A stretch of 64,000 bases of DNA, taken from NCBI GenBank assembly GCA_905233545.1, contig CAJOEV010000005.1, positions 1,425 through 65,424 on the forward strand, read 5' to 3'. A model generated the notes under the pieces. It worked only from the letters and a program-made list of their open reading frames with translations, ran no database searches and was not told where the DNA came from. The translations under genes and the position numbers were made by a program. Shown in pieces: positions 1-64,000 of this stretch. The DNA is from an uncultured Eubacterium sp. (GTDB lineage: Bacteria; Bacillota; Clostridia; Oscillospirales; Acutalibacteraceae). Each line of letters opens with the position of its first letter. Position 1 is the first letter of the stretch.

Positions 1-411
1 ACGCGGAACCTGGCGTGTGGGGGTTGCAAAATGCGGATTGCCCCAGCCCCCTCTGCCACCCTTTGCGGCAATAAAACGCTCGGTTTTGCTCATGTCCGCC
101 ATAACGGCACCGCTGTTTGCCTCCCTTATTATCGTTCCTCTCGGAACACGGATTTCAAGGTCGGCGCCCTTTTTGCCGTTGCAGCGTCCGCCCTTACCGG
201 GCTCACCGTTTGGCGCTTTATATTTTCTTTTGTATCTGAAGTCGGCAAGGGTTGCAAGATTGTCGTCAACAACAAAAACAATATCTCCGCCCTTTCCGCC
301 GTCTCCGCCGTCGGGACCGCCCGAGGCAACATATTTTTCTCTGTGAAAGGCAACGGCGCCGTCTCCGCCGTCCCCGCCTTTGATTTTAATTTTAGCAATG
401 TCTACAAACAT
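1..411 (-). CDS. obg: GTPase Obg/CgtA, N-terminal part (gene continues beyond the left edge)
   Basis: Own minus-strand translation from ATG at 411..409 gives [74 protein letters not shown]..., the glycine-rich Obg fold. It is absent from the ORF track because no stop lies in the window. Confidence 0.9.
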
Positions 412-427
412 GGTGTTCTCCGTTTTT

Positions 428-489
428 AGTTGCGAGTTTCGAGCTGCGAGTTGCAAGTTGTCGGTTACTCGCTTCGCTCGAACAATATT
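428..489. repeat. heptamer-arm element, half module (GAGTTGC-type arm + GGTTACTCGCTTCGCTCGAACAA core)
   Basis: AGTTGCGAGTTTCGAGCTGCGAGTTGCAAGTTG is followed by TCGGTTACTCGCTTCGCTCGAACAATATT. A nested stem TTCGAGC-GCGAGT...ACTCGC-GCTCGAA can form. Confidence 0.7.
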
Positions 490-821
490 TTTGTGTTCTT
501 AATCAGGCTTGGAATTATCATAATAAATCCGTAAAGCGTTATCACCGACAGTGTTATCGGAAAAAAGACGCAGATTGCAATTTTCTGGAATGCCGAAAAC
601 TCTTTGACTTTCCAAAATGCACTGCAAAATCCCGCATATGAAGCGCAGGGAAGCAGCGGCAAAAGCAAAGAGAGCGCAATTACCTGATTTATTTCAAGCG
701 CATTGTTTACATCGTTGCGGCTGCTCAGAAAAAAAAGAAGCAAAAACAGAAAAACCGCACCGACAAAATACAGCGCAAACATTGATATTATATATCTTTT
801 TGCAAACTTCTTATCATTCAT
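465..821 (-). CDS. hypothetical small membrane protein (3-4 TM segments)
   Basis: 118-aa ORF with hydrophobic segments. Its last codons and stop come from a repeat core. Confidence 0.45.
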
Positions 822-962
822 GGCAATAGATTAACACTAATTCAAACTAAAGTCAAATGAAAAACAACCGCCGTTAAAACATCAGCCATTTGTCGGATTG
901 CTTTTTTCGGTACTATAATGTATAATATTTATGAAAATATTTGTAAAAAGGAGAGATTTTTT

Positions 963-3425
963 ATGAAACGAGTTTTAAGTCTGGTTATGACTGCATTGAT
1001 GCTTGTCTCCGCGCTGTCACTGCACGCGTTCTCAGCAAGCGCGCTTGATGCAACGGGCAAGCTCGGAAAAAACATAACTTATGACTATAACTCGGAAACG
1101 GGCGAAGTTTATATCCACGGAAGCGGTGAGATGTACTCTTCAGAAGGTGAATACGAATACTATTCCCCCTTCCAGGAAGAGACGGGCATTAAGCACGTTA
1201 TCATCGACGAGGGCATAACTACCCTGTCCGACGGTCTTTTTAAGGACTGCACGTCTTTAATCAGCGTTGGTCTTCCCGACAGCCTTAAGCTCATCGGCTA
1301 CGACGCTTTTTATAACTGCAGGTCATTAACGGGCATAGTAATTCCGAAGGGCGTTACTCAGCTCAGTTCAAGCGCTTTTTCGGAATGCGCCTCTTTAACA
1401 ACGATTAAGGTAGACAGCGCAAACCCGAAATACGACAGCAGAAACGACTGCAACGGAATCATTGAAACAGAAAAAAATCTCTTGGTAAAAGGCTGTAACA
1501 ACACAACCATTCCGAACGAAATAACGGAAATCGGCTTTATGGCTTTCGCAGACTGCGAAGAGTTAACAAGTATGACCGTTCCCGATTCAGTAAAAATCAT
1601 CGGATATGAAGCGTTTATAGGTTGTGTCCGTCTGGAAACAATCAACCTTCCTTCAACTCTTGACCTCATTGACGGCTACGCTTTTGAAAACACCGCGTTT
1701 TACAACGACGCTTCCAATTGGGAAGACGGCGTTTTATACCTTGATAACTATCTTATCAAAGCAAAATCAATCAACGGCGCATATGAGGTTAAAGACGGAA
1801 CAAGGCTTATTGCTTCAAATGCATTTGCAGGCACCTCAATAACCGAAATAACCTTCCCGAACAGCATTAAAGGCGTCGGCGGCGAAGCATTCTATTATTG
1901 CGACGACCTTGAAAGAGTTAATATTTCTTCACTTGAAGCGTGGTGCAATATTGATTTCGATGATTCATATCACGAAGGTGTATCAACCGCAAACCCCGTT
2001 GCGTGTTCGGAAAAGCTTTATGTTAACGGCAAATTGCTCACTTCCTTAGAGATTCCCGACGGAGTTACAAAAATCGGAAACTGGGCTTTTGCAGGATTGA
2101 AAATCACTTCCGTAAAATTCAACGATGAATTAACAAGCATAGGCAACAACGCATTTTATGAATGCTCAAGCCTTTCTTCAATCAATCTTCCTTCGGGAAT
2201 AAAATCAATCGGAAGAGAAGCTTTCTGCTATATTTCATCAAAATTCACAACAATAACCCTTCCCTCAAGCGTAACCAACATCGGCGCCTTCGCTTTCTAC
2301 AATGTCAGAAAAGTTAAGATTTCATCAATGAAGGCATTCTGCAACATAACCTTCGGCGGTTATGCGTTTGACGGAATAGGCGGTAACTATACCCTCTATC
2401 TTAACGGCAACCAGGTTAAGGAAGCAAAAATTCCAAGCTCAATTACGAGAATTAAGAACTATGCTTTTGCAGATTCTTCAATAACCTCAGTCAGCATTCC
2501 GACAAGCGTTACCTCAATCGGCAAATACGCATTCTGCAGCAGCGCTTTATCATCCATTACTATTCCGAAGAGCGTAACTTCAGTCGATGCAACTGCACTC
2601 AGCACAAGAAAGCTTAAGAGCATTAAGGTTGATTCGGCAAACACCAAGTATTCATCAAAAGACGGCGTTTTGTTCAGCAAAAAGAAGAGCAACCTCATTC
2701 TCTACCCCTACGGCAAGAGCTCAACAAGCTACACTATTCCGAGTTCTGTTTCCAAAGTTTGCTCCTATGCATTCTCTGAAACAAGCAATCTTCTCAAGCT
2801 GACAGTTCCGACAAGCGTTAATACCTTTGACCACCGCGCTTTTGACTATACAAGCAGTGTTCGTACAGTTTACTACAAAGGCAAAATGTCGAGCTGGAAC
2901 AAGATTGATATCAGGGTTGATGATTTTGACCACGAGTCCGACGGAGATACCTGGTGGTATGAAAACGAAGTTCTTTTGCACCAGATAAACATTGTTGCAA
3001 CCGATAAATATATCTGCAGAACTCACGAACTCACAAGCGGAGTTGTTAAAAAACAACCCACCTTCAAGGCAACGGGATACAAGCTCTGCAGCTGCACAAT
3101 CTGCAAAAAGAAGAACATAAAAGTAACCCTTAAGAAGCTCGGCTCGCCCACACTTTCATCGGTAAGCGCAAAATCAAAGGGCTTCAAGGCAAACTGGAAT
3201 TCGGTTAAAAATATCGGCGGTTACCAGATTCAATACTCGGTATACAGCAAGTTTAAAAACGCAAAAACCGTAACCGTTTCGGGTTATAAATCAACGGCAA
3301 AAACCGTTTCAAAGCTTAAGGCAAATAAAAAATACTTTGTCCGCATAAGAGGATACAAAAAAATCGGCTCAAAGAAATATTATTCAAACTGGAGCGGCAG
3401 CAAGGCTGTTACAACAAAAAGCTAA
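963..3425 (+). CDS. secreted leucine-rich-repeat (BspA-like) surface protein with C-terminal Fn3-like module
   Basis: ORF 918..3425. Start chosen at ATG 963 (AAAAGGAGAG RBS, signal peptide MKRVLSLVMTALMLVSALSLHAFSASA). It has many ~23-aa repeats of the type IP.SVT.IG..AF..C.SL and a C-terminal GYQIQY...YFVRIRGYKK module. Confidence 0.8.
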   Translation: MKRVLSLVMTALMLVSALSLHAFSASALDATGKLGKNITYDYNSETGEVYIHGSGEMYSSEGEYEYYSPFQEETGIKHVIIDEGITTLSDGLFKDCTSLISVGLPDSLKLIGYDAFYNCRSLTGIVIPKGVTQLSSSAFSECASLTTIKVDSANPKYDSRNDCNGIIETEKNLLVKGCNNTTIPNEITEIGFMAFADCEELTSMTVPDSVKIIGYEAFIGCVRLETINLPSTLDLIDGYAFENTAFYNDASNWEDGVLYLDNYLIKAKSINGAYEVKDGTRLIASNAFAGTSITEITFPNSIKGVGGEAFYYCDDLERVNISSLEAWCNIDFDDSYHEGVSTANPVACSEKLYVNGKLLTSLEIPDGVTKIGNWAFAGLKITSVKFNDELTSIGNNAFYECSSLSSINLPSGIKSIGREAFCYISSKFTTITLPSSVTNIGAFAFYNVRKVKISSMKAFCNITFGGYAFDGIGGNYTLYLNGNQVKEAKIPSSITRIKNYAFADSSITSVSIPTSVTSIGKYAFCSSALSSITIPKSVTSVDATALSTRKLKSIKVDSANTKYSSKDGVLFSKKKSNLILYPYGKSSTSYTIPSSVSKVCSYAFSETSNLLKLTVPTSVNTFDHRAFDYTSSVRTVYYKGKMSSWNKIDIRVDDFDHESDGDTWWYENEVLLHQINIVATDKYICRTHELTSGVVKKQPTFKATGYKLCSCTICKKKNIKVTLKKLGSPTLSSVSAKSKGFKANWNSVKNIGGYQIQYSVYSKFKNAKTVTVSGYKSTAKTVSKLKANKKYFVRIRGYKKIGSKKYYSNWSGSKAVTTKS

Positions 3426-3431
3426 ATAAAC

Positions 3432-3472
3432 AAAAAAGCCTCGGGAATTTAAAATTCCCGGGGCATTTTTTT
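3432..3472. terminator. bidirectional intrinsic terminator
   Basis: AAAAAAGCCTCGGGAATTTAAAATTCCCGGGGCATTTTTTT lies between convergent genes. Confidence 0.8.
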
Positions 3473-3479
3473 GCACTGA

Positions 3480-3680
3480 TTATTTGTTTGCAACATATTC
3501 CTTAATCTGTTCAAGAACATCGTCGCAGTTGATTCCGTGAACCATGCACGCTTCTTCAAGGGTTTCGCCGATTGAAGCAGGACAGCCAACGCAGTGCATT
3601 CCGTTTTGCATAAGAATTACTGCAATTCCTCTGTCAAATTCAAGCATTTCGCCCATTGTTGTCTCTTTTGTTATTTCCAT
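3480..3680 (-). CDS. DUF1858-type redox disulfide protein (hybrid-cluster-protein associated)
   Basis: MEITKETTMGEMLEFDRGIAVILMQNGMHCVGCPASIGETLEEACMVHGI. Start moved to ATG 3680, which is preceded by GGAGG. Confidence 0.75.
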   Translation of the reverse strand: MEITKETTMGEMLEFDRGIAVILMQNGMHCVGCPASIGETLEEACMVHGINCDDVLEQIKEYVANK

Positions 3681-3775
3681 GAGTTTGTCCTCCGTTTTAA
3701 TTCCTATTTGTTTTGTAGGTTTTTCCGCTAAAGATACTAACATAATTATTTTGATATGTCAATGGTTTTTTATTC

Positions 3776-3962
3776 AGGTGTTAGGTGTTAGGTGTTAGGT
3801 GTTAGGTTTTAGGGGTTAGGGGGTTGGTCGCTTAGCGGCGATTATATTTTCAAGAAAGGGGTCAGACCCCTTTCTTGATTTTGTGCTGTCACTGCACCGA
3901 AATTGTAGGGGAGGCTCTCCCGAGCCTCCCACAAATTCAACACCCAACCCCTAAACCCTAAA
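3776..3962. repeat. composite heptamer-arm element (TAGGTGT/TAGGGGT arms, core, terminator-like hairpin, GTAG-REP hairpin)
   Basis: Left arm 3776..3827 is (GGTGTTA)n..GGGGTTAGGGGGTTGG. Core is TCGCTTAGCGGCGATTATA. Hairpin CAAGAAAGGGG-TCAG-ACCCCTTTCTTG follows, then GTAG+GGGAGGCTC-TCCC-GAGCCTCCC at 3905..3930. Right arm 3937..3962 is CAACACCCAACCCCTAAACCCTAAAAA. Confidence 0.8.
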
Positions 3963-4043
3963 AATTTTTTATATTGATATTGAAATATCACATTAATGGT
4001 GATACAATATATCTTGTATTTTTTATGGGGGTGAACAGGCTCA

Positions 4044-5522
4044 ATGTACAAAATAGGCTTTGATAACGACAAATATAAATCACTTCAGTCATCAAGAATC
4101 CGCGAAAGAATTAACGAATTCGGCGGAAAGCTGTATCTTGAATTCGGCGGAAAGCTTTTTGATGACTACCATGCTTCGCGTGTTCTTCCGGGTTTCCAGC
4201 CCGACAGTAAGCTCCAGATGCTTCTTCAGCTCAAGGACGAGGCGGAAATAGTTATTGTTATTAACGCTCAGGACATTGAAAAGGCAAAACTGCGCGGTGA
4301 CCTCGGAATCACATATGACGATGATGTTGTTCGCCTTATCGGTGAATTCACGGATATCGGGCTTATGGTCGGAAGCGTTGTCTTAACAAAATACACTCCC
4401 TCCTCACGCGTTGAAGCGTTTGAAAAAAGACTTGAGTCAATGGGCTATCCCGTTTATCATCACTATGTTATCGAGGGCTATCCTTCAAATATTTCACAGA
4501 TTGTAAGCGACGAGGGATACGGCAAAAACGACTATATCGAAACCTCAAGAAAGCTTGTTATCATTACCGCACCGGGTCCCGGAAGCGGAAAAATGGCAAC
4601 CTGTCTCTCCCAGCTCTATCACGAAAACAAAAGAGGAATCAAAGCGGGATACGCAAAATTTGAAACCTTCCCGATTTGGAATTTACCTCTGCGCCACCCC
4701 GTTAATATCGCATACGAAGCTGCAACCGCGGACCTCAACGATGTTAATATGATAGACCCGTGGCACCTTGAGGCATACGGAAAAACAACGGTTAACTACA
4801 ACCGCGATGTTGAAATCTTCCCCGTTTTAAAGGCAACCTTTGATAAGATTTACGGCGAATGCCCCTATAAATCACCCACCGATATGGGCGTTAATATGGC
4901 TGGCAAGTGCATTATTGACGACGACGCGTGCAAAGAAGCTTCGAATCAGGAGATAATCCGCCGTTATTTCAAAGCACTTTGTGCAAGCGTTAATTCGCCT
5001 GCTGCAAAGGAAGAAGTATATAAGCTTGAGCTTCTTATGAACCAGGCAGGAATAACGGAAACACACAGAAAATGTATTCTTCCTGCAAGAAAGGTTGAAA
5101 AAAGAACAAAACAGCCCGCTGCAGCTATTGAGCTTAACAACGGCGAAATTATAACGGGCAAAACAAGCGAGCTTCTCGGCTGTTCGTCCGCAATGCTTCT
5201 CAACGCGCTTAAAACGCTTGCAGGCATTGACGATGAAACATTACTCATTCTTCCCGAGGTTATCAAGCCCGTTCAGACGCTTAAGGTAAATTATCTCGGC
5301 AACCACAACCCGAGACTTCATACGGACGAAACTCTGCTTGCGCTTTCTGTTTCGGCTGCAACGGATAAAAATGCAGCTGCAGCGCTTGCACAGCTTAAAA
5401 ATCTTAAAAATACGGAAATGCATTCAACGGTTATGCTCTCTCCCGTTGATGACAGCACGCTCAAAAAGCTCGGAATCAGAGTAACCTGCGACGCAAAGAC
5501 AAAAAAGCAGGCTATTCAGTAG
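4044..5522 (+). CDS. DUF1846 (UPF0371) family protein
   Basis: 492 aa starting MYKIGFDNDKYKSLQSSRIRERINEFGGKLYLEFGGKLFDDYHASRVLPGF, typical of the family. Confidence 0.85.
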   Translation: MYKIGFDNDKYKSLQSSRIRERINEFGGKLYLEFGGKLFDDYHASRVLPGFQPDSKLQMLLQLKDEAEIVIVINAQDIEKAKLRGDLGITYDDDVVRLIGEFTDIGLMVGSVVLTKYTPSSRVEAFEKRLESMGYPVYHHYVIEGYPSNISQIVSDEGYGKNDYIETSRKLVIITAPGPGSGKMATCLSQLYHENKRGIKAGYAKFETFPIWNLPLRHPVNIAYEAATADLNDVNMIDPWHLEAYGKTTVNYNRDVEIFPVLKATFDKIYGECPYKSPTDMGVNMAGKCIIDDDACKEASNQEIIRRYFKALCASVNSPAAKEEVYKLELLMNQAGITETHRKCILPARKVEKRTKQPAAAIELNNGEIITGKTSELLGCSSAMLLNALKTLAGIDDETLLILPEVIKPVQTLKVNYLGNHNPRLHTDETLLALSVSAATDKNAAAALAQLKNLKNTEMHSTVMLSPVDDSTLKKLGIRVTCDAKTKKQAIQ

Positions 5523-5616
5523 GCAGCAGGTAGCTATATGTTTGCTGCGCTCCGAAATTATAAATAAAAGCAGTCGGATTTCCGACTGCTTTTTTACTGC
5601 CTGTGCCTGCCTTTAA
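5520..5616. repeat. heptamer-arm element (GGCAGCA/GGCAGGC arms) enclosing a bidirectional terminator
   Basis: TAGGCAGCAGGTAGC is followed by core TTTGCTGCGCTCCGAAATTATAAAT. Terminator AAAAGCAGTCGGATTTCCGACTGCTTTTTT lies at 5567..5596, then ACTGCCTGTGCCTGCC. The two ends touch both convergent stop codons. Confidence 0.7.
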
Positions 5617-6456
5617 TTATTCCTCTGTTGTATAGCTGAACGAGGACGCATTATATCCGAAATACTTTTCAACAAGCGGAGTGAATCTGTCGCCGTCGCC
5701 GTATGCTTCGTCCTTGAGCTCTTTTATTGCTTCGTTAATTGAGTCCTTCCATCCGCTGTGCTTAGCGCAGGCAATAACATATTCAATAGTATCAAGCTCA
5801 TGCTCCATTACAGAATAGTTCTTTTCCTGCTTGAGCGGATTGAAGCTGAATTCATCCGTTACAAGAATATCTGCACTGCCCTCATCAAGCATTTTCAGCG
5901 CTTCCTCGGCGCTCTTTGCAACTGATTTCGACTTGCAGACAGATGATATTGCCGAATTTGCTTCAAACGCAGACTGTGCGTCGGCGCTTACGATAACAAC
6001 CTTTGCCCCTTTGAAGTCGCCGAAGGTTTTTCTTTTACTGTTTTTCGCTGTTAATGCAATAACTCTGTTGGTTATAATCGGCTCGGTAAAGGAATAATCT
6101 TCATTAAAAGTTCCCCTGTTTTTAGAAACACCGCCCATAAGAAGCGCCGCGCTGTATTCCTTATCTTTTGAATCAAAGAAACCGCCGTCATCTTCAAGGG
6201 TGTAGCCCTCGTCAACCTTTTCAAAGGTATAGCTCTTTAAATCGCCCTTGACATCATCAAAAATCGCCTTGAAAAGCTCAGCCTCAAAGCCCGTTACCTT
6301 GCCGTTTTTGTCAATATTAAGAAACGGAGAAACAGCTTCGGTATAACCGATAATCAGCTTTTCATCGCTGTACTTTTCCTTTTTCTCAGATGAACAGCCC
6401 GAAAAAGCCGCACAAATAAGAAAAACGGATAAAAGAATTGCAAGAAGTTTTTTCAT
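5617..6456 (-). CDS. ABC transporter substrate-binding lipoprotein (family 3, amino-acid type)
   Basis: MKKLLAILLSVFLICAAFSGC lipobox. SBP_bac_3-like body. Start at ATG 6456. Confidence 0.75.
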   Translation of the reverse strand: MKKLLAILLSVFLICAAFSGCSSEKKEKYSDEKLIIGYTEAVSPFLNIDKNGKVTGFEAELFKAIFDDVKGDLKSYTFEKVDEGYTLEDDGGFFDSKDKEYSAALLMGGVSKNRGTFNEDYSFTEPIITNRVIALTAKNSKRKTFGDFKGAKVVIVSADAQSAFEANSAISSVCKSKSVAKSAEEALKMLDEGSADILVTDEFSFNPLKQEKNYSVMEHELDTIEYVIACAKHSGWKDSINEAIKELKDEAYGDGDRFTPLVEKYFGYNASSFSYTTEE

Positions 6457-6588
6457 AACAATCACCTTCAACATAAGTATAAGATAATTTTATCTTATAA
6501 CTATTTATAAGTCAAGCAAAACAAAATATTTGACTTTGAATTATAATAGTATTAAAATATCTATTAATCTAAAAAAGTAGGTGGATAT

Positions 6589-7785
6589 ATGTTAACACTT
6601 GATAAGGTATACAAAGCCTCACGGGTTCTCAGCGAAGTTGTCCGTCAGACCGATATGATTGCCGCACCGAAGCTCAATCCTTCGGCGGATATCTATCTTA
6701 AAACTGAAAACCTTCAGGTAACGGGCTCGTTCAAGGTAAGGGGCTCATACTATAAAATCAGCCAGCTTTCCGACGAGGAAAAGAAAAACGGCGTTATTGC
6801 CTGCTCCGCAGGTAACCACGCGCAGGGCGTTGCGCTTGCAGCGGCAAAAAGCGGAATAAATTCGCTGATTTGTCTGCCCGAGGGCGCTCCGATAAGCAAG
6901 GTTGAGGCAACAAGAAAATACGGCGCCGAAATCTGTATGGTAAAGGGCGTTTACGACGACGCATATAATAAAGCGCTCGAACTCCAGAAGGAAAAGGGCA
7001 TGGCGTTCATCCATCCCTTCAACGACCCCGATGTTATCGCAGGTCAGGGCACAATCGGTCTTGAGATTCTGAATCAGCTTCCCGAGGCGGACATTGTTGT
7101 TGTTCCCGTCGGCGGCGGCGGACTTATCGCAGGCGTTGCATATGCAATCAAACAGCTTAAGCCCTCCTGCAAGGTATACGGCGTTCAGGCAAGCGGTGCG
7201 CCCTCAATGCAAAAGAGCATTGACGACGGCGAGATTGAAACACTTTCAAAGGTCAACACTATTGCCGACGGTATTGCCGTTAAAACTCCGGGCACTCTTA
7301 CATATGATATCTGCAAGGAATATGTTGACGGAATTATAACCGTAACAGATGATGAAATTGCCCTTGCAATCCTGACCCTGCTTGAACAGCAGAAGCTTAT
7401 TGCAGAAGGCGCGGGCGCTGTTCCCGTTGCAGCTGTTATGAACGGAAAAATTCCCGATATGAAGGGCAAAAAGGTCTGCTGTCTTGTTTCGGGCGGAAAT
7501 ATTGATGTAACAATTCTTTCAAGAGTTATTGAAAGAGGACTTCTTATGGGCGGAAGAACAGCCGATATCGTTATTGCGCTTTCGGATAAACCCGGTCAGC
7601 TCGCAGGAGTCAGCCGTATTATTGCAGAACAGGGCGCAAATGTTGTTTCGGTTAATTACGACTCAACCGACCTCGACATGAATATAACCGACTGCTATTT
7701 GAAAATCGGCGTTGAAACAAGGAACTTTGAGCATATCGCCTCGGTTAAAAAGGCACTTACCGACGCAGGCTTTCAGGTCTGTTAA
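6589..7785 (+). CDS. ilvA: threonine ammonia-lyase (threonine dehydratase) with C-terminal ACT-like domain
   Basis: PLP motif LQVTGSFKVRG and GGGGLIAG are present. 398 aa. Confidence 0.9.
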   Translation: MLTLDKVYKASRVLSEVVRQTDMIAAPKLNPSADIYLKTENLQVTGSFKVRGSYYKISQLSDEEKKNGVIACSAGNHAQGVALAAAKSGINSLICLPEGAPISKVEATRKYGAEICMVKGVYDDAYNKALELQKEKGMAFIHPFNDPDVIAGQGTIGLEILNQLPEADIVVVPVGGGGLIAGVAYAIKQLKPSCKVYGVQASGAPSMQKSIDDGEIETLSKVNTIADGIAVKTPGTLTYDICKEYVDGIITVTDDEIALAILTLLEQQKLIAEGAGAVPVAAVMNGKIPDMKGKKVCCLVSGGNIDVTILSRVIERGLLMGGRTADIVIALSDKPGQLAGVSRIIAEQGANVVSVNYDSTDLDMNITDCYLKIGVETRNFEHIASVKKALTDAGFQVC

Positions 7786-7900
7786 TAATTAGGAATTAGA
7801 AATGAGGAATGAGGAATTTCGGGTCGCTTTGCTCCGATTATAATCGGGTGAGGGCGGAGCCCTCCCAAAACTCCTAATTCCTAACTCCTAATTCCTCATT
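7786..7900. repeat. heptamer-arm element, full (GGAATTA/GGAATGA arms, core TTCGGGTCGCTTTGCTCCGATTATAATCG + GC hairpin)
   Basis: AATTAGGAATTAGAAATGAGGAATGAGGAAT, then the core with the perfect palindrome CGATTATAATCG. GAGGGCGGAGCCCTCCC follows, then CTCCTAATTCCTAACTCCTAATTCCTCATT. Confidence 0.8.
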
Positions 7901-7916
7901 AATAAGGAGAATAACT

Positions 7917-8288
7917 ATGGAATACGTAGCAACAACTAACGCACCGAATGCAATCGGTCCTTATTCCCAGGCGGTTAAGGCAAACGGATTGCTTTTCACC
8001 TCGGGACAAATTGCAATCAACCCGAAAACAAACACCGTTGAAGCAAAAACCATTGAGGAGCAGACAACTCAGGTCTGCGAAAACCTCAAGGCAGTTGTTG
8101 AGGCGGCAGGAACATCAATGGAAAAGGTTGTTAAAACCGTTTGCTTCCTCGCCGACATAAATGACTTTAGCGCTTTCAACGAAATCTACGGCAAATATTT
8201 TGTTTCAAAGCCTGCGCGCTCCTGCGTTGCGGTCAAGGATTTGCCAAAAGGCGTTTTGTGTGAAGTGGAACTTATAGCAGAGCTTTAA
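7917..8288 (+). CDS. ridA: RidA family reactive-intermediate (enamine/imine) deaminase
   Basis: 123 aa with APNAIGPYSQAV...GQI motif. Sits downstream of ilvA. Confidence 0.9.
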   Translation: MEYVATTNAPNAIGPYSQAVKANGLLFTSGQIAINPKTNTVEAKTIEEQTTQVCENLKAVVEAAGTSMEKVVKTVCFLADINDFSAFNEIYGKYFVSKPARSCVAVKDLPKGVLCEVELIAEL

Positions 8289-8301
8289 GCTCTGCTTTTT
8301 T
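8277..8301 (+). terminator. intrinsic terminator of ridA
   Basis: GCAGAGC-TTTAA-GCTCTGC followed by TTTTTT. The stop codon lies in the loop. Confidence 0.8.
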
Positions 8302-8302
8302 A

Positions 8303-8387
8303 ATTGAGAATGGAGAATTGAGAATGGAGAATTTCGGGTCGCTTCGCTCCGCACCCCTAAAACCTAACACCTAACACCTAAAAAACC
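8303..8387. repeat. heptamer-arm element with non-matching arms (GAGAATG left, CCTAACA right)
   Basis: ATTGAGAATGGAGAATTGAGAATGGAGAAT, then core TTCGGGTCGCTTCGCTCCGC, then ACCCCTAAAACCTAACACCTAACACCTAAAAAACC. Confidence 0.75.
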
Positions 8388-8389
8388 TA

Positions 8390-8418
8390 TTGCCATAAGT
8401 CTTGTATAATGCTATAAT
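8390..8418 (+). promoter_or_regulatory. sigma-A-like promoter (TTGCCA-17-TATAAT)
   Basis: TTGCCA at 8390..8395 and TATAAT at 8413..8418 with a 17-nt spacer. It lies about 28 nt upstream of the structured element. Confidence 0.55.
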
Positions 8419-8445
8419 GTAATGTGGAATATATTGTGGTGGTAT

Positions 8446-8724
8446 TAAGCAGGCTGAATCCGAAACACAAGCGGTTTTCAGATGCATATTTCCCTTTATA
8501 CTTCACAAAATTTCTTGAAAGACGCAAGTCTTCCTTCAAAATCTTGTTTCGCCTAAAAGAAAATCTGCTATCTGAAAACTGCTGCGCATTTCTCAGCCAG
8601 TCATTTTTTAGATAGTTTCGTCGTTAATCGACGAAGTTTTACCGGCGTAAATCGAGGAGATTATGGCGAAAATATCAGGAAAGGACGGCTGAGAAACGAT
8701 TGGATTTCGGGTTCAGCCTGCTTA
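8446..8724 (+). ncRNA. structured repeated element, copy 1 (unclassified; 5' leader of rlmB)
   Basis: 20-bp terminal helix TAAGCAGGCTGAATCCGAAA / TTTCGGGTTCAGCCTGCTTA. Internal helices are CGGTTTTCAGAT/ATCTGAAAACTG and TTCTCAGCC/GGCTGAGAA, plus hairpin TTTCGTCG-TTAA-TCGACGAA. Homologous to 63494..63715 on the other strand. Confidence 0.7.
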
Positions 8725-8727
8725 TTT

Positions 8728-9483
8728 ATGAAAAATGAAAATATAAAGAATAACGATAATTTAATAATCGGCAGAAATGCGGTGCTTGAACTTCTCAAAA
8801 GCGGACGCGAAATTGAAAATGTTCTTGTTGCCAAGGGCGAAAGAGAGGGCTCGATTAACCATATTCTTTCGCTTTGCAGGGAGAAAAAGATTGTTGTGAA
8901 AACCGTTGACAGAAGAAAGCTCGATTCGCTTTGTGCAGGCGCAAATCATCAGGGTGTTGCGGCAAATGTTCCCTCCCATGAATATTCGAGCGTTGATGAT
9001 ATTCTTGCTCTTGCCGAAGAAAAAGGCGAGCCCCCATTCATAATCATCTGCGACGAGATTGAGGACAGCCACAATTTAGGCGCAATAATAAGAACTGCCG
9101 AAGCGTGCGGAGCGCACGGAATAATTATTCCCAAAAGGCGCAATGTCGGGCTGAATTTTGTTGTTGCAAAAACAAGCTGCGGCGCGCTTGAATATATGAA
9201 GGTTGCAAGAGTCGGCAACCTTGCACAGACGATTGACGATTTGAAAAAGAAAAACATCTGGGTTTATGCCGCCGATATGGACGGACAGCGCTGGGACAAA
9301 ACCGATTTTTCGGGCGGTGCGGCGCTTGTTGTCGGAAGTGAGGGCAGCGGAGTGGGCAGGCTGATAAAAGAAAAATGCGATGTTACCGTTTCGCTTCCGA
9401 TGCTCGGCAAGGTCAATTCCCTCAACGCTTCCGTTGCAGCAGGAATAATTATGTACGAAATTGCGAGACAGCGGTTGGATTAG
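8728..9483 (+). CDS. rlmB: 23S rRNA (guanosine-2'-O)-methyltransferase RlmB (SpoU/TrmH family)
   Basis: 251 aa with IIGRNAVLELLKSG N-terminal domain and a SpoU C-terminal part (LVVGSEGSGV...SLNASVAAGI). Confidence 0.85.
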   Translation: MKNENIKNNDNLIIGRNAVLELLKSGREIENVLVAKGEREGSINHILSLCREKKIVVKTVDRRKLDSLCAGANHQGVAANVPSHEYSSVDDILALAEEKGEPPFIIICDEIEDSHNLGAIIRTAEACGAHGIIIPKRRNVGLNFVVAKTSCGALEYMKVARVGNLAQTIDDLKKKNIWVYAADMDGQRWDKTDFSGGAALVVGSEGSGVGRLIKEKCDVTVSLPMLGKVNSLNASVAAGIIMYEIARQRLD

Positions 9484-9524
9484 GTGTTAGGTGTTAGGTG
9501 TTAGTGTGGCGATTCAGAATCGCC
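9481..9524. repeat. heptamer array (TAGGTGT x3.5) + GGCGATTC-AGA-ATCGCC hairpin
   Basis: TAGGTGTTAGGTGTTAGGTGTTAGTGTGGCGATTCAGAATCGCC. The first TAG is the rlmB stop codon. Confidence 0.75.
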
Positions 9525-9543
9525 TGCAACTTGGAGAATATGT

Positions 9544-12087
9544 ATGAGTGAAAATTTATCAATTGAAGAAATAATTGCAAAAGCCGAAGAAATCAAGGCG
9601 CAGGCTGAAAAACAGCTAAAAAGCGCCGAGCAAAAGCTCGATGAACAGGCTAAGGCTGCAATTGACGAGGTTGTTGTTGACGAAAAAGCCGTTGTCGACA
9701 AGATAACAAGGGCTTTTGAGCGCATTGAAGAGGAAGAAACAGTTAAAGAGTTCATACCTTCAAAGGATAAGAAAACAAAAACGGTTACTCTTCCGAATGA
9801 TGATGACATTAAAATCGCTGAGCCCGTTGTCAGCAGTGATAAAACAATAACTGTCAACATTAAGGAAAACGACAGCGACACAAAGATTGCAGAGCCCGCT
9901 GTCAACAGCGACAAAACAATAACCGTTAACATTAAGGAAAACGACGACGATACAAAGATTGCAAAGCCCGTTGTCAACAGCGAAAAAACAATAACTGTTA
10001 ACATTAAGGAAACCGACGATGATACAAAGATTGCCGATCCCGTCGGTGATGACGAAAAAACAAAGCAGATTGCATTTGTTTCAAAGGCAAAGCACAATAA
10101 GGAGAGCGACCTTCACGAAATTCCGACAATTGTTGCAAAGGAAAACCTTATTGACGGATTTGATGTTGCTCCCGAGGGTGATTTTGTTCCCGAAACGGGC
10201 GACCAGATAACCTTTGAGGGCTTTGATGACGAAATCGAAGAGGTCCCGACGATTGACGAGGATGTTGCCGAGCAGATTCTTGAGGAGCGCAGGCGCGAAA
10301 AAGTTGTAAAATTCCGTTTGTTCGGTCCCGATGAAACGGATTTGAAGCTCGGAAACGACAACGAAATTGAAGAGGAATATGTTTCTCGAAACGAAACAAA
10401 CGAATTCTTAAGAAATCTGCTTGCAAGCAGAAGGGCTCAGAAGCTCCGCACAATATTAACGGGAGTTATTGAAATATTCCTCATTCTTCTGACCGTATTT
10501 AAAAACAGCGGCAGGCTTCATCCCGACTTTTTGAACAGTCCGACTCCGTTTTTTATTACGGCAATAATTCTTTATGTCGGCGCTCTTGCAATCAATTTCA
10601 ATTCGATTGTTCAGGGATTCAGAATCAAAAAACATATCAATTTTGATTTTTGCACCAATATAATCTGCATTGCGGTGCTCGTTCACACTGTGGCAATGCT
10701 GTTTAATAACTTCCTTTGGATTGATAACGGCATACTGTTTGCCGCATTCGGCTGTTTTGCGCTTCTGATGTCGTCGCTCGGCAAATCAAAAATGCTCAGC
10801 CGTACCATTGATAACTTCAAATTTGTAACCTCGTCAAGCAATAATTTCACACTTGAAAATGTTGCAAACGATATCGACGCCGAACGAATCTGCCGCGGAC
10901 TTGTTGAGGGCGAGGCAAACGTGATAACAAGTGTTCAGACTGATTTCCCGACGAACTTCCTTGAAATTTCATATAAAAACGAGCCCGCAAACAAGATTTC
11001 AAGAAAAATTCTTCCGATTTCCATTGTCCTGAATCTGATATTGTTTGTTGTTGTCGGCTTCCTCGATAATTTCAACACGGCATTCAATATGCTGATGTGC
11101 GGACTCTGTGTTTCGCTTCCCTGCTGCGGATTGTTTTTAACAAATTCAACCCTCTGCGATGTGAGCAGTGCGCTTAATGAATACGGCGCAAGAGTTTGCG
11201 GATACGAGGGTGCGGCTATGGCGTACAGCGCAAACACAATGGTTATGGAGGCAAGCGACCTCTTCGGCAAAAACAGCTGTGAAATGCACGGAATCAAGAC
11301 CTTTGACAATGCAAAGGTTGACGACGCAATCATTCATGCTGCGGCGGTTATGACCCAGACAAAAAGTCCGCTTGCCCATGTTTTTGATGATGTTATCATC
11401 GGCAAGCAATCAATTCTTCCGAGGGTTGACAAGATAAGCTATGAGGATAAACAGGGCACTTCGGGCTGGATTTATAACAAAAAAGTTCTTGTCGGAAACC
11501 GCACAATGCTGAAAAATCACGGCGTTCCCGTTCCGAGTGAGAGCTTTGAGAAAAAGCATTCAATAAGAGGAAGAAAGGTGCTTTATCTTTCAATCGATTC
11601 AAAGCTTACGGCAATGTTTGTTGTCAGCTACTCAGCCGAGCCGAATCTTAAAAGAGAGCTGAGAAAGCTTGAAAAAAGCGGAATCACAATTCTTGTTAAA
11701 AGCACCGACCCGTATATCAACGAAGAGAGCATGGCAAAGCTTTTCTCGCTTCCGAAGGGCTTTATAAGAGTTCTTAATTCTTCCTCCGCAATGGTTTATG
11801 AAAAGTATTCTAATATGCATGTTGACAAATCTCCCGCATATGTTGTTCACAACGGAACAGCGCTCGGCTTTGTTTCGGCAATGCGTGCTTCGGAAGTTAT
11901 TATCAGCCAGAGAAAGCTCATTTCCTTCCTCTCGCTCTTTGGCTCTGCGCTCGGGTTCGGCGTTGTTGCTCTTCTTGCAATACTCGGCGCATATACCCAG
12001 CTTTCGGCAGTCAGCATAATTATTTTCCAGCTGATATGGAACGCATTTGTTCTTGCAATATCCAAAATCAGAGGTATCAGCTTATAA
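9544..12087 (+). CDS. P-type-ATPase-like membrane protein lacking the DKTGT phosphorylation motif, with a long repeat-containing acidic N-terminus
   Basis: 847 aa. The C-terminal half resembles P1B-ATPase TM/HAD regions (SLPCCG in a TM segment; ...NTMVMEASDLFGKN... where DKTGT is expected; LYLSIDSKLTAMFVVSYSAEPNLKRELRKLEKSGITILV). Confidence 0.55.
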   Translation: MSENLSIEEIIAKAEEIKAQAEKQLKSAEQKLDEQAKAAIDEVVVDEKAVVDKITRAFERIEEEETVKEFIPSKDKKTKTVTLPNDDDIKIAEPVVSSDKTITVNIKENDSDTKIAEPAVNSDKTITVNIKENDDDTKIAKPVVNSEKTITVNIKETDDDTKIADPVGDDEKTKQIAFVSKAKHNKESDLHEIPTIVAKENLIDGFDVAPEGDFVPETGDQITFEGFDDEIEEVPTIDEDVAEQILEERRREKVVKFRLFGPDETDLKLGNDNEIEEEYVSRNETNEFLRNLLASRRAQKLRTILTGVIEIFLILLTVFKNSGRLHPDFLNSPTPFFITAIILYVGALAINFNSIVQGFRIKKHINFDFCTNIICIAVLVHTVAMLFNNFLWIDNGILFAAFGCFALLMSSLGKSKMLSRTIDNFKFVTSSSNNFTLENVANDIDAERICRGLVEGEANVITSVQTDFPTNFLEISYKNEPANKISRKILPISIVLNLILFVVVGFLDNFNTAFNMLMCGLCVSLPCCGLFLTNSTLCDVSSALNEYGARVCGYEGAAMAYSANTMVMEASDLFGKNSCEMHGIKTFDNAKVDDAIIHAAAVMTQTKSPLAHVFDDVIIGKQSILPRVDKISYEDKQGTSGWIYNKKVLVGNRTMLKNHGVPVPSESFEKKHSIRGRKVLYLSIDSKLTAMFVVSYSAEPNLKRELRKLEKSGITILVKSTDPYINEESMAKLFSLPKGFIRVLNSSSAMVYEKYSNMHVDKSPAYVVHNGTALGFVSAMRASEVIISQRKLISFLSLFGSALGFGVVALLAILGAYTQLSAVSIIIFQLIWNAFVLAISKIRGISL
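9799..10066 (+). repeat. 72-bp in-frame tandem repeat x3.7 (24-aa unit DDDTKIAEPVVNSDKTITVNIKEN)
   Basis: Units start at 9799, 9871, 9943 and 10015 (the last is partial). Confidence 0.85.
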
Positions 12088-12153
12088 ATGCAAAGTGCAA
12101 AATGCATAATGCAAAATGACCTAAAACCTAACACCTAACACCTAAAACCTAAA
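12087..12153. repeat. two abutting heptamer arrays without core (AATGCAA-type then CCTAACA-type)
   Basis: AATGCAAAGTGCAAAATGCATAATGCAAAATG + ACCTAAAACCTAACACCTAACACCTAAAACCTAAA. It spans the gap between two convergent stop codons. Confidence 0.7.
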
Positions 12154-12847
12154 TATCATACTCATCATTGAACATTGCTTCATATTCAAGTTTTTTGATG
12201 TCAAAGCTCGGTTTGCAGGACAGTTTATTTCTGTCAGCATTCTGAGCTTTTTCTTTTTCTCTTTTCCTGCTCCAGCTCAGAAGCGTTGCATAGTGAGAAG
12301 CATAGTCCTTGCCCGTTGAGGCAATATATGTTGAAAGCTCGTCTATCAGATAAATAAGTCCCAGATTTTTGAGCTTTTCATATTCTTCATCTGATAAAAT
12401 TATATTTTCAAAATCTCCATATTTCTTGTTTGTCTTATCATTCTTATCATTATTATCATTCTTATCATTATTGTTTGTCGTTAGCTCTGCGTTATCACTG
12501 CGTTGATACTGCGTTAACGGTGCGTTAGAAATGATTTCAGTTTCCTGATAAGTGCAGTAATTAAGCAGTTTTATCCGCGAATAGCGGTGCGTTGAAATTA
12601 TTGAAATTTCGCCAGAGCTTTCAAGCTTTTTTAATGCCGTTCTGACTTGCTGATATGTTATCCCAAGTTCCTCTGCAAGCCTATATGCCGAGGTCACCCG
12701 TTCCCCCGTTCCGACTTCAATGCCCTTCCATCTTTTCGGCATGTGATTCACCGTTAAAAGAAGGTGCAAAAATACCGCCTTGACATTGTTATCCTGGTAC
12801 CATTCCCAATTTACCATTTTTCTGTGTAGCTTAATCCAGCCGTCCAT
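12149..12847 (-). CDS. phage/plasmid-type replication-organizer-like protein (N-terminal wHTH, C-terminal DnaD-like domain)
   Basis: MDGWIKLHRKMVNWEWYQDNNVKAVFLHLLL... is typical of Firmicute phage replication proteins. The C-terminus YASHYATLLSWSRKR is DnaD-like. It has a low-complexity NNDKNDNNDKNDK linker. Confidence 0.55.
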   Translation of the reverse strand: MDGWIKLHRKMVNWEWYQDNNVKAVFLHLLLTVNHMPKRWKGIEVGTGERVTSAYRLAEELGITYQQVRTALKKLESSGEISIISTHRYSRIKLLNYCTYQETEIISNAPLTQYQRSDNAELTTNNNDKNDNNDKNDKTNKKYGDFENIILSDEEYEKLKNLGLIYLIDELSTYIASTGKDYASHYATLLSWSRKREKEKAQNADRNKLSCKPSFDIKKLEYEAMFNDEYDI

Positions 12848-12872
12848 TTATTCCTCCTGTATCGACAAATTA

Positions 12873-12988
12873 ATTGCGTTTCGTACTGTTTATAGCAAAA
12901 AAATAATTTATACCAAAATAAGCGCATTGATATGCGCTGTTTGGATTGCGTTTCGCTACATACATAATAGCACAACGCATTGCGTTTG
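12873..12988. promoter_or_regulatory. three direct ATTGCGTTT(C)G repeats (iteron-like) upstream of the Rep-like gene
   Basis: Copies at 12873..12883, 12945..12955 and 12979..12988. Palindrome AGCGCAT-TGAT-ATGCGCT lies between them. Confidence 0.45.
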
Positions 12989-13043
12989 TCAATACCTTTT
13001 GCAACATTTGTTTTTTCAATTTGCAACCATTGGGCAACAAAAA

Positions 13044-13131
13044 GGGAGGGTCGGGAGACCCTCCCCTACAATTTTTAATTGTCCGGGTAAAGCGAGAAAC
13101 CAAAAACTCGCAACTCGGAGCTCGCAACTTT
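13044..13131. repeat. REP hairpin with CTAC tail + half module (core + GAGTTGC-type arm)
   Basis: GGGAGGGTC-GGGA-GACCCTCCC-CTAC, then ACAATTTTTAATTGT, then CCGGGTAAAGCGAGAAACC, then AAAAACTCGCAACTCGGAGCTCGCAACTTT. It ends at the GH95 stop codon. Confidence 0.8.
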
Positions 13132-15229
13132 AAAAGACTTCTTCTTTAATAATCTTTCCGTTTTCAAACTCAAGATTAAGCGTTTTATTTCCGTAGAGCT
13201 TGATTCCCTTAACATATCCGCTCCAGTTTTTCGGAACACATCTTCTCTTAAACATCTCGGCAATGCCTGCTGCAACGCCGAAGTTTCCGTCAATCTGGAA
13301 GGGCGGATGAGCGTCGAACATATTGGGATAGCTTCCGCCGTGCCTGTATCCCACGCCCTCGGTAAATATCGGATACAGCTGATTTTTAATAAGAGTCATT
13401 GCATTTTCGGGATTATCCAGCCTTGCCCAGAGGCAAACCTTCCAGCCGAGCGACCAGCCCGTACCTCCGAAGCCTCTTGCATAGAGTGACGCTCTTGTTG
13501 CCTCTCTGATTTCCTCGCTCTGCTGAACGGCGGAGGGATAAACGCAGTAAAGATGGCTGACATGGCGGTGTTCGGGCTCTTTTTCCTCGTACTCCTTAAT
13601 CCACTCGTTGATTCTTCCGTCGCTTCCAATCGGAATGGGCGGAATTTCGGGTGTTTCAAATCCGAAGGCTCTGCAGTTTTCGAAGAATTCTTCAAGTATT
13701 CCGATATCCATTGTCGGCATATATGTAAGGCAAGCCCTTGTTCCGTTGTCAATAAAGGTGTTTTCGGGTGATGAACTCGGACAGGTTACATTAACGCCGT
13801 CCTTTTCAACAAGATAATCGTTGTAGAAATCAAGCACCTCTTTGAAACATGGCTTCATTTCTTCAAAAAGCGCCTTGTCCTCGGTATATCTGTAGTGTTC
13901 AAAAACCTGGTTGAGCATCCACGGAAGTGAACTGTTCCAATATGCGTAGCTCTCGGCGTGCGCTTTTCCGAGCGGGTCGCCTGCAGGACAGCTTGCTCCC
14001 CAGATATCGCTGTTATGATGTGCAACCGAGCCCGAGCAGTTATAGTAGTCCTTTGCGGTAACTCTTCCGTTTTCAATCATATGCTTAACCTGCTCGAAGA
14101 ACGGGCTGAAGCATTCCGAAAGATTGCAGATATCGGTGCACCAATAGTTCATTTCGGTGTTGATGTTCGTTGTGTAGTTCGATGACCAGGGCGCTCTGAG
14201 ATGTTCGTTGAAAATTCCCTGGAGGTTTGTTGCCTGAGTACCCTCTCGCGAGGAGGCAATGGTTAAATATCTTCCGTACTGGAACAGAAGTGCGGCAAGA
14301 TTGTTGTCCTTGTTTGGATGTTTTTGAAAACGCCTGATTCTTCTGTCCGTCGGAAGCTCTGTTTCCTCGCTGCCCAAATCGATTTCAACTCTGTTAAACA
14401 GCGAAGAATGGTCGGCAATATGCTCTTTGAGCATTTCACCGTAGTTTTTCGCATTTGAAAGATACGAAAGTGCGCGCGCTTTTGCGTCCGCTGTGGGCAT
14501 TGATTTATAATCAACAAAGCTTGTTGCAAGAGAAACGAAAATTGTTGTCTCTTCCTGCGAATTAATCAATATGCGGTCCTTTACGAACTCAGCGTTTCCG
14601 ACAACTCTTACGGCTGCACAGCAATTCATTGCGTTTTTTCCGTAATCGAAAACAACGCCGGTGTTATAATAAGGAGGCATACAAATTTCGGGAGCACGCC
14701 CCTCCATAAAGAGCGTTCTTTCGTCACAGTAAACCTTGTGCTTGAGCTGGCTCTTAAATCTGATTTTAAGAGATACATCCTCTTTGCACTTTATGTTAAT
14801 AACAAGAAGCTGGGCGGGATGGCTTACAAAAACAGTCTGACAAACAGCGTCATTCTCTGTTTTTGAAACGCCTGTTTCAAGGTCGAGTTCCCTTGTGTAG
14901 CCCTGCGCCTTTGCGCCTTCGTAGTCAATAATCAAATCCCCGAAAGGAAGATATGCTTCGCTCCAGTGACCGTGAAATTCAGTGTTTGCAATGCGGTTTG
15001 CTTCGTCGTGGTCCTCGTGAAATATCGCTGTTCTGAGCGCTTCGAGGTATTCGCCCGCGTCCTTTTTGTTGTGGTCCTTCGGATATCCCGACCAAAGGGA
15101 GTCCTCGTTAAGAGCAATTCTCTCCCTTTTAAGATTTCCGAAAACCATTGCGCCGATTCTGCCGTTGCCGACGGGCAGCGCTTCTTCCCATCTGATTGCT
15201 CTTCTCTTGTACCAAAGCTTGTTCTGCAT
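13130..15229 (-). CDS. glycoside hydrolase family 95 (alpha-L-fucosidase-like)
   Basis: MQNKLWYKRRAIRWEEALPVGNGRIGAMVFGN...NEDSLWSG is a GH95 N-terminal signature. Start at ATG 15229, preceded by GGGAGGTGG. Confidence 0.85.
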   Translation of the reverse strand: MQNKLWYKRRAIRWEEALPVGNGRIGAMVFGNLKRERIALNEDSLWSGYPKDHNKKDAGEYLEALRTAIFHEDHDEANRIANTEFHGHWSEAYLPFGDLIIDYEGAKAQGYTRELDLETGVSKTENDAVCQTVFVSHPAQLLVINIKCKEDVSLKIRFKSQLKHKVYCDERTLFMEGRAPEICMPPYYNTGVVFDYGKNAMNCCAAVRVVGNAEFVKDRILINSQEETTIFVSLATSFVDYKSMPTADAKARALSYLSNAKNYGEMLKEHIADHSSLFNRVEIDLGSEETELPTDRRIRRFQKHPNKDNNLAALLFQYGRYLTIASSREGTQATNLQGIFNEHLRAPWSSNYTTNINTEMNYWCTDICNLSECFSPFFEQVKHMIENGRVTAKDYYNCSGSVAHHNSDIWGASCPAGDPLGKAHAESYAYWNSSLPWMLNQVFEHYRYTEDKALFEEMKPCFKEVLDFYNDYLVEKDGVNVTCPSSSPENTFIDNGTRACLTYMPTMDIGILEEFFENCRAFGFETPEIPPIPIGSDGRINEWIKEYEEKEPEHRHVSHLYCVYPSAVQQSEEIREATRASLYARGFGGTGWSLGWKVCLWARLDNPENAMTLIKNQLYPIFTEGVGYRHGGSYPNMFDAHPPFQIDGNFGVAAGIAEMFKRRCVPKNWSGYVKGIKLYGNKTLNLEFENGKIIKEEVF

Positions 15230-15397
15230 AATCCACCTCCCGTGGAACAATTCCTTCTAACTGTTATTTGCCTTAGAAGCGCTTAGATTATACTTTATTA
15301 ATAAAATAAAGTAAATATGTTTTTTTATACAAAAATTTCGTTGATTATTAGTGAATATCATCAAATTTATGTAAAATGTCACAAATATTCAAAAAAC

Positions 15398-15426
15398 AAA
15401 GCCGACGGAAACGCCGTCGGCTTTTA
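15398..15426. terminator. bidirectional intrinsic terminator
   Basis: AAAGCCGACGGAAACGCCGTCGGCTTTT. Confidence 0.75.
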
Positions 15427-15434
15427 GTTGATAT

Positions 15435-15523
15435 CAGGTAGTTGGTAGTAGTGGCGATTCTCGAATCGCCCGGATCACGGACCACGAACCACGAACCACG
15501 AACCACGGATCACGGACCACGGG
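15435..15523. repeat. heptamer-arm element (GTAGTTG left, CACGAAC/CACGGAC right) around GGCGATTC-TC-GAATCGCC hairpin
   Basis: CAGGTAGTTGGTAGTAGTG, then GCGATTCTCGAATCGC, then CCGGATCACGGACCACGAACCACGAACCACGAACCACGGATCACGGACCACGGG. It ends at the serS stop. Confidence 0.75.
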
Positions 15524-16810
15524 TTATTCCTTCGGGTAAATTTTATCCTTACCGCCCATATACATTCTCAGTGCTTCGGGGATGTTTACGCTTCCGTCGG
15601 CGTTGAGGTTGTTTTCAAGGAACGCAATAAGCATTCTCGGCGGTGCAACAACTGTATTGTTGAGGGTATGAGCAAGATAGTTGCCCTTTTCGCCCTTGAT
15701 TCTTATTTTAAGTCTGCGTGCCTGTGCGTCGGTAAGGTTTGAGCAGGAGCCGACTTCAAAATACTTCTGCTGGCGCGGTGACCAAGCTTCAACATCAACG
15801 CTCTTAACCTTGAGGTCAGCAAGGTCGCCCGAACAGCATTCAAGCGTTCTAACGGGGATATCAAGCGTTCTGAAAAGGTCAACGGTATTCTGCCAGAGCT
15901 GGTCGAACCAATAGCGTGATTCCTCGGGCTTGCAGACAACAACCATTTCCTGCTTTTCAAACTGATGAATTCTGTAAACGCCTCTTTCCTCTATTCCGTG
16001 AGCGCCCTTTTCCTTTCTGAAACAGGGTGAATATGAGGTTAATGTGAGCGGAAGCTGTGCTTCGGGGGTGATTGTATCGATAAACTTACCAATCATTGAA
16101 TGTTCGCTTGTTCCGATGAGATATAAGTCCTCACCCTCGATTTTATACATCATTGCATCCATTTCTTCAAAGCTCATAACGCCCGTTACAACATTTGAGC
16201 GAATCATAAACGGCGGAACAACATAGGTGAAACCTCTGTCTATCATAAAATCGCGCGCATAGCTGATAACCGCGCTGTGGAGTCTTGCGATATCGCCCAT
16301 GAGATAGTAGAAACCGTTGCCTGCAACTCTTCCTGCAGCGTCCATATCAATTCCGTTAAATGTTTCCATAATATCGGTATGATATGGAATTTCATAATCG
16401 GGAACAACGGGCTCGCCGTACTTCTGAACTTCAACATTTTCACTGTCGTCCTTACCAATCGGAACGCTGGAATCAATGATGTTGGGAATGCTCATCATTA
16501 TTTTGGTAACCTTTTCGCCGAGCTCGTTTTCTTTCTTTGCAAGCTCCTCAAGCTCCTTTGCCTGAGCAGTTACCTTGTCTTTGAGCGCCATTCCCTCTTC
16601 GCGCTTGCCCTGGGACATTAAAACGCCGATTTCCTTTGAAATCTTGTTTCTGTTTGCGCGAAGCTCGTCCGCCTTTGCAATAGCCCCTCTTCTCTCTTCG
16701 TCAAGCTTGATTACCTCATCAACGAGCTCAAGCTTGTGCTCCTGGAACTTCTTTTTAATATTTTCCTTAACTATTTCGGGATTTTCCCTTACAAATTTAA
16801 TATCAAGCAT
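15524..16810 (-). CDS. serS: serine--tRNA ligase
   Basis: 428 aa starting MLDIKFVRENPEIVKENIKKK, with class II core motifs. Confidence 0.95.
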   Translation of the reverse strand: MLDIKFVRENPEIVKENIKKKFQEHKLELVDEVIKLDEERRGAIAKADELRANRNKISKEIGVLMSQGKREEGMALKDKVTAQAKELEELAKKENELGEKVTKIMMSIPNIIDSSVPIGKDDSENVEVQKYGEPVVPDYEIPYHTDIMETFNGIDMDAAGRVAGNGFYYLMGDIARLHSAVISYARDFMIDRGFTYVVPPFMIRSNVVTGVMSFEEMDAMMYKIEGEDLYLIGTSEHSMIGKFIDTITPEAQLPLTLTSYSPCFRKEKGAHGIEERGVYRIHQFEKQEMVVVCKPEESRYWFDQLWQNTVDLFRTLDIPVRTLECCSGDLADLKVKSVDVEAWSPRQQKYFEVGSCSNLTDAQARRLKIRIKGEKGNYLAHTLNNTVVAPPRMLIAFLENNLNADGSVNIPEALRMYMGGKDKIYPKE

Positions 16811-16821
16811 TTTGTGTCCTC

Positions 16822-17664
16822 CTATTTGCCAAGTGTGTTTGCTATGTCTTTCAAATCTTCAAGTGAATAGAACTCAATTTCAAGAGTTCCCTTGCTTCTG
16901 CCGTTGATTACCTTAACCTTTCTTCCGAGGGTTTCGCTGAGCGAAAGTTCAACCTCGTCATAGAAAGAATCGCGCCGTTTAGCCGTTTTTGTGCGCTGAG
17001 TCTTAGGTTTCTGCGCCATTTTTTCAACATCACGAACGGTGAGTTTATGTGAAACAATCCTGTCAGCAACCTCAAGTATCAATGCGTCATTATCGAATGC
17101 AAGCAGAGCTCTCGCGTGTCCTGCGCTGATTGTTCCCTCCCTTGTCATATCCCTGACCTCGGGCGGAAGCTTTAAAAGTCTTAAAGCGTTCGTTATTGCA
17201 GGTCGGGATTTTCCAACGGAAGCGGCTGCCTCCTCCTGATTGAATCCGCACTTATCAATAAGCGCCTGCAGTCCTTCCGCTTCTTCAATGGGGTTTAAGT
17301 CCTCGCGCTGAAGGTTTTCTATAATTGCAAGCTGCATTGCTTCGGTGTCGGAAAGCTCCTTAATTATTACCGGTACTTCCTTAAGTCCTGCAATTCTTGA
17401 AGCACGCCATCTTCTTTCACCTGCAACAAGCTGATAACCGCCTCCAGCAAGAGGTCTTACAAGCAGGGGCTGAAGAACTCCGTGCTGTGAAATTGAGTCG
17501 GCAAGCTCGTTCAAAGCCGCTTCATCAAAGGTTTTTCTCGGCTGTTCCTTATTAGGTGTTATCTCATTAATCGGAAGTGTTGACGACGATAGTTCCTCTG
17601 AAACACTATTTTCAAGAAGAAGCGCGTCAAGTCCTTTCCCAAGTCCCGATTGCTTCTTTGCCAT
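16822..17664 (-). CDS. parB: chromosome partitioning protein ParB/Spo0J
   Basis: 280 aa with GVLQPLLVRP and AGERRWRA motifs. Confidence 0.9.
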   Translation of the reverse strand: MAKKQSGLGKGLDALLLENSVSEELSSSTLPINEITPNKEQPRKTFDEAALNELADSISQHGVLQPLLVRPLAGGGYQLVAGERRWRASRIAGLKEVPVIIKELSDTEAMQLAIIENLQREDLNPIEEAEGLQALIDKCGFNQEEAAASVGKSRPAITNALRLLKLPPEVRDMTREGTISAGHARALLAFDNDALILEVADRIVSHKLTVRDVEKMAQKPKTQRTKTAKRRDSFYDEVELSLSETLGRKVKVINGRSKGTLEIEFYSLEDLKDIANTLGK

Positions 17665-17667
17665 AAA

Positions 17668-18432
17668 TTATACTCCTCTCTTCAAGAATTCATCAACAAA
17701 TTTTCTGTATGCAAAAGCAGGCTTTGAGTATTTCTCATAATATATAATCGGTTTGCCGAAGCTCGGAGCCTCAGCAATCTTAACACTTCTCGGAATCATT
17801 GTTTTATAAGTTTTGTTCGGGAAGTATTTGTTAACCTCATCAATAACCTGCTGTGTGAGCTTCAATCTGCTGTCATACATTGTAAAAAGCACGCCCTCAA
17901 GCTCTAAATGTTCATTATAGTGCTGTTTTATTGTTCTGACAGTGCTTACAAGCTGGCTGAGTCCCTCCAAAGCATAGTATTCACACTGCAAAGGAACAAT
18001 AAGAGTATCCGCAGCAACAAGTGCATTTATTGAAAGTATGCCCAGGGAAGGCGGACAATCTATAATAATATAGTCGAATTCCATCACAAGACTTGCGATT
18101 GCCTTCTTAAGTGCTCTGTTTCTGTTCTCTTTTTCAGCAAGTTCAAGCTCTGCGCCTGCAAGATTTATACTTGAAGGGAGCAAAAACAGGTTTTTATACT
18201 CAGTTTCAATCATAATTGCGCGTGCAGATACATCATCCACAAGCATATCATAGGTTGAATATTCAACCTCACTTTTATCCACTCCAACACCCGATGTTGT
18301 GTTTCCCTGGGGGTCAACATCAATAAGTAGCGTTTTTTTGCCCTTTGCGCCAAGTGCTGCAGCCATATTTACACAGGTTGTTGTTTTTCCGACACCGCCT
18401 TTTTGGTTGAAAACCGCGACTGTTTTTCCCAT
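17668..18432 (-). CDS. soj: chromosome partitioning ATPase ParA/Soj
   Basis: 254 aa with deviant Walker A NQKGGVGKTT. Confidence 0.9.
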   Translation of the reverse strand: MGKTVAVFNQKGGVGKTTTCVNMAAALGAKGKKTLLIDVDPQGNTTSGVGVDKSEVEYSTYDMLVDDVSARAIMIETEYKNLFLLPSSINLAGAELELAEKENRNRALKKAIASLVMEFDYIIIDCPPSLGILSINALVAADTLIVPLQCEYYALEGLSQLVSTVRTIKQHYNEHLELEGVLFTMYDSRLKLTQQVIDEVNKYFPNKTYKTMIPRSVKIAEAPSFGKPIIYYEKYSKPAFAYRKFVDEFLKRGV

Positions 18433-18496
18433 TTGCTCACCTCATTGTCAATTTTCTCTATTATACACTATAAATATTGCTTTATCAAGCAATATT

Positions 18497-18528
18497 TTAG
18501 GTATTAGGTGTTAGGTTTTAGGTTTTAG
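18497..18528. repeat. isolated heptamer array (TAGGTNT x4.5)
   Basis: TTAGGTATTAGGTGTTAGGTTTTAGGTTTTAG, 10 nt from a parS site. Confidence 0.65.
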
Positions 18529-18538
18529 TTAATATAAA

Positions 18539-18554
18539 TGTTTCACATGAAACA
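18539..18554. promoter_or_regulatory. parS site (one mismatch)
   Basis: TGTTTCACATGAAACA compared with the B. subtilis consensus TGTTNCACGTGAAACA. Confidence 0.75.
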
Positions 18555-18671
18555 TTAATTTACAATCGAAAAAGCAGGCTTTGCCGAATTTTCGATTGAG
18601 AGGAGAAACATTCGTAGTGATTCTTAGCGTTTTGCTTGCAAAATGCTTTAATCACGGAGATTGTTTGGACG

Positions 18672-18687
18672 AGTTTCACGTGAAACA
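18672..18687. promoter_or_regulatory. parS site
   Basis: AGTTTCACGTGAAACA. The 14-bp palindromic core is perfect. Confidence 0.8.
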
Positions 18688-18766
18688 TAAGCGCAAAGCG
18701 GACAGGCATAGCCTGTCCGCTCCGCGTGATGAAAAGAGGAGAATATGTTTAAAACGGTTGCCCGTT

Positions 18767-19585
18767 TTAAGCCTGATTGACTTTTTTCAGCTTTATTATA
18801 TTGTCGGTTTGTGCCGATTTAGGTATTTTTACATTAAATTCAATATATTCATCGGTTTCTGTTTTGTTTGAAACTGCTTCAATTCCCGAAGCTTTCATTG
18901 TTTCTATTGCCTTGTTGAACGTGTTTACGAAGATTCTTATGTCCCTGTATGCTTTTTGCCTTGTTTTTCTATGTTTCGGCTTCTTTTCAAACATTCTGTC
19001 TATAAGCTGTTCGCTTTGTTCAACATTAAGATTTCTTTCCTTTATTATATTCAGAACGCTCCAGATGTCTTTTTCATCTTCAATTCTCAGCAGGGCTCTT
19101 GCATGTCGCTCGGTTAAGCCTTCCTTTTCAATGAAATAGCGCACATCAACGGGGAGCTTCAACAGACGGAGCTTATTTGAAAGAGCACTCTGACTTTTTG
19201 AAAGTTTCTTTGAAACTTCACTTTGGCTCATTCCGAAGTGCTCAACAAGCTGACCTATTGCCGCCGCCTCTTCAAAAAAGCTTAAATCGCTTCGCTGTAT
19301 ATTTTCAAGTATTGAAAGAACTGCGCTTTGCTCATAGCCTATGTCCATTTCAATGCAGGGAACGCTCTGAATGTTTGCAAGAATTGCGGCTCTCAGCCTT
19401 CTTTCTCCTGCAACAACTTCAAAATAGTCAGAATTATTTATTCTTCTTATTAATAAGGGTTGAAGAACGCCGTTTTCTTTTATTGATTCTGCAAGCGAAA
19501 GCATTTCGTCGCTTTCAAACTTCCGTCTTGGCTGATATGGATTAGGGAGCAGTTTGCCCGTTTGTATATATGATATTTCTTCCAT
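18767..19585 (-). CDS. noc: ParB-like protein (Noc-type paralog)
   Basis: MEEISYIQTGKLLPNPYQPRRKF...GVLQPLLIRR..AGERRLRA. Start moved to ATG 19585. Confidence 0.75.
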   Translation of the reverse strand: MEEISYIQTGKLLPNPYQPRRKFESDEMLSLAESIKENGVLQPLLIRRINNSDYFEVVAGERRLRAAILANIQSVPCIEMDIGYEQSAVLSILENIQRSDLSFFEEAAAIGQLVEHFGMSQSEVSKKLSKSQSALSNKLRLLKLPVDVRYFIEKEGLTERHARALLRIEDEKDIWSVLNIIKERNLNVEQSEQLIDRMFEKKPKHRKTRQKAYRDIRIFVNTFNKAIETMKASGIEAVSNKTETDEYIEFNVKIPKSAQTDNIIKLKKVNQA

Positions 19586-19623
19586 TGGCTCACCCCTGTC
19601 CTGAATAAATAATATCACGATAA

Positions 19624-19661
19624 TTCAAAAAATAAAAGGATTTCCCGTCGTGAGAAATCCT
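19624..19661 (-). terminator. intrinsic terminator after rsmG
   Basis: Minus strand reads AGGATTTC-loop-GAAATCCT followed by TTTATTTTTT. Confidence 0.65.
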
Positions 19662-19683
19662 TGGTTTTCGACTGTTTAAGCAG

Positions 19684-20391
19684 TTATCCGAGAGGGGAGG
19701 AGGCTATTTTTTTCGGCTTCCTCGGATACTGTGTCGAAGTCTGCGATATCTTTTTTATAATTACTATTGACCTGGGGTCATTATTTGGAAGTTTATATGA
19801 AACAACACTCTCAATTTCGCCTCCGAGAAGGGATACAGCGTTTTTCGCTGTTTCGGTTTCCTCGCCGTTTCCTTTAAGTGCGGCGAAATATCCGCCTACC
19901 TTAACAAAGGGTAAGCAGTATTCACAAAGCACATTCAGCGGTGCCACGGCCCTCGCCGCTGCAAAATCGAATGTTTCACGAAGCTCCGCATCCTTTCCTG
20001 CGTCCTCAGCTCTTGCATGAACAAGCGTTGCGCTGAGACTGCATTCATCAAGAACACTTTCAAGAAAACCGAGCCTTTTGCTCAGCGAATCAAGAAGGGT
20101 GAGCTCAATTCCGTTTTTTGCAATCAGAAGGGGAACGCCGGGGAAGCCTGCGCCCGTTCCTACATCAATAAGCTTCGCACCCTCGGGTATGTCAACATAT
20201 TTAAGCAGTGCAAGTGAATCAACAAAATGCTTGATAACTATTTCGTCGGGCTCGGTTATCGCAGTTAAATTCATAACCTTATTGGTTTCAACAAGCTCTG
20301 CGGCATATTTATCAAAGCTTTCAAGCGCATTTTCACTAAGATTAACGCCGAAATCCTTTGCATATTCCTTTAAAAGCTCTTTGTTTATCAT
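19684..20391 (-). CDS. rsmG: 16S rRNA (guanine527-N7)-methyltransferase
   Basis: 235 aa with LIDVGTGAGFPGVPLLI SAM motif. Confidence 0.9.
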   Translation of the reverse strand: MINKELLKEYAKDFGVNLSENALESFDKYAAELVETNKVMNLTAITEPDEIVIKHFVDSLALLKYVDIPEGAKLIDVGTGAGFPGVPLLIAKNGIELTLLDSLSKRLGFLESVLDECSLSATLVHARAEDAGKDAELRETFDFAAARAVAPLNVLCEYCLPFVKVGGYFAALKGNGEETETAKNAVSLLGGEIESVVSYKLPNNDPRSIVIIKKISQTSTQYPRKPKKIASSPLG

Positions 20392-22250
20392 AAACTCTCC
20401 AAAATAATATTGAGTGCGGTTATATCGGCAGGGTTAACACCGCTTATTCGGCTTGCCTGGCCGAGATTCTGCGGTCTGATTTTTGAAAGCTTTTCAACTG
20501 CTTCAAGTCTCAGTCCCTTCAAAGCGGAATAATCAATGTCCTCGGGTATTTGTTTTTCTTCTATACGGCGCATTTCTTTAATCTGCGCCTCCTGCTTTTT
20601 GATATAACCCTCGTATTTTATTGAAATTTCAACCTGCTCAAAGATTTCATACGGCAAATCGGGACGGTTGACATCAACTTCCTTCAAATGTTCGTATGTT
20701 ATCTGAGGTCTGCGAAGAAGTTCAATCATCTTGCATCCCGTTTTAAGCGGTGCCGTTCCTGCATCAACAAGAATTTCCTGCAATCTGTCGGAGAGGGGGA
20801 TTGAGGTTTTTTCAACCCTTTTCACCTCTTCTTTGATAAGCTCCTGCTTTTTGAGGAACTTATTGTATCTTTCTTCGCTTATGAGTCCGATTTTATACCC
20901 TATCGGCGTTAAGCGTACATCCGCGTTGTCCTGGCGCAGTACAAGGCGGTATTCGCTTCTTGAGGTCATCATTCTGTACGGGTCGGAACAGCCCTTTGTA
21001 ACAAGGTCGTCAATAAGCGTTCCGATATATGAGCCGCCTCTGTCGAGAATAATCTCGTCGAGTCCCTTAATCTTTCTTGCGGCGTTAATTCCTGCAACAA
21101 GTCCCTGTGCGGCAGCTTCCTCATATCCGCTTGAGCCGTTAAACTGTCCTGCGCCGTAAAGACCTTCGATACCGTTGAACTCAAGAGTTGCCCTGAGCGC
21201 TGTCGGGTCAACGCAGTCGTATTCAATGGCATATGCACATCTCATAACCTGAGCGTTTTCAAGCCCGGGGATTGTGTGGATAAAGTCAAGCTGTACCTCT
21301 TCGGGGAGGGAGGATGAAAGACCTTGCAAATACATCTCCTCAGTATTCTCTCCGCAGGGCTCAATAAAGAGCTGGTGGCGCTGTTTGTCGGCAAAGCGGA
21401 CAATTTTGTCCTCAAAGCTCGGACAGTAGCGCGGTCCCTTGCCCTCAATTTTACCGCTGTACATCGGTGAGCGGTGGAGATTGTTTAAAATAACCTCTTT
21501 GGTTTTATCATTTGTATATGTTATGTGGCACAAAACCTTGTTTTCAGGCGCTTTTTCGGTTTCAAAAGAAAACGGCTGAGTGCGCGCGTCGCCGTGCTGT
21601 TCTTCAAGGTTTTCAAAATTAATCGAGCGTCTGTTTACACGGCTGGGTGTGCCCGTTTTAAATCTTCTCAGCGGAATATTCAGCTTTTTAAGCGATTTTG
21701 CAAGCTCCGTTGCAGGGAACATACCGTCGGGACCGCTTTCATACGACACCTCGCCGATATAAACCCTTCCGCCGAGGAAAGTTCCCGTTGCAATAATAAC
21801 CGCTTTGCATATAAATTCTGCGCCGAGCCTTGTAACCGCGTGCCAGTTTTTGTCATCATCTTGGAACAAATCAACAATTTCGCCCTGGCGTATATCAAGA
21901 TTCTCGCATGTTTCAAGGGTGTGTTTCATCCCGGCGGAATATTCGCGTCGGTCAATCTGCGCTCTCAGGGAGTGCACTGCAGGACCTTTGCCGAGATTGA
22001 GCATTCTTGACTGGAGGGTATATCTGTCAGCCGCTTTGCCCATTTCACCGCCGAGCGCGTCTATTTCACGCACAAGATGACCCTTTGATGTTCCTCCGAT
22101 TGAGGGATTGCAGGGCATATTGCCGACCCAGTCGAGATTGATTGTGAAAACAGCGGTTTTTGCGCCGAGGCGCGCCGAAGCAAGGGCAGCCTCAATACCT
22201 GCGTGCCCTGCACCGATTACTATTACATCATATTTACCGCCTGAATACAT
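20388..22250 (-). CDS. mnmG: tRNA uridine-5-carboxymethylaminomethyl synthesis enzyme MnmG (GidA)
   Basis: 620 aa starting YDVIVIGAGHAGIEAA. Confidence 0.95.
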   Translation of the reverse strand: MYSGGKYDVIVIGAGHAGIEAALASARLGAKTAVFTINLDWVGNMPCNPSIGGTSKGHLVREIDALGGEMGKAADRYTLQSRMLNLGKGPAVHSLRAQIDRREYSAGMKHTLETCENLDIRQGEIVDLFQDDDKNWHAVTRLGAEFICKAVIIATGTFLGGRVYIGEVSYESGPDGMFPATELAKSLKKLNIPLRRFKTGTPSRVNRRSINFENLEEQHGDARTQPFSFETEKAPENKVLCHITYTNDKTKEVILNNLHRSPMYSGKIEGKGPRYCPSFEDKIVRFADKQRHQLFIEPCGENTEEMYLQGLSSSLPEEVQLDFIHTIPGLENAQVMRCAYAIEYDCVDPTALRATLEFNGIEGLYGAGQFNGSSGYEEAAAQGLVAGINAARKIKGLDEIILDRGGSYIGTLIDDLVTKGCSDPYRMMTSRSEYRLVLRQDNADVRLTPIGYKIGLISEERYNKFLKKQELIKEEVKRVEKTSIPLSDRLQEILVDAGTAPLKTGCKMIELLRRPQITYEHLKEVDVNRPDLPYEIFEQVEISIKYEGYIKKQEAQIKEMRRIEEKQIPEDIDYSALKGLRLEAVEKLSKIRPQNLGQASRISGVNPADITALNIILESL

Positions 22251-22270
22251 ACTTAACCTCTAATTTATTT

Positions 22271-22328
22271 GTTCGAGCGAAGCGAGTAACCGAAAACTCG
22301 GAACTCGGGGCTCGAAACTCGCAACTTT
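22271..22328. repeat. half module in the mnmE-mnmG junction (core + GAGTTNC arm)
   Basis: GTTCGAGCGAAGCGAGTAACC + GAAAACTCGGAACTCGGGGCTCGAAACTCGCAACTTTT. It ends at the mnmE stop. Confidence 0.75.
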
Positions 22329-23692
22329 TACTTGCCTACGCAAAACTTACTGAATATATTATTAACAACCTCGCTTGTTGCCTTTTTCCCCGTCAGCGAA
22401 AGGAGTTCGTCCGCCGCTGAATCAATCATAACATTGATTGCATCAAAGGTTACTCCTGCGTTAACGCCGTCAAGCGCCTCGCAAATGCTTTCATAAGCTC
22501 TCTGACAATTCTGTTTCTGTCTGAGATTTGCAAGCAGGGGAGCGTTTGAATCAAAATCGGCAACTCCGAGAAGATTATAAACTGTTTTCGAGAGCTCCTC
22601 AAGCCCTTCGTTGTTCTTTGCGCTGATGAAAACAACGCAATCAAACGCGTTTTCAATTGTTTTTACATCAATTTTTGTTTCAAGGTCGGTTTTGTTGATA
22701 ACCGCAACGGCGTTTTTGCCCCTGCATTTTTCAATCAAATCAAAATCGTCCTTTGAAAGCTCCTGCGAGGAATCAAAAACCGCAAGAACAAGCTGTGCGT
22801 TTTCAATCGCGTTATACGCCTTTTCAATTCCAATGGACTCAACAAAATCGTCACTGTTTCTGAGCCCTGCAGTATCTTTTAGATGAAGAACAATGTCGCC
22901 GAGGCGAACACTGTCCTCAACAATATCCCTTGTTGTTCCCTCGATATGGGTAACAATGCTCTTTTCGGTTTTCGAGAGCATATTCATAAGGCTGGATTTG
23001 CCCGCGTTCGGCCTGCCTGCGATAACCGTATCGACTCCGCAGGTGATTGTCTGACCGCTTTCGTAATTATCGAGCAGTTTTTTAAGCTTCTGCGCCGAGT
23101 ATTCAAGAGCGCTTTCAAGCTCGGTTTCGGAGAGCTCGGGAATTTCCTCGTCGGGATAATCAACCCAAGCCGCCATAAGCGCGCTCATATCAAGGAGCTT
23201 TTCAAGAACTCCGTTGATTTCGTCGCTCAGAACACCGTGAAGCGCGTTAAACGAAGCTTTTAACTCCGCTTCACCCTGCGCCGAGATAATCTGAGCCACG
23301 CTCTCCGCCTGGGTTAAGTCGATTTTTCCGTTCAAAAAGGCTCTTTTTGTGAATTCTCCTGCCTCGGCAGGCACTGCGCCGGCTGCAAAAACCGCGTCAA
23401 GAGTATTCTTAAGCGCAAGCATACCGCCGTGAATTGAAAGCTCGGCAACATCTTCGCCCGTATAGCTTTTAGGCGCACGGAAAACAAGGGCAACAGCGTT
23501 GTCCGCTTTGCTGCCGTTTAATATAATGTTTCCGAATTTTGCTCTGTAGCCCTTGAGCTCCTCAAGTGAAGAGCCGTCGGCAGGGGAGAAAACACAGGAG
23601 GCAATTTTTATTGCATTATCTCCGCTTATTCTTATAACTCCGATACCGCCGGGGGCATTTCCGCTTGATATTGCGGCGATGGTCTTGGACAT
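22328..23692 (-). CDS. mnmE: tRNA modification GTPase MnmE (TrmE)
   Basis: MSKTIAAISSGNAPGGIGVIRISG..., ending in the C-terminal FCVGK. Confidence 0.95.
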   Translation of the reverse strand: MSKTIAAISSGNAPGGIGVIRISGDNAIKIASCVFSPADGSSLEELKGYRAKFGNIILNGSKADNAVALVFRAPKSYTGEDVAELSIHGGMLALKNTLDAVFAAGAVPAEAGEFTKRAFLNGKIDLTQAESVAQIISAQGEAELKASFNALHGVLSDEINGVLEKLLDMSALMAAWVDYPDEEIPELSETELESALEYSAQKLKKLLDNYESGQTITCGVDTVIAGRPNAGKSSLMNMLSKTEKSIVTHIEGTTRDIVEDSVRLGDIVLHLKDTAGLRNSDDFVESIGIEKAYNAIENAQLVLAVFDSSQELSKDDFDLIEKCRGKNAVAVINKTDLETKIDVKTIENAFDCVVFISAKNNEGLEELSKTVYNLLGVADFDSNAPLLANLRQKQNCQRAYESICEALDGVNAGVTFDAINVMIDSAADELLSLTGKKATSEVVNNIFSKFCVGK

Positions 23693-23712
23693 AAAAACTC
23701 CGTTTATAATAG

Positions 23713-23796
23713 CCGTGCGCAGCACCCGACAACTCGGAACTCGGGGCTCGCAACTCGCAACTTATTAATGGCGAACGCCAACCGTCCGCCATTAAT
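23713..23796. repeat. half module in the jag-mnmE junction (core GTGCGCAGCACCCG + GAGTTNC arm + ATTAATGGCG palindrome)
   Basis: CCGTGCGCAGCACCCG + ACAACTCGGAACTCGGGGCTCGCAACTCGCAACTT + ATTAATGGCG...CGCCATTAAT. Confidence 0.7.
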
Positions 23797-23797
23797 C

Positions 23798-24685
23798 TTA
23801 GTCTTTATTAACTTCGATTTTTCCGAATTTCGGTAAATCCGCTCTGTCCGCCTTGGGTGCACGGTCTGCTGACGGTGCGCTCTGAGCAGGCTTTGAGCCT
23901 CTGCGTCTGCTCGGCTTAACTCCGCCAACGGGCTCAAGAACAACTCTTCTGTCCTGATTATAGCCGATTGAACGAGATTCAACACCGTCAATTTCCTGAA
24001 CTGCAGTGTGAATAATTCTTCTTTCATAGGGATTCATCGGCTCGAAAGTATATCTTCTTCCCGTTCTCTGAACATAGGAAGCGTGCTTTCTTGCAAGTGC
24101 TCTGAGTGTTTCGTTTCTCTTTTCTCTGTAGTCACCGACATTGATTGAAACGCGGACATAGCCGTTTGATTTCTTTTTCATTGCCAGAGAGAGAAGATAC
24201 TGAATTGAGTCAAGGGTTTCGCCCCTTCTTCCGATAACAATTCCGAAGTCCTCGCACTCTAAATCCATTGTTACAACGCCGTTTTCATAAGAAGCGTCGA
24301 TTTTTGCATCGCTAATATTGAGACCTTTGAGAATCTCGGTAAGATAGCTCTTTGCATATTCAAGGTCAACGCTCTTGGGAGAATCGTTTTTAGCTTCTTC
24401 GGCAGCCTTTTTGTTTTCCTTCTTGGGAGCTTCTTTTTTAGGAGCTTCCTTTTTAGCGCCGCTTTTTTTGTTTTGCTTTTTGTTTGGTTTTTTCTCTTTA
24501 ACTCCGTCGTCGTAGCTTGCCTTAACCTGAGCGTCTGCACCGCCGAAAAGACCTAAAAACTTCTTCTGCGGCATGGTGATAACTTCGATTTTTATATCGG
24601 CAGTCAACGGAGCGTTTAAACCGGCTTTTGCAACTGCTGTTGCTTCTTCAATTGTTTTGCCGGTTCCGATATATTCTTTTAACAT
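23798..24685 (-). CDS. jag: Jag/KhpB RNA-binding protein (KH + R3H domains)
   Basis: 295 aa with a lysine-rich linker and C-terminal ...FEPMNPYERRIIHTAV. Confidence 0.85.
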   Translation of the reverse strand: MLKEYIGTGKTIEEATAVAKAGLNAPLTADIKIEVITMPQKKFLGLFGGADAQVKASYDDGVKEKKPNKKQNKKSGAKKEAPKKEAPKKENKKAAEEAKNDSPKSVDLEYAKSYLTEILKGLNISDAKIDASYENGVVTMDLECEDFGIVIGRRGETLDSIQYLLSLAMKKKSNGYVRVSINVGDYREKRNETLRALARKHASYVQRTGRRYTFEPMNPYERRIIHTAVQEIDGVESRSIGYNQDRRVVLEPVGGVKPSRRRGSKPAQSAPSADRAPKADRADLPKFGKIEVNKD

Positions 24686-24703
24686 ATATCCTCCGGTTTT
24701 ATA

Positions 24704-25723
24704 CTAATTATTAATCTTCTTAATGCTTTCTTCCCTTGAACGCCTTTCAATAGTGTTCTCAACCATTTCTCTTGCGATATTCTTTCTCGGCGGGAAGAAT
24801 TTTGCCATAACAAGCTGCTGAACAACTGCAACTAAGTTTGAAATCATCCAGTAAAAACCAACTGCTGCCGAAACCTTGAATGAAATATAGAATGAAAACA
24901 GCGGCATCATTAACATCATCATCATCATTGATGACTGCTGCTGAGCGGTTGCGGGATTGGTTTTTCTCTGAATAAGTGTTGAAATAACCGATGATGCCAG
25001 TGAGGTAACAAGACATAAAATCGGTATAATAATGATAATTCCGCCCTTCCATGTGGGAATGCGTGTCATATCGAGCGAGCCGATGAACATATGGCTCTTG
25101 TAGTTCTCGATTGCGGCAATTTTTTCCTCTGTAAACAGATTCGGGAGTTCTTTTGCAAGGATATCCTTGTAGCTGTCAAAATTCTGAAGAATCTGAATCT
25201 GAAAATATCCGTTGTTTTTGAATCCTGCGCCCTCAAGAACCTTTAAAATCGCGTCGGTGTTGCCTGAAATATCAACTCCGAGAATGTACTGAATCGGATA
25301 ATAGATAATTCCGATAATACCCATTAAGAAAAGCATCTGGAATGCCATCGGTCCGCAGCCCATATTCATCGGGTTGTGGCCCTCTCTTGCATAAAGAGCC
25401 TGAATTTCTTCCTGCTGCTTCTGGTTTGCCTTCTGGCGCTGTTTCGGGTCGGAAATGCTGTTTACGTTATACTTTTTCTGAATTTTCTGGATTTTCGGCT
25501 GAATTCTTGACGTTTTCGCCATGGTTTTCTGCTGCTTTAAGTTAAAGGGGAAGAGAACCACTCTTGTTAAAATCGTGAAAACAATCAGCGAAAGGAAATA
25601 GTTATCGTTAAATAAGAAGAGAAGTCCCTTCATGCATTCGCCGAACAACCAGTACAGCGGTTTTAAGAAAGCCATTCCGTTTGAAACGCCTCTCGCCGCC
25701 AATGTTATTGTTTCAATAAACAC
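24704..25723 (-). CDS. yidC: membrane protein insertase YidC/SpoIIIJ
   Basis: 339 aa with a 60-kDa-IMP core (...RQKANQKQQEEIQALYAREGHNPMNMGCGPM...). Confidence 0.9.
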   Translation of the reverse strand: MFIETITLAARGVSNGMAFLKPLYWLFGECMKGLLFLFNDNYFLSLIVFTILTRVVLFPFNLKQQKTMAKTSRIQPKIQKIQKKYNVNSISDPKQRQKANQKQQEEIQALYAREGHNPMNMGCGPMAFQMLFLMGIIGIIYYPIQYILGVDISGNTDAILKVLEGAGFKNNGYFQIQILQNFDSYKDILAKELPNLFTEEKIAAIENYKSHMFIGSLDMTRIPTWKGGIIIIIPILCLVTSLASSVISTLIQRKTNPATAQQQSSMMMMMLMMPLFSFYISFKVSAAVGFYWMISNLVAVVQQLVMAKFFPPRKNIAREMVENTIERRSREESIKKINN

Positions 25724-25987
25724 TTACTTTTCCTTTTTTCCTTTTTCTTTTTTTGGCGGAACGGGGTCATATCCTCCCTTGAAAAACGGGTTGCATCTCA
25801 TAATACGCAAAAAAGCAAGCCAGCAGCCTTTGAAAACGCCGTGTATTTCAACGGCTTCCAGGGCATACTGAGAGCAGGTCGGAGTATATCGGCACGCGCC
25901 GTGAGAAAATCGGGGCGACAGGGTAAGCTGATAGGTTCTTATCAGAAATATCGCCGCCTTTTTAAGAAGGCTGTTAATCTTTTTCAT
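25724..25987 (-). CDS. yidD: membrane protein insertion efficiency factor YidD
   Basis: [32 protein letters not shown]. Confidence 0.9.
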
Positions 25988-26315
25988 CAATAACACCCAA
26001 TGCCTTAAAATGATTTTCCATATCTTTTAGTACCGACTGCATTTTAACCTTGCTTGTAAGCCCCCTTGCAACAAAAACAAAGTCCCAATTTCCGACAATC
26101 TTCGGCTCAAGCTCAGAAAAGGCGGCTCTGATAACGCGCCTTGAACGGTTGCGCTGAACAGCGTTTCCGATTTTCTTTGAGGTTGTTATGCCGATTCTGG
26201 TGGTTTTTTCTCTGTTTTTCTTCGCATAGGTAACAAGGGTTTTTGATGCAATTGAATCCGCGCGGTGATAAAGCCTGCGGAAATCCTTGTTCTCTTTAAG
26301 GGTCTGACTTTTCAT
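25974..26315 (-). CDS. rnpA: ribonuclease P protein component
   Basis: 113 aa containing ...[24 protein letters not shown].... Confidence 0.9.
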
Positions 26316-26358
26316 AAAGTCCCCATTCCTGTTTCGTTTTGTTTAAGCAGATTAAAGA

Positions 26359-26493
26359 TTAGTAAGAAAGCTTTTTTCTGCCCTTTGCTCTTCTGCGAGC
26401 AAGTACTTTTCTTCCGTTTCTTGTTGACATTCTTTTTCTGAAGCCGTGTTCTTTCTTAGCATGTCTTTTCTTTGGCTGGAAAGTTCTTTTCAT
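26359..26493 (-). CDS. rpmH: 50S ribosomal protein L34
   Basis: Own translation gives [44 protein letters not shown]. It is below the ORF-track length cut-off. Confidence 0.95.
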
Positions 26494-26706
26494 TTTGTTC
26501 ACTCCTGTCCAAGACTAAACTGGTCTTAATCTTTATTTTCTCTACGCGGTATAGCGCAGGCATTTTTTCGCTTTTATATCTTATATTTTTAAATAGATAT
26601 ACTAACAGCCTTGATATTATAGTACAAATAATCTCAATTTGTCAACTAAAACTTGTATTTATTTTAGTTATATTATATAATGTACCATATATTGGGGTGA
26701 GCGCCT

Positions 26707-27531
26707 ATGAAAACAACAAGCTATCTTAAAACAATAAGCCGTATACTGTTTTTTGTATGCGTTTTCTTCATTGTTGTTTTCTTTGCAGACTGGTTCTGGG
26801 GACCGTTTTTCTTCAATCGGGACTATCGCGTGCTGAAATACTGTCTTAGCGTTGTTGTTCCTGCAGGACTCACGGTTTTCAATTATAAAACGGAAAAATC
26901 GCTGAAATTTATCGGATATTCAATGATAATTGTTATGAGCTCTTTCGTCTTAGGCTTTCTGGCGTTCAATTATCTGAAAATTTCTCCCTTTTTATTTCGG
27001 GAAATAAGCTCGCTCTATCATATAACATATGCGCTTGTTGCTTCTTTCAGCGTTTTTACTGCCGCAACGGTTATTGCGCATATCGAAAAAACCGACTACG
27101 GTTTTTTCTACAATTCCTTCTTTCTCGGATATGTTCCGATGATGATTATGCTGTATGCGCTGCTTTATTTTGTCTACAGAAACACCGAAACAATGCAGTA
27201 TACCGTTAATCTCATTCCGTTTCAGGGGGAACTCAAAAACCTGTTCGGCGGTTTCAATACCCTTTCGGCTATGAGAACGCTCGGCAATATTGCATACTAT
27301 TCAACAATTTCGCTCACAGCGGCAAGATTTTTCAAAAAAACTCGGGCGCTGTTTGCATTTTGGGCTCCGTTTGCGCTCTGTGTTGTGAGTGAAGCGGTGC
27401 AGGGAATATTCAGTATCGGCGACGCTGATATTGATGATATAATTCTGAATTCACTGGGCGCGTTAATCGGCGCTCTGATATATAAGTTTTTCATTGAAAA
27501 ATTAAGGAGAAATAATCAATGCTTGGAATAA
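26707..27531 (+). CDS. VanZ-like family membrane protein
   Basis: 274 aa, multi-TM, with C-terminal ...SEAVQGIFSIGDADIDDIILNSLGALIGALIY. Confidence 0.7.
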   Translation: MKTTSYLKTISRILFFVCVFFIVVFFADWFWGPFFFNRDYRVLKYCLSVVVPAGLTVFNYKTEKSLKFIGYSMIIVMSSFVLGFLAFNYLKISPFLFREISSLYHITYALVASFSVFTAATVIAHIEKTDYGFFYNSFFLGYVPMMIMLYALLYFVYRNTETMQYTVNLIPFQGELKNLFGGFNTLSAMRTLGNIAYYSTISLTAARFFKKTRALFAFWAPFALCVVSEAVQGIFSIGDADIDDIILNSLGALIGALIYKFFIEKLRRNNQCLE

Positions 27532-28205
27532 TCGGCGCAATGGATGTTGAAGTAAACACGCTAAAAAGCAGGGTTTCGGACAAAAAAATAAAAACCTTTG
27601 CAAATATTGATTTTGTCATAGGCTTTCTTAAGGGAAAAGAGGTCTGCATTGCTCAGTGTTCACCCGGTAAGGTCAATGCCGCGCTTTGCACCCAGCTTAT
27701 GATTGATAAATTTGATGTTGAAAAAATAATCAATATCGGCGTTGGCTGTTCGCTTGATAAAAGCGTTGTTATAAGGGATATTGTTGTCGGCAACAAGCTC
27801 TGCCAGTATGATATCGACATAACCGCACTCGGCGAAGAGAGGGGACTTATCAACGGAATCAACAAGGTTATGATTGAAAGTGATTCAGATTTATCGTCCG
27901 AGCTTGAAACCGCCGCAAAGGACTGCGGATATAACGTTCATATCGGAGCAATTGCAAGCGGTGACACCTTTATCGGAAGCAGCGAGCTTAAAAAAAGCAT
28001 AAATAAAGAGTTTTCAGCCCTCTGCGGAGAGATGGAGGGCGGCGCAATCGCGCAGGTTTGCTATATAAATAACGTTCCCTTTGCCGTTTTGAGAACAATA
28101 AGCGACGGCGGAGACGAAAACGTACAGATGAACTATCCCGAGTTCAAGGAAATCGCCGCAAAGCAGTCCTGCGAGATAATGCTCGGTTTTCTTGGGAATA
28201 AATAA
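27519..28205 (+). CDS. mtnN: 5'-methylthioadenosine/S-adenosylhomocysteine nucleosidase
   Basis: 228 aa with MLGIIGAMDVEV... and GEMEGGAIAQV. Confidence 0.9.
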   Translation: MLGIIGAMDVEVNTLKSRVSDKKIKTFANIDFVIGFLKGKEVCIAQCSPGKVNAALCTQLMIDKFDVEKIINIGVGCSLDKSVVIRDIVVGNKLCQYDIDITALGEERGLINGINKVMIESDSDLSSELETAAKDCGYNVHIGAIASGDTFIGSSELKKSINKEFSALCGEMEGGAIAQVCYINNVPFAVLRTISDGGDENVQMNYPEFKEIAAKQSCEIMLGFLGNK

Positions 28206-28206
28206 A

Positions 28207-28250
28207 AGGGCGATTCTAAAATCGCCCCTACATCCTAACACCTAACACCT
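28207..28250. repeat. REP-like hairpin with CTAC tail + CCTAACA array
   Basis: GGGCGATT-CTAA-AATCGCCC-CTAC at 28208..28231, then ATCCTAACACCTAACACCT. It fills the gap between two convergent stops. Confidence 0.75.
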
Positions 28251-28892
28251 TTATTCAGGAATGTATGTGTGAAGGTCTTCCATAATAAGACTTTCTGCCT
28301 CTTCAATAAGCTCGTTTAGAACCGTTCTCTGTGATGAGTCAACGCCCGTTCTTGAACGGTCCTCAATCAAAACGAATTTTGCATCCTGGATTGCAATTGC
28401 CGCGGAAGCTAAATCCTTGGCAACGGAATAATCGATTTTAAACAGCTCTTTGGGAATAATGCCCGCTTTTGCAAGAGTCAGCGCACCGCGGTAGAGAGTT
28501 AAAAGATAGTAGTCGTATACAAAACTCTTCTCGGCAGTGTCCGATGAGCTTGCGGAAACAGTATCAAGAAGATATTTTGTTGCCTTTGAGAGCATTGAAA
28601 CGGAATACATCTTGTCGCTTGAAAACGCTGTGAGATAGTTATCGTCAATACCGTTTCTGTTTTCGCTGACACCGAGAAGGTAATCGGTTGTAACACCGTA
28701 GTATTCACTGCATCTGATAATAAAATCAAGTCCGCATTCCCTTATACCTTTTTCGTAGTGCGAAAGAAGAGCCTGGGAAATTCCAAGCTCGGTAGCTGCC
28801 TTTTTCTGGCTTATTCCGCGTTCCTTTCTCAGCTGGGAAAGGACGGACGCAAATTTGGTAATCTTTTCTTTGTTCTTTTCCATTAATGTCAC
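28251..28892 (-). CDS. XRE-family helix-turn-helix transcriptional regulator
   Basis: LSQLRKERGISQKKAATELGISQALLSHYEKG HTH motif. 213 aa. Confidence 0.8.
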   Translation of the reverse strand: MTLMEKNKEKITKFASVLSQLRKERGISQKKAATELGISQALLSHYEKGIRECGLDFIIRCSEYYGVTTDYLLGVSENRNGIDDNYLTAFSSDKMYSVSMLSKATKYLLDTVSASSSDTAEKSFVYDYYLLTLYRGALTLAKAGIIPKELFKIDYSVAKDLASAAIAIQDAKFVLIEDRSRTGVDSSQRTVLNELIEEAESLIMEDLHTYIPE

Positions 28893-29054
28893 TCGATTTT
28901 TCTATATTTGGTATATCGCTCAAAAGCGAATTTATACTCATTGTAATTCAAAATAATTATACGCGCAATTATACTTATTGTAAATAATCAATTCGGATTT
29001 GTTATATTTTTGTAACATTGCAAGGAATCATCCCGTTTTCAGGAGGTTTTTAAT

Positions 29055-29693
29055 ATGAAAACATACACGCTGTATTTGTTCCGTCACGGACTGACAAAAG
29101 GAAATATCAACGCACAGTATATTGGGCATACTGATTATCCGTTAACTATGGATAGTATTCAGAGCCTTCAGAACATCAAGGCAAAGCACCACTATCCGAC
29201 GGTTGACGCGGTCTTTGTTTCACCCCTGAAAAGGGCTCAGCAGAGCGCGGATATTATGTTCCCAAAAAATAACAAAATTGTAATAGATGGATTTATTGAA
29301 TACAATTTCGGCGAGTTTGAAGAGCTCACTGCCGAGGATTTAAAAGACAATGAAGATTTTCAGGAATGGTTCCGCGGAGATATCAACGCCGCACCTCCTC
29401 ACGGTGAATCAAACGCCGAGTTTGTTCAGCGTATCTGCGCCTCGTTTGAGAAGGTTATCAACGGCTGCATTTCAAGCGGAGTTGAAAACATTGCAATCGT
29501 ATCCCACGCAGGAGTACTTATGACAATTCTTGCCTGCTACGGTCTACCCGAAGCGCCCATGCCCCATTGGCAGATGGACGCGGGATACGGATATAAGCTG
29601 AGAATAACCCCGTCGCTCTGGATGCAGACGAATAAAATTGAGGTTGTTGACACCTCGCCCGAAAGTCTTGCAGATATGAAAGCGGAAGAATAA
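29055..29693 (+). CDS. histidine phosphatase (phosphoglycerate mutase-like) family protein
   Basis: LYLFRHGLTKGN catalytic RHG motif. 212 aa. Confidence 0.85.
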   Translation: MKTYTLYLFRHGLTKGNINAQYIGHTDYPLTMDSIQSLQNIKAKHHYPTVDAVFVSPLKRAQQSADIMFPKNNKIVIDGFIEYNFGEFEELTAEDLKDNEDFQEWFRGDINAAPPHGESNAEFVQRICASFEKVINGCISSGVENIAIVSHAGVLMTILACYGLPEAPMPHWQMDAGYGYKLRITPSLWMQTNKIEVVDTSPESLADMKAEE

Positions 29694-29803
29694 AAGCCCC
29701 GTGTTAAAACCAATATGTCACTTCTGTTTTGTTGACAAATTACTGTTATTTGGTATAATTATACTATCAGATTCAATCTGAAAAATTCTAAAGGAGAGAT
29801 AAA

Positions 29804-30205
29804 ATGAAAAAATTATTATGCATTCTGCTTTCGCTTATCGCAATTATCAGCGTATTTTCGATTGCACTCACTTCCGAGGCTGCTTCAAAGCCGGGCAAAG
29901 TAACAGGTCTTGAAGGCTACACAACAGCAAGGAATGTTTACACTTGTGCCGTGTGGAATAAAAAGAAAGGCGTAACAGGTTATCAGGTTCAGTACGGTAA
30001 GCTCACCGGTCTTAAGAACGGCGAGTATACTAAAACAAAATGGACAAGCAAGAAGTATAAGGTTAAGGGCTATAAGAAACACAAGCACAAGATTAAAACA
30101 AACGGTTGGAAATACGGCCGCGTAAGAGTTCGCGCTTATAAAGTTAAGAACGGAAAAACTCTTTATGGTAAATGGGCATACAGCGATGTTTATGAGTATA
30201 ATTAA
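29804..30205 (+). CDS. small secreted lysine-rich Fn3-like protein
   Basis: Signal peptide MKKLLCILLSLIAIISVFSIALTSEA. The GYQVQYG...VRVRAYKVKNGKTLYGKW module is shared with the ORF ending at 3425. Confidence 0.6.
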   Translation: MKKLLCILLSLIAIISVFSIALTSEAASKPGKVTGLEGYTTARNVYTCAVWNKKKGVTGYQVQYGKLTGLKNGEYTKTKWTSKKYKVKGYKKHKHKIKTNGWKYGRVRVRAYKVKNGKTLYGKWAYSDVYEYN

Positions 30206-30222
30206 GCTCAGATAAAACAGTA

Positions 30223-30251
30223 GCAGACGGAAAATTCCGTCTGCTTTTTTT
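30223..30251 (+). terminator. intrinsic terminator
   Basis: GCAGACGG-AAAATT-CCGTCTGC followed by TTTTTTT. Confidence 0.8.
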
Positions 30252-30690
30252 ATGCATAATATTCATCCTTGCCGATTAGCCATTTTCTTGGGTTTTCATC
30301 AATGTATTGAAGATGATAAAAATAATCTTCGTCGTCGCGGATAATGTGGTCGTAGAATCCCGTTTGCCATATGTTTTCACCGATTTGTTTATTGCAAAAT
30401 CGTTTTAATGTTCCAATATGCCTTGAAAGAAGTGAATTTGTAGGGAGCGGCGACCTCGACGCTCCATTGGTATCCGTTTTCTCAACCGAAACAATCAAAT
30501 GAATGTGATTCGGCATTATCACATATTTTTCAAATTTTATTTCTTCGTATCTTTTGTTCATCTCGATGATGTTGTTCTCAACAATTATGCCGTTTTTTGA
30601 TAAAACAATTTGCGGAGCGTCGGGGTCGCCGCTCCCTACAATAAAAAACGGGCGATTCGCGAATCGCTCCCACTGCCTAAAACCTAACAC
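30250..30690 (-). CDS. REP-associated tyrosine transposase (RAYT, IS200-like HUH), probably N-terminally truncated
   Basis: HUH motif in VIMPNHIHLIVSV. C-terminus is WQTGFYDHIIRDDEDYFYHLQYIDENPRKW. It lacks the YDYS..YFITICT N-terminal strand present in the paralog at 58958..59449. The N-terminal 17 aa are read from repeat sequence. Confidence 0.75.
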   Translation of the reverse strand: MLGFRQWERFANRPFFIVGSGDPDAPQIVLSKNGIIVENNIIEMNKRYEEIKFEKYVIMPNHIHLIVSVEKTDTNGASRSPLPTNSLLSRHIGTLKRFCNKQIGENIWQTGFYDHIIRDDEDYFYHLQYIDENPRKWLIGKDEYYA

Positions 30691-30712
30691 CTAAAACCTA
30701 ACACCTAAAAAA
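30614..30712. repeat. REP hairpin (CTAC tail) + GGGCGATTCGCGAATCGCTCCC hairpin + CCTAAAA/CCTAACA array
   Basis: GGAGCG-TCGGGGTCGC-CGCTCC-CTACAAT, then GGGCGATTCGCGAATCGCTCCC, then ACTGCCTAAAACCTAACACCTAAAACCTAACACCTAAAAAAA. It overlaps the 5' end of the RAYT ORF. Confidence 0.8.
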
Positions 30713-30736
30713 AACTGCCTCAAATGAGGCAGTTTT
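30707..30736 (-). terminator. intrinsic terminator after the LCP gene
   Basis: CTGCCTCA-AA-TGAGGCAG flanked by A/T runs. Confidence 0.75.
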
Positions 30737-32443
30737 TTAATTGGATGTCGTTGTTTCTTTATGTTTCTTCGTTGTTGTTTCAACAACTGTAACCTCGCCG
30801 TAGTTTGTGTTTGAAATCGTGTACTGCAAATCCATTGCCGCGTCGCCGTCTTCAAAGAAGCCTTCTTCAGGACATGTTGCGGTGTTTGGTCTGATATGAG
30901 CAAGGGTTATATTGGACTCACCGTAAATTATATACTGAAGATTATATGCATCGGCGGGGAAGTCGCATTTCCAAATCCATGCGCCGTATCCCATTCCGCC
31001 TTTGAGATTCTGTTCGGGCATGGTCTGCATATAAATATCAAAATCAAGCCAGCCCTGGGACATTGCATATTTTGCAATTTTCAGAATTTCGTTTTTACCG
31101 AAATTCGTGTTTACATAGGGAATCAGCTTTTTAATGATTCTGATAAGGCGAACCTTTGATGCCTTTCTTGTCTGCTTGAATATCTCGCTTATGCAGGTTT
31201 TCTGGCGGTCGGCTCTCATATTATCCGAATCAAGCTTTCTGATTCTGCAGTATGCAAGCGCCTGTTTGCCCGTCAGCTTCATTTTGCCCTTATCGCCCTC
31301 AAAGGTTTTTTCGATTGTAACATGGCCGTATCTTATCTGGTGATTGTTTATTTCATCAATTTCAGCCTGGGTGAGTGTAAGGGTTACACCGCCGAGAGTG
31401 TCAACAATTGTTTCAAAAGAATCAAAATTAACTATTGCATAGTTATCAATCTTGATTTTATACATATTTTCAATGCAGTTGATATATGCGTTTATGTCTC
31501 CCGTTGACATTGCGCCGTTGACTTTTCCGAACTGACCTGTTGACTCGTCGCCCTCCTTGGTTTCCCAATAGGTGTATGCATCTCTCAAAACGGAGGTCAG
31601 GGTAACAACTTTCGTGTCGATATTAACGCTGACAATAATCGCGGAGTCGGCTCTTGTTCCCTCGTCGAGAATTTCGCTTCCCCTTGTGTCCTCGCCGATA
31701 AACAGAACATTGAGAACATGGGTTGAAGAACAGGGCTTGCCGTTATAGTACCAGCTTTTAATCATATCCTTGAGTGATGAGAGCTGGGTTGCCTCGGTTT
31801 CATCAATCGGAGCAAAATCCTTAATCAGCTTATCCATACCCTGCCACGGCTCTTCGGTTGTTGCAACCGTATTTCCGCCGTTTTTGATAATCTTGTCGAG
31901 CATATCGTTTGCAAAAATAGCACCAACGGCAACTGCAATAACAACAATCAGCGCAATAATTCCGATAATGATTTTTGCGATTTTCTTTTTATTCTTTTTT
32001 TCTTTTTCTTCGGGCTCGTCCGTTTCAGAAAGAATTTCTTCGTCATTTATGAAGTCGGGAACATCATCATCGGAAAGCGAAAGAATATCAATCATACCCT
32101 CGGGAGCTTCTTCCTCTTCGGATTCTGAAATTTCTTCCTCTGTCTGCTCTTCTTCAGAAGTTTCTTCCTGAGCAGGCTCCTCTTCGGGTGCTTCTTCCTC
32201 AGCTTCAGTCTCTTCCTCTGAAACAGATTCATCCTCAGCTTCGGTCTCTTCCGGTTTAGCCTCTTCTTCAATAATCGGCTCTTCCTCTGCCGTATCTTCC
32301 TGAACAGGTTCTTCAGCAGTCGGTGCGGCAGCTGCCTGCTCTTCAACAGCCTGCTCGGCTGTTTTCTCAAGTTTGTCGGCACCGTCCCTATGAGCTTTTA
32401 TTTCAGACAGAATATCGTCAATATTATAATTATCCTTGCTCAC
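30737..32443 (-). CDS. LytR-CpsA-Psr (LCP) family protein with acidic E-rich N-terminus and one TM segment
   Basis: LCP core LNVLFIGEDTRG...RADSAIIVSVNIDTKVVTLTSVLRD...VNGAMSTG...DNYAIVNFDSFETIVDTLGGV. Confidence 0.85.
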   Translation of the reverse strand: MSKDNYNIDDILSEIKAHRDGADKLEKTAEQAVEEQAAAAPTAEEPVQEDTAEEEPIIEEEAKPEETEAEDESVSEEETEAEEEAPEEEPAQEETSEEEQTEEEISESEEEEAPEGMIDILSLSDDDVPDFINDEEILSETDEPEEKEKKNKKKIAKIIIGIIALIVVIAVAVGAIFANDMLDKIIKNGGNTVATTEEPWQGMDKLIKDFAPIDETEATQLSSLKDMIKSWYYNGKPCSSTHVLNVLFIGEDTRGSEILDEGTRADSAIIVSVNIDTKVVTLTSVLRDAYTYWETKEGDESTGQFGKVNGAMSTGDINAYINCIENMYKIKIDNYAIVNFDSFETIVDTLGGVTLTLTQAEIDEINNHQIRYGHVTIEKTFEGDKGKMKLTGKQALAYCRIRKLDSDNMRADRQKTCISEIFKQTRKASKVRLIRIIKKLIPYVNTNFGKNEILKIAKYAMSQGWLDFDIYMQTMPEQNLKGGMGYGAWIWKCDFPADAYNLQYIIYGESNITLAHIRPNTATCPEEGFFEDGDAAMDLQYTISNTNYGEVTVVETTTKKHKETTTSN

Positions 32444-32491
32444 TGCGATTCTCCTCTTTTGATTTTATATAATGAATTGTTTTCAGGCGGA

Positions 32492-34993
32492 TTATTCTTC
32501 CTGAGCTTCTGCTGTTTCTTCCTGGGGAAGCTCCTGAATTTCTTCATCGTCTTCCTCCTCATATTTATCAACAATGCTCAGTGTTGCAAGTCTTTCGCCA
32601 TCATTAACACGCATTACCTTAACTCCCTTGCTCGGGCGTTTGAAGGATGAAATCTGCTGTGCATGAGTTCTGATAACAATTCCGTCGGTTGTTATCATAA
32701 TAACATCATTATCATCGTTAACAGGGGCAATCATTGCAACCTTTCCGAACTGTTCACAACGATAGTTAATAAGTCCCTTGCCCGCTCTTGACTGAACGCG
32801 GTAGTCGGAAAAATCGCTCTTTCTTCCGTATCCCGTTTCGGAAACGGTGAGAAGCTGCTTGTCGGACTGGGCAACCGCAAAGCCGACAACATAGTCGTCC
32901 TCTTTGAGCTGAATAGCTTTAACGCCCCTTGCAGTTCTTCCGATTAATCTTGCGTCGGATTCATTAAAGCAGATTGCCATTCCGTTGTGAGTTGAAACAA
33001 CAAGCTGGCGCTCGCCGTCGGTTACATCAACCCAGCAGAGCTCGTCGCCCTCATCAAGATTGATTGCAATAATACCTGTTTTTCTTATATGGTCGTACTG
33101 GTTAATCGCCGTTCTCTTTATGATACCGTTTCTTGTTACCATACAGAGATATGCTCTTTCTTCCTCTTTCGGAATCTTAACCATTGCGGAAACGGTTTCC
33201 TCCTGTTCAATCGGAAGAAGGTTAACAACGTTCATTCCCTTGCTTGTTCTTGAGGATTCGGGAATCTGATATCCCTTGAGCTTGAAAACCCGTCCCTTAT
33301 TGGTGAATATCATAACAAAATCGTGGGTTGAGCATGCAAACATTGTTTTTGCATAGTCCTCTTCGCGTCTGCTCATTCCCATAATTCCCTTACCGCCTCG
33401 GTTCTGAGCCCTGTATGTATCAACAGTCTGGCGCTTGATATAGCCCTTTTCGGTTAAGGTTAAAATACAATCCTCAACGGGAATCAAATCTTCATCGTCA
33501 ACATCGCCCGTGAACGCCGAAATCTGAGTTCTTCTCTCATCACCGTACTTTTCGGCAATTTCGCGTGACTCGGATTTGATTATCTCTTCAATTCTTGTTT
33601 CGTGTTCAAGAATATCGGTTAAATCCTTGATTTTTTCGTGGAGTTCATCGAGTTCGTTTAATATCTTTTCAATTTCAAGTCCTGCAAGCTGACCTAAACG
33701 GTATGCAACAATTGCGCTTGCCTGCGGGTCGTCGAAACCGAACTTGTCCATAATTGCCTGCTTGGCTTCACTCTGTCCGCCCCTGCAGGCTCTGATTGTT
33801 GCGATAACCTCATCAACAATATCAATAGCTTTTGCAAGACCTTCTAAAATATGCGCTCTTTCCTGAGCCTTCTTCAAATCGAAGATTGTTCTTCTTCTGA
33901 TAACATCCTTCTGGAAAACAATATATTTCTGAAGAATTTCCTTTAAGGTCATAACCTTCGGAACGCCGTCGTCAAGGGCGAGCATAATTGCACCGAAGGT
34001 AACCTGCATATCGGTCATCTTATAGAGATTGTTAAGAACAACCTGCGCGTTTGCGTCCCTTTTGATAACGATTTCAATATGCATTCCGCGTCTGTCGGAA
34101 TAATCCTGAATATCTGCAATGCCGTCAAGGCGTTTTTCTTTAACAAGGTCGGCTATTCTTGAAATAAGGCGCGCTTTGTTTACTCCGTAGGGAATTTCGT
34201 TAACAACAATCTTGAAACGGTCGCCCTTTGTTTCAACAATTTCTGCGTTTGCGCGGACATAAATCTTACCGCGTCCCGTTGCATAGGCTTCCCTTATGCC
34301 CTTTGCGCCCATAATAATGCCTGCCGTCGGAAAATCGGGGCCCTTGATATGCTCCATTAATTCCTCAAGCTCAGCGTCGGGGTTGTCGATAAGACAGCAC
34401 ATACCCTCAACAACCTCTCTCATATTATGAGGAGGAATGTTTGTTGCCATACCTACGGCAATACCCGAAGAACCGTTTACAAGAAGATTCGGGAATCTTG
34501 CAGGAAGAACAACGGGCTCTTTTGTTGTATCGTCAAAGTTGGGAGCCCAGTCAACGGTTTCCTTTTTGATATCGTCGAGCATTTTAAGAGCGGTTTTGCT
34601 CATTCTGCTTTCGGTATATCTGTATGCAGCAGGCGGGTCGCCGTCGATTGAGCCGAAGTTTCCGTGACCGTCAACAAGGGTATATCTCATTGAAAACGGC
34701 TGTGCAAGACGAACCATTGCGTCGTAAACAGAAGCATCACCGTGGGGGTGATAATGACCTAAAACGGCACCGACAGTTGTTGCACACTTTCTGTATGCGG
34801 TCTGCGGAGTCAATCCGTTTTCATACATGGTATAAAGAATTCTTCTGTGAACGGGCTTCAAGCCGTCGCGGACATCGGGCAGTGCACGGGAAACGATAAC
34901 GCTCATCGAATAATCGAGAAACGCCTTTCTTATTTCACTGCTTATTTCAACATCTACGATTTTTTGATTGTCATAGCGTATTTCTTCGTTCAT
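32492..34993 (-). CDS. gyrA: DNA gyrase subunit A
   Basis: 833 aa containing [21 protein letters not shown] and AAYRYTE. Confidence 0.97.
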
Positions 34994-35020
34994 ATATTTT
35001 TTCTCCTATCGTCGAAAAAC

Positions 35021-35145
35021 AGTTGCGCGTTACGAGTTTCGCGTTGCGCGTTTTCGGTTTCTCGGCTTTGCCTCGTTCAATTATTATTGTCTGAGCGCAG
35101 CGAGTAACCAACAACTCGGAGCTCGGGGCTTGCAATTCGAAACTT
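35021..35145. repeat. heptamer-arm element, full copy A (GAGTTGC-type arms, palindromic double core)
   Basis: AGTTGCGCGTTACGAGTTTCGCGTTGCGCG, then TTTTCGGTTTCTCGGCTTTGCCTCGTTCAATTATTATTGTCTGAGCGCAGCGAGTAACC, then AACAACTCGGAGCTCGGGGCTTGCAATTCGAAACTT. Confidence 0.85.
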
Positions 35146-35147
35146 TT

Positions 35148-37564
<2,417 letters not shown>

Positions 37565-37565
<1 letters not shown>

Positions 37566-38653
37566 TAATCTATAAGATTTCCTTTTTGAATGTGGAAGGT
37601 CTTGCCTTCTTTAAGTCTTAGTATTGTTTCTTTATCGCAGCAGGTAATAAATACCTGGCGGTTTTTTATATGATTTAAAATATAGTCCTGACGCTTTTCA
37701 TCAAGTTCGCTCATAACATCATCAAGAAGTGCAATGGGCTCTTTTTTTGTTATCTGTTCAAGCAGATTTGCCTCTGCAAGCTTGAGTGCAAGAACACAGC
37801 TTCTTTGCTGACCCTGGGAACCGTAAACTCTTGCGCTGACTCCATTTATAAGGATTTCAACATCATCCCTGTGCGGTCCGACAGAGGTTGCTTTGTTCAT
37901 CATATCCTGATATTTATTGTTTTCAAGCGCTCTCAAAAGCTTTTTTTCAATGCTTTCAACATCATCCGAATATTCAACCGAACTGCTGTATACCAAATCT
38001 ATTTTTTCATTTCCGCTGCTTATTCCGCTGAAAATATCTTTTACAAACGGCGAAAGTGCTTCAATGTATTTAATTCTCTGATATATAATTTTTGCACCGC
38101 TTATCGCGCAGTTTTTATTCCAAATATATAAAAGTGAATCAAGCTCGGGATTGTTTTTCAAATCCTTTAAAAGAATATTTCTCTGATTCAAACAGCGATT
38201 GTATTCCTTCAGCAGATTTCTGTAGTTTGATTTGAGCTGACAGAGTGCCGAGTCGATAAATTTTCTTCTTTCGCTCGGTCCGTCCTTAATCATATTGAGA
38301 TGAACGGGGGAAAAAATAACCGCTTTTATTTCATCGGACAGCAGGGAGGTACTTTTTTTCTTAACACCGTTAAGAGAGGCAACTCTTTTGTTTTTTATAT
38401 TTATTTCGGCGAACTGTTCTCTGCCGCTGCCTTCAAAATTGATTTTAAGACGGCTTTGTTCCTCGCCCATCATAACGAGCTGATTATCTTTTGCTCCTCT
38501 GAAGCTTTTTCCGCCCGTAAACAAATATATTGCCTCAATTAAATTGGTTTTTCCCTGAGCATTTTCACCCCAGATAATATTAACATCCTCAAATTTAAGA
38601 TTAAGCTCTTTAATATTTCTGAAATTTTCAATACTTATGTTTTTAATTTTCAT
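37565..38653 (-). CDS. recF: DNA replication and repair protein RecF
   Basis: MKIKNISIENFRNIKELNLKFEDVNIIWGENAQGKTN. Start moved to ATG 38653. Confidence 0.9.
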
Positions 38654-38891
38654 TTTCAATATAATAATCTGTTCCAAAGGCTGAAACAACATCGCCGTTT
38701 CTCAGCTTTTTGCCCCTTGCGGTGCAGATTTCGCCGTTAACACGAATTATTCCGTCCTGAATAAATTCCTTTGCCTGACCGCCCGTTTCACAGATTCCTT
38801 TAAATTTTAAAAATGACTGAAGCTGAATAAAATCAGTATTAATTTTAACTGTTTCTTTATTATGCTGAGCTGTTTTAACCTTAATTTTCAT
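38643..38891 (-). CDS. yaaA: S4-domain RNA-binding protein YaaA
   Basis: 82 aa. Conserved dnaN-yaaA-recF position. Contains ...GGQAKEFIQDGIIRVNGE.... Confidence 0.8.
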   Translation of the reverse strand: MKIKVKTAQHNKETVKINTDFIQLQSFLKFKGICETGGQAKEFIQDGIIRVNGEICTARGKKLRNGDVVSAFGTDYYIENEN

Positions 38892-39993
38892 TTTTAAGCC
38901 TCATCGGAAGAACAAGGAATAAGAAACTGTCGGAATTAACGGACATAATCTTAACGGGACTTACAGGTCCGCAAAGCTCAATCTTAACTTCATCGGCATC
39001 GGCTGCATTAAGCGCATCCAAAACAAATTTTGAATTGAAACCGATTTCAACTCTGTCTCCGCTTGTGTTTGCATGAGTTCTGTCAACAACTCTTCCGAGA
39101 CTTGAAACAGTTGAAACTCTCATTTCGTCGTTATCAAATAAACATCTAATCGGGTTTTTCTGATTGTTTTCAATAACGGGAAGTGTTCTTTCAATGCAGT
39201 CAATTGCATCATTTGTATTGATAAGCACAGTTGTTGAAATAGTTTTTGGAACTGCACTTGTGTAATCTAAAAATTCACCGTCAAGAAGTCGACTGATAAT
39301 TGAATAGTTTTCAACTTCAAAAACAATATGTCTTTTGCCTATGCTGATTGAAATAGGTTTATCGCTTTCAACATCAAGAAGCTTAATAATTTCTCTGATA
39401 GTTTTTTTAGGTACAATGAAGGTTAAATCCTGTTCATTATATTCAATTTTTTCTTTTCTTATTGCAAGTCTGTATCCGTCAACACCGATAAGAGTTATTT
39501 CACCATTTGAAATTTCAAATTTAAGTCCTGTATAAACGGGCTTTGAATTCTCTGTTTCAGCAACGGCAAAAACAGTCTGAATAATCATTGAATATAAAAG
39601 CTTCTGATTGAAATCAAGCGGAATGCCTCCATTAACAGAAGGAAGTTCGGGATAATCATCAGCATCAATACCCGTTATATTATACTGAGCAGCTCCGCTG
39701 ATAATTGAAACAGAAACGCCGTTTGTTTCAATAGTAACCTCTTCATCCGAAAGCTTTCTTATAATTTCACAGAGAATTTTTGCATTAATAACTATTGCAC
39801 CGGGTTCAATAACTTCGGCATCCATAATAGTATTAATTCCAAATTCAAAGTCATATCCTGTTAAGCTCAAAGTATCTGAACCGCATTCAATAAGTATTCC
39901 TTCAATGGTCGGAATTGTAACCTTTGTTCCGACTGCTCTTATAACAGTATTACAAGCGCTGCTCAATTCTTTGGTGTTGCATACAAATTTCAT
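38881..39993 (-). CDS. dnaN: DNA polymerase III beta sliding clamp
   Basis: MKFVCNTKELSSACNTVIRAV.... Start at ATG 39993. Confidence 0.95.
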   Translation of the reverse strand: MKFVCNTKELSSACNTVIRAVGTKVTIPTIEGILIECGSDTLSLTGYDFEFGINTIMDAEVIEPGAIVINAKILCEIIRKLSDEEVTIETNGVSVSIISGAAQYNITGIDADDYPELPSVNGGIPLDFNQKLLYSMIIQTVFAVAETENSKPVYTGLKFEISNGEITLIGVDGYRLAIRKEKIEYNEQDLTFIVPKKTIREIIKLLDVESDKPISISIGKRHIVFEVENYSIISRLLDGEFLDYTSAVPKTISTTVLINTNDAIDCIERTLPVIENNQKNPIRCLFDNDEMRVSTVSSLGRVVDRTHANTSGDRVEIGFNSKFVLDALNAADADEVKIELCGPVSPVKIMSVNSDSFLFLVLPMRLKNEN

Positions 39994-40049
39994 AATTTTG
40001 CCTTTCTCTTTTATCAAATAAATTAACTTTTAATAATAGTAATAGGAGA

Positions 40050-40213
40050 TGTGGAAAATGTTAAAAAATATGATTTTTATTTTTATTACTTGTTTTTTTG
40101 TCAACAATACGATATTTAAAATTTTTGAAAAATTGTTGAGACTGTTGAAAATTATTTTTTTCAACATAGGGTGTTAAAAAATAATTGTTGAAAAATGAAA
40201 AAACTGTTGAAAA
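40050..40213. promoter_or_regulatory. dnaA-dnaN spacer with DnaA-box-like 9-mers (probable oriC half)
   Basis: TGTGGAAAA at 40050..40058. TGTTGAAAA at 40143, 40186 and 40205. TTTTCAACA at 40158. Weaker variants at 40098, 40133 and 40171. Confidence 0.6.
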
Positions 40214-41557
40214 CTAATTAACATCCTTTATGTTATTTATGATATCCAGAACATGTGAATTAAGATTTGAATCGGTCTTTAAAAGCTTCTCCATTTTCTG
40301 AATATTGTATAAAACAGAGGAATGGTCCATATCATTGAATTCTTTTCCTATTGCTTCATAGCTCATTCCCGTTATTTCTCTGATAATATAAATACACATT
40401 TTTCTTGAATTTGAGATATTTGCAGTTCTTTTTTTGCTGTAAATATCTTCAACGGATATACCGGTTGTTCGGCTTACCTCTTCAACAATTCTGTTAATTG
40501 TTATCGGAATTGGCTGAACATCCTGAATAATATCCTTTATTGCAGTTTGAGCAAGCGATATTGTCGGAACCTGATTTGAAAAAACGCACATTGCCTGAAG
40601 TCTTTTTGTTGTTCCCTCAAGCTGACGGATATTTGATTTGATTCTTTCAGCAATGTAATTTACAACATTGTCGGGAATTTCAAAATTAAGAAGTTCGGCT
40701 TTTCTTTTGATAATTGCACATCTTGTTTCATATTCGGGAGTCTGAATATCGGCAAGAAGTCCGCTTACAAATCTTGAACGGAGTCTGTCTGCAAGGGTGT
40801 GAATTTCCTTCGGAGGTCTGTCGGAGGTTAAAACAACCTGCTTTCCGTTATCAACAAGTGAATTGAAGGTGTGGAAAAATTCCTCCTCGGTTGAAATCTT
40901 ACCTGCAATAAACTGGATATCGTCAACAAGAAAAACATCAATATTATTTCTGTATTTATTATGAAATTCATCAATGGTATGTTTTCCGAGGCAGGATATG
41001 AATTCATTTGCAAATTCTTCAGCCTTAACATAAACAACTTTCATTTCGGGAAAGTTTTTCTTGATTTCATAGCTGATTGCATTAAGAATATGGGTTTTTC
41101 CAAGACCTGAATTACCGTAGATGAAAAGGGGATTGTAGTTTGTTAAATTATTGCCCCTGCTTATCTGTCCGCCCGGGTCTGCAGCGATTGCTTTTGCAGC
41201 GGTATATGCAAATTTATTTGACGGACCGACGATAAAATTATCAAATGTTAAAATATCATTTTTTAAATCTTCAAGTCCCTGGTCGGTTTTTGATTCTTCC
41301 GAAGCAATATCCTCGGGTGAAGAATAAATGATTTCAACAGGAAAACCGCAGATTTTTTCAAATGCTTCGCTGATAAGGTCACCGTATTGGGTTACAACGG
41401 TACTCTTTTTGAATTCATTTGAAAATAAAAGAGTTGCGCTTCCGTTTTCAAAGCTTTCTATTTCAATTTTTGAAAGCCACAAATCATATGCGGTTTTTGT
41501 TATCCTCTCTTTGCAGTATGCCAAAACGCTCTGCCATAATTCATTTAAATTATCCAT
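40214..41557 (-). CDS. dnaA: chromosomal replication initiator protein DnaA
   Basis: 447 aa with Walker A GNSGLGKTH and C-terminal HTH ...RKMCIYIIREITGMSYEAIGKEFNDMDHSSVLYNIQKM. Confidence 0.97.
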   Translation of the reverse strand: MDNLNELWQSVLAYCKERITKTAYDLWLSKIEIESFENGSATLLFSNEFKKSTVVTQYGDLISEAFEKICGFPVEIIYSSPEDIASEESKTDQGLEDLKNDILTFDNFIVGPSNKFAYTAAKAIAADPGGQISRGNNLTNYNPLFIYGNSGLGKTHILNAISYEIKKNFPEMKVVYVKAEEFANEFISCLGKHTIDEFHNKYRNNIDVFLVDDIQFIAGKISTEEEFFHTFNSLVDNGKQVVLTSDRPPKEIHTLADRLRSRFVSGLLADIQTPEYETRCAIIKRKAELLNFEIPDNVVNYIAERIKSNIRQLEGTTKRLQAMCVFSNQVPTISLAQTAIKDIIQDVQPIPITINRIVEEVSRTTGISVEDIYSKKRTANISNSRKMCIYIIREITGMSYEAIGKEFNDMDHSSVLYNIQKMEKLLKTDSNLNSHVLDIINNIKDVN

Positions 41558-41767
41558 TTATATTCAAGTCCTTATATAATTATAAAATAACATTATAATT
41601 ATATAATAATATATATATTAAGTCAATATTATATTTTAAATATTTTAATAATTATAAACATTATAATAACACTTTTGTGGAAAACTTGTGCTTGTGCAAA
41701 CAGTGCTATTGCATTTTGAATATTTATAAGATATAATTAACTAAAATAATGAAAAAGGAGGGCAAAA
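41558..41767. promoter_or_regulatory. dnaA upstream region: extremely AT-rich tract + one DnaA box (probable oriC half / dnaA promoter)
   Basis: About 100 nt (41575..41670) is almost pure A/T. TGTGGAAAA lies at 41676..41684. Gene orientation switches here. Confidence 0.6.
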
Positions 41768-42691
41768 ATGAAGCTTTTTAAAAATCGCGGAGACATCTAT
41801 ATTCCAAAGAGTGAATACAAGAAAAGCAAAGAAGAAATGATACTGAAAATTCTTCTTATTTTCATAATAATTTTCACTGTTATTTTCATTGTCCTTCTCA
41901 ATCATAAATATAAAAATATAGCGCAGTTTTTCGGTGAAGGCGAAGTAACAACCACTCAGATTGCAATGGAAGAGGAAGAATTGCCTAATATTTCGGGAAA
42001 AACAAATTTTCTGTTTTTTGAAACGGATGACAGAAAGGAAACCATTCATTATATCATTCTTCTTCAGGCGGATAAGGATACTATGGCATATAAGGTTTGT
42101 TCTCTTTCTCCTGATATGAAAATTGACAAACAAAGTCTTTTTGATATCTATAAAATCGGCGGCGGAGCTTCGCTTCAGACAAAACTGACTGAATATTTCG
42201 GATTTGAAATTGATAATTGGGCTGAATTTGATAATTCTTCATTTGTTGATTTTATTTCAAAATTCGGAAGTATGGTTTATTATTCGGATGAAGATATCAG
42301 TTTTTCGGGCGGAGGAGAAAACGATAAATATACAATTCATGTAAGTGACGGCGAGCAGAATATCAACGGCAAGGAGCTTTCAAATCTTTTAAGATATTAT
42401 TCCGTTGAGAAAAAGCAGTACGGATTGGAAAATGAGCTTGTTTTGTCCGCATTAACCCAGTTATTAAATGAAGAAAACTATGAAAACTGCGATTCGCTTT
42501 TCAGATTATTTATCAAATCATCATCAAGCAATATAACCGTCCGTGATTTTGAAAATTCAAAAAATGCAATTATGATTTTCTGTTTGAAAAATGAAGATAT
42601 AACGGTTTACAGCACGGTTAGTGAGTATAACAAGAAAAATATTTTAACTCAGCAGTCGGTTAAGCAGATAAAAGGCTATTTCAGTAAATAA
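41768..42691 (+). CDS. membrane-anchored protein with degenerate LCP-like domain
   Basis: One N-terminal TM segment. TNFLFFETDDRKETIHYIILLQADKD...IGGGASLQTKLTEYFGFEIDNWAEFDNSSFVDFISKFG follows the LCP pattern loosely. Confidence 0.45.
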   Translation: MKLFKNRGDIYIPKSEYKKSKEEMILKILLIFIIIFTVIFIVLLNHKYKNIAQFFGEGEVTTTQIAMEEEELPNISGKTNFLFFETDDRKETIHYIILLQADKDTMAYKVCSLSPDMKIDKQSLFDIYKIGGGASLQTKLTEYFGFEIDNWAEFDNSSFVDFISKFGSMVYYSDEDISFSGGGENDKYTIHVSDGEQNINGKELSNLLRYYSVEKKQYGLENELVLSALTQLLNEENYENCDSLFRLFIKSSSSNITVRDFENSKNAIMIFCLKNEDITVYSTVSEYNKKNILTQQSVKQIKGYFSK

Positions 42692-42728
42692 TTATTGATT
42701 TCTGACTTGTGATTAATGGAGAAAACTT

Positions 42729-43298
42729 ATGATTAGTGATGAAAATAAAAAGATTATAATGAAGGCTGTTGAGGATATTCTTGTTGCTGTCGGCGAGAAT
42801 CCTAACAGAGAAGGTCTTAAAGAAACTCCCAAAAGAGTTGCAAATATGTATGAAGAAATGTTCCGCGGACTTGATGAGGACCCGAAACAGCATCTTAAAT
42901 TATTTAATGAAAAATCAAACGACGAAATGGTTATTGTTCGCGATATCCCGTTTTCATCAATGTGTGAGCACCATCTTCTTCCCTTTGTCGGAAAAGCGCA
43001 TATTGCATATATTCCGAGCGACAATAAGATAATCGGGCTTTCAAAGCTTGCAAGAATTGTTGATAATTTTGCAAAAAAGCCACAGGTTCAGGAGCGTTTA
43101 ACTCACGATATTGCGGATTTTCTGAATGATAATTTATCTCCCCGCGGAGTTGCGGTTATTATCGAAGCCGAGCATATGTGTATGAGCATAAGGGGAGCAA
43201 AAGCTTCGGGCTCAATCACCCAGACCTCCGCTTTAAGAGGAATTATGAGAAACGACGCAAGGTCAAGGGCAGAGGTTTTGGCTCTGCTGAATAAATAG
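42729..43298 (+). CDS. folE: GTP cyclohydrolase I
   Basis: 189 aa containing ...[22 protein letters not shown].... Confidence 0.95.
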
Positions 43299-43302
43299 TA
43301 AA

Positions 43303-44106
43303 ATGATTTGGAATTGCAGAGATAAAAAAATTGAATACGGAGAAAAAACCGTTTTAATGGGAATAGTCAATGTGACTCCCGATTCATTTTCGGACGGCGG
43401 AAAGTTTTTTGATGAAGAAAATGCCGTTTCACACTCGCTGAAACTGATTGAGGAGGGTGCAGATATAATTGATATCGGCGCTCAGTCAACAAGACCCGGA
43501 TATAATGAAATATCCGATAAAGAAGAGTGGGAAAGATTGGCGGGCGTTTTAACAAAACTCAGGGAAAAAACTGAAATTCCGATATCCGTTGACACATATT
43601 TTCCCTATGTTGCCGAAAAAGCGCTTGAAAACGGTGCAGATATTATTAATGATGTATCGGGAATAGTAAATCCCGAAATGGCGCGTATAATCAAAAATAC
43701 GGGCGCAGGCTGGGTTATAATGCACAGCGGAGCGGGCTCGGTAACCGAGGTTAACGCGTTTTTCAAAGAAGCCGAAAAGAAAATAAGCGATTATAATATC
43801 AATAAAAATCAGATTTGTTTTGATATGGGAATCGGATTCGGCAAAAGCTATGAGCAAAATCTGGAATTAATTGCAAACATAGGTGAATATAAATTAAAAG
43901 GATATCCGCTTCTTCTCGGAACAAGCAGAAAGCGAGTTATCGGAAAATCAAGCAATCAGGAAAATCCCACCCAGAGAATATACGGAAATATTGCAGCCGA
44001 CACAGTTGCAATACTCGGCGGTGCCGATATAATCCGTCTTCATGATATCAAAAATGAAAAGCAGGGAATTAATACAGCCGGGGAGATAAGAAAATGGATA
44101 AAATAA
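43303..44106 (+). CDS. folP: dihydropteroate synthase
   Basis: MGIVNVTPDSFSDGG and DIGAQSTRPG. Confidence 0.95.
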   Translation: MIWNCRDKKIEYGEKTVLMGIVNVTPDSFSDGGKFFDEENAVSHSLKLIEEGADIIDIGAQSTRPGYNEISDKEEWERLAGVLTKLREKTEIPISVDTYFPYVAEKALENGADIINDVSGIVNPEMARIIKNTGAGWVIMHSGAGSVTEVNAFFKEAEKKISDYNINKNQICFDMGIGFGKSYEQNLELIANIGEYKLKGYPLLLGTSRKRVIGKSSNQENPTQRIYGNIAADTVAILGGADIIRLHDIKNEKQGINTAGEIRKWIK

Positions 44107-44456
44107 CAATAAAAAATCTTAAAATCTTTGCTTATCACGGCGTAAATCCCGAGGAAAAAGAAAACGGACAGAATTTTTTTATTGATGTTGATTACTATGT
44201 CAACATTGTTAAAGCCTGCAAAAGCGATAATATTGATGACACTGTGAGCTATGCAAAGGTCGTTAAGGTTATAAGAAAGGCGTTCACCGAAGAGAAGTAT
44301 AATCTCATCGAAAAAGCCGCTCAGAAGGTTGCAGACGCAATTTTTGAAAGCTTTGAGAGCATATACAGGGTTGAAATAACCCTGAAAAAGCCTGAAGCGC
44401 CCGTTAAAGCCGATTTTGATTACATGGCAGTAACTATTACAAGAGAAAGAGAATGA
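44094..44456 (+). CDS. folB: dihydroneopterin aldolase
   Basis: 120 aa starting MDKITIKNLKIFAYHGVNPEEKENGQNF. Ends with TGA. Confidence 0.9.
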   Translation: MDKITIKNLKIFAYHGVNPEEKENGQNFFIDVDYYVNIVKACKSDNIDDTVSYAKVVKVIRKAFTEEKYNLIEKAAQKVADAIFESFESIYRVEITLKKPEAPVKADFDYMAVTITRERE

Positions 44457-44463
44457 TTAAGAA

Positions 44464-44949
44464 ATGCACTATATATTATCTATTGGCACTAATATAGGAG
44501 ACAGAAAGAAAAATCTTGAAAAAGCGATTGATTCTTTAAACAACATTCCCTATACGGATGTTCTTAAAGCCTCGTCAGTTTATGAAACGGCTCCCGTTGA
44601 TTATTTAAGACAGGATAATTTCTATAATATTGTTATTGAAGTAAGAAGCCAGTTTGAACCGAATGAAATGCTCGGAATATGCATGGGCGTTGAAGCGGGA
44701 CTCGGAAGAATTCGGGGAATAAAAAACGGACCGAGAATAATCGACCTCGACATTGTTTTTGCAGAAGAAAAGAAAATAAAAACAAAAAATCTCATTATTC
44801 CTCATCTTAGATATAATGAAAGAAATTTTGTTCTTACTCCGCTGCTTGAAATATATCCCGAGGGTGAATACTGCGGAAGGAATTTTAAAAAGTACATAGA
44901 CGGCGTTAAGGACCAGAAAATCAAAATCATTGATAAAATTTTGGTATAA
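44464..44949 (+). CDS. folK: 2-amino-4-hydroxy-6-hydroxymethyldihydropteridine diphosphokinase
   Basis: 161 aa containing ...GPRIIDLDIVF...IIPHLRYNERNFVLTPL. Confidence 0.9.
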   Translation: MHYILSIGTNIGDRKKNLEKAIDSLNNIPYTDVLKASSVYETAPVDYLRQDNFYNIVIEVRSQFEPNEMLGICMGVEAGLGRIRGIKNGPRIIDLDIVFAEEKKIKTKNLIIPHLRYNERNFVLTPLLEIYPEGEYCGRNFKKYIDGVKDQKIKIIDKILV

Positions 44950-45037
44950 ATTGAATTAATTTTCAAAACTAATTAAACTCCCCGTGCAAATAATATAATT
45001 ACCGAAAGGTAATTTGTTTGCAAAGGGAGTTTTCTTT

Positions 45038-45214
45038 ATGAAAATGAACACAACAAAAAACATAATGAAGGGAATAGGGGCAACTCTTGCAGTTTGTTCT
45101 GCGGTAACGATGATGGCAAGTGCAAAATCATCGGGCGCAACAACCAAAAAAGCGATTAAGAAAACAGCGGACAAGGTTGCCGATATTGTTGATTCAATTT
45201 CTTCATTTATGTAA
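45038..45214 (+). CDS. small secreted hypothetical protein
   Basis: MKMNTTKNIMKGIGATLAVCSAVTMMASA signal peptide. ATG 45038 follows AAGGGAG. Confidence 0.5.
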   Translation: MKMNTTKNIMKGIGATLAVCSAVTMMASAKSSGATTKKAIKKTADKVADIVDSISSFM

Positions 45215-45250
45215 AAAAATAAACCCGTGAATTTTTCACGGGTTTATTCT
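45214..45250. terminator. bidirectional intrinsic terminator
   Basis: AAAAAAATAAACCCGTGAATTTTTCACGGGTTTATT. Confidence 0.8.
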
Positions 45251-45992
45251 ATTGAATGTATTCGTCGTTTTTTGAGGTTTTGTTTACAAGAATGTATGAA
45301 ACAATAAACAGTACGGCAACAAATCCGAGGAAATATAATCCGCTGACCTCGTTGCCCATCGAAGCAATAAAGTCGTATGTTCCGTGGAGAAGCGCAGGGA
45401 AGATTATTGAAAACCACCTGAACAATCCCGACATGGATTTATTGCCCTTGATATCGTATCTTTTAGCAATGCCATAGAAAATTCCCATAAACACGCCGAA
45501 GCATGCGTGACCCGGAACAGCAGTTAACGCTCTGACAATGGCGGTTGCAAAGCCGTAGCTCAGTACATAGCTTATGTTTTCCCAAAGCGCAAAGCCAAGC
45601 GAAACGAAAGTTGCGTAAACCACGGCGTCGAACTTGCTGTCAAACTCAAAGCTTCTCCAGGTTTTTCTTTTCATAAAGATGTATTTCGAGCTCTCTTCCG
45701 CGCCTGCAACAATAATAAAATTAAGAATAATGTTATATGCAAGGGATTTTGAATCCAGTGCAGAATCAAGAAAATAGATTAAAATCCTCTCCTCAACAAG
45801 TGCAAGAAGCGATGAAAGAATACCTGCTTTAACAAGCGACCACAGCAAACGGGAGCTTTCTTTTTCCAGACGGTCGGATTTATAGACCTTAATCATCAAA
45901 AGCACCGCAGGAATAATTGCCGCTATTATAAGAATAAAATTTGATGTGACTTCAGGTTTGATAAAATATGATGTCATTTCTGTTATCTCCAA
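45249..45992 (-). CDS. prsW: PrsW-family intramembrane metalloprotease
   Basis: 247 aa containing AGAEESSKY and ...PGHACFGVFMG...LLHGTYDF. Confidence 0.8.
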   Translation of the reverse strand: MEITEMTSYFIKPEVTSNFILIIAAIIPAVLLMIKVYKSDRLEKESSRLLWSLVKAGILSSLLALVEERILIYFLDSALDSKSLAYNIILNFIIVAGAEESSKYIFMKRKTWRSFEFDSKFDAVVYATFVSLGFALWENISYVLSYGFATAIVRALTAVPGHACFGVFMGIFYGIAKRYDIKGNKSMSGLFRWFSIIFPALLHGTYDFIASMGNEVSGLYFLGFVAVLFIVSYILVNKTSKNDEYIQ

Positions 45993-46049
45993 TTAATGAA
46001 AAAAGCCTCGGATAGAGTATGAGACTAAAATAAGTTTACTATCAAAATG

Positions 46050-46394
46050 TTAATTATTATTCTTTGCGGTATTAACAGACGCAATCAATAATCTGCGAAT
46101 GGTTCCGCATTGATTTAATAACACCTTTGCTGTCTCATCATTAAGAAGAGCAGTTTTTTGGAAAAGCTTTAACCAATATTCGGTTTCATATGTTTCTTTC
46201 AGAGCTATTTGTAATTTTGATATAAAGTCCGCTTTGCTTTGAGCGTAGTTGGCTTCATGAATATTTGCACCGATACTTGTAGCAGAGCGCTCAATTTGAT
46301 TAACGAGCGCATAATGCCCTTTTATTGATTCAACTGCATTTAATATAGAAACAGAAAAATCCATTGATAAATCAATAAGCTTGTTTTCTTTCAC
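46050..46394 (-). CDS. four-helix-bundle protein (23S rRNA intervening-sequence protein family)
   Basis: SIGANIHEANYAQSKADFISKLQIALKETYETEYWLKL. GTG start after GAGGTGG. Confidence 0.8.
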   Translation of the reverse strand: MKENKLIDLSMDFSVSILNAVESIKGHYALVNQIERSATSIGANIHEANYAQSKADFISKLQIALKETYETEYWLKLFQKTALLNDETAKVLLNQCGTIRRLLIASVNTAKNNN

Positions 46395-46424
46395 AATACC
46401 ACCTCATAAGTATTTTATCATATT

Positions 46425-46600
46425 AAATGAAATATTGATATACAATATGAAATAATTTGCTAAAGAAAATTGTGAAATATCTCGTTTTGCTCGATATGAA
46501 ATAAAATTAATCCATTATACGCCGCAGGCGTATTTCATTGCAAAGCAATTTCATATTCTGAAAGAATATTTCATTAATCCGCAAGGATTAATTTAATTGG
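46425..46600. repeat. probable heptamer-arm element (ATGAAAT-type arms, TCGTTTTGCTCGAT core, small palindromes)
   Basis: TGAAAT/ATTTCA units occur on both sides. The centre carries TACGCC-GCA-GGCGTA and ATTAATCC-GCAA-GGATTAAT. Confidence 0.5.
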
Positions 46601-46640
46601 GAGACCTTCCGTAAAGAAGGTCTCCCAAGAGGCTTTTTTA

Positions 46641-47582
46641 TTAGTCAAATGCGTGACCTGATGAACCGAATACAACATCAATCTTATGAGCAACAACCTC
46701 TTCAATGAGATTTCTTGCAGGAGTAAGATACTGACGGGGGTCGAAATGAGTCGGATTCTCTGCAAAGTGCTTTCTTAAAGCAGCAGTCATTGCAATACGG
46801 ATATCCGAGTCAACATTAACCTTACAAACAGCCATCGAAGCAGCTTCTCTGAGCATATCCTCGGGAATGCCGATTGCGTCGGGCATTGAGCCGCCGAATT
46901 CATTAATCATCTTAATGTGCTCCTGGTTAACCGAGCTTGCGCCGTGAAGAACAATCGGGAAGTCGGGAAGCTGTTTTCCAACCTCTTCAAGAATGTCAAA
47001 ACGAAGCTGGGGTTTCTGACCTGGCTTGAATTTGTATGCACCGTGGCTTGTTCCGATTGCAATTGCAAGTGAATCAACGCCCGTTCTTGTTGCAAAGTCA
47101 TATACCTCTTCGGGTCTTGTGTATGATTCGTTGCCTGCTTCAACAACAACATCATCCTCAACGCCTGCAAGTGTTCCAAGCTCACCCTCAACAACAACGC
47201 CGTGAGCGTGGGCATATTCAACAACCTGCTTTGTGAGTTTGATATTCTCTTCATAGGGAAGAGATGAGCCGTCAATCATAACTGATGTAAATCCGCCGTC
47301 AATGCAGGATTTGCAGGTTTCAAAATCGGGACCGTGGTCAAGATGAAGAGCAATCGGAAGTCATGTTTCCTCTGCTGCAGCCTTAACCATGGCAACAAGG
47401 TAATCGTGGGAAGCATATTTTCTTGCGCCCGATGAGCATTGAAGAATAACCGGAGCTTCAAGTTTTTTTGCAGCTCTTGTGATTCCCTGAACGATTTCCA
47501 TATTGTTTACATTAAAAGCGCCGATAGCGTATCCGCCGTCATATGCTTTCTTAAACATTTCAGTGGTTGTTACAAGTGGCAT
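46641..47582 (-). pseudogene. fba: class II fructose-1,6-bisphosphate aldolase interrupted by a single in-frame TGA
   Basis: ORFs 47361..47582 and 46641..47279 are in the same frame. Own translation across the gap gives ...[41 protein letters not shown].... Confidence 0.85.
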
Positions 47583-47650
47583 AATAGTACCCTCCTAATA
47601 ATTAATACTTATATATTATACAACATTATATATGGTAATGCAATAAAAAA

Positions 47651-47707
47651 GTTGAGAGTTCCGAGTCCCGAGTTGCAAGTTTTCGCATCGTTTTGCTCCG
47701 ATTATAT
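47651..47707. repeat. half module (GAGTTCC/GAGTTGC arm + core TTTCGCATCGTTTTGCTCCGATTATA)
   Basis: GTTGAGAGTTCCGAGTCCCGAGTTGCAAG + TTTTCGCATCGTTTTGCTCCGATTATA. It ends at the ribU stop. Confidence 0.7.
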
Positions 47708-48303
47708 TAATCTTTGCTTCTGCCGTGCAGAACGCCGGACAGGGGTTTGTAAATCAGCATTGAAATCACAACGCAGATTAAACCTTTTATAAATGTAAAC
47801 GGAACATTGAAAACGAGAAGCGCCTCTTCAATGTTTTTAATGCTCGGAAGAATTGCCTGATACATTCCGAGAACAGCTGCTTTATTCATAAAATTATAAT
47901 AGAAAGGATAAACTATAAATTCATTGAGCGGAAAGCTGACTGCCGCCATGCAAAGCGCGCCGACAGCACCGCCGATAAATGCGCCTTTTTTATTATTGTG
48001 CTTCTTATATATAATTCCTGCAACAAAAGCAAATACCGCACCGAGCATAAAGTTTGAAAGCTCGCCCACATATCCGCTCTGGCTTACGGCAAGGTGAATG
48101 ATGTTTTTTACAAGCGCAATAATAACGCCCGCAACAGGTCCGTAGGCAAATGCGCCGATTAATTCGGGCAAATCCGAGAAGTCGAGCTTAATGAAGCTTG
48201 GTATTATCGGAATGGGTACCTCAAGATATTGGAGTGCGATTGCAGCAGCCGAAAGCATTCCGCATCCTGCAAGAAGTCTTGTTTTTGAATTTGTTTTTGA
48301 CAT
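47707..48303 (-). CDS. ribU: ECF transporter S component, riboflavin type (RibU-like)
   Basis: ...FIKLDFSDLPELIGAFAYGPVAGVIIALVKNIIH.... An FMN riboswitch lies upstream. Start at ATG 48303. Confidence 0.8.
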   Translation of the reverse strand: MSKTNSKTRLLAGCGMLSAAAIALQYLEVPIPIIPSFIKLDFSDLPELIGAFAYGPVAGVIIALVKNIIHLAVSQSGYVGELSNFMLGAVFAFVAGIIYKKHNNKKGAFIGGAVGALCMAAVSFPLNEFIVYPFYYNFMNKAAVLGMYQAILPSIKNIEEALLVFNVPFTFIKGLICVVISMLIYKPLSGVLHGRSKD

Positions 48304-48325
48304 AGTTTTTCTCCTTTTCTCTGGA

Positions 48326-48566
48326 GCAAAAAGAGAACCCCGACAGTTTCTGTCGGGGTGATATTGTTTTAACAATATGATTTCTCTCGTCCGGACTTAT
48401 GATTTTCATCAATTACCGTCGGTTACGGAATTCCACCGTATCAGTCCTAAAAATTGTATCAATTTTTTGGAGTCGCAGACTTTTACTGCCGGTGAGGAAT
48501 AGGCATTCGATTACATTTTTTGTTACACAATATGTAGTTGAACGCTGCACCTCGCCCCGAAATATT
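48326..48566 (-). ncRNA. FMN riboswitch (RFN element) with terminator expression platform
   Basis: The minus strand carries CACCGGCAGTAAAAGTCTGCGAC, GGTGGAATTCCGTAACCGACGGTAA and AGTCCGGACGAGAGAA. The terminator is CCCCGACAG-AAA-CTGTCGGGG followed by TTCTCTTTTT (48326..48359). Confidence 0.85.
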
Positions 48567-48840
48567 TTGTGTTTTTGGTGCTTTTATTATAGCAAAAACC
48601 CCGATTTTGTCAATTTTTGTATTACATAATTAAATAAGTGTAATACAAAATACCCATTTTTATACACATAATTCGAAAATTGTCTATTAAACTATATTGA
48701 AATTTGACAACACCGATTAAATCTGTTATAAACTTAGCCGTTGCGAAGATATTACAAATTTGTAACAAAAAAACCAAAAAGGAGTAATTGTTATTAGTAT
48801 CAAAGTTAAAGCAGTTTCCGTTGTTCTTGCTGCAGCGTTC

Positions 48841-49890
48841 ATGTTTACAGGCGCAGCGTATGCTAATGCGGCAGAACTCAGTGCTAACAATTCACAGGCA
48901 GAATTTTCATCAGTAGAACCGATTAAATCAGTTCTTGAAAAAAGCGGCTTTGAAATTGAAGCAGAAGATGTAACGGAACACAGTGCGATTTTAAAATGGA
49001 ACACTGATAAGAGTTATATAGCATACAAGGTTTGCAAGTTGAACATCCTTACAAATAAATGGGAAGAATACGCGCAGACAACAGACAACAGTATTAAAGT
49101 AACAAACCTTTCGGCTGGCGCTGAATATAACTTCTGCGTGCTGAACAATGTTACAAACGACCTTCTTGGTGCAGCTAAGGTTAAAACAAAAATCAAAAGG
49201 CCCAAGCTTAAGGTTAAGGTAAGAACATCAAAGAAGATTGTTCTTTCACTCGGAAAACACGCTAAAAACGAAACCGTTGTTATCTACAGAAAAACCCAGG
49301 GCAAGAAATATAAGAAGATTGCTTCTGTCAAGGGTAAGTCAACCTACACCGATAAAAAGGTTAAGGGCTCAACAACTTATTCATACAAAGCAAAGCTCAA
49401 GGTTAAAAACGGTAAGAAAACAACAACAAGCAGATATTCTTCTCCTCTTAAAACGAAGACACTGCTTTCAATGGGACTTCCCGCAGTAAGCGGAAGCACC
49501 AAAACCTATGCATACTACACTGCAGTAACAGTCAGAAATTCACCTCAGTACAGACTTCTTAATTCATCAAATTGCTATACTGATTCCGAAACAGGAATAA
49601 GAATGGTTGACGGTTGCTACTGTGTTGCACTCGGTTCCTACTACGGAACAACAATCGGAACAAAATACAGAGTAACATTTTCAACAGGAAAATCAATAAA
49701 TGTTATTCTCTGTGACCAGAAGGCAGACTGCCATACAGATTCAAGACATCAGTATGCAGTTAACAACAACGATATTCTTGAATTCTATGTTCAGGGAAGC
49801 GCAATGCCCTCTTCAATAAGAAGAGCAGGAAACTTCGGAAGCTATCCCAAGTTTGCAGGAAGCGTTACAAGCATTGAAAAATATGTTTAA
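48841..49890 (+). CDS. secreted Fn3-domain protein with C-terminal cysteine-containing domain of unknown function; true start probably upstream at a non-canonical codon
   Basis: The ORF track starts at ATG 48841. The frame is open from 48766 and encodes ISIKVKAVSVVLAAAF before MFTGAAYA, which completes a signal peptide. GGAG lies at 48781. Confidence 0.65.
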   Translation: MFTGAAYANAAELSANNSQAEFSSVEPIKSVLEKSGFEIEAEDVTEHSAILKWNTDKSYIAYKVCKLNILTNKWEEYAQTTDNSIKVTNLSAGAEYNFCVLNNVTNDLLGAAKVKTKIKRPKLKVKVRTSKKIVLSLGKHAKNETVVIYRKTQGKKYKKIASVKGKSTYTDKKVKGSTTYSYKAKLKVKNGKKTTTSRYSSPLKTKTLLSMGLPAVSGSTKTYAYYTAVTVRNSPQYRLLNSSNCYTDSETGIRMVDGCYCVALGSYYGTTIGTKYRVTFSTGKSINVILCDQKADCHTDSRHQYAVNNNDILEFYVQGSAMPSSIRRAGNFGSYPKFAGSVTSIEKYV

Positions 49891-49897
49891 TATCAAC

Positions 49898-49932
49898 ACC
49901 GCGAAGTCAATCTTCGCGGTTTTTCTTTTTTT
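49898..49932 (+). terminator. intrinsic terminator
   Basis: ACCGCGAAG-TCAATC-TTCGCGGT followed by TTTTCTTTTTTT. Confidence 0.8.
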
Positions 49933-50008
49933 ACAGATATTATTTATTGAATTAAAACCTTTTATGGTATATAATTATTATTTGTAAACCGAAAAAAGGA
50001 GAGAGAAT

Positions 50009-51838
50009 ATGTTTATACTCTTAGCAGCAATTTCCGCCGTAATTTGTGCGGCAGTAGAAATAAGGTTTTTCAGCAGAAAAAAATCCTTCAAAAACGGAGC
50101 TATAATAACGCTGAAAAATCTTGTGTTGGTTGAATTTCTTTCGTTGGCTGCAGCAAAATATGTTTTAAAATATCCGCATTTTGTCAGCACCGAGGGAAGC
50201 GGAACAAAGGAATTCATAGTTTTTTTCATCATTTCGCTTTTAATCGGAATTGTTATGAGACTGCTTTCGGCACTGGTTATTGGCTACCTTTCAATCTGGG
50301 AGGTTAAGGAAACCGAGAAAAAGAGCAAGGTTGCAATCAGAATAATTTCAATAGTTTTGTTTTTCTTCGGATGTGTTTTGCTTTTTGGAACAATGTGGGG
50401 AGCCGACACCTTCGGAAAGCTTACGGGCGACCAGGTTATAATTAATATGATGTCTCCTGCAGAGGGCTCGGACACAAGCACCTACATAACTGTTGTTGAG
50501 GGTCCCGTGTTTAATACACTTCTTTTAACAACGCTTTTTGCATTCTTTAATTTCAGAAAATTCAAAATAGTTTACAAAAAGCCGAGAGAATCAAAAACTG
50601 TTTTCGGCTACGGCGCAAAGAGAGTAGTTTGCTTTATTCTTGCGCTTGCAATGCTTATCGGCGGCGGTTACTACGGATACAAGGGATACAGCCTTGAAAA
50701 GCTTACAAACGGCTATTTCGAAGACTCAAAGGTTATTGATGAGCTCTATGTTAGTCCAAAGGAAACAAAAATAACCTTCCCGAAAGAGAAAAGAAATCTT
50801 ATCCACATCTATCTTGAATCCCTTGAAAACAGCTATTTTTCAAAGGATCTCGGCGGTAATATGGATATGAACTTAATGCCCGAGCTTGAAAAGCTTTCAT
50901 ACGGGGGAGTTGTTTTCTCGAATAACGAAAACTTTTTCGGCGGTCCCATTGAAGGAACGGGTACCCAGTGGTCCTGCGCTTCAATGATTAATCAGACAAC
51001 AGGACTTCCGATGAAAGTTCCCGCAGAGGCGGACAGCTTCAGCAGCGAGGATGAATTCCTTCCCGGAGCATATACGCTTTCCGATATTCTTCACGATCAG
51101 GGATACGAACAAACGGTTATGTTCGGCGCAGACGCCACATTCGGCGGACTTTATACATACTACACAACTCACGGAAATGTTAAGGTTTTCGACTATAAAT
51201 ACGCAAAAGAAAACGGTCTTATTCCCGAGGACTACAGAGTCTGGTGGGGATATGAGGATGATAAGCTCTATGAGTTTGCAAAAGAAGAGATAACAAGGCT
51301 TTATAAAACGGGCAAGCCGTTCAGCTTCACAATGGAAACTGCCGACACGCATATGCCAAACGGCTATCTCAGCAAAAATGCCAAAACCCCGTACGATAAT
51401 CAGTATGCAAATGTTATTGCATACAGCACCGCGCAGGCTTCGGCGTTTATCGAGTGGATTATGCAGCAGCCGTTTTATGAAAACACAACGATTGTTATAA
51501 TCGGCGACCATGTAAGCATGGAAACAAATTTCTTCAAGCACTATAATTTCACCGATGATTATTTAAGGACTCAGTATAACTGCATACTCAACCCCGCTTC
51601 AAGCGTTGCAAATCCGTCAAAGGACACAACCCGCAACAGACAGTGGACAAACTGGGACTATTTCCCGACAATTCTTGCCTCAATGGGCTGTGAAATCGAG
51701 GGCGACAGACTCGGAGTCGGAACAAATCTTTTCAGCGGAAAGGATACTGTTTTTGAAGAAAAAGGCGTTGAATATATCAACAAGGAATTTGAAAAGAAGA
51801 GTAAGCTTTACAACAAAGAAATCTTTATGGCAGAATAA
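50009..51838 (+). CDS. LTA synthase / sulfatase-family membrane protein
   Basis: 609 aa. N-terminal multi-TM region and an extracellular sulfatase domain (...IHIYLESLENSY..., ...ETADTHMPNGY...). Confidence 0.8.
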   Translation: MFILLAAISAVICAAVEIRFFSRKKSFKNGAIITLKNLVLVEFLSLAAAKYVLKYPHFVSTEGSGTKEFIVFFIISLLIGIVMRLLSALVIGYLSIWEVKETEKKSKVAIRIISIVLFFFGCVLLFGTMWGADTFGKLTGDQVIINMMSPAEGSDTSTYITVVEGPVFNTLLLTTLFAFFNFRKFKIVYKKPRESKTVFGYGAKRVVCFILALAMLIGGGYYGYKGYSLEKLTNGYFEDSKVIDELYVSPKETKITFPKEKRNLIHIYLESLENSYFSKDLGGNMDMNLMPELEKLSYGGVVFSNNENFFGGPIEGTGTQWSCASMINQTTGLPMKVPAEADSFSSEDEFLPGAYTLSDILHDQGYEQTVMFGADATFGGLYTYYTTHGNVKVFDYKYAKENGLIPEDYRVWWGYEDDKLYEFAKEEITRLYKTGKPFSFTMETADTHMPNGYLSKNAKTPYDNQYANVIAYSTAQASAFIEWIMQQPFYENTTIVIIGDHVSMETNFFKHYNFTDDYLRTQYNCILNPASSVANPSKDTTRNRQWTNWDYFPTILASMGCEIEGDRLGVGTNLFSGKDTVFEEKGVEYINKEFEKKSKLYNKEIFMAE

Positions 51839-51841
51839 AGA

Positions 51842-51875
51842 ATACGGGACGCGTTAATCGTCCCGTATTTTTATT
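51842..51875. terminator. bidirectional intrinsic terminator
   Basis: ATACGGGAC-GCGTTAATC-GTCCCGTAT followed by TTTTTATT. Confidence 0.75.
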
Positions 51876-51886
51876 ATAACCAAAAT

Positions 51887-53188
51887 TTATTCTGCTGTTT
51901 CCTTGAGAGGACTTTCAACCGCACCCTCAATGTCTCGCATATCATTTTCAAGGTCAACTGTTTCTTTCTTGTTTATCGGCATATATTTATACTGATAATA
52001 GTTTTCTCCGACATTATCAAAGCCTCCGTCGGGGTGAACAGTGATATTTGTACAGCCTCTTTGAAGTCCGTATTTATTGATTCCGCTGTATGCAAGATAG
52101 TCTATTGAATATCCGTATGTAAGGCGAACGCCTTTATATTCAACGCAGAGATTATTGAGGTGGTCATGACCGAAGAATGCGCCCTGAGTGCCGTTTTGCA
52201 TGAATGCATTGAAGATTCCGAAATTATAGTTGCTGCAGCAAATAGCGTCGTTGCCTTCGCCGATTTTTCCATAGATAAACTTAACATTTTCGGTGTCCTT
52301 CAATCCGGCTTTCTGATATTCAACAAACGCATCCTTCATTTCTGCAGGAGGAATATGGAAGAAAGCAAGGGATTTGGGAGTTTCACCGCCGTTTTCCTTT
52401 GTTAAGTTTTCGACGGTCTCTTTATACCATTCAACCTGGTCCTCGTGAATGCAGTCGTATTTCCACTTTATTCCAAGATAGTCGCCGTCGGTGTATGAGT
52501 GTGAATCAAACATAAACAGACTCTGGGTTATTTTGCCCTCGCTGTTTTTTACATTGATAACATAGTTTCCGTATCCGCTGACAGTGCTCGGTCCGCTTTG
52601 ATAAAGGCAATGGGGATATTTCTCCTTATCAAGATACATACTTGAAATTCCTGCTCTTGAATAGTAGGAATAAGCCTCGGTATCGTGGTTACCGAAAGAA
52701 AGACACCAGTAAACTCCGAGCTTTTCCATCATCTCTGCGAAAAGAGCCGCGCTTTGTTTGTTGTTGAATGTTCCTGCGGAATACGGAACGGGGAACACAA
52801 CATCACCCGTTACAATAACCAGGTCGGGTTTTTCGGCTTTTATCATTGCCGAAACTGCATTGAGCGCCATATTGTCGTTTTTAACGCTGAGCATTCCTCC
52901 GCCGATATGAATATCGGTTATCTGGGTGATTTTAAAATCTTTGTCGGTTGTAAATGTATAATAACCGTCTTCTGCAATATCGGGAACAAGCTGGGAATCA
53001 TATTTAACTCTGCTGACATTGTTTCTGACAAACGCTTTGTTTGAGCTGAGCGCAACAGCGTTAACAATAACCATGATTAATGTTAAAACCGCAAGAGAAA
53101 AAACAATCCAGAAAAGAACCTTTTTAAATGCCTCTTTTCTCTCCTCGGCGGATTTTTTATTTCTGGTTTTTGCTGTGGATTCAGCCAT
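51887..53188 (-). CDS. membrane-anchored metallophosphoesterase
   Basis: ITDIHIGG, VTGDVV and FGNHDTE calcineurin-like motifs. Confidence 0.8.
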   Translation of the reverse strand: MAESTAKTRNKKSAEERKEAFKKVLFWIVFSLAVLTLIMVIVNAVALSSNKAFVRNNVSRVKYDSQLVPDIAEDGYYTFTTDKDFKITQITDIHIGGGMLSVKNDNMALNAVSAMIKAEKPDLVIVTGDVVFPVPYSAGTFNNKQSAALFAEMMEKLGVYWCLSFGNHDTEAYSYYSRAGISSMYLDKEKYPHCLYQSGPSTVSGYGNYVINVKNSEGKITQSLFMFDSHSYTDGDYLGIKWKYDCIHEDQVEWYKETVENLTKENGGETPKSLAFFHIPPAEMKDAFVEYQKAGLKDTENVKFIYGKIGEGNDAICCSNYNFGIFNAFMQNGTQGAFFGHDHLNNLCVEYKGVRLTYGYSIDYLAYSGINKYGLQRGCTNITVHPDGGFDNVGENYYQYKYMPINKKETVDLENDMRDIEGAVESPLKETAE

Positions 53189-53192
53189 AATA

Positions 53193-53804
53193 TTACCTCC
53201 TGTCGGTGATTAAAAACTTTGTTTCTTTAATTATGTTTTTTATTGCGGAAACCGTTATTGCCAAACCGCTGATTACAGCGAAAAAGCCGTCAACGGCAAG
53301 ATTAATTCTGTTAACAAGGAACATACCCATTATTGCAAACAGCGTTATAAAACAATCAAGAAAACTGTCGAGCAAAAGCGCCCTGAAAATCGGCGAGGGC
53401 ATTTTTTTATTTGTAAAATAAAAGAAAATCCCTAAGAAGATTTTAACAAAAATTGTTGCAACAATAACAAGCGCATATTTTGTGGAATATGTTATCGGAA
53501 GGGGATAAAAAATTCTGTCCGCACCGTTATATATAAAATATACTCCGCACGCTGCAATAAACATGCTGATAACAAAATCTGCAAGTCCCTGCGCTCTCTG
53601 TGATTCCTGCTCGCCGAGCTTCATACTGAGCGAAATTCCCATTATTGCTATAAAGCAGGCAAAGGTGTCGCCGAGATTGTTTATTGAATCGCAGTAAATT
53701 GCAAGAGAATTTGAAGCAATTCCGATATAAAGCTTTATTAAAAATAAAACAAAATTAACCGCGCATCCTGTTATTCCTGCCCATATTGCAGGTTTTTTTA
53801 GCAT
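53193..53804 (-). CDS. cation diffusion facilitator-like membrane protein (TM domain only)
   Basis: 203 aa with six predicted TM segments. CDSINNLGD (TM2) and LLDSFLD (TM5) sit at the positions of the CDF metal site. There is no C-terminal cytoplasmic domain. Confidence 0.6.
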   Translation of the reverse strand: MLKKPAIWAGITGCAVNFVLFLIKLYIGIASNSLAIYCDSINNLGDTFACFIAIMGISLSMKLGEQESQRAQGLADFVISMFIAACGVYFIYNGADRIFYPLPITYSTKYALVIVATIFVKIFLGIFFYFTNKKMPSPIFRALLLDSFLDCFITLFAIMGMFLVNRINLAVDGFFAVISGLAITVSAIKNIIKETKFLITDRR

Positions 53805-53903
53805 AATCAGGCTCCGAAAACAATAGAATTATTATTCATTATAACATATATGTTTTGATTTTGCTATATAATAATTTATAAAAAGCGAAGCATAATAAAA
53901 CGG

Positions 53904-54395
53904 GTGACAGATATGGATGTTTTATATGTTGTTTTGTTGACTCTTATAACAATTCTGCTTTTGTTTTTGCTTTTTAATAACAGCAAAAAAGCGCTTAAAG
54001 AGCCGATAATTCTTATGGAAAATTCGAAAATAAGCATTGAAGGCATGAAAAAAGCCAAAATCTCATTCGAGGAATTAATGAGCAGAGCAAGGCTTTCGGG
54101 ATTTTTTAATATCGGTGATATCGACTGTGCAATTATGGAAAAAAACGGAGAAATAAGCTTTCTTTTAAATCCGTCAAAACGCCGGCTCAGTCCAAAGGAT
54201 TTCAATTTTTCACCCTTCAGAGAGGGCATAAGCAGAATTATTATTTCGCAGGGAACAATTAATGAAAAAAATCTTGCTCTTTCGGGAATAGATAAAAACG
54301 AGCTGTTCAGGCTTATTGAAGAGAGAGGGAGCAAACTTGAATGTATTTCTTTTGCAACTGCAAATGAAGCAGGAAGGATTGACTTCTTTGAATAA
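53904..54395 (+). CDS. DUF421 (YetF-like) membrane protein
   Basis: 163 aa containing ...ISFEELMSRARLSGFFNIGDIDCAIMEKNGEISFL.... Confidence 0.7.
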   Translation: MTDMDVLYVVLLTLITILLLFLLFNNSKKALKEPIILMENSKISIEGMKKAKISFEELMSRARLSGFFNIGDIDCAIMEKNGEISFLLNPSKRRLSPKDFNFSPFREGISRIIISQGTINEKNLALSGIDKNELFRLIEERGSKLECISFATANEAGRIDFFE

Positions 54396-54403
54396 TATAA
54401 TTG

Positions 54404-54450
54404 GCGTGCGTAGCACCCGAAGCCTAACCCAAAATTTTACACCTGAAAAA
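54404..54450. repeat. degenerate half module (core GTGCGTAGCACCCG + CCTAACC-type arm)
   Basis: GCGTGCGTAGCACCCGAAGCCTAACCCAAAATTTTACACCTGAAAAAC. Compare 23713..23763. Confidence 0.45.
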
Positions 54451-54455
54451 CTTCC

Positions 54456-54530
54456 TTGACAAATTGAATAAAAGACACTATAATCCTCATATGAGTGGTT
54501 CCAACATATGAACATACCACTCATATGAGG
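54456..54530 (+). promoter_or_regulatory. promoter TTGACA-17-TATAAT followed by a 14-bp inverted-repeat operator
   Basis: TTGACA at 54456..54461 and TATAAT at 54479..54484. CCTCATATGAGTGG (54485..54498) pairs with CCACTCATATGAGG (54517..54530), overlapping the arsR RBS. Confidence 0.7.
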
Positions 54531-54538
54531 TGTTTTTT

Positions 54539-54820
54539 ATGGATGAACAGGAAATTTTTGATTTAGCCGAGTTTTTCAAGGCTTTTTCAGACTCAACAAG
54601 AGTTAAAATTCTTCTTGCTCTTTTTGAAGAGGAGCTCAATGTTTCGCAGATTGTTGAAAAAATCGGCGTTTCGCAGACCGCCGCATCCCATCAGCTCAGG
54701 TCCTTGAAGCAGAGCCATCTGGTCCGCTGCAGAAGAGAGGGGAAAAATATGTTTTATTCCCTTGCCGACGACCATGTTAAAATAATAATAAACTGCGCCA
54801 TTGAACATATTGAGGAGTGA
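54539..54820 (+). CDS. ArsR/SmtB-family metalloregulator
   Basis: MDEQEIFDLAEFFKAFSDSTRVKILLAL...VSQTAASHQLRSLK. Ends with TGA. Confidence 0.85.
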   Translation: MDEQEIFDLAEFFKAFSDSTRVKILLALFEEELNVSQIVEKIGVSQTAASHQLRSLKQSHLVRCRREGKNMFYSLADDHVKIIINCAIEHIEE

Positions 54821-54824
54821 TGTT

Positions 54825-55793
54825 ATGAGCGAACATAAACATGAGCATACTCATGAACACGACCATTCCCATAATCACGAAAATTTTGAGCAGTCAAAAA
54901 AAGCGTCGATAATAAAAATGCTTATCAGCGCGCTGTTTTTTGCAGCGGGCTATGTTGCCGATGAATTTCTTTCGTCACCGCAGTTTGTTATTCTGATTTT
55001 ATTCGGAATTGCTTATATTGCAGTTGGTTTTGAGGTTGTTAAGGACGCAATCGAGGATATTTTCGAGGGAAAGGTTTTCAACGAGTGCCTGCTGATGAGC
55101 GTTGCCTCGCTGGGCGCATTCGCAATCGGCGAATACAGCGAGGGCGTTGCCGTTATGCTTCTTTATTCCGTTGGTGAATTCATTCACGGCGCGGCAATAA
55201 GCAAGAGCAAAAAGGCAATAAGAAAGATTGAAAGCGAAAGCGGAAAGCCCCATATTCACGAATCAAGTGAAAACGAAAGCTTTATTTCCGCCTTTGCAAG
55301 GATATACACACCGATTGTCTGCCTTATCGCAATTCTTGTTATATTAATTCCTCCTCTCTTCCTTTCGGAAAGCTGGAGGGAATGGATATACAGGGGATTA
55401 TCCGTTCTTGTAATCGGCTGTCCCTGCGCGATAGTTATATCGGTTCCGCTTAGCTTTTCGTGCGCTATTGACGCCTGCACAAGAAAGGGAATATTTGTTT
55501 ATCACACAAATGCGCTTGAAAAGCTTTATAAAAGCGGAGATGTCAGCGAAGGAATATTTATTGAAGAGAAAACCGAAGAGAAGCTCGGTTTTGTTAAAAA
55601 AGCAGCTAAAAAAGCGGTTATCATTTCACGCGAAAACATTGCAATTGCGCTCAGCGTAAAGCTTGTTGTGCTGATTCTTGCAGTTTTTCTCAACAAAGAG
55701 CTTCCGATGTGGCTTGCCGCTTTCAGTGATGTCGGAATATCCTTTATCGCAATACTCAATTCATTAAGAAGTTTAAGAATAACGCGTGGCTAA
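54825..55793 (+). CDS. P1B-type (CadA/ZntA-like) ATPase membrane core lacking actuator and phosphorylation/nucleotide-binding domains
   Basis: His-rich N-terminus MSEHKHEHTHEHDHSHNHE. CPC motif in LVIGCPCAIVISVP. The segments that flank the A and P/N domains in full-length enzymes are joined by short linkers. The product is about 322 aa; my recollection of full-length CadA/ZntA-type pumps is roughly 600 aa or more. Confidence 0.7.
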   Translation: MSEHKHEHTHEHDHSHNHENFEQSKKASIIKMLISALFFAAGYVADEFLSSPQFVILILFGIAYIAVGFEVVKDAIEDIFEGKVFNECLLMSVASLGAFAIGEYSEGVAVMLLYSVGEFIHGAAISKSKKAIRKIESESGKPHIHESSENESFISAFARIYTPIVCLIAILVILIPPLFLSESWREWIYRGLSVLVIGCPCAIVISVPLSFSCAIDACTRKGIFVYHTNALEKLYKSGDVSEGIFIEEKTEEKLGFVKKAAKKAVIISRENIAIALSVKLVVLILAVFLNKELPMWLAAFSDVGISFIAILNSLRSLRITRG

Positions 55794-55801
55794 GATAGAT
55801 T

Positions 55802-56524
55802 ATGCAGAAATTATTTATTGATTACACACCCGAAAACGAAATAATTCTTGACGGCGAACAGGCGCGCCATATTGCCAGGTCCCTGAGGATGAAAAAGGGC
55901 GATATGCTGATTGTCAACGATTCAAAGGGAAACGATTTCGGCTGTATTATTGAAGAAATAACCAAAGAAACCGTCAGACTTTCGGTTTGCTATCAGCAGG
56001 CAAGCGATTGCGAGCCCGACTGCAAGGTAAGAATTTATCAGGCAAACCCGAAGGGAAGCAAGATCGAAGATATTATTCAGAAATGTGTTGAGCTCGGCGT
56101 TTTCGATATTACACCCGTTTTAACGGCAAGGTGCGTAAGCCGTCCCGACGAAAAAAGCGCGAAAAAGAAAACCGAAAGATATAATAAAATTGCCCTTGAA
56201 GCCGCCCAGCAGAGCGGAAGGGGCATTGTTCCGAAGGTAAACGGGCTTATTCCTCTAAAACAAGCTGTTCGGGAGGACGACAGTGAAGTTAAAATTGTTT
56301 TCTATGAGGGTGGAGGCGCTCCGCTGAGAGAACTTGTCGGCGAAAACACAAAAAGCGTTTCAATCTATATCGGTCCCGAGGGCGGATTTGAAAAAGAAGA
56401 GGTTGATTTGATAGTATCAAACGGTGCCTCAGCCGCAACTCTCGGCAAAAGAATCCTTCGAACTCAGACCGCTCCCGTAGCCGCTCTTTCGGCAATTATG
56501 CTGATAACTAATAATCTTGAATAA
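55802..56524 (+). CDS. rsmE: 16S rRNA (uracil1498-N3)-methyltransferase
   Basis: 240 aa containing ...LDGEQARHIARSLRMKKGD... and IGPEGGFEKEEV. Confidence 0.9.
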   Translation: MQKLFIDYTPENEIILDGEQARHIARSLRMKKGDMLIVNDSKGNDFGCIIEEITKETVRLSVCYQQASDCEPDCKVRIYQANPKGSKIEDIIQKCVELGVFDITPVLTARCVSRPDEKSAKKKTERYNKIALEAAQQSGRGIVPKVNGLIPLKQAVREDDSEVKIVFYEGGGAPLRELVGENTKSVSIYIGPEGGFEKEEVDLIVSNGASAATLGKRILRTQTAPVAALSAIMLITNNLE

Positions 56525-56527
56525 TAG

Positions 56528-56649
56528 TAAAGAGTGAAAAGAGAAGAGTGAAGAGTTTTGGTTTCTCGGCTTTGCCTCGGTCAATAAAAATTATTGTCTG
56601 AGCGCAGCGAGTAACTTCAATTCTTCACTCTTAATTCTTAATTCTTAAC
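56528..56649. repeat. heptamer-arm element, full copy B (AGAGTGA/GAAGAGT arms, same double core as 35051..35109)
   Basis: TAAAGAGTGAAAAGAGAAGAGTGAAGAG, then TTTTGGTTTCTCGGCTTTGCCTCGGTCAATAAAAATTATTGTCTGAGCGCAGCGAGTAAC, then TTCAATTCTTCACTCTTAATTCTTAATTCTTAAC. Confidence 0.85.
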
Positions 56650-57498
56650 TTATAAATTATTCCTTGCCCAGTGGAATAAATACTGCTGAGCAATTCCTTC
56701 AATTCCCTCAAAGCATTCGGGAAGTCCGTCGGGATAATATTCCATAACCCTTTTCATCCAGACATCAACGGGGAAGGCGCTCAAAAAGCCAAAACCGAAC
56801 AGCAAAGCGCAGTTTGCAACCTTTATTCCAACTCCGTATATATTTAACAGCTCTTTCCTCGCGTCGTCGAGCGAAAGGCTTTTTATTTTCTGCAAATCGA
56901 TTTCACCGCAGGCAACATCCTTTGCAAGCTTTTCAAGATATTTTGCGCGGTATCCGCAGCCGAGCGCTTCAAAATCAGCTGTGCTGAGCTGTGAAAGCCT
57001 TTCAGCCGAGGGGAAGGAATAATATCCGTTTCCCAAATCATCGCCGTATGCATTGCAAAGGCGCGAAATAATAAGCTTTATTCTTTTAATATTGTTCTGC
57101 TGGCTTATAACAAACGAGCAAAGCGCTTCCCAGGGCTCCTGGTTCAGTATTCTTATGCCGTAGTATTCATCAATGGTTGAGGAGAGAAGCTCGTCCTCTT
57201 TGAGTTTTTCGCAGATTGCCTTATAATCCCTGTTTAAATCGAAATAGTTAACCCAGAAATTATTGAAAACATCAATATCCGTGTTTTCAAAGATTAAATC
57301 GCCGTTTTCTTTTCTGATTTTAAGGAAATGACCGCCCGCAGCACCGCAGTAGGAGCCGTCCTCCTGCCGTTCCCATCTGAAAGCCTGACCGCAGTCAAGA
57401 GTTAAGTCCAGGTCAAGACAGTCAACGCCTGACACAACAAGCGAATTGTTTAACTTTTTTATCTCCATAATTTTTCTCTTTTCGTCAAAATTATACAA
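56650..57498 (-). CDS. HhH-GPD DNA glycosylase (8-oxoguanine / 3-methyladenine glycosylase type)
   Basis: 282 aa containing ...LDCGQAFRW... and ...LLNIYGVGIKVANCALLFGF...FPVDVW. The start may instead be the internal MEIKKL. Confidence 0.8.
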   Translation of the reverse strand: MYNFDEKRKIMEIKKLNNSLVVSGVDCLDLDLTLDCGQAFRWERQEDGSYCGAAGGHFLKIRKENGDLIFENTDIDVFNNFWVNYFDLNRDYKAICEKLKEDELLSSTIDEYYGIRILNQEPWEALCSFVISQQNNIKRIKLIISRLCNAYGDDLGNGYYSFPSAERLSQLSTADFEALGCGYRAKYLEKLAKDVACGEIDLQKIKSLSLDDARKELLNIYGVGIKVANCALLFGFGFLSAFPVDVWMKRVMEYYPDGLPECFEGIEGIAQQYLFHWARNNL

Positions 57499-57574
57499 AT
57501 AATTATAACATCAATTTGTCAATAGTCAAATTAAAAAACGGCAAAATTCACAAAAAAATATTACTCTTTTGTAA

Positions 57575-57730
57575 TGTTGAAAACTATGTGTAAATTGTTA
57601 AAAAGAAAACGGAGTTGTTTGCAAAATGGGTTTTCAACAGCCAAAAAACCCACAAATAAAGGCGTTTTTCACTGAGTTTTTAACATTTTCCACAGAGTTT
57701 TCCACAAGAGATAATAGACGGTGGATATTA
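57575..57730. promoter_or_regulatory. DnaA-box cluster outside oriC
   Basis: TGTTGAAAA at 57575, TTTTCAACA at 57631, TTTTCCACA at 57686 and 57698 (tandem, 12-bp period), GTGGATATT at 57721. Confidence 0.6.
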
Positions 57731-57862
57731 CAAAGTGTTATTGAAGAGCGTTGTCAAGTAAAAATTTTTGCTCAATTTTAACAAAATTCAAAACATTAAA
57801 AATTGAATAATTATATTGGAAGAACAAACACTATTTGTATAATTTGTCAAGGAGTTGAAGAT

Positions 57863-58132
57863 GTGATTAAAGGAATTAACAAACAGATTTTAGAGGTAAC
57901 AAATACCGAGTCGCCGTACTTTGAAAAAATCATATTTTTTGTGCGCCCGACATCACAGTCGGTGAGTGAAAACAAGCTTCAGGAGGAGGCTGAAAAGCTT
58001 TCACAGAAAATAAAAAAGCCCCCGAAGGAAAAAAGAAGCACCAAGCAAATTGTTTCAACGGGGTTATATATGTTTCTCGGTCTTGGCGCAGGCTGTGCGC
58101 TTACATTTTTAATATCGGGAATAATTAAGTAG
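57863..58132 (+). CDS. hypothetical tail-anchored membrane protein
   Basis: GTG 57863 follows AAGGAG. C-terminal TM segment LYMFLGLGAGCALTFLISGII. Confidence 0.45.
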   Translation: MIKGINKQILEVTNTESPYFEKIIFFVRPTSQSVSENKLQEEAEKLSQKIKKPPKEKRSTKQIVSTGLYMFLGLGAGCALTFLISGIIK

Positions 58133-58148
58133 ATGGGGGGATTTTGTT

Positions 58149-58829
58149 TTGAAAAAGATATTGAACTATTTGTTGATTTTCGTTCTTGTTGCGGCAATAG
58201 GAGCAGGCAGTTTTGCCGTTTTTAACGCAACATTTAAGGAGGAAAGCGTTTATGCGCTTTCAAAATACGGCTCAACGGGGAGCGAGGTTAAAAAAATACA
58301 GAAGGTTTTGAAGAGTTTGGGCTACTATACGGGTTCCGTTGACGGAATATACGGAACAAAAACAAAGAAGGCGGTAACTCAGTTCCAAAGGGACTGCGCG
58401 CTTACTGCCGACGGAATATGCGGACCGAAAACCCTGCTCTATCTCGGACTTTCGGACGATGGAGGAAGCGGCTATTCAAGCCAGGATGTCAATCTGCTTG
58501 CAAAGGTTATTTCGGCTGAAGCAAGGGGAGAGAGCTATGAGGGTCAGGTTGCTGTCGGAGCGGTTATTCTTAACAGAGTGGCGCACCCGAGCTTTCCCGA
58601 TACGGTCAGCGGAGTTGTTTATCAAAACGGCGCATTCTCCTGCGTAAACGATTCAAACTGGTATCAGCCCGTTGCCGATTCGGCAAAAAGAGCCGCTCAG
58701 GACGCCATAAACGGCTGGGACCCGTCGGGCGGAGCAGTTTATTACTACAACCCCGAAAAAACGAGCAATAAGTGGATACGAAGCAGAACGGTAGTAAAGG
58801 TCATCGGGCATCATTATTTTTGTATATAA
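58149..58829 (+). CDS. sleB: SleB-like cell-wall hydrolase (PG_binding_1 + Hydrolase_2 domains)
   Basis: GSEVKKIQKVLKSLGYYTGSVDGIYGTKTKKAVTQFQ and LLAKVISAEARGESYEGQVAVGAVILNR. TTG start. Confidence 0.8.
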   Translation: MKKILNYLLIFVLVAAIGAGSFAVFNATFKEESVYALSKYGSTGSEVKKIQKVLKSLGYYTGSVDGIYGTKTKKAVTQFQRDCALTADGICGPKTLLYLGLSDDGGSGYSSQDVNLLAKVISAEARGESYEGQVAVGAVILNRVAHPSFPDTVSGVVYQNGAFSCVNDSNWYQPVADSAKRAAQDAINGWDPSGGAVYYYNPEKTSNKWIRSRTVVKVIGHHYFCI

Positions 58830-58885
58830 TTATGAATTACGAGTTACGAATTATTGTTACTCGCTTCGCTTGGACGATTATAAGG
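58829..58885. repeat. half module (ACGAGTT/ACGAATT arm + core GTTACTCGCTTCGCTTGGACGATTATAAGG)
   Basis: ATTATGAATTACGAGTTACGAATT + ATTGTTACTCGCTTCGCTTGGACGATTATAAGG. It starts at the sleB stop. Confidence 0.7.
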
Positions 58886-58957
58886 CTCTCCTTAAGGGGA
58901 AGGCAATATATACAAACAGCAGCACCACAAATCCGTGATGCTGCTTTGTATTTTTCT

Positions 58958-59449
58958 TTATGAATAGTATTCGTCTTTGCCCATTATCCACTTTTTTGGG
59001 TTTTCTTCAATATACTGAATATGATATAAATAATCTTCTTCGTTTCTGATAATGTGGTCGTAGTATGAGCGCTGCCAGAGTGTTGAGCCATATTTATGTG
59101 TTGTATATGACTTTATGTCTCTGATGATGTCCTGTAGGGGAGGGTTTCCGCGCCCTCCCATCATAGGTTTGCAGATTGAGACTAACAAATGAATATGATT
59201 AGGCATAATAATGTGTTTTTCAATACATATATTTTTAAACCTTGAATTTGTATATTCGATTGATTTCTGAACCTCAAGACCAATATCGGAAAGTTCTATT
59301 TTGGGGAGGGCGCGGAGACCCTCCCCTACATTTTTTACGGAAGAGAGAACACATTTCATATCCTCAGTACATATAGTTATGAAATATTTTCCGTTTGAGG
59401 AATAATCATAATCCTTCAACCTTGTAGGTTTTCGGTCTTTCTTTTCCAT
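58958..59449 (-). CDS. REP-associated tyrosine transposase (RAYT, IS200-like HUH), full length
   Basis: LKDYDYSSNGKYFITICT N-terminal strand. HUH motif in IIMPNHIHLLVSI. C-terminus WQRSYYDHIIRNEEDYLYHIQYIEENPKKW. Confidence 0.85.
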   Translation of the reverse strand: MEKKDRKPTRLKDYDYSSNGKYFITICTEDMKCVLSSVKNVGEGLRALPKIELSDIGLEVQKSIEYTNSRFKNICIEKHIIMPNHIHLLVSICKPMMGGRGNPPLQDIIRDIKSYTTHKYGSTLWQRSYYDHIIRNEEDYLYHIQYIEENPKKWIMGKDEYYS

Positions 59450-59451
59450 TA

Positions 59452-60852
59452 TTATTTAGTAAAAAATGTCAAGAATGCTTTATATGTCATATAAACATCG
59501 GTTTTTGCAACGATTTCATACGGTGCGTGCATTGAAAGAACGGGAACGCCGACGTCGATTGTGTCAACATCCATATTTGCAATGAAGAGCGCAACCGTTC
59601 CTCCGCCTCCGTTATCAACCTTGCCGAGCTCACCGCTCTGCCAGAGCACGCCGTTATCCTCAAGCATTGCCTTAACAAAGCTAACAAATTCCGCCGATGC
59701 GTCGCTTGTTGAGTATTTTCCGCCGTGGCCTGTGAACTTTGTTACGCAAACGCCCTGATTAACGAAGCTTGCATTATTTTTTTCAAATGCGCTGCCCCAG
59801 GTCGGGTCATATGCAGCGTTAACATCCGCTGAAAGACACATTGAGTTGCGAAGAACATCCCTTCCTTCATATCCCTCAAGTCTTGCTAGGTCCTCGATGA
59901 AGTATTTTAGATAGGATGACGCAAGACCCGTGTTTCCGTCGGAGCCGATTTCTTCTTTATCGGTTAAAACGGTTATTGCCGTATATTCGGGAGCATCCTC
60001 GATATCAAGAATTGCCTGGAGTGCGGGATATGCGCAAACCCTGTCGTCGTGACCGTATCCGCCGATTAAGCTTCTGTCAAAGCCGATATCGTCAACGGCA
60101 AATGCAGGAACAAGCTCAAGCTCTGCTGAAAGAAAATCTCTTTCAACAATTCCGTACTTTTCATAGAGAAGCGAAAGCAGATTGAGCTTTATTCTCTCGC
60201 TTTCCTCGTCATCCTTAAATGGTCTTGAGCCGATAACAACATTGAGCTCCTCGCCCTTGACTATGTCGTTTGCCTTTCTCTGCATCTGCTCTTTATCAAG
60301 GTGGGGAAGAAGGTCGGTTATGCAGAATTTGGGCTCGCCCGGTGCTTCGCCGATTTTAACATCAACAAAGCTTCCGTCGTTTTTGCATATTCTTCCGTGG
60401 AGCGAAAGCGGAATTGCCGTCCATTGATATTTTTTAATACCGCCGTAGTAGTGGGTTTTGAAAAAGCCGAGTCCATCCTCTTCAAAAACGGGGCACTGCT
60501 TAAGGTCGATTCTCGGTGAATCGATATGTGCGGCTGAAATTCTTACGCCGTCCTTAATGCTTCTTTTGCCCTTAACGCAGAGAATTATTGCCTTGCCCCT
60601 GTTTGCGCGGTAAACCTTATCACCTGCACTGAGCGCTTCGCCGAATTCATCAAGCTTAACAAAGCCGTTTGAAAGGGCAATATCCTTAACGAAGGAAGCA
60701 ACCTCTCTTTCGGTTTTGCATTCCTGAAGAAATTCCTTATATCCTTCGCAAAAATCATCGCAAACAGAAAGCTCTTCTTCGCTCATAAAGTCAATTGCAT
60801 TTTCTTTTTTGTTAAAAAGCATTTCTTTGAGCTGTTTTGTTTTTTCACTCAT
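59452..60852 (-). CDS. M18-family aminopeptidase
   Basis: 466 aa containing ISAAHIDSPRIDLK and ...YGHDDRVCAY.... Confidence 0.8.
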   Translation of the reverse strand: MSEKTKQLKEMLFNKKENAIDFMSEEELSVCDDFCEGYKEFLQECKTEREVASFVKDIALSNGFVKLDEFGEALSAGDKVYRANRGKAIILCVKGKRSIKDGVRISAAHIDSPRIDLKQCPVFEEDGLGFFKTHYYGGIKKYQWTAIPLSLHGRICKNDGSFVDVKIGEAPGEPKFCITDLLPHLDKEQMQRKANDIVKGEELNVVIGSRPFKDDEESERIKLNLLSLLYEKYGIVERDFLSAELELVPAFAVDDIGFDRSLIGGYGHDDRVCAYPALQAILDIEDAPEYTAITVLTDKEEIGSDGNTGLASSYLKYFIEDLARLEGYEGRDVLRNSMCLSADVNAAYDPTWGSAFEKNNASFVNQGVCVTKFTGHGGKYSTSDASAEFVSFVKAMLEDNGVLWQSGELGKVDNGGGGTVALFIANMDVDTIDVGVPVLSMHAPYEIVAKTDVYMTYKAFLTFFTK

Positions 60853-62417
60853 AGTATTTCCTCCAGTATATCGTTAATTTGTTCATTTATATTCTGCCCG
60901 TTATTGTAAATAACATAATCACTGTTTTCAATATAATAATCATCAGAAAACTGGGCGTTTATTCTCTGCATCGCCTGCTCGGTTGATATAACATCTCTGC
61001 CGATTATTCTTGAAAGCCTTGTTTCAAGCGGAGCGCTTACGCAGATTATTTTATAGCATTCCTTATCAGCATTAGCCTCAAAAAGCTGGGGCGCGTCCAA
61101 AACGCAGGGAATTTCGCTTTGCTTTTTGCACTCCTCAATAATTACAGGGTGCATAATTTTATTCAAAATTGCGGTGTTTTTCTTGTTTTTAAAGGCTCTT
61201 TCTGCAAGAAGCTTTCGGTTAAGCTCACCGTTTTCAAGAATATCTTTACCGAATGCATTTTTAAGCTCAGTGAGCAGGGGAGAGCCCTTTTCAGTGAGCT
61301 TTTTTGCGATTATATCGCTGTCAATAATCTTGAAACCGCGCTTTTCTAGTTCTTCGCAGACATAGGTTTTTCCTGCGCCCGTCGGTCCCGTAAGACCGAT
61401 TGTGAAGGGCTTGTTCAAATCTATAACATTGAACGCAGCCGCGCGGATAAGCCTGTTGAAAACAGCCGTTCCGACACCGTCTTTATTCGGAATTCTTGCA
61501 TAAACCTTTTGCGCGCCGAGCTCGTCAAGCTCGCGGAGCTTGTCGAAAAGGAGCTTTGCCTGGCTTAAATCGTCGTTTTCCTTTCCGAATGTTACCTTCG
61601 GAACGGTTATGTTATCCTCTTCAAAGCAGAGCGCAAATGCGCCCTTTTTTGAATTGACAAATTTTTCATAGCCTTCCCTGTCAGCGTCAACAACAATAAT
61701 CTTCGCTTTCGGGGAATAGTGCTTGTATTTCATACCCGGGGAGGCGGCTTTTTCGCCCTCTTCCATTTCGCCGAGAACGGCTTTTGCAAGCTCGGTTTCG
61801 CCGATAACGCCTTCAATCATTTCCTTTGTTATCGCACCCGGTCGAAGAATAACGGGAGTTTTCTCAGCAAGGGTTATAACCGTTGATTCAACGCCGAATT
61901 CACAGTCTCCGCCGTCAACAATCGCGTCGATTTTTCCCATCATATCGCTGATAACATGGGACGCTTTTGTGGGCGAGGGAAGTCCGCTTGTGTTTGCGCT
62001 CGGAGCAGCAACGGGAACGCCTGCAGCCTCAATAACGGCTCTTGCAACCTCGTTTTTCGGCATACGGAAGGCAACTGTATCAAGTCCTCCGCTCACCGTA
62101 TCGCCGACAAGAGCACTCTTTTTAAGAATTATTGTCAGCGGAGCGGGGAAAAATGCGTCAATAAGGCGCTGTGCTTTTTCGGGAATTGTTTCAACAAGCT
62201 GATTTATATCCTCTTTTTTTGCAATGTGAACAATCAGCGGATTGTCGCTCGGTCTGCCCTTTGCACGGTAAATGCTTTTAACCGCCTCATCATCAAGGGC
62301 GTTTGCGCCGAGTCCGTAAACCGTTTCAGTCGGAAATGCAACAAGACCGCCGTTTTTGATTATTTCACCTGCAAGCCCGATATCCTGTTTTGAAGTTGAA
62401 AGTATTTTTGTTTTCAT
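60849..62417 (-). CDS. fusion protein: L-threonylcarbamoyladenylate synthase (Sua5/YwlC type) + dephospho-CoA kinase
   Basis: The N-terminal ~340 aa carry GGLVAFPTETVYGLGANA...KGRPSDNPLIVHI plus the Sua5 domain. The C-terminal ~185 aa carry IGLTGPTGAGKT and ...IMHPVIIEE... (CoaE). Confidence 0.8.
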   Translation of the reverse strand: MKTKILSTSKQDIGLAGEIIKNGGLVAFPTETVYGLGANALDDEAVKSIYRAKGRPSDNPLIVHIAKKEDINQLVETIPEKAQRLIDAFFPAPLTIILKKSALVGDTVSGGLDTVAFRMPKNEVARAVIEAAGVPVAAPSANTSGLPSPTKASHVISDMMGKIDAIVDGGDCEFGVESTVITLAEKTPVILRPGAITKEMIEGVIGETELAKAVLGEMEEGEKAASPGMKYKHYSPKAKIIVVDADREGYEKFVNSKKGAFALCFEEDNITVPKVTFGKENDDLSQAKLLFDKLRELDELGAQKVYARIPNKDGVGTAVFNRLIRAAAFNVIDLNKPFTIGLTGPTGAGKTYVCEELEKRGFKIIDSDIIAKKLTEKGSPLLTELKNAFGKDILENGELNRKLLAERAFKNKKNTAILNKIMHPVIIEECKKQSEIPCVLDAPQLFEANADKECYKIICVSAPLETRLSRIIGRDVISTEQAMQRINAQFSDDYYIENSDYVIYNNGQNINEQINDILEEIL

Positions 62418-63490
62418 TATTCTTCGCTTGCCTTGAGCTTTTCGGCTGTGTCGGCGGTGATTAAAGCGTCAATCAGCTCGTCGAGGTCACCGTTTAATAT
62501 CTGCTCAAGCTTATATAATGTCAGATTGATTCTGTGGTCGGAAACTCTGCCCTGGGGATAGTTATATGTTCTTATTCTTTCGCTTCTGTCGCCCGTTCCG
62601 ACCTGGGCTTTTCTTTCGCCTGCAATCTCGGCGTCGTGCTTTGCCTTTTCGGCGTCATAGAGCCTTGCGCGAAGCACCTTCATTGCCTTTTCCTTGTTTT
62701 TGTGCTGGCTTCTTTCGTCCTGGCATTCAACAACCGTTCCTGTTGGAATATGGGTTATTCTGATTGCGGACGAGGTCTTGTTTATGTGCTGACCGCCTGC
62801 ACCGCTTGAACGGAAGGTGTCGATTTCAAGGTCTTTTTCGTTGAGTTCAAAATCAACATCATCCGCCTCGGGAAGCACTGCAACGGTTGTTGTTGAGGTG
62901 TGAATTCTTCCCTGGCTTTCAGTTTCGGGAACACGCTGAACTCTGTGAACGCCCGATTCAAATTTGAAGCGCGAATATGCGCCGTCGCCGTTGACGGAAA
63001 AGCTGACTTCCTTAAATCCGCCGAGTCCCGTTTCGCTTGCGGAAAGAAGCTCGCATTTGAAGCCCTTTGCCTCGGCGTACATATTATACATTCTATATAA
63101 AACGCCTGCGAAAAGGGCGCTTTCCTCTCCGCCTGCACCGCCGCGGATTTCGATAATAACGTTTCTGTCATCGTTGGGGTCACGCGGAAGAAGAAGGATT
63201 TTCAGCTCCTCGCTGATTTTTTCCATATCCTCTTTGCTCTGCTCAAATTCCTCTTTTACCATCTGGGCAAAATCGGAATCAAGAGAGCCGTCACCAAGCA
63301 TTTCCTTTGATTCCTCATAGGTGTCCTTTGCTCTTTTATATTCTCTGAATTTTTCAACAACGGGGGTGAGCTGTTTCAACTCTTTCATAAGCTTTGTATA
63401 TTGCTCCATATCGGCAATAATTTCGCTTTTGCATACAAGCTCGTTTACCTCGTTATATTTTTTTTCAACTTGTTCTAATTTATCAAACAT
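62417..63490 (-). CDS. prfA: peptide chain release factor 1
   Basis: 357 aa starting [15 protein letters not shown], with the [13 protein letters not shown] motif. Confidence 0.97.
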
Positions 63491-63493
63491 AAC

Positions 63494-63715
63494 TAAGCAG
63501 CCTAAAACCGAAACATAATCGTTTCTCAGCCGTCCTTTCTTGATATTTTCGCCGTAATCTTCTCGATTTACGACAGTAAAACTTCGTCGCTTACGACGAA
63601 ACTATCTAATAAACTACTGGCTGAGAAATGCACAGCAGTTTTTAGATACCAGAAATTTACAAATGCAAAAGAATATGCCTCTAAAAACCGATTAGTTTCG
63701 GTTTCAGACTGCTTA
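63494..63715 (-). ncRNA. structured repeated element, copy 2 (fills the DUF951-prfA intercistronic gap)
   Basis: On the minus strand TAAGCAGTCTGAAACCGAAAC pairs with GTTTCGGTTTTAGGCTGCTTA. It aligns with 8446..8724 except for a roughly 55-nt shorter sub-domain. Confidence 0.7.
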
Positions 63716-63889
63716 TTCCTTTATTGCTTTAATGTTTTTTTCAATTTTATTTCGTGCAACCATAACCTCGCGGCTGCATTTGGTACATCTGATTTTGAAA
63801 TCCGCGCCGATTCGCAAAACCTCAAATTCGTTGTTTTTGCAGGGATGGGGCTTTTTCATAATCAGAATATCGCCGACTTTAACATCCAT
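63713..63889 (-). CDS. DUF951 family small protein
   Basis: Own translation gives MDVKVGDILIMKKPHPCKNNEFEVLRIGADFKIRCTKCSREVMVARNKIEKNIKAIKE. It is below the ORF-track cut-off. RBS is GAGGAAG. Confidence 0.8.
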   Translation of the reverse strand: MDVKVGDILIMKKPHPCKNNEFEVLRIGADFKIRCTKCSREVMVARNKIEKNIKAIKE

Positions 63890-64000
63890 TTTCTTTTTCT
63901 TCCTCTGTGCAGTCTGATATCAATCAATATTATAACACCAACTTTTGCCATTATCAACATAATTAGTATTTTTAAATCATAGTTATTTAATATAAATTTA

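Follow-up and report, generated by a model that had tools for sequence, protein, structure and literature searches.

A mobile, structured non-coding insertion that may bridge split ribosome-binding sites in ruminant-gut Oscillospiraceae

The space between the Shine-Dalgarno (SD) sequence and the start codon of prfA in an uncultured Eubacterium sp. is occupied by a small non-coding element that has been gained and lost between close relatives, and is thus mobile at the DNA level now or recently. It inserts into presumably transcribed DNA in the sense orientation, and its copies share one architecture, in which an end-to-end closing helix (P1) encloses P2, an arm that varies, then a short invariant junction segment and finally the long arm P3, whose apex is conserved. 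The reading that we tentatively favour, on the strength of sequence comparison and predicted structure, is that of a new low-copy, mobile, structure-constrained non-coding insertion (~220-280 nt) whose closing helix rejoins the SD and the AUG, similar to the split ribosome-binding sites (RBSs) of T4 genes 25 and 38. The element would then be transcribed, folded and translated through as part of its host message. The family is that of a narrow clade of ruminant-gut Oscillospiraceae.

The stretch of DNA analysed here (64,000 nucleotides, hereafter the window) contains two copies. As the first-pass annotation had it, copy 2 reads on the minus strand from the TAA stop codon of the DUF951 gene (63715-63713) to 63494, and is followed by GTT and the prfA ATG (63490-63488). 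Direct reading of the sequence likewise gives a terminal helix, TAAGCAGTCTGAAACCGAAAC / GTTTCGGTTTTAGGCTGCTTA, of 21 bp with two G-U pairs and zero mismatches, and the conserved segments named in that annotation are found in both window copies. The parts of the junction are as follows.

62417..63490, minus strand: prfA, peptide chain release factor 1, 357 aa (PF03462, PF00472)
63494..63715, minus strand: element copy 2, 222-nt short form, filling the DUF951-prfA gap; orthologues in L001, L002 and L003-L005
63494..63521, minus strand: P1 3' strand, CGAUUAUGUUUCGGUUUUAGGCUGCUUA, ending 3 nt short of the prfA AUG, with no SD within
63522..63628, minus strand: P3, long hairpin arm with outer helix UUUCUCAGCC/GGCUGAGAAA
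63629..63637, minus strand: junction segment UGCUGUGCA with a 3-bp mini-hairpin, invariant except for one Y position
63638..63688, minus strand: P2, variable hairpin arm; 9-bp base helix conserved and covarying, tip variable, with 57 nt more in copy 1
63689..63715, minus strand: P1 5' strand, UAAGCAGUCUGAAACCGAAACUAAUCG, whose first 3 bases are the DUF951 stop codon
63713..63889, minus strand: DUF951 gene, 58 aa (PF06107 recorded on orthologues)
63717..63721, minus strand: native prfA SD, AAGGA, within the final DUF951 codons and 1 nt 5' of P1
63929..63957, minus strand: promoter-like site TTGATA-17-TATAAT, 11/12, TG-extended, upstream of DUF951; consensus match only

Given the promoter-like site upstream of DUF951, the element would lie inside a DUF951-prfA transcript. 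Copy 1 lies in the leader of an rlmB-like gene, and a third site is found in the leader of a DUF1846 gene.

4036..4045, plus strand: CAGGCTCAAT, 10 nt in the DUF1846 leader, overlapping the ATG (4044)
8390..8418, plus strand: promoter-like site TTGCCA-17-TATAAT, 11/12, 28 nt upstream of copy 1; consensus match only
8438..8443, plus strand: SD-like GGTGGT belonging to the rlmB-like gene, 2 nt upstream of copy 1; relatives' empty sites keep a purine-rich SD here
8446..8724, plus strand: element copy 1, 279-nt long form, in the rlmB-like gene's 5' leader, its end 3 nt short of the ATG (8728)
8728..9483, plus strand: rlmB-like SpoU/TrmH-family RNA methyltransferase gene, 251 aa (PF08032 and PF00588 recorded on an orthologue)

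A terminator-like hairpin (8276-8296) precedes the promoter-like site at 8390..8418. As had been noted, copy 2 is the shorter of the two copies; the difference of 57 nt falls wholly in the variable arm. The window contains exactly two occurrences of the pattern AAAATATCARGAAAGGAC, where 0.02 would be expected. Neither the 222-nt nor the 279-nt copy has coding capacity, as all six frames are stop-broken or lack a start codon. The 10-nt CAGGCTCAAT is probably a remnant of the element's 5' end (CAGGCTGAAT), left behind by an imprecise deletion; its motif is absent from the other empty DUF1846 sites.

In the minimum free energy fold of copy 2, the terminal helix gains 6 bp past a 1-nt bulge and reaches 27 bp, with a P1 duplex of -38.2 kcal/mol. 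The whole fold (-87.8 kcal/mol) has a z-score of -9.1, with 0 of 200 shuffles as stable, and that of copy 1 a z-score of -10.4. Terminal inverted repeats measure 21 bp (27 bp with the bulge) in copy 2, at least 20 bp in copy 1 and 26 bp in L028, a distant member of the family, and the P1 energy stays between -32 and -38 kcal/mol in every copy, including L028 despite its largely different P1 sequence. Across the consensus structure, 96.6% of cells pair, compared with 35-45% in slid controls, and 16 pairs are changed on both sides, compared with 1-3 in the controls, a count taken over only five full sequences, three of them close. The observed pairing and covariation values were matched by none of 500 shuffles. 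Moreover, the internal helices P2 and P3 covary too, and in L028, whose termini are the most diverged part, the core and every helix are retained, with 16 compensatory pairs. A local-hairpin model of P3 was dropped for a long-range helix, which L028 supports. P3 of copy 2 carries an A-rich internal loop, AAAAUAUCAAGAAAGGAC, and the P3 apex, CGAAGUUUUAC-NNNN-GUAAAUCGAG, is conserved. The fold shows only a slight preference between strands: in copy 2 the sense strand is the more stable by 20 kcal/mol, an advantage that copy 1 lacks, and G-U cells number 16 against 4 A-C cells among sequences that are not independent.

The three orthologous copies at the prfA site are 93-95.5% identical overall and 97-98% identical in the core (113-115 of 117 positions in P3 and the junction), with the P1 5' strand identical at 27 of 27 positions and P2 at 82-88%. 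For comparison, identities are 76-77% at prfA third codon positions, 62-65% at those of sua5 and 67-69% in the DUF951 leader, and the immediate flanks reach 76-87% (DUF951 3' end) and 84-92.5% (prfA 5' end). Loop sequences are conserved as much as helices, and the pairwise identities of the element copies follow the same order as those of the host prfA genes. The earlier view of the element as a real, conserved, structured unit is supported, and its sequence, conserved above both neutral sites and coding flanks, is under strong constraint.

The prfA site is filled in the window (and L002), in L001 and in L003-L005, and empty in L020-L027 (RF1 96% identical), L019 (93%), L006-L008 (92%) and L009-L011. 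The rlmB site is filled in the window only and is empty in L017, L018 and one metagenome contig, whereas the DUF1846 site is filled in runs X1, X7, X8 and X9, empty in L015-L018 and reduced to the 10-nt remnant in the window. Empty sites in close relatives identify the element as an insertion. Among the observations that would speak against its interpretation, the first-pass annotation named DUF951-prfA junctions of close relatives that lack the element at unchanged expression; half of this is seen, in that very close relatives (RF1 96%, 93% and 92% identical) lack the element there.

The empty sites also reveal where the element entered. At prfA, L019 reads AAAGGAA TAA ACT ATG and L006 reads GGAGAT TAA AAT ATG; both carry an SD in the last DUF951 codons, and thus the element was inserted between SD and ATG. 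The filled site of L003 reads AAAGGAA TAA / GCAG...GCTTA / ACT ATG (slashes mark the ends of the element), and without GCAG...GCTTA it is exactly the empty-site sequence of L019. The filled DUF1846 site reads ..GAGGAGAACG / AGCAG...CTGCT / TCCAATT ATG. These data do not support the earlier proposal that the ribosome-binding region of prfA is the 3' strand of the helix, which would have to be opened or cleaved for translation. There is no SD in that strand, and the 25 nt before each ATG pair weakly with the anti-SD (-3.0 and -4.1 kcal/mol, compared with a window median of -6.4 and -9 to -13 kcal/mol at good sites); an SD-like AAGGA instead lies just 5' of the element. With the SD 5' and the ATG 3' of the element, as the empty sites show for the insertion point, formation of the helix would rejoin SD and AUG, the opposite of the earlier logic.

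The same arrangement recurs, with AAGGA, 1 nt, P1, 3 nt and AUG at prfA (window and L003), GGUGGU, 2 nt, P1, 3 nt and AUG at rlmB, and GAGGAG, 3 nt, P1, 6 nt and AUG at DUF1846. An SD is kept 5' of the element in four of five lineage/site combinations; in L001 it has decayed to AAAGAAAATTGA, and the SD-P1-AUG order is lost there. All three sites with known context in the clade lie between SD and ATG in the orientation of the gene, within a target class of ~1% of the genome by rough estimate. The suggestion, made from two copies, that siting at start codons is not chance is thus strengthened by DUF1846, a third independent site with the same geometry and orientation. L028 differs in siting, as it interrupts a non-coding repeat and not an SD-ATG site. 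Two other routes to initiation were rejected: the SD-like loop GAAAGGA inside the element is 46 nt away from the AUG and is not preserved in L028, and an internal promoter producing a leaderless mRNA would call for a conserved promoter-like site, which is absent near the 3' end of the element and inside it.

How the element integrates is ambiguous as to target-site duplication. Its flanks are TA on both sides at prfA and rlmB, and CG/TG and TC at DUF1846; TA thus appears at two of three sites, and seamless insertion after TAA also fits, reproducing the empty site of L019 exactly. Such an insertion after (A)TAA would account for prfA, rlmB and L028, though not for DUF1846 (CGA/TGA). Copy number is low, ~2-4 per genome (two in 64 kb, and ~2-4 contexts per metagenome strain), and no further copies were found in ~460 kb of related loci. 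Among 185,579 species genomes, the conserved 3' core pattern has a single match, the orthologous copy in L001. A direct jump from DUF1846 to rlmB in X1 was considered and rejected, as the contig with the empty rlmB site has a depth of 6.1 versus 4.4 for the filled DUF1846 copy and comes from a more distant organism.

In the split-RBS reading that we favour, P1 would close off the insert in the mRNA, leaving the SD 1-3 nt on the 5' side and the AUG 3-6 nt on the 3' side of the helix, at a workable distance. At prfA, a ribosome ending at the DUF951 stop codon, the first triplet of P1, would melt P1 beside the AUG, which may favour coupled re-initiation. An insert that misfolded would leave a needed gene with its SD and AUG apart, and purifying selection in place would then keep the fold, and probably more. 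There is precedent in T4 genes 25 and 38, in which SD and AUG are linearly too distant and are joined by an intervening RNA structure that cuts their distance from 22 to 5 nt and from 27 to 11 nt, and in which structure-destabilising mutations reduce initiation (PMC3014915). The T4 structures, however, are small, local, non-mobile hairpins, whereas the element is an inserted three-armed domain of 220-280 nt, with a function that we infer; a spacer domain an order of magnitude above the T4 hairpins counts against this reading. So does the summed spacing at DUF1846, which at ~9 nt plus the helix end is long, and the decayed SD of L001, where bridging cannot be the whole story. Furthermore, since loops are conserved like helices, selection for keeping the fold fails on its own to explain the conservation. 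Mycobacterial interspersed repetitive units (MIRUs), which go back to Supply and colleagues in 1997, reportedly also fill intercistronic junctions from stop codon to next start, by way of translational coupling. In contrast to the element, they are tandem units of 46-101 bp with small ORFs, lacking a long closing helix and a three-armed fold.

Alternatively, the element may be an intervening sequence removed at the RNA level, either as a self-excising, intron-like RNA or through a host cut at P1 (e.g. by RNase III) with or without re-ligation, which we consider unlikely. Removal would restore normal SD-AUG spacing, and selection for accurate removal would conserve the core. The element bears the marks of a mobile intron, being found in the sense orientation only, at constrained sites and patchily among close relatives, and it resembles group I and II introns and the RNase III-excised intervening sequences of 23S rRNA in its structured, sporadic insertion into constrained transcribed sites, its strongly conserved core with a variable peripheral arm, and its ends joined by a helix. 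Conservation in place above that of flanking coding sequence fits as well, as does the exact recovery of the L019 site from L003. RNase III substrates are usually near-perfect duplexes of >20 bp, and P1 is of that kind. Retention of the SD in four of five combinations is equally in keeping with removal but not specific to it. However, there is no group I, group II or ribozyme match in Rfam 15 at E-values up to 5-10, and splice-site hallmarks are lacking: there is no 5' GUGYG, and the 3' ends (..GCTTA GTT, ..GCTTA ACT and ..GCTTA TTT) have no conserved terminal G of the group I type. Moreover, cutting by RNase III without ligation would separate SD from AUG, and the rRNA intervening sequences, which are not re-ligated, reside in rRNA, whereas the element resides in an RBS.

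It is also rather improbable that the element is an ordinary MITE, i.e. a DNA transposon reduced by deletion and moved by a transposase acting in trans on its terminal inverted repeats, with no RNA role and with siting at start codons due to chance or to a TA preference in AT-rich spacers. Its anatomy is nonetheless close to that of bacterial MITEs (Neisseria Correia/CREE, ERIC and RUP), which are small, at under ~500 bp, and non-coding, have terminal inverted repeats of >20 bp (21-27 bp here) that give a long mRNA hairpin, and are present or absent between strains, as the element is at all three sites. TA on both sides at prfA and rlmB, the deletion remnant at DUF1846 and a GGCTGARAA motif present four times in alternating orientation point the same way, and inverted repeats that bind one protein would also appear to covary. 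In addition, MITE transcripts generally fold as stable stem-loops (PMC10969869), and co-transcribed bacterial MITEs can be RNase III substrates and change expression (PMC2649163, PMC10969869, PMC2229807). Nevertheless, an inert insert should decay, while orthologous copies here are under purifying selection and conserved far above neutral sites and flanking genes. MITE families comprise tens to hundreds of copies, whose termini are conserved while their interiors decay; here, a genome carries ~2-4 copies, with none further in the ~460 kb from relatives, and the pattern is reversed, with the interior best conserved and the termini most divergent in L028. Covariation of the internal helices, the DUF1846 site without TA flanks, and the occurrence of all three clade sites, each splitting an RBS and gene-oriented, in an estimated ~1% of the genome also argue against a MITE. 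A review of MITEs mentions neither 'Shine-Dalgarno' nor 'start codon' nor 'ribosome binding', and SD-start siting is unreported for MITEs there (PMC10969869).

No transposase, parent insertion sequence (IS) or autonomous element with matching termini turned up in the related loci examined or in plasmids and phages, which tells somewhat against the favoured reading as well as a MITE; the only nearby IS, a DDE transposase adjoining the window (L002), has unrelated ends. Elements derived from IS200/IS605 are palindrome-associated, have subterminal hairpins but no terminal inverted repeats, unlike the element, and enter, without duplicating their target, on the 3' side of a set tetra- or pentanucleotide, a mode that the (A)TAA sites above would suit. 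As for plasmids and phages, BLASTN returned no match in the former and one weak 56-nt match, taken as chance, in the latter. Neither copy belongs to a family in Rfam 15 at the gathering threshold, whether riboswitch, ribozyme, group I or II intron, T-box, 6S or large ornate RNA, and matches at E-values up to 5-10 are chance ones (plant miRNA hairpins etc.) that differ between copies; L028 has no Rfam match at E-values up to 0.01. The conserved 3' core pattern had no match in JGI metagenomes or IMG/VR. A looser two-block pattern retrieved only the L028 contig from JGI metagenomes and, from IMG/VR, six chance matches, all rejected by nhmmer. A six-frame-translation search of a protein database gave P0255/L028 as its single useful match.

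A cis-regulatory RNA, i.e. a sensor or protein-binding leader controlling translation of prfA, rlmB and DUF1846 through SD-AUG juxtaposition or start occlusion, is very doubtful: a three-way junction with an invariant junction segment and conserved loops is aptamer-like, purifying selection is strong, two of the three genes act in translation and the DUF951 stop codon is the first P1 triplet in the window and L003, but the stability of P1 (-32 to -38 kcal/mol) far exceeds what a ligand could switch, sister lineages manage without the element at each of its sites, the RF1-specific UAG is not used (the stop codon is UAA or UGA), no ORF precedes the copies at rlmB and DUF1846, L028 has not retained the SD-like GAAAGGA loop, and the three genes share no pathway. 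This explanation widens an idea of the first-pass annotation; for prfA, it could take the form of release-factor feedback exerted via the stop codon of DUF951, which forms the foot of P1. Three further candidates were rejected outright: a guide function of the variable arm (the arm is common to the copies at rlmB and DUF1846, while their flanks differ), a retron msr-msd (a reverse transcriptase gene adjoins neither window copy) and an integron attC site (the GTTRRRY core is absent and the element too long).

Beyond the individual readings, it is possible that the element represents a new class of mobile structured RNA at ribosome-binding sites, which is either removed in an intron-like manner (self-catalysed or host-assisted) or rebuilds the split RBS through its own fold, and whose core would be a functional RNA without a described relative. 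To our knowledge, no mobile element has been reported to reside between an SD and a start codon, and none was found in the literature searched. An insertion between SD and AUG is expected to silence the gene, yet prfA, a gene of essential type, bears one across lineages with ~25% silent-site divergence. If the closing helix does rebuild the RBS, the element would show from nature that initiation is possible across >200 nt of structured RNA, and conditional RBSs could be designed on it as a ready scaffold. Excision of the RNA would instead make it a bacterial intervening sequence of a new kind. In both cases, the family is a small and tractable system that joins mobile DNA, RNA structure and translation initiation.

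The folded element occupies the spacer between the Shine-Dalgarno (SD) sequence and the AUG of three genes, co-oriented with each gene, closed by a long helix and polymorphic among relatives. Two copies lie in the window, and every measurable detail of the first-pass annotation (coordinates, geometry, helix, second copy) proved right; that the element is an insertion had escaped it.

Element copies and neighbouring features in the window
63889-63713, minus strand: DUF951 gene; its stop codon TAA is the first three bases of copy 2
DUF951 stop codon to 63494, minus strand: copy 2 (222 nt), followed by GTT and the prfA ATG (63490)
63721-63717, minus strand: SD-like AAGGA of prfA, 1 nt 5' of the closing helix of copy 2
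Upstream of DUF951, minus strand: strong promoter-like site, TG-extended, 11/12 matches (consensus match only)
8446-8724, plus strand: copy 1 (279 nt); 3 nt separate its end from the ATG of an rlmB-like (SpoU/TrmH) methyltransferase gene
8438-8443, plus strand: SD-like GGTGGT of the rlmB-like gene, 2 nt 5' of the closing helix of copy 1
28 nt upstream of copy 1, plus strand: strong promoter-like site, TG-extended, 11/12 matches (consensus match only)
4044: start of the DUF1846 gene, without element
3767-3826, 8353-8385, 9480-9511, 12101-12155, 18495-18533, 28208-28254, 30657-30714: arrays of a 7-nt unit

Copy 2 has ends that form a 21-bp helix free of mismatches, two of its pairs being G-U, and six further pairs follow beyond a one-base bulge. 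This closing helix (P1) has a duplex energy of -38.2 kcal/mol; folding of the entire copy gives -87.8 kcal/mol (z = -9.1), a value reached by none of 200 shuffles. Apart from a 57-nt difference in one arm, copies 1 and 2 are about 88% identical. Both should be transcribed within the host mRNA, since promoter-like sites lie upstream and a search inside the element found neither a conserved promoter-like site nor a convincing terminator. The 7-nt units (TTAGGTG/TTAGGTT or the complement CCTAACA) turn up in numerous intergenic regions, frequently adjoining GC-rich hairpins, and one array lies directly upstream of the rlmB promoter-like site.

The polymorphism is clearest at the DUF951-prfA junction, fetched from relatives through homologues of RF1, the prfA product.

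State of the DUF951-prfA junction (identity to the window)
L002 (window's contig): RF1 100%, filled
L003-L005: RF1 97%, filled
L001 (Oscillospiraceae MAG): 90.5% at the nucleotide level, filled
L020-L027: RF1 96%, empty
L019: RF1 93%, empty
L006-L008: RF1 92%, empty
L009-L011: RF1 89%, empty

Empty junctions have the SD within the last DUF951 codons; the stop codon comes next, and three bases separate it from the ATG (AAAGGAA TAA ACT ATG in L019, GGAGAT TAA AAT ATG in L006). They show the pre-insertion state. Filled L003 reads AAAGGAA TAA (GCAG...GCTTA) ACT ATG, which without the bracketed part is identical to L019; insertion may have been seamless or, equally possibly, accompanied by a TA duplication. 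At the rlmB site, the element is absent from L017/L018, located on the scaffold that also carries L003, and from one metagenome contig. Across 185,579 species genomes, the core pattern matched L001 alone; there the DUF951 stop TGA directly abuts the TAA of the element, so that two stops stand in tandem (2921-2926, minus strand), and the upstream SD of the other lineages has decayed.

The third site is the DUF1846/UPF0371 gene, where a long-form copy was found in ruminant-gut metagenome contigs (runs X1, X7, X8 and X9) in the order SD, few bases, element, few bases, ATG, all in gene orientation (...TTTTTTGTGAGGAGAACG (AGCAGG...CTGCT) TCCAATT ATG TAC AAA). The window's own DUF1846 leader, GGGGGTGAA-CAGGCTCAAT-G, matches the element's 5' end (CAGGCTGAAT) in 9 of 10 bases, a motif absent from the other empty sites compared (GGAGGAGAAACAT ATG, GGAGGAGACCAAT ATG, GGAGGATTATTAGTGCA ATG). 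It is suggestive, not proven, that this is the scar of an imprecise deletion in which the ATG was rebuilt from the element's AT; the chance probability, roughly estimated for this end and side only, is 0.002-0.01. All three sites with known context in the clade are SD-ATG spacers filled in gene orientation, a target class estimated at about 1% of the genome.

Metagenome strains carry the element in two to four contexts each, and partial, more divergent members occur in runs X1, X8 and X11. An nhmmer search of about 460 kb of related loci gave no further copies, and JGI metagenomes, IMG/VR, plasmids and phages yielded essentially no members. These results make the family a rare one, apparently limited to ruminant-gut Clostridia.

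Once in place, the element is strongly conserved, as seen in three orthologous prfA-site lineages (window, L001 and L003).

Identity between lineages at the prfA site
Element overall: 93-95.5%
Element, junction plus long arm P3: 113-115/117 identical
Element, P1 5' strand: 27/27 identical
Element, variable arm P2: 82-88%
DUF951 coding sequence, the 90 nt next to the element: 76-87%
prfA coding sequence, the 93 nt next to the element: 84-92.5%
prfA third codon positions: 76-77%
Third positions of the sua5-coaE gene downstream: 62-65%
DUF951 leader: 67-69%

High conservation ends at the element's borders. Because the three copies rank in similarity as their host prfA genes do, the account that needs least is vertical descent under purifying selection; an inert remnant of a transposon would behave differently.

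A distant member (L028, a JGI contig, 1144-868, minus strand) was recovered by a protein-database search with six-frame translations of the core, via a spurious ORF (P0255). Its junction CTGCTGCGCATTTCTCAGCC, its apex CGAAGTTTTAC-NNNN-GTAAATCGAG and GGCTGAGAAAC are unchanged, and the sequence differs, with pairing kept, in P1, at the base of P2 and in the middle part of P3. In an alignment of five full sequences, three of them close relatives, standard pairs fill 96.6% of cells versus 35-45% with partners slid by 1-3 columns, 16 pairs changed on both sides versus 1-3 in the slid controls, and none of 500 shuffles matched these values; covariation would also be expected of terminal repeats that one protein binds. 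Further compensatory pairs come from incomplete copies pieced together from metagenome contigs. The helices covary, and the element is under purifying selection. Sense-strand preference is weak (16 G-U versus 4 A-C cells, from sequences that are not independent), and the sense strand is the more stable in copy 2, not in copy 1. The L028 element is not at a ribosome-binding site: it interrupts the second of two non-coding units of about 235 nt, the first being intact, in an ORF-free stretch of about 1.5 kb (about 120-1600; sample 3300028048). Weak Gut-1-like UGAAAU hairpin arrays, below the Rfam threshold, also lie on this contig (391-462, 536-613).

The annotation had further taken the 3' strand of P1 as the prfA ribosome-binding region, blocked until the helix is opened or cleaved, and this part is not supported. 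The 25 nt upstream of each ATG are that strand in both copies, and their anti-SD pairing is weak (-3.0 kcal/mol for prfA and -4.1 for rlmB, against a window median of -6.4 and -9 to -13 at good sites); a good SD-like sequence lies directly 5' of the element, and the helix probably enables initiation, the reverse of a block. P1, closed in the mRNA, would leave 4-5 single-stranded bases between SD and AUG at prfA and rlmB and about nine at DUF1846, the width of the helix end adding to the distance at all three, and with so few bases left the 30S subunit could engage both across the closed element. In phage T4 genes 25 and 38, small hairpins bridge SD and AUG experimentally (PMC3014915); an intervening structure that brings the two together is the likeness, which we infer for the element. 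At prfA, a ribosome that halts at the DUF951 stop would open P1 at its base, beside the AUG, and favour coupled re-initiation, a route that may be the one that matters in L001. In the other lineages the SD 5' of the element has been kept, as would fit its continued use; the argument is weak at prfA because this SD is partly DUF951 coding sequence. We offer this split ribosome-binding site tentatively, as a possibility somewhat short of probable. Loops are as conserved as helices, which it leaves unexplained, and RNA-level excision, as an intron-like element or through RNase III processing, is for this reason a serious rival that would explain conservation, orientation and patchy distribution well; group I and group II splice-site marks are absent from the element. 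A search for RNA-seq runs with this organism in them found none. A ligand-operated switch is rejected: with -32 to -38 kcal/mol in all copies, P1 is too stable for one.

Other repeats and RNAs share the genome. The inverted-repeat pairs and the 114-nt direct repeat alongside may represent a second small repeat or MITE-like family.

Other repeats and RNAs in the window
30438-30641, 59133-59330 (also 3900-3930, 13044-13077): inverted-repeat pairs TGTAGGGGAGGG...CCCTCCCCTACA, about 145 nt apart
30245-30358, 58953-59066: 114-nt direct repeat
428-485, 13095-13137, 22269-22327, 23721-23763, 35021-35145, 47650-47685: short intergenic repeats of AACTCGG/GCTCG-type units
48375-48568, minus strand: FMN riboswitch, 70.8 bits, above the Rfam gathering threshold
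46527-46599, minus strand: Gut-1 RNA, 63.4 bits, above the Rfam gathering threshold
9796-10063: three in-frame 72-nt tandem repeats, 76-82% identical, within an 847-aa ORF (9544-12087)

At L002 157-1635, just past the high-coordinate end of the window, an IS that encodes a DDE_Tnp_1 transposase adjoins an S1-domain gene; the IS ends (CAATGTCATTAAGTTAA) bear no relation to the element, and a search of the fetched loci, plasmids and phages for a parent element found none. No Rfam 15 family matches the element at any threshold tried. Like MITEs, it has small size, inverted repeats and polymorphism, but it departs from them in copy number and in its conservation pattern, with the interior kept and the termini drifting; a 2024 review of prokaryotic MITEs mentions neither 'Shine-Dalgarno' nor 'start codon' nor 'ribosome binding' (PMC10969869). 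The element is placed outside every described family, closest to MITEs and other small, mobile, non-coding insertions, from which its ribosome-binding-site spacer niche, low copy number, conserved three-armed core and in-place selection set it apart, and it is very probably a mobile, structure-constrained insertion.
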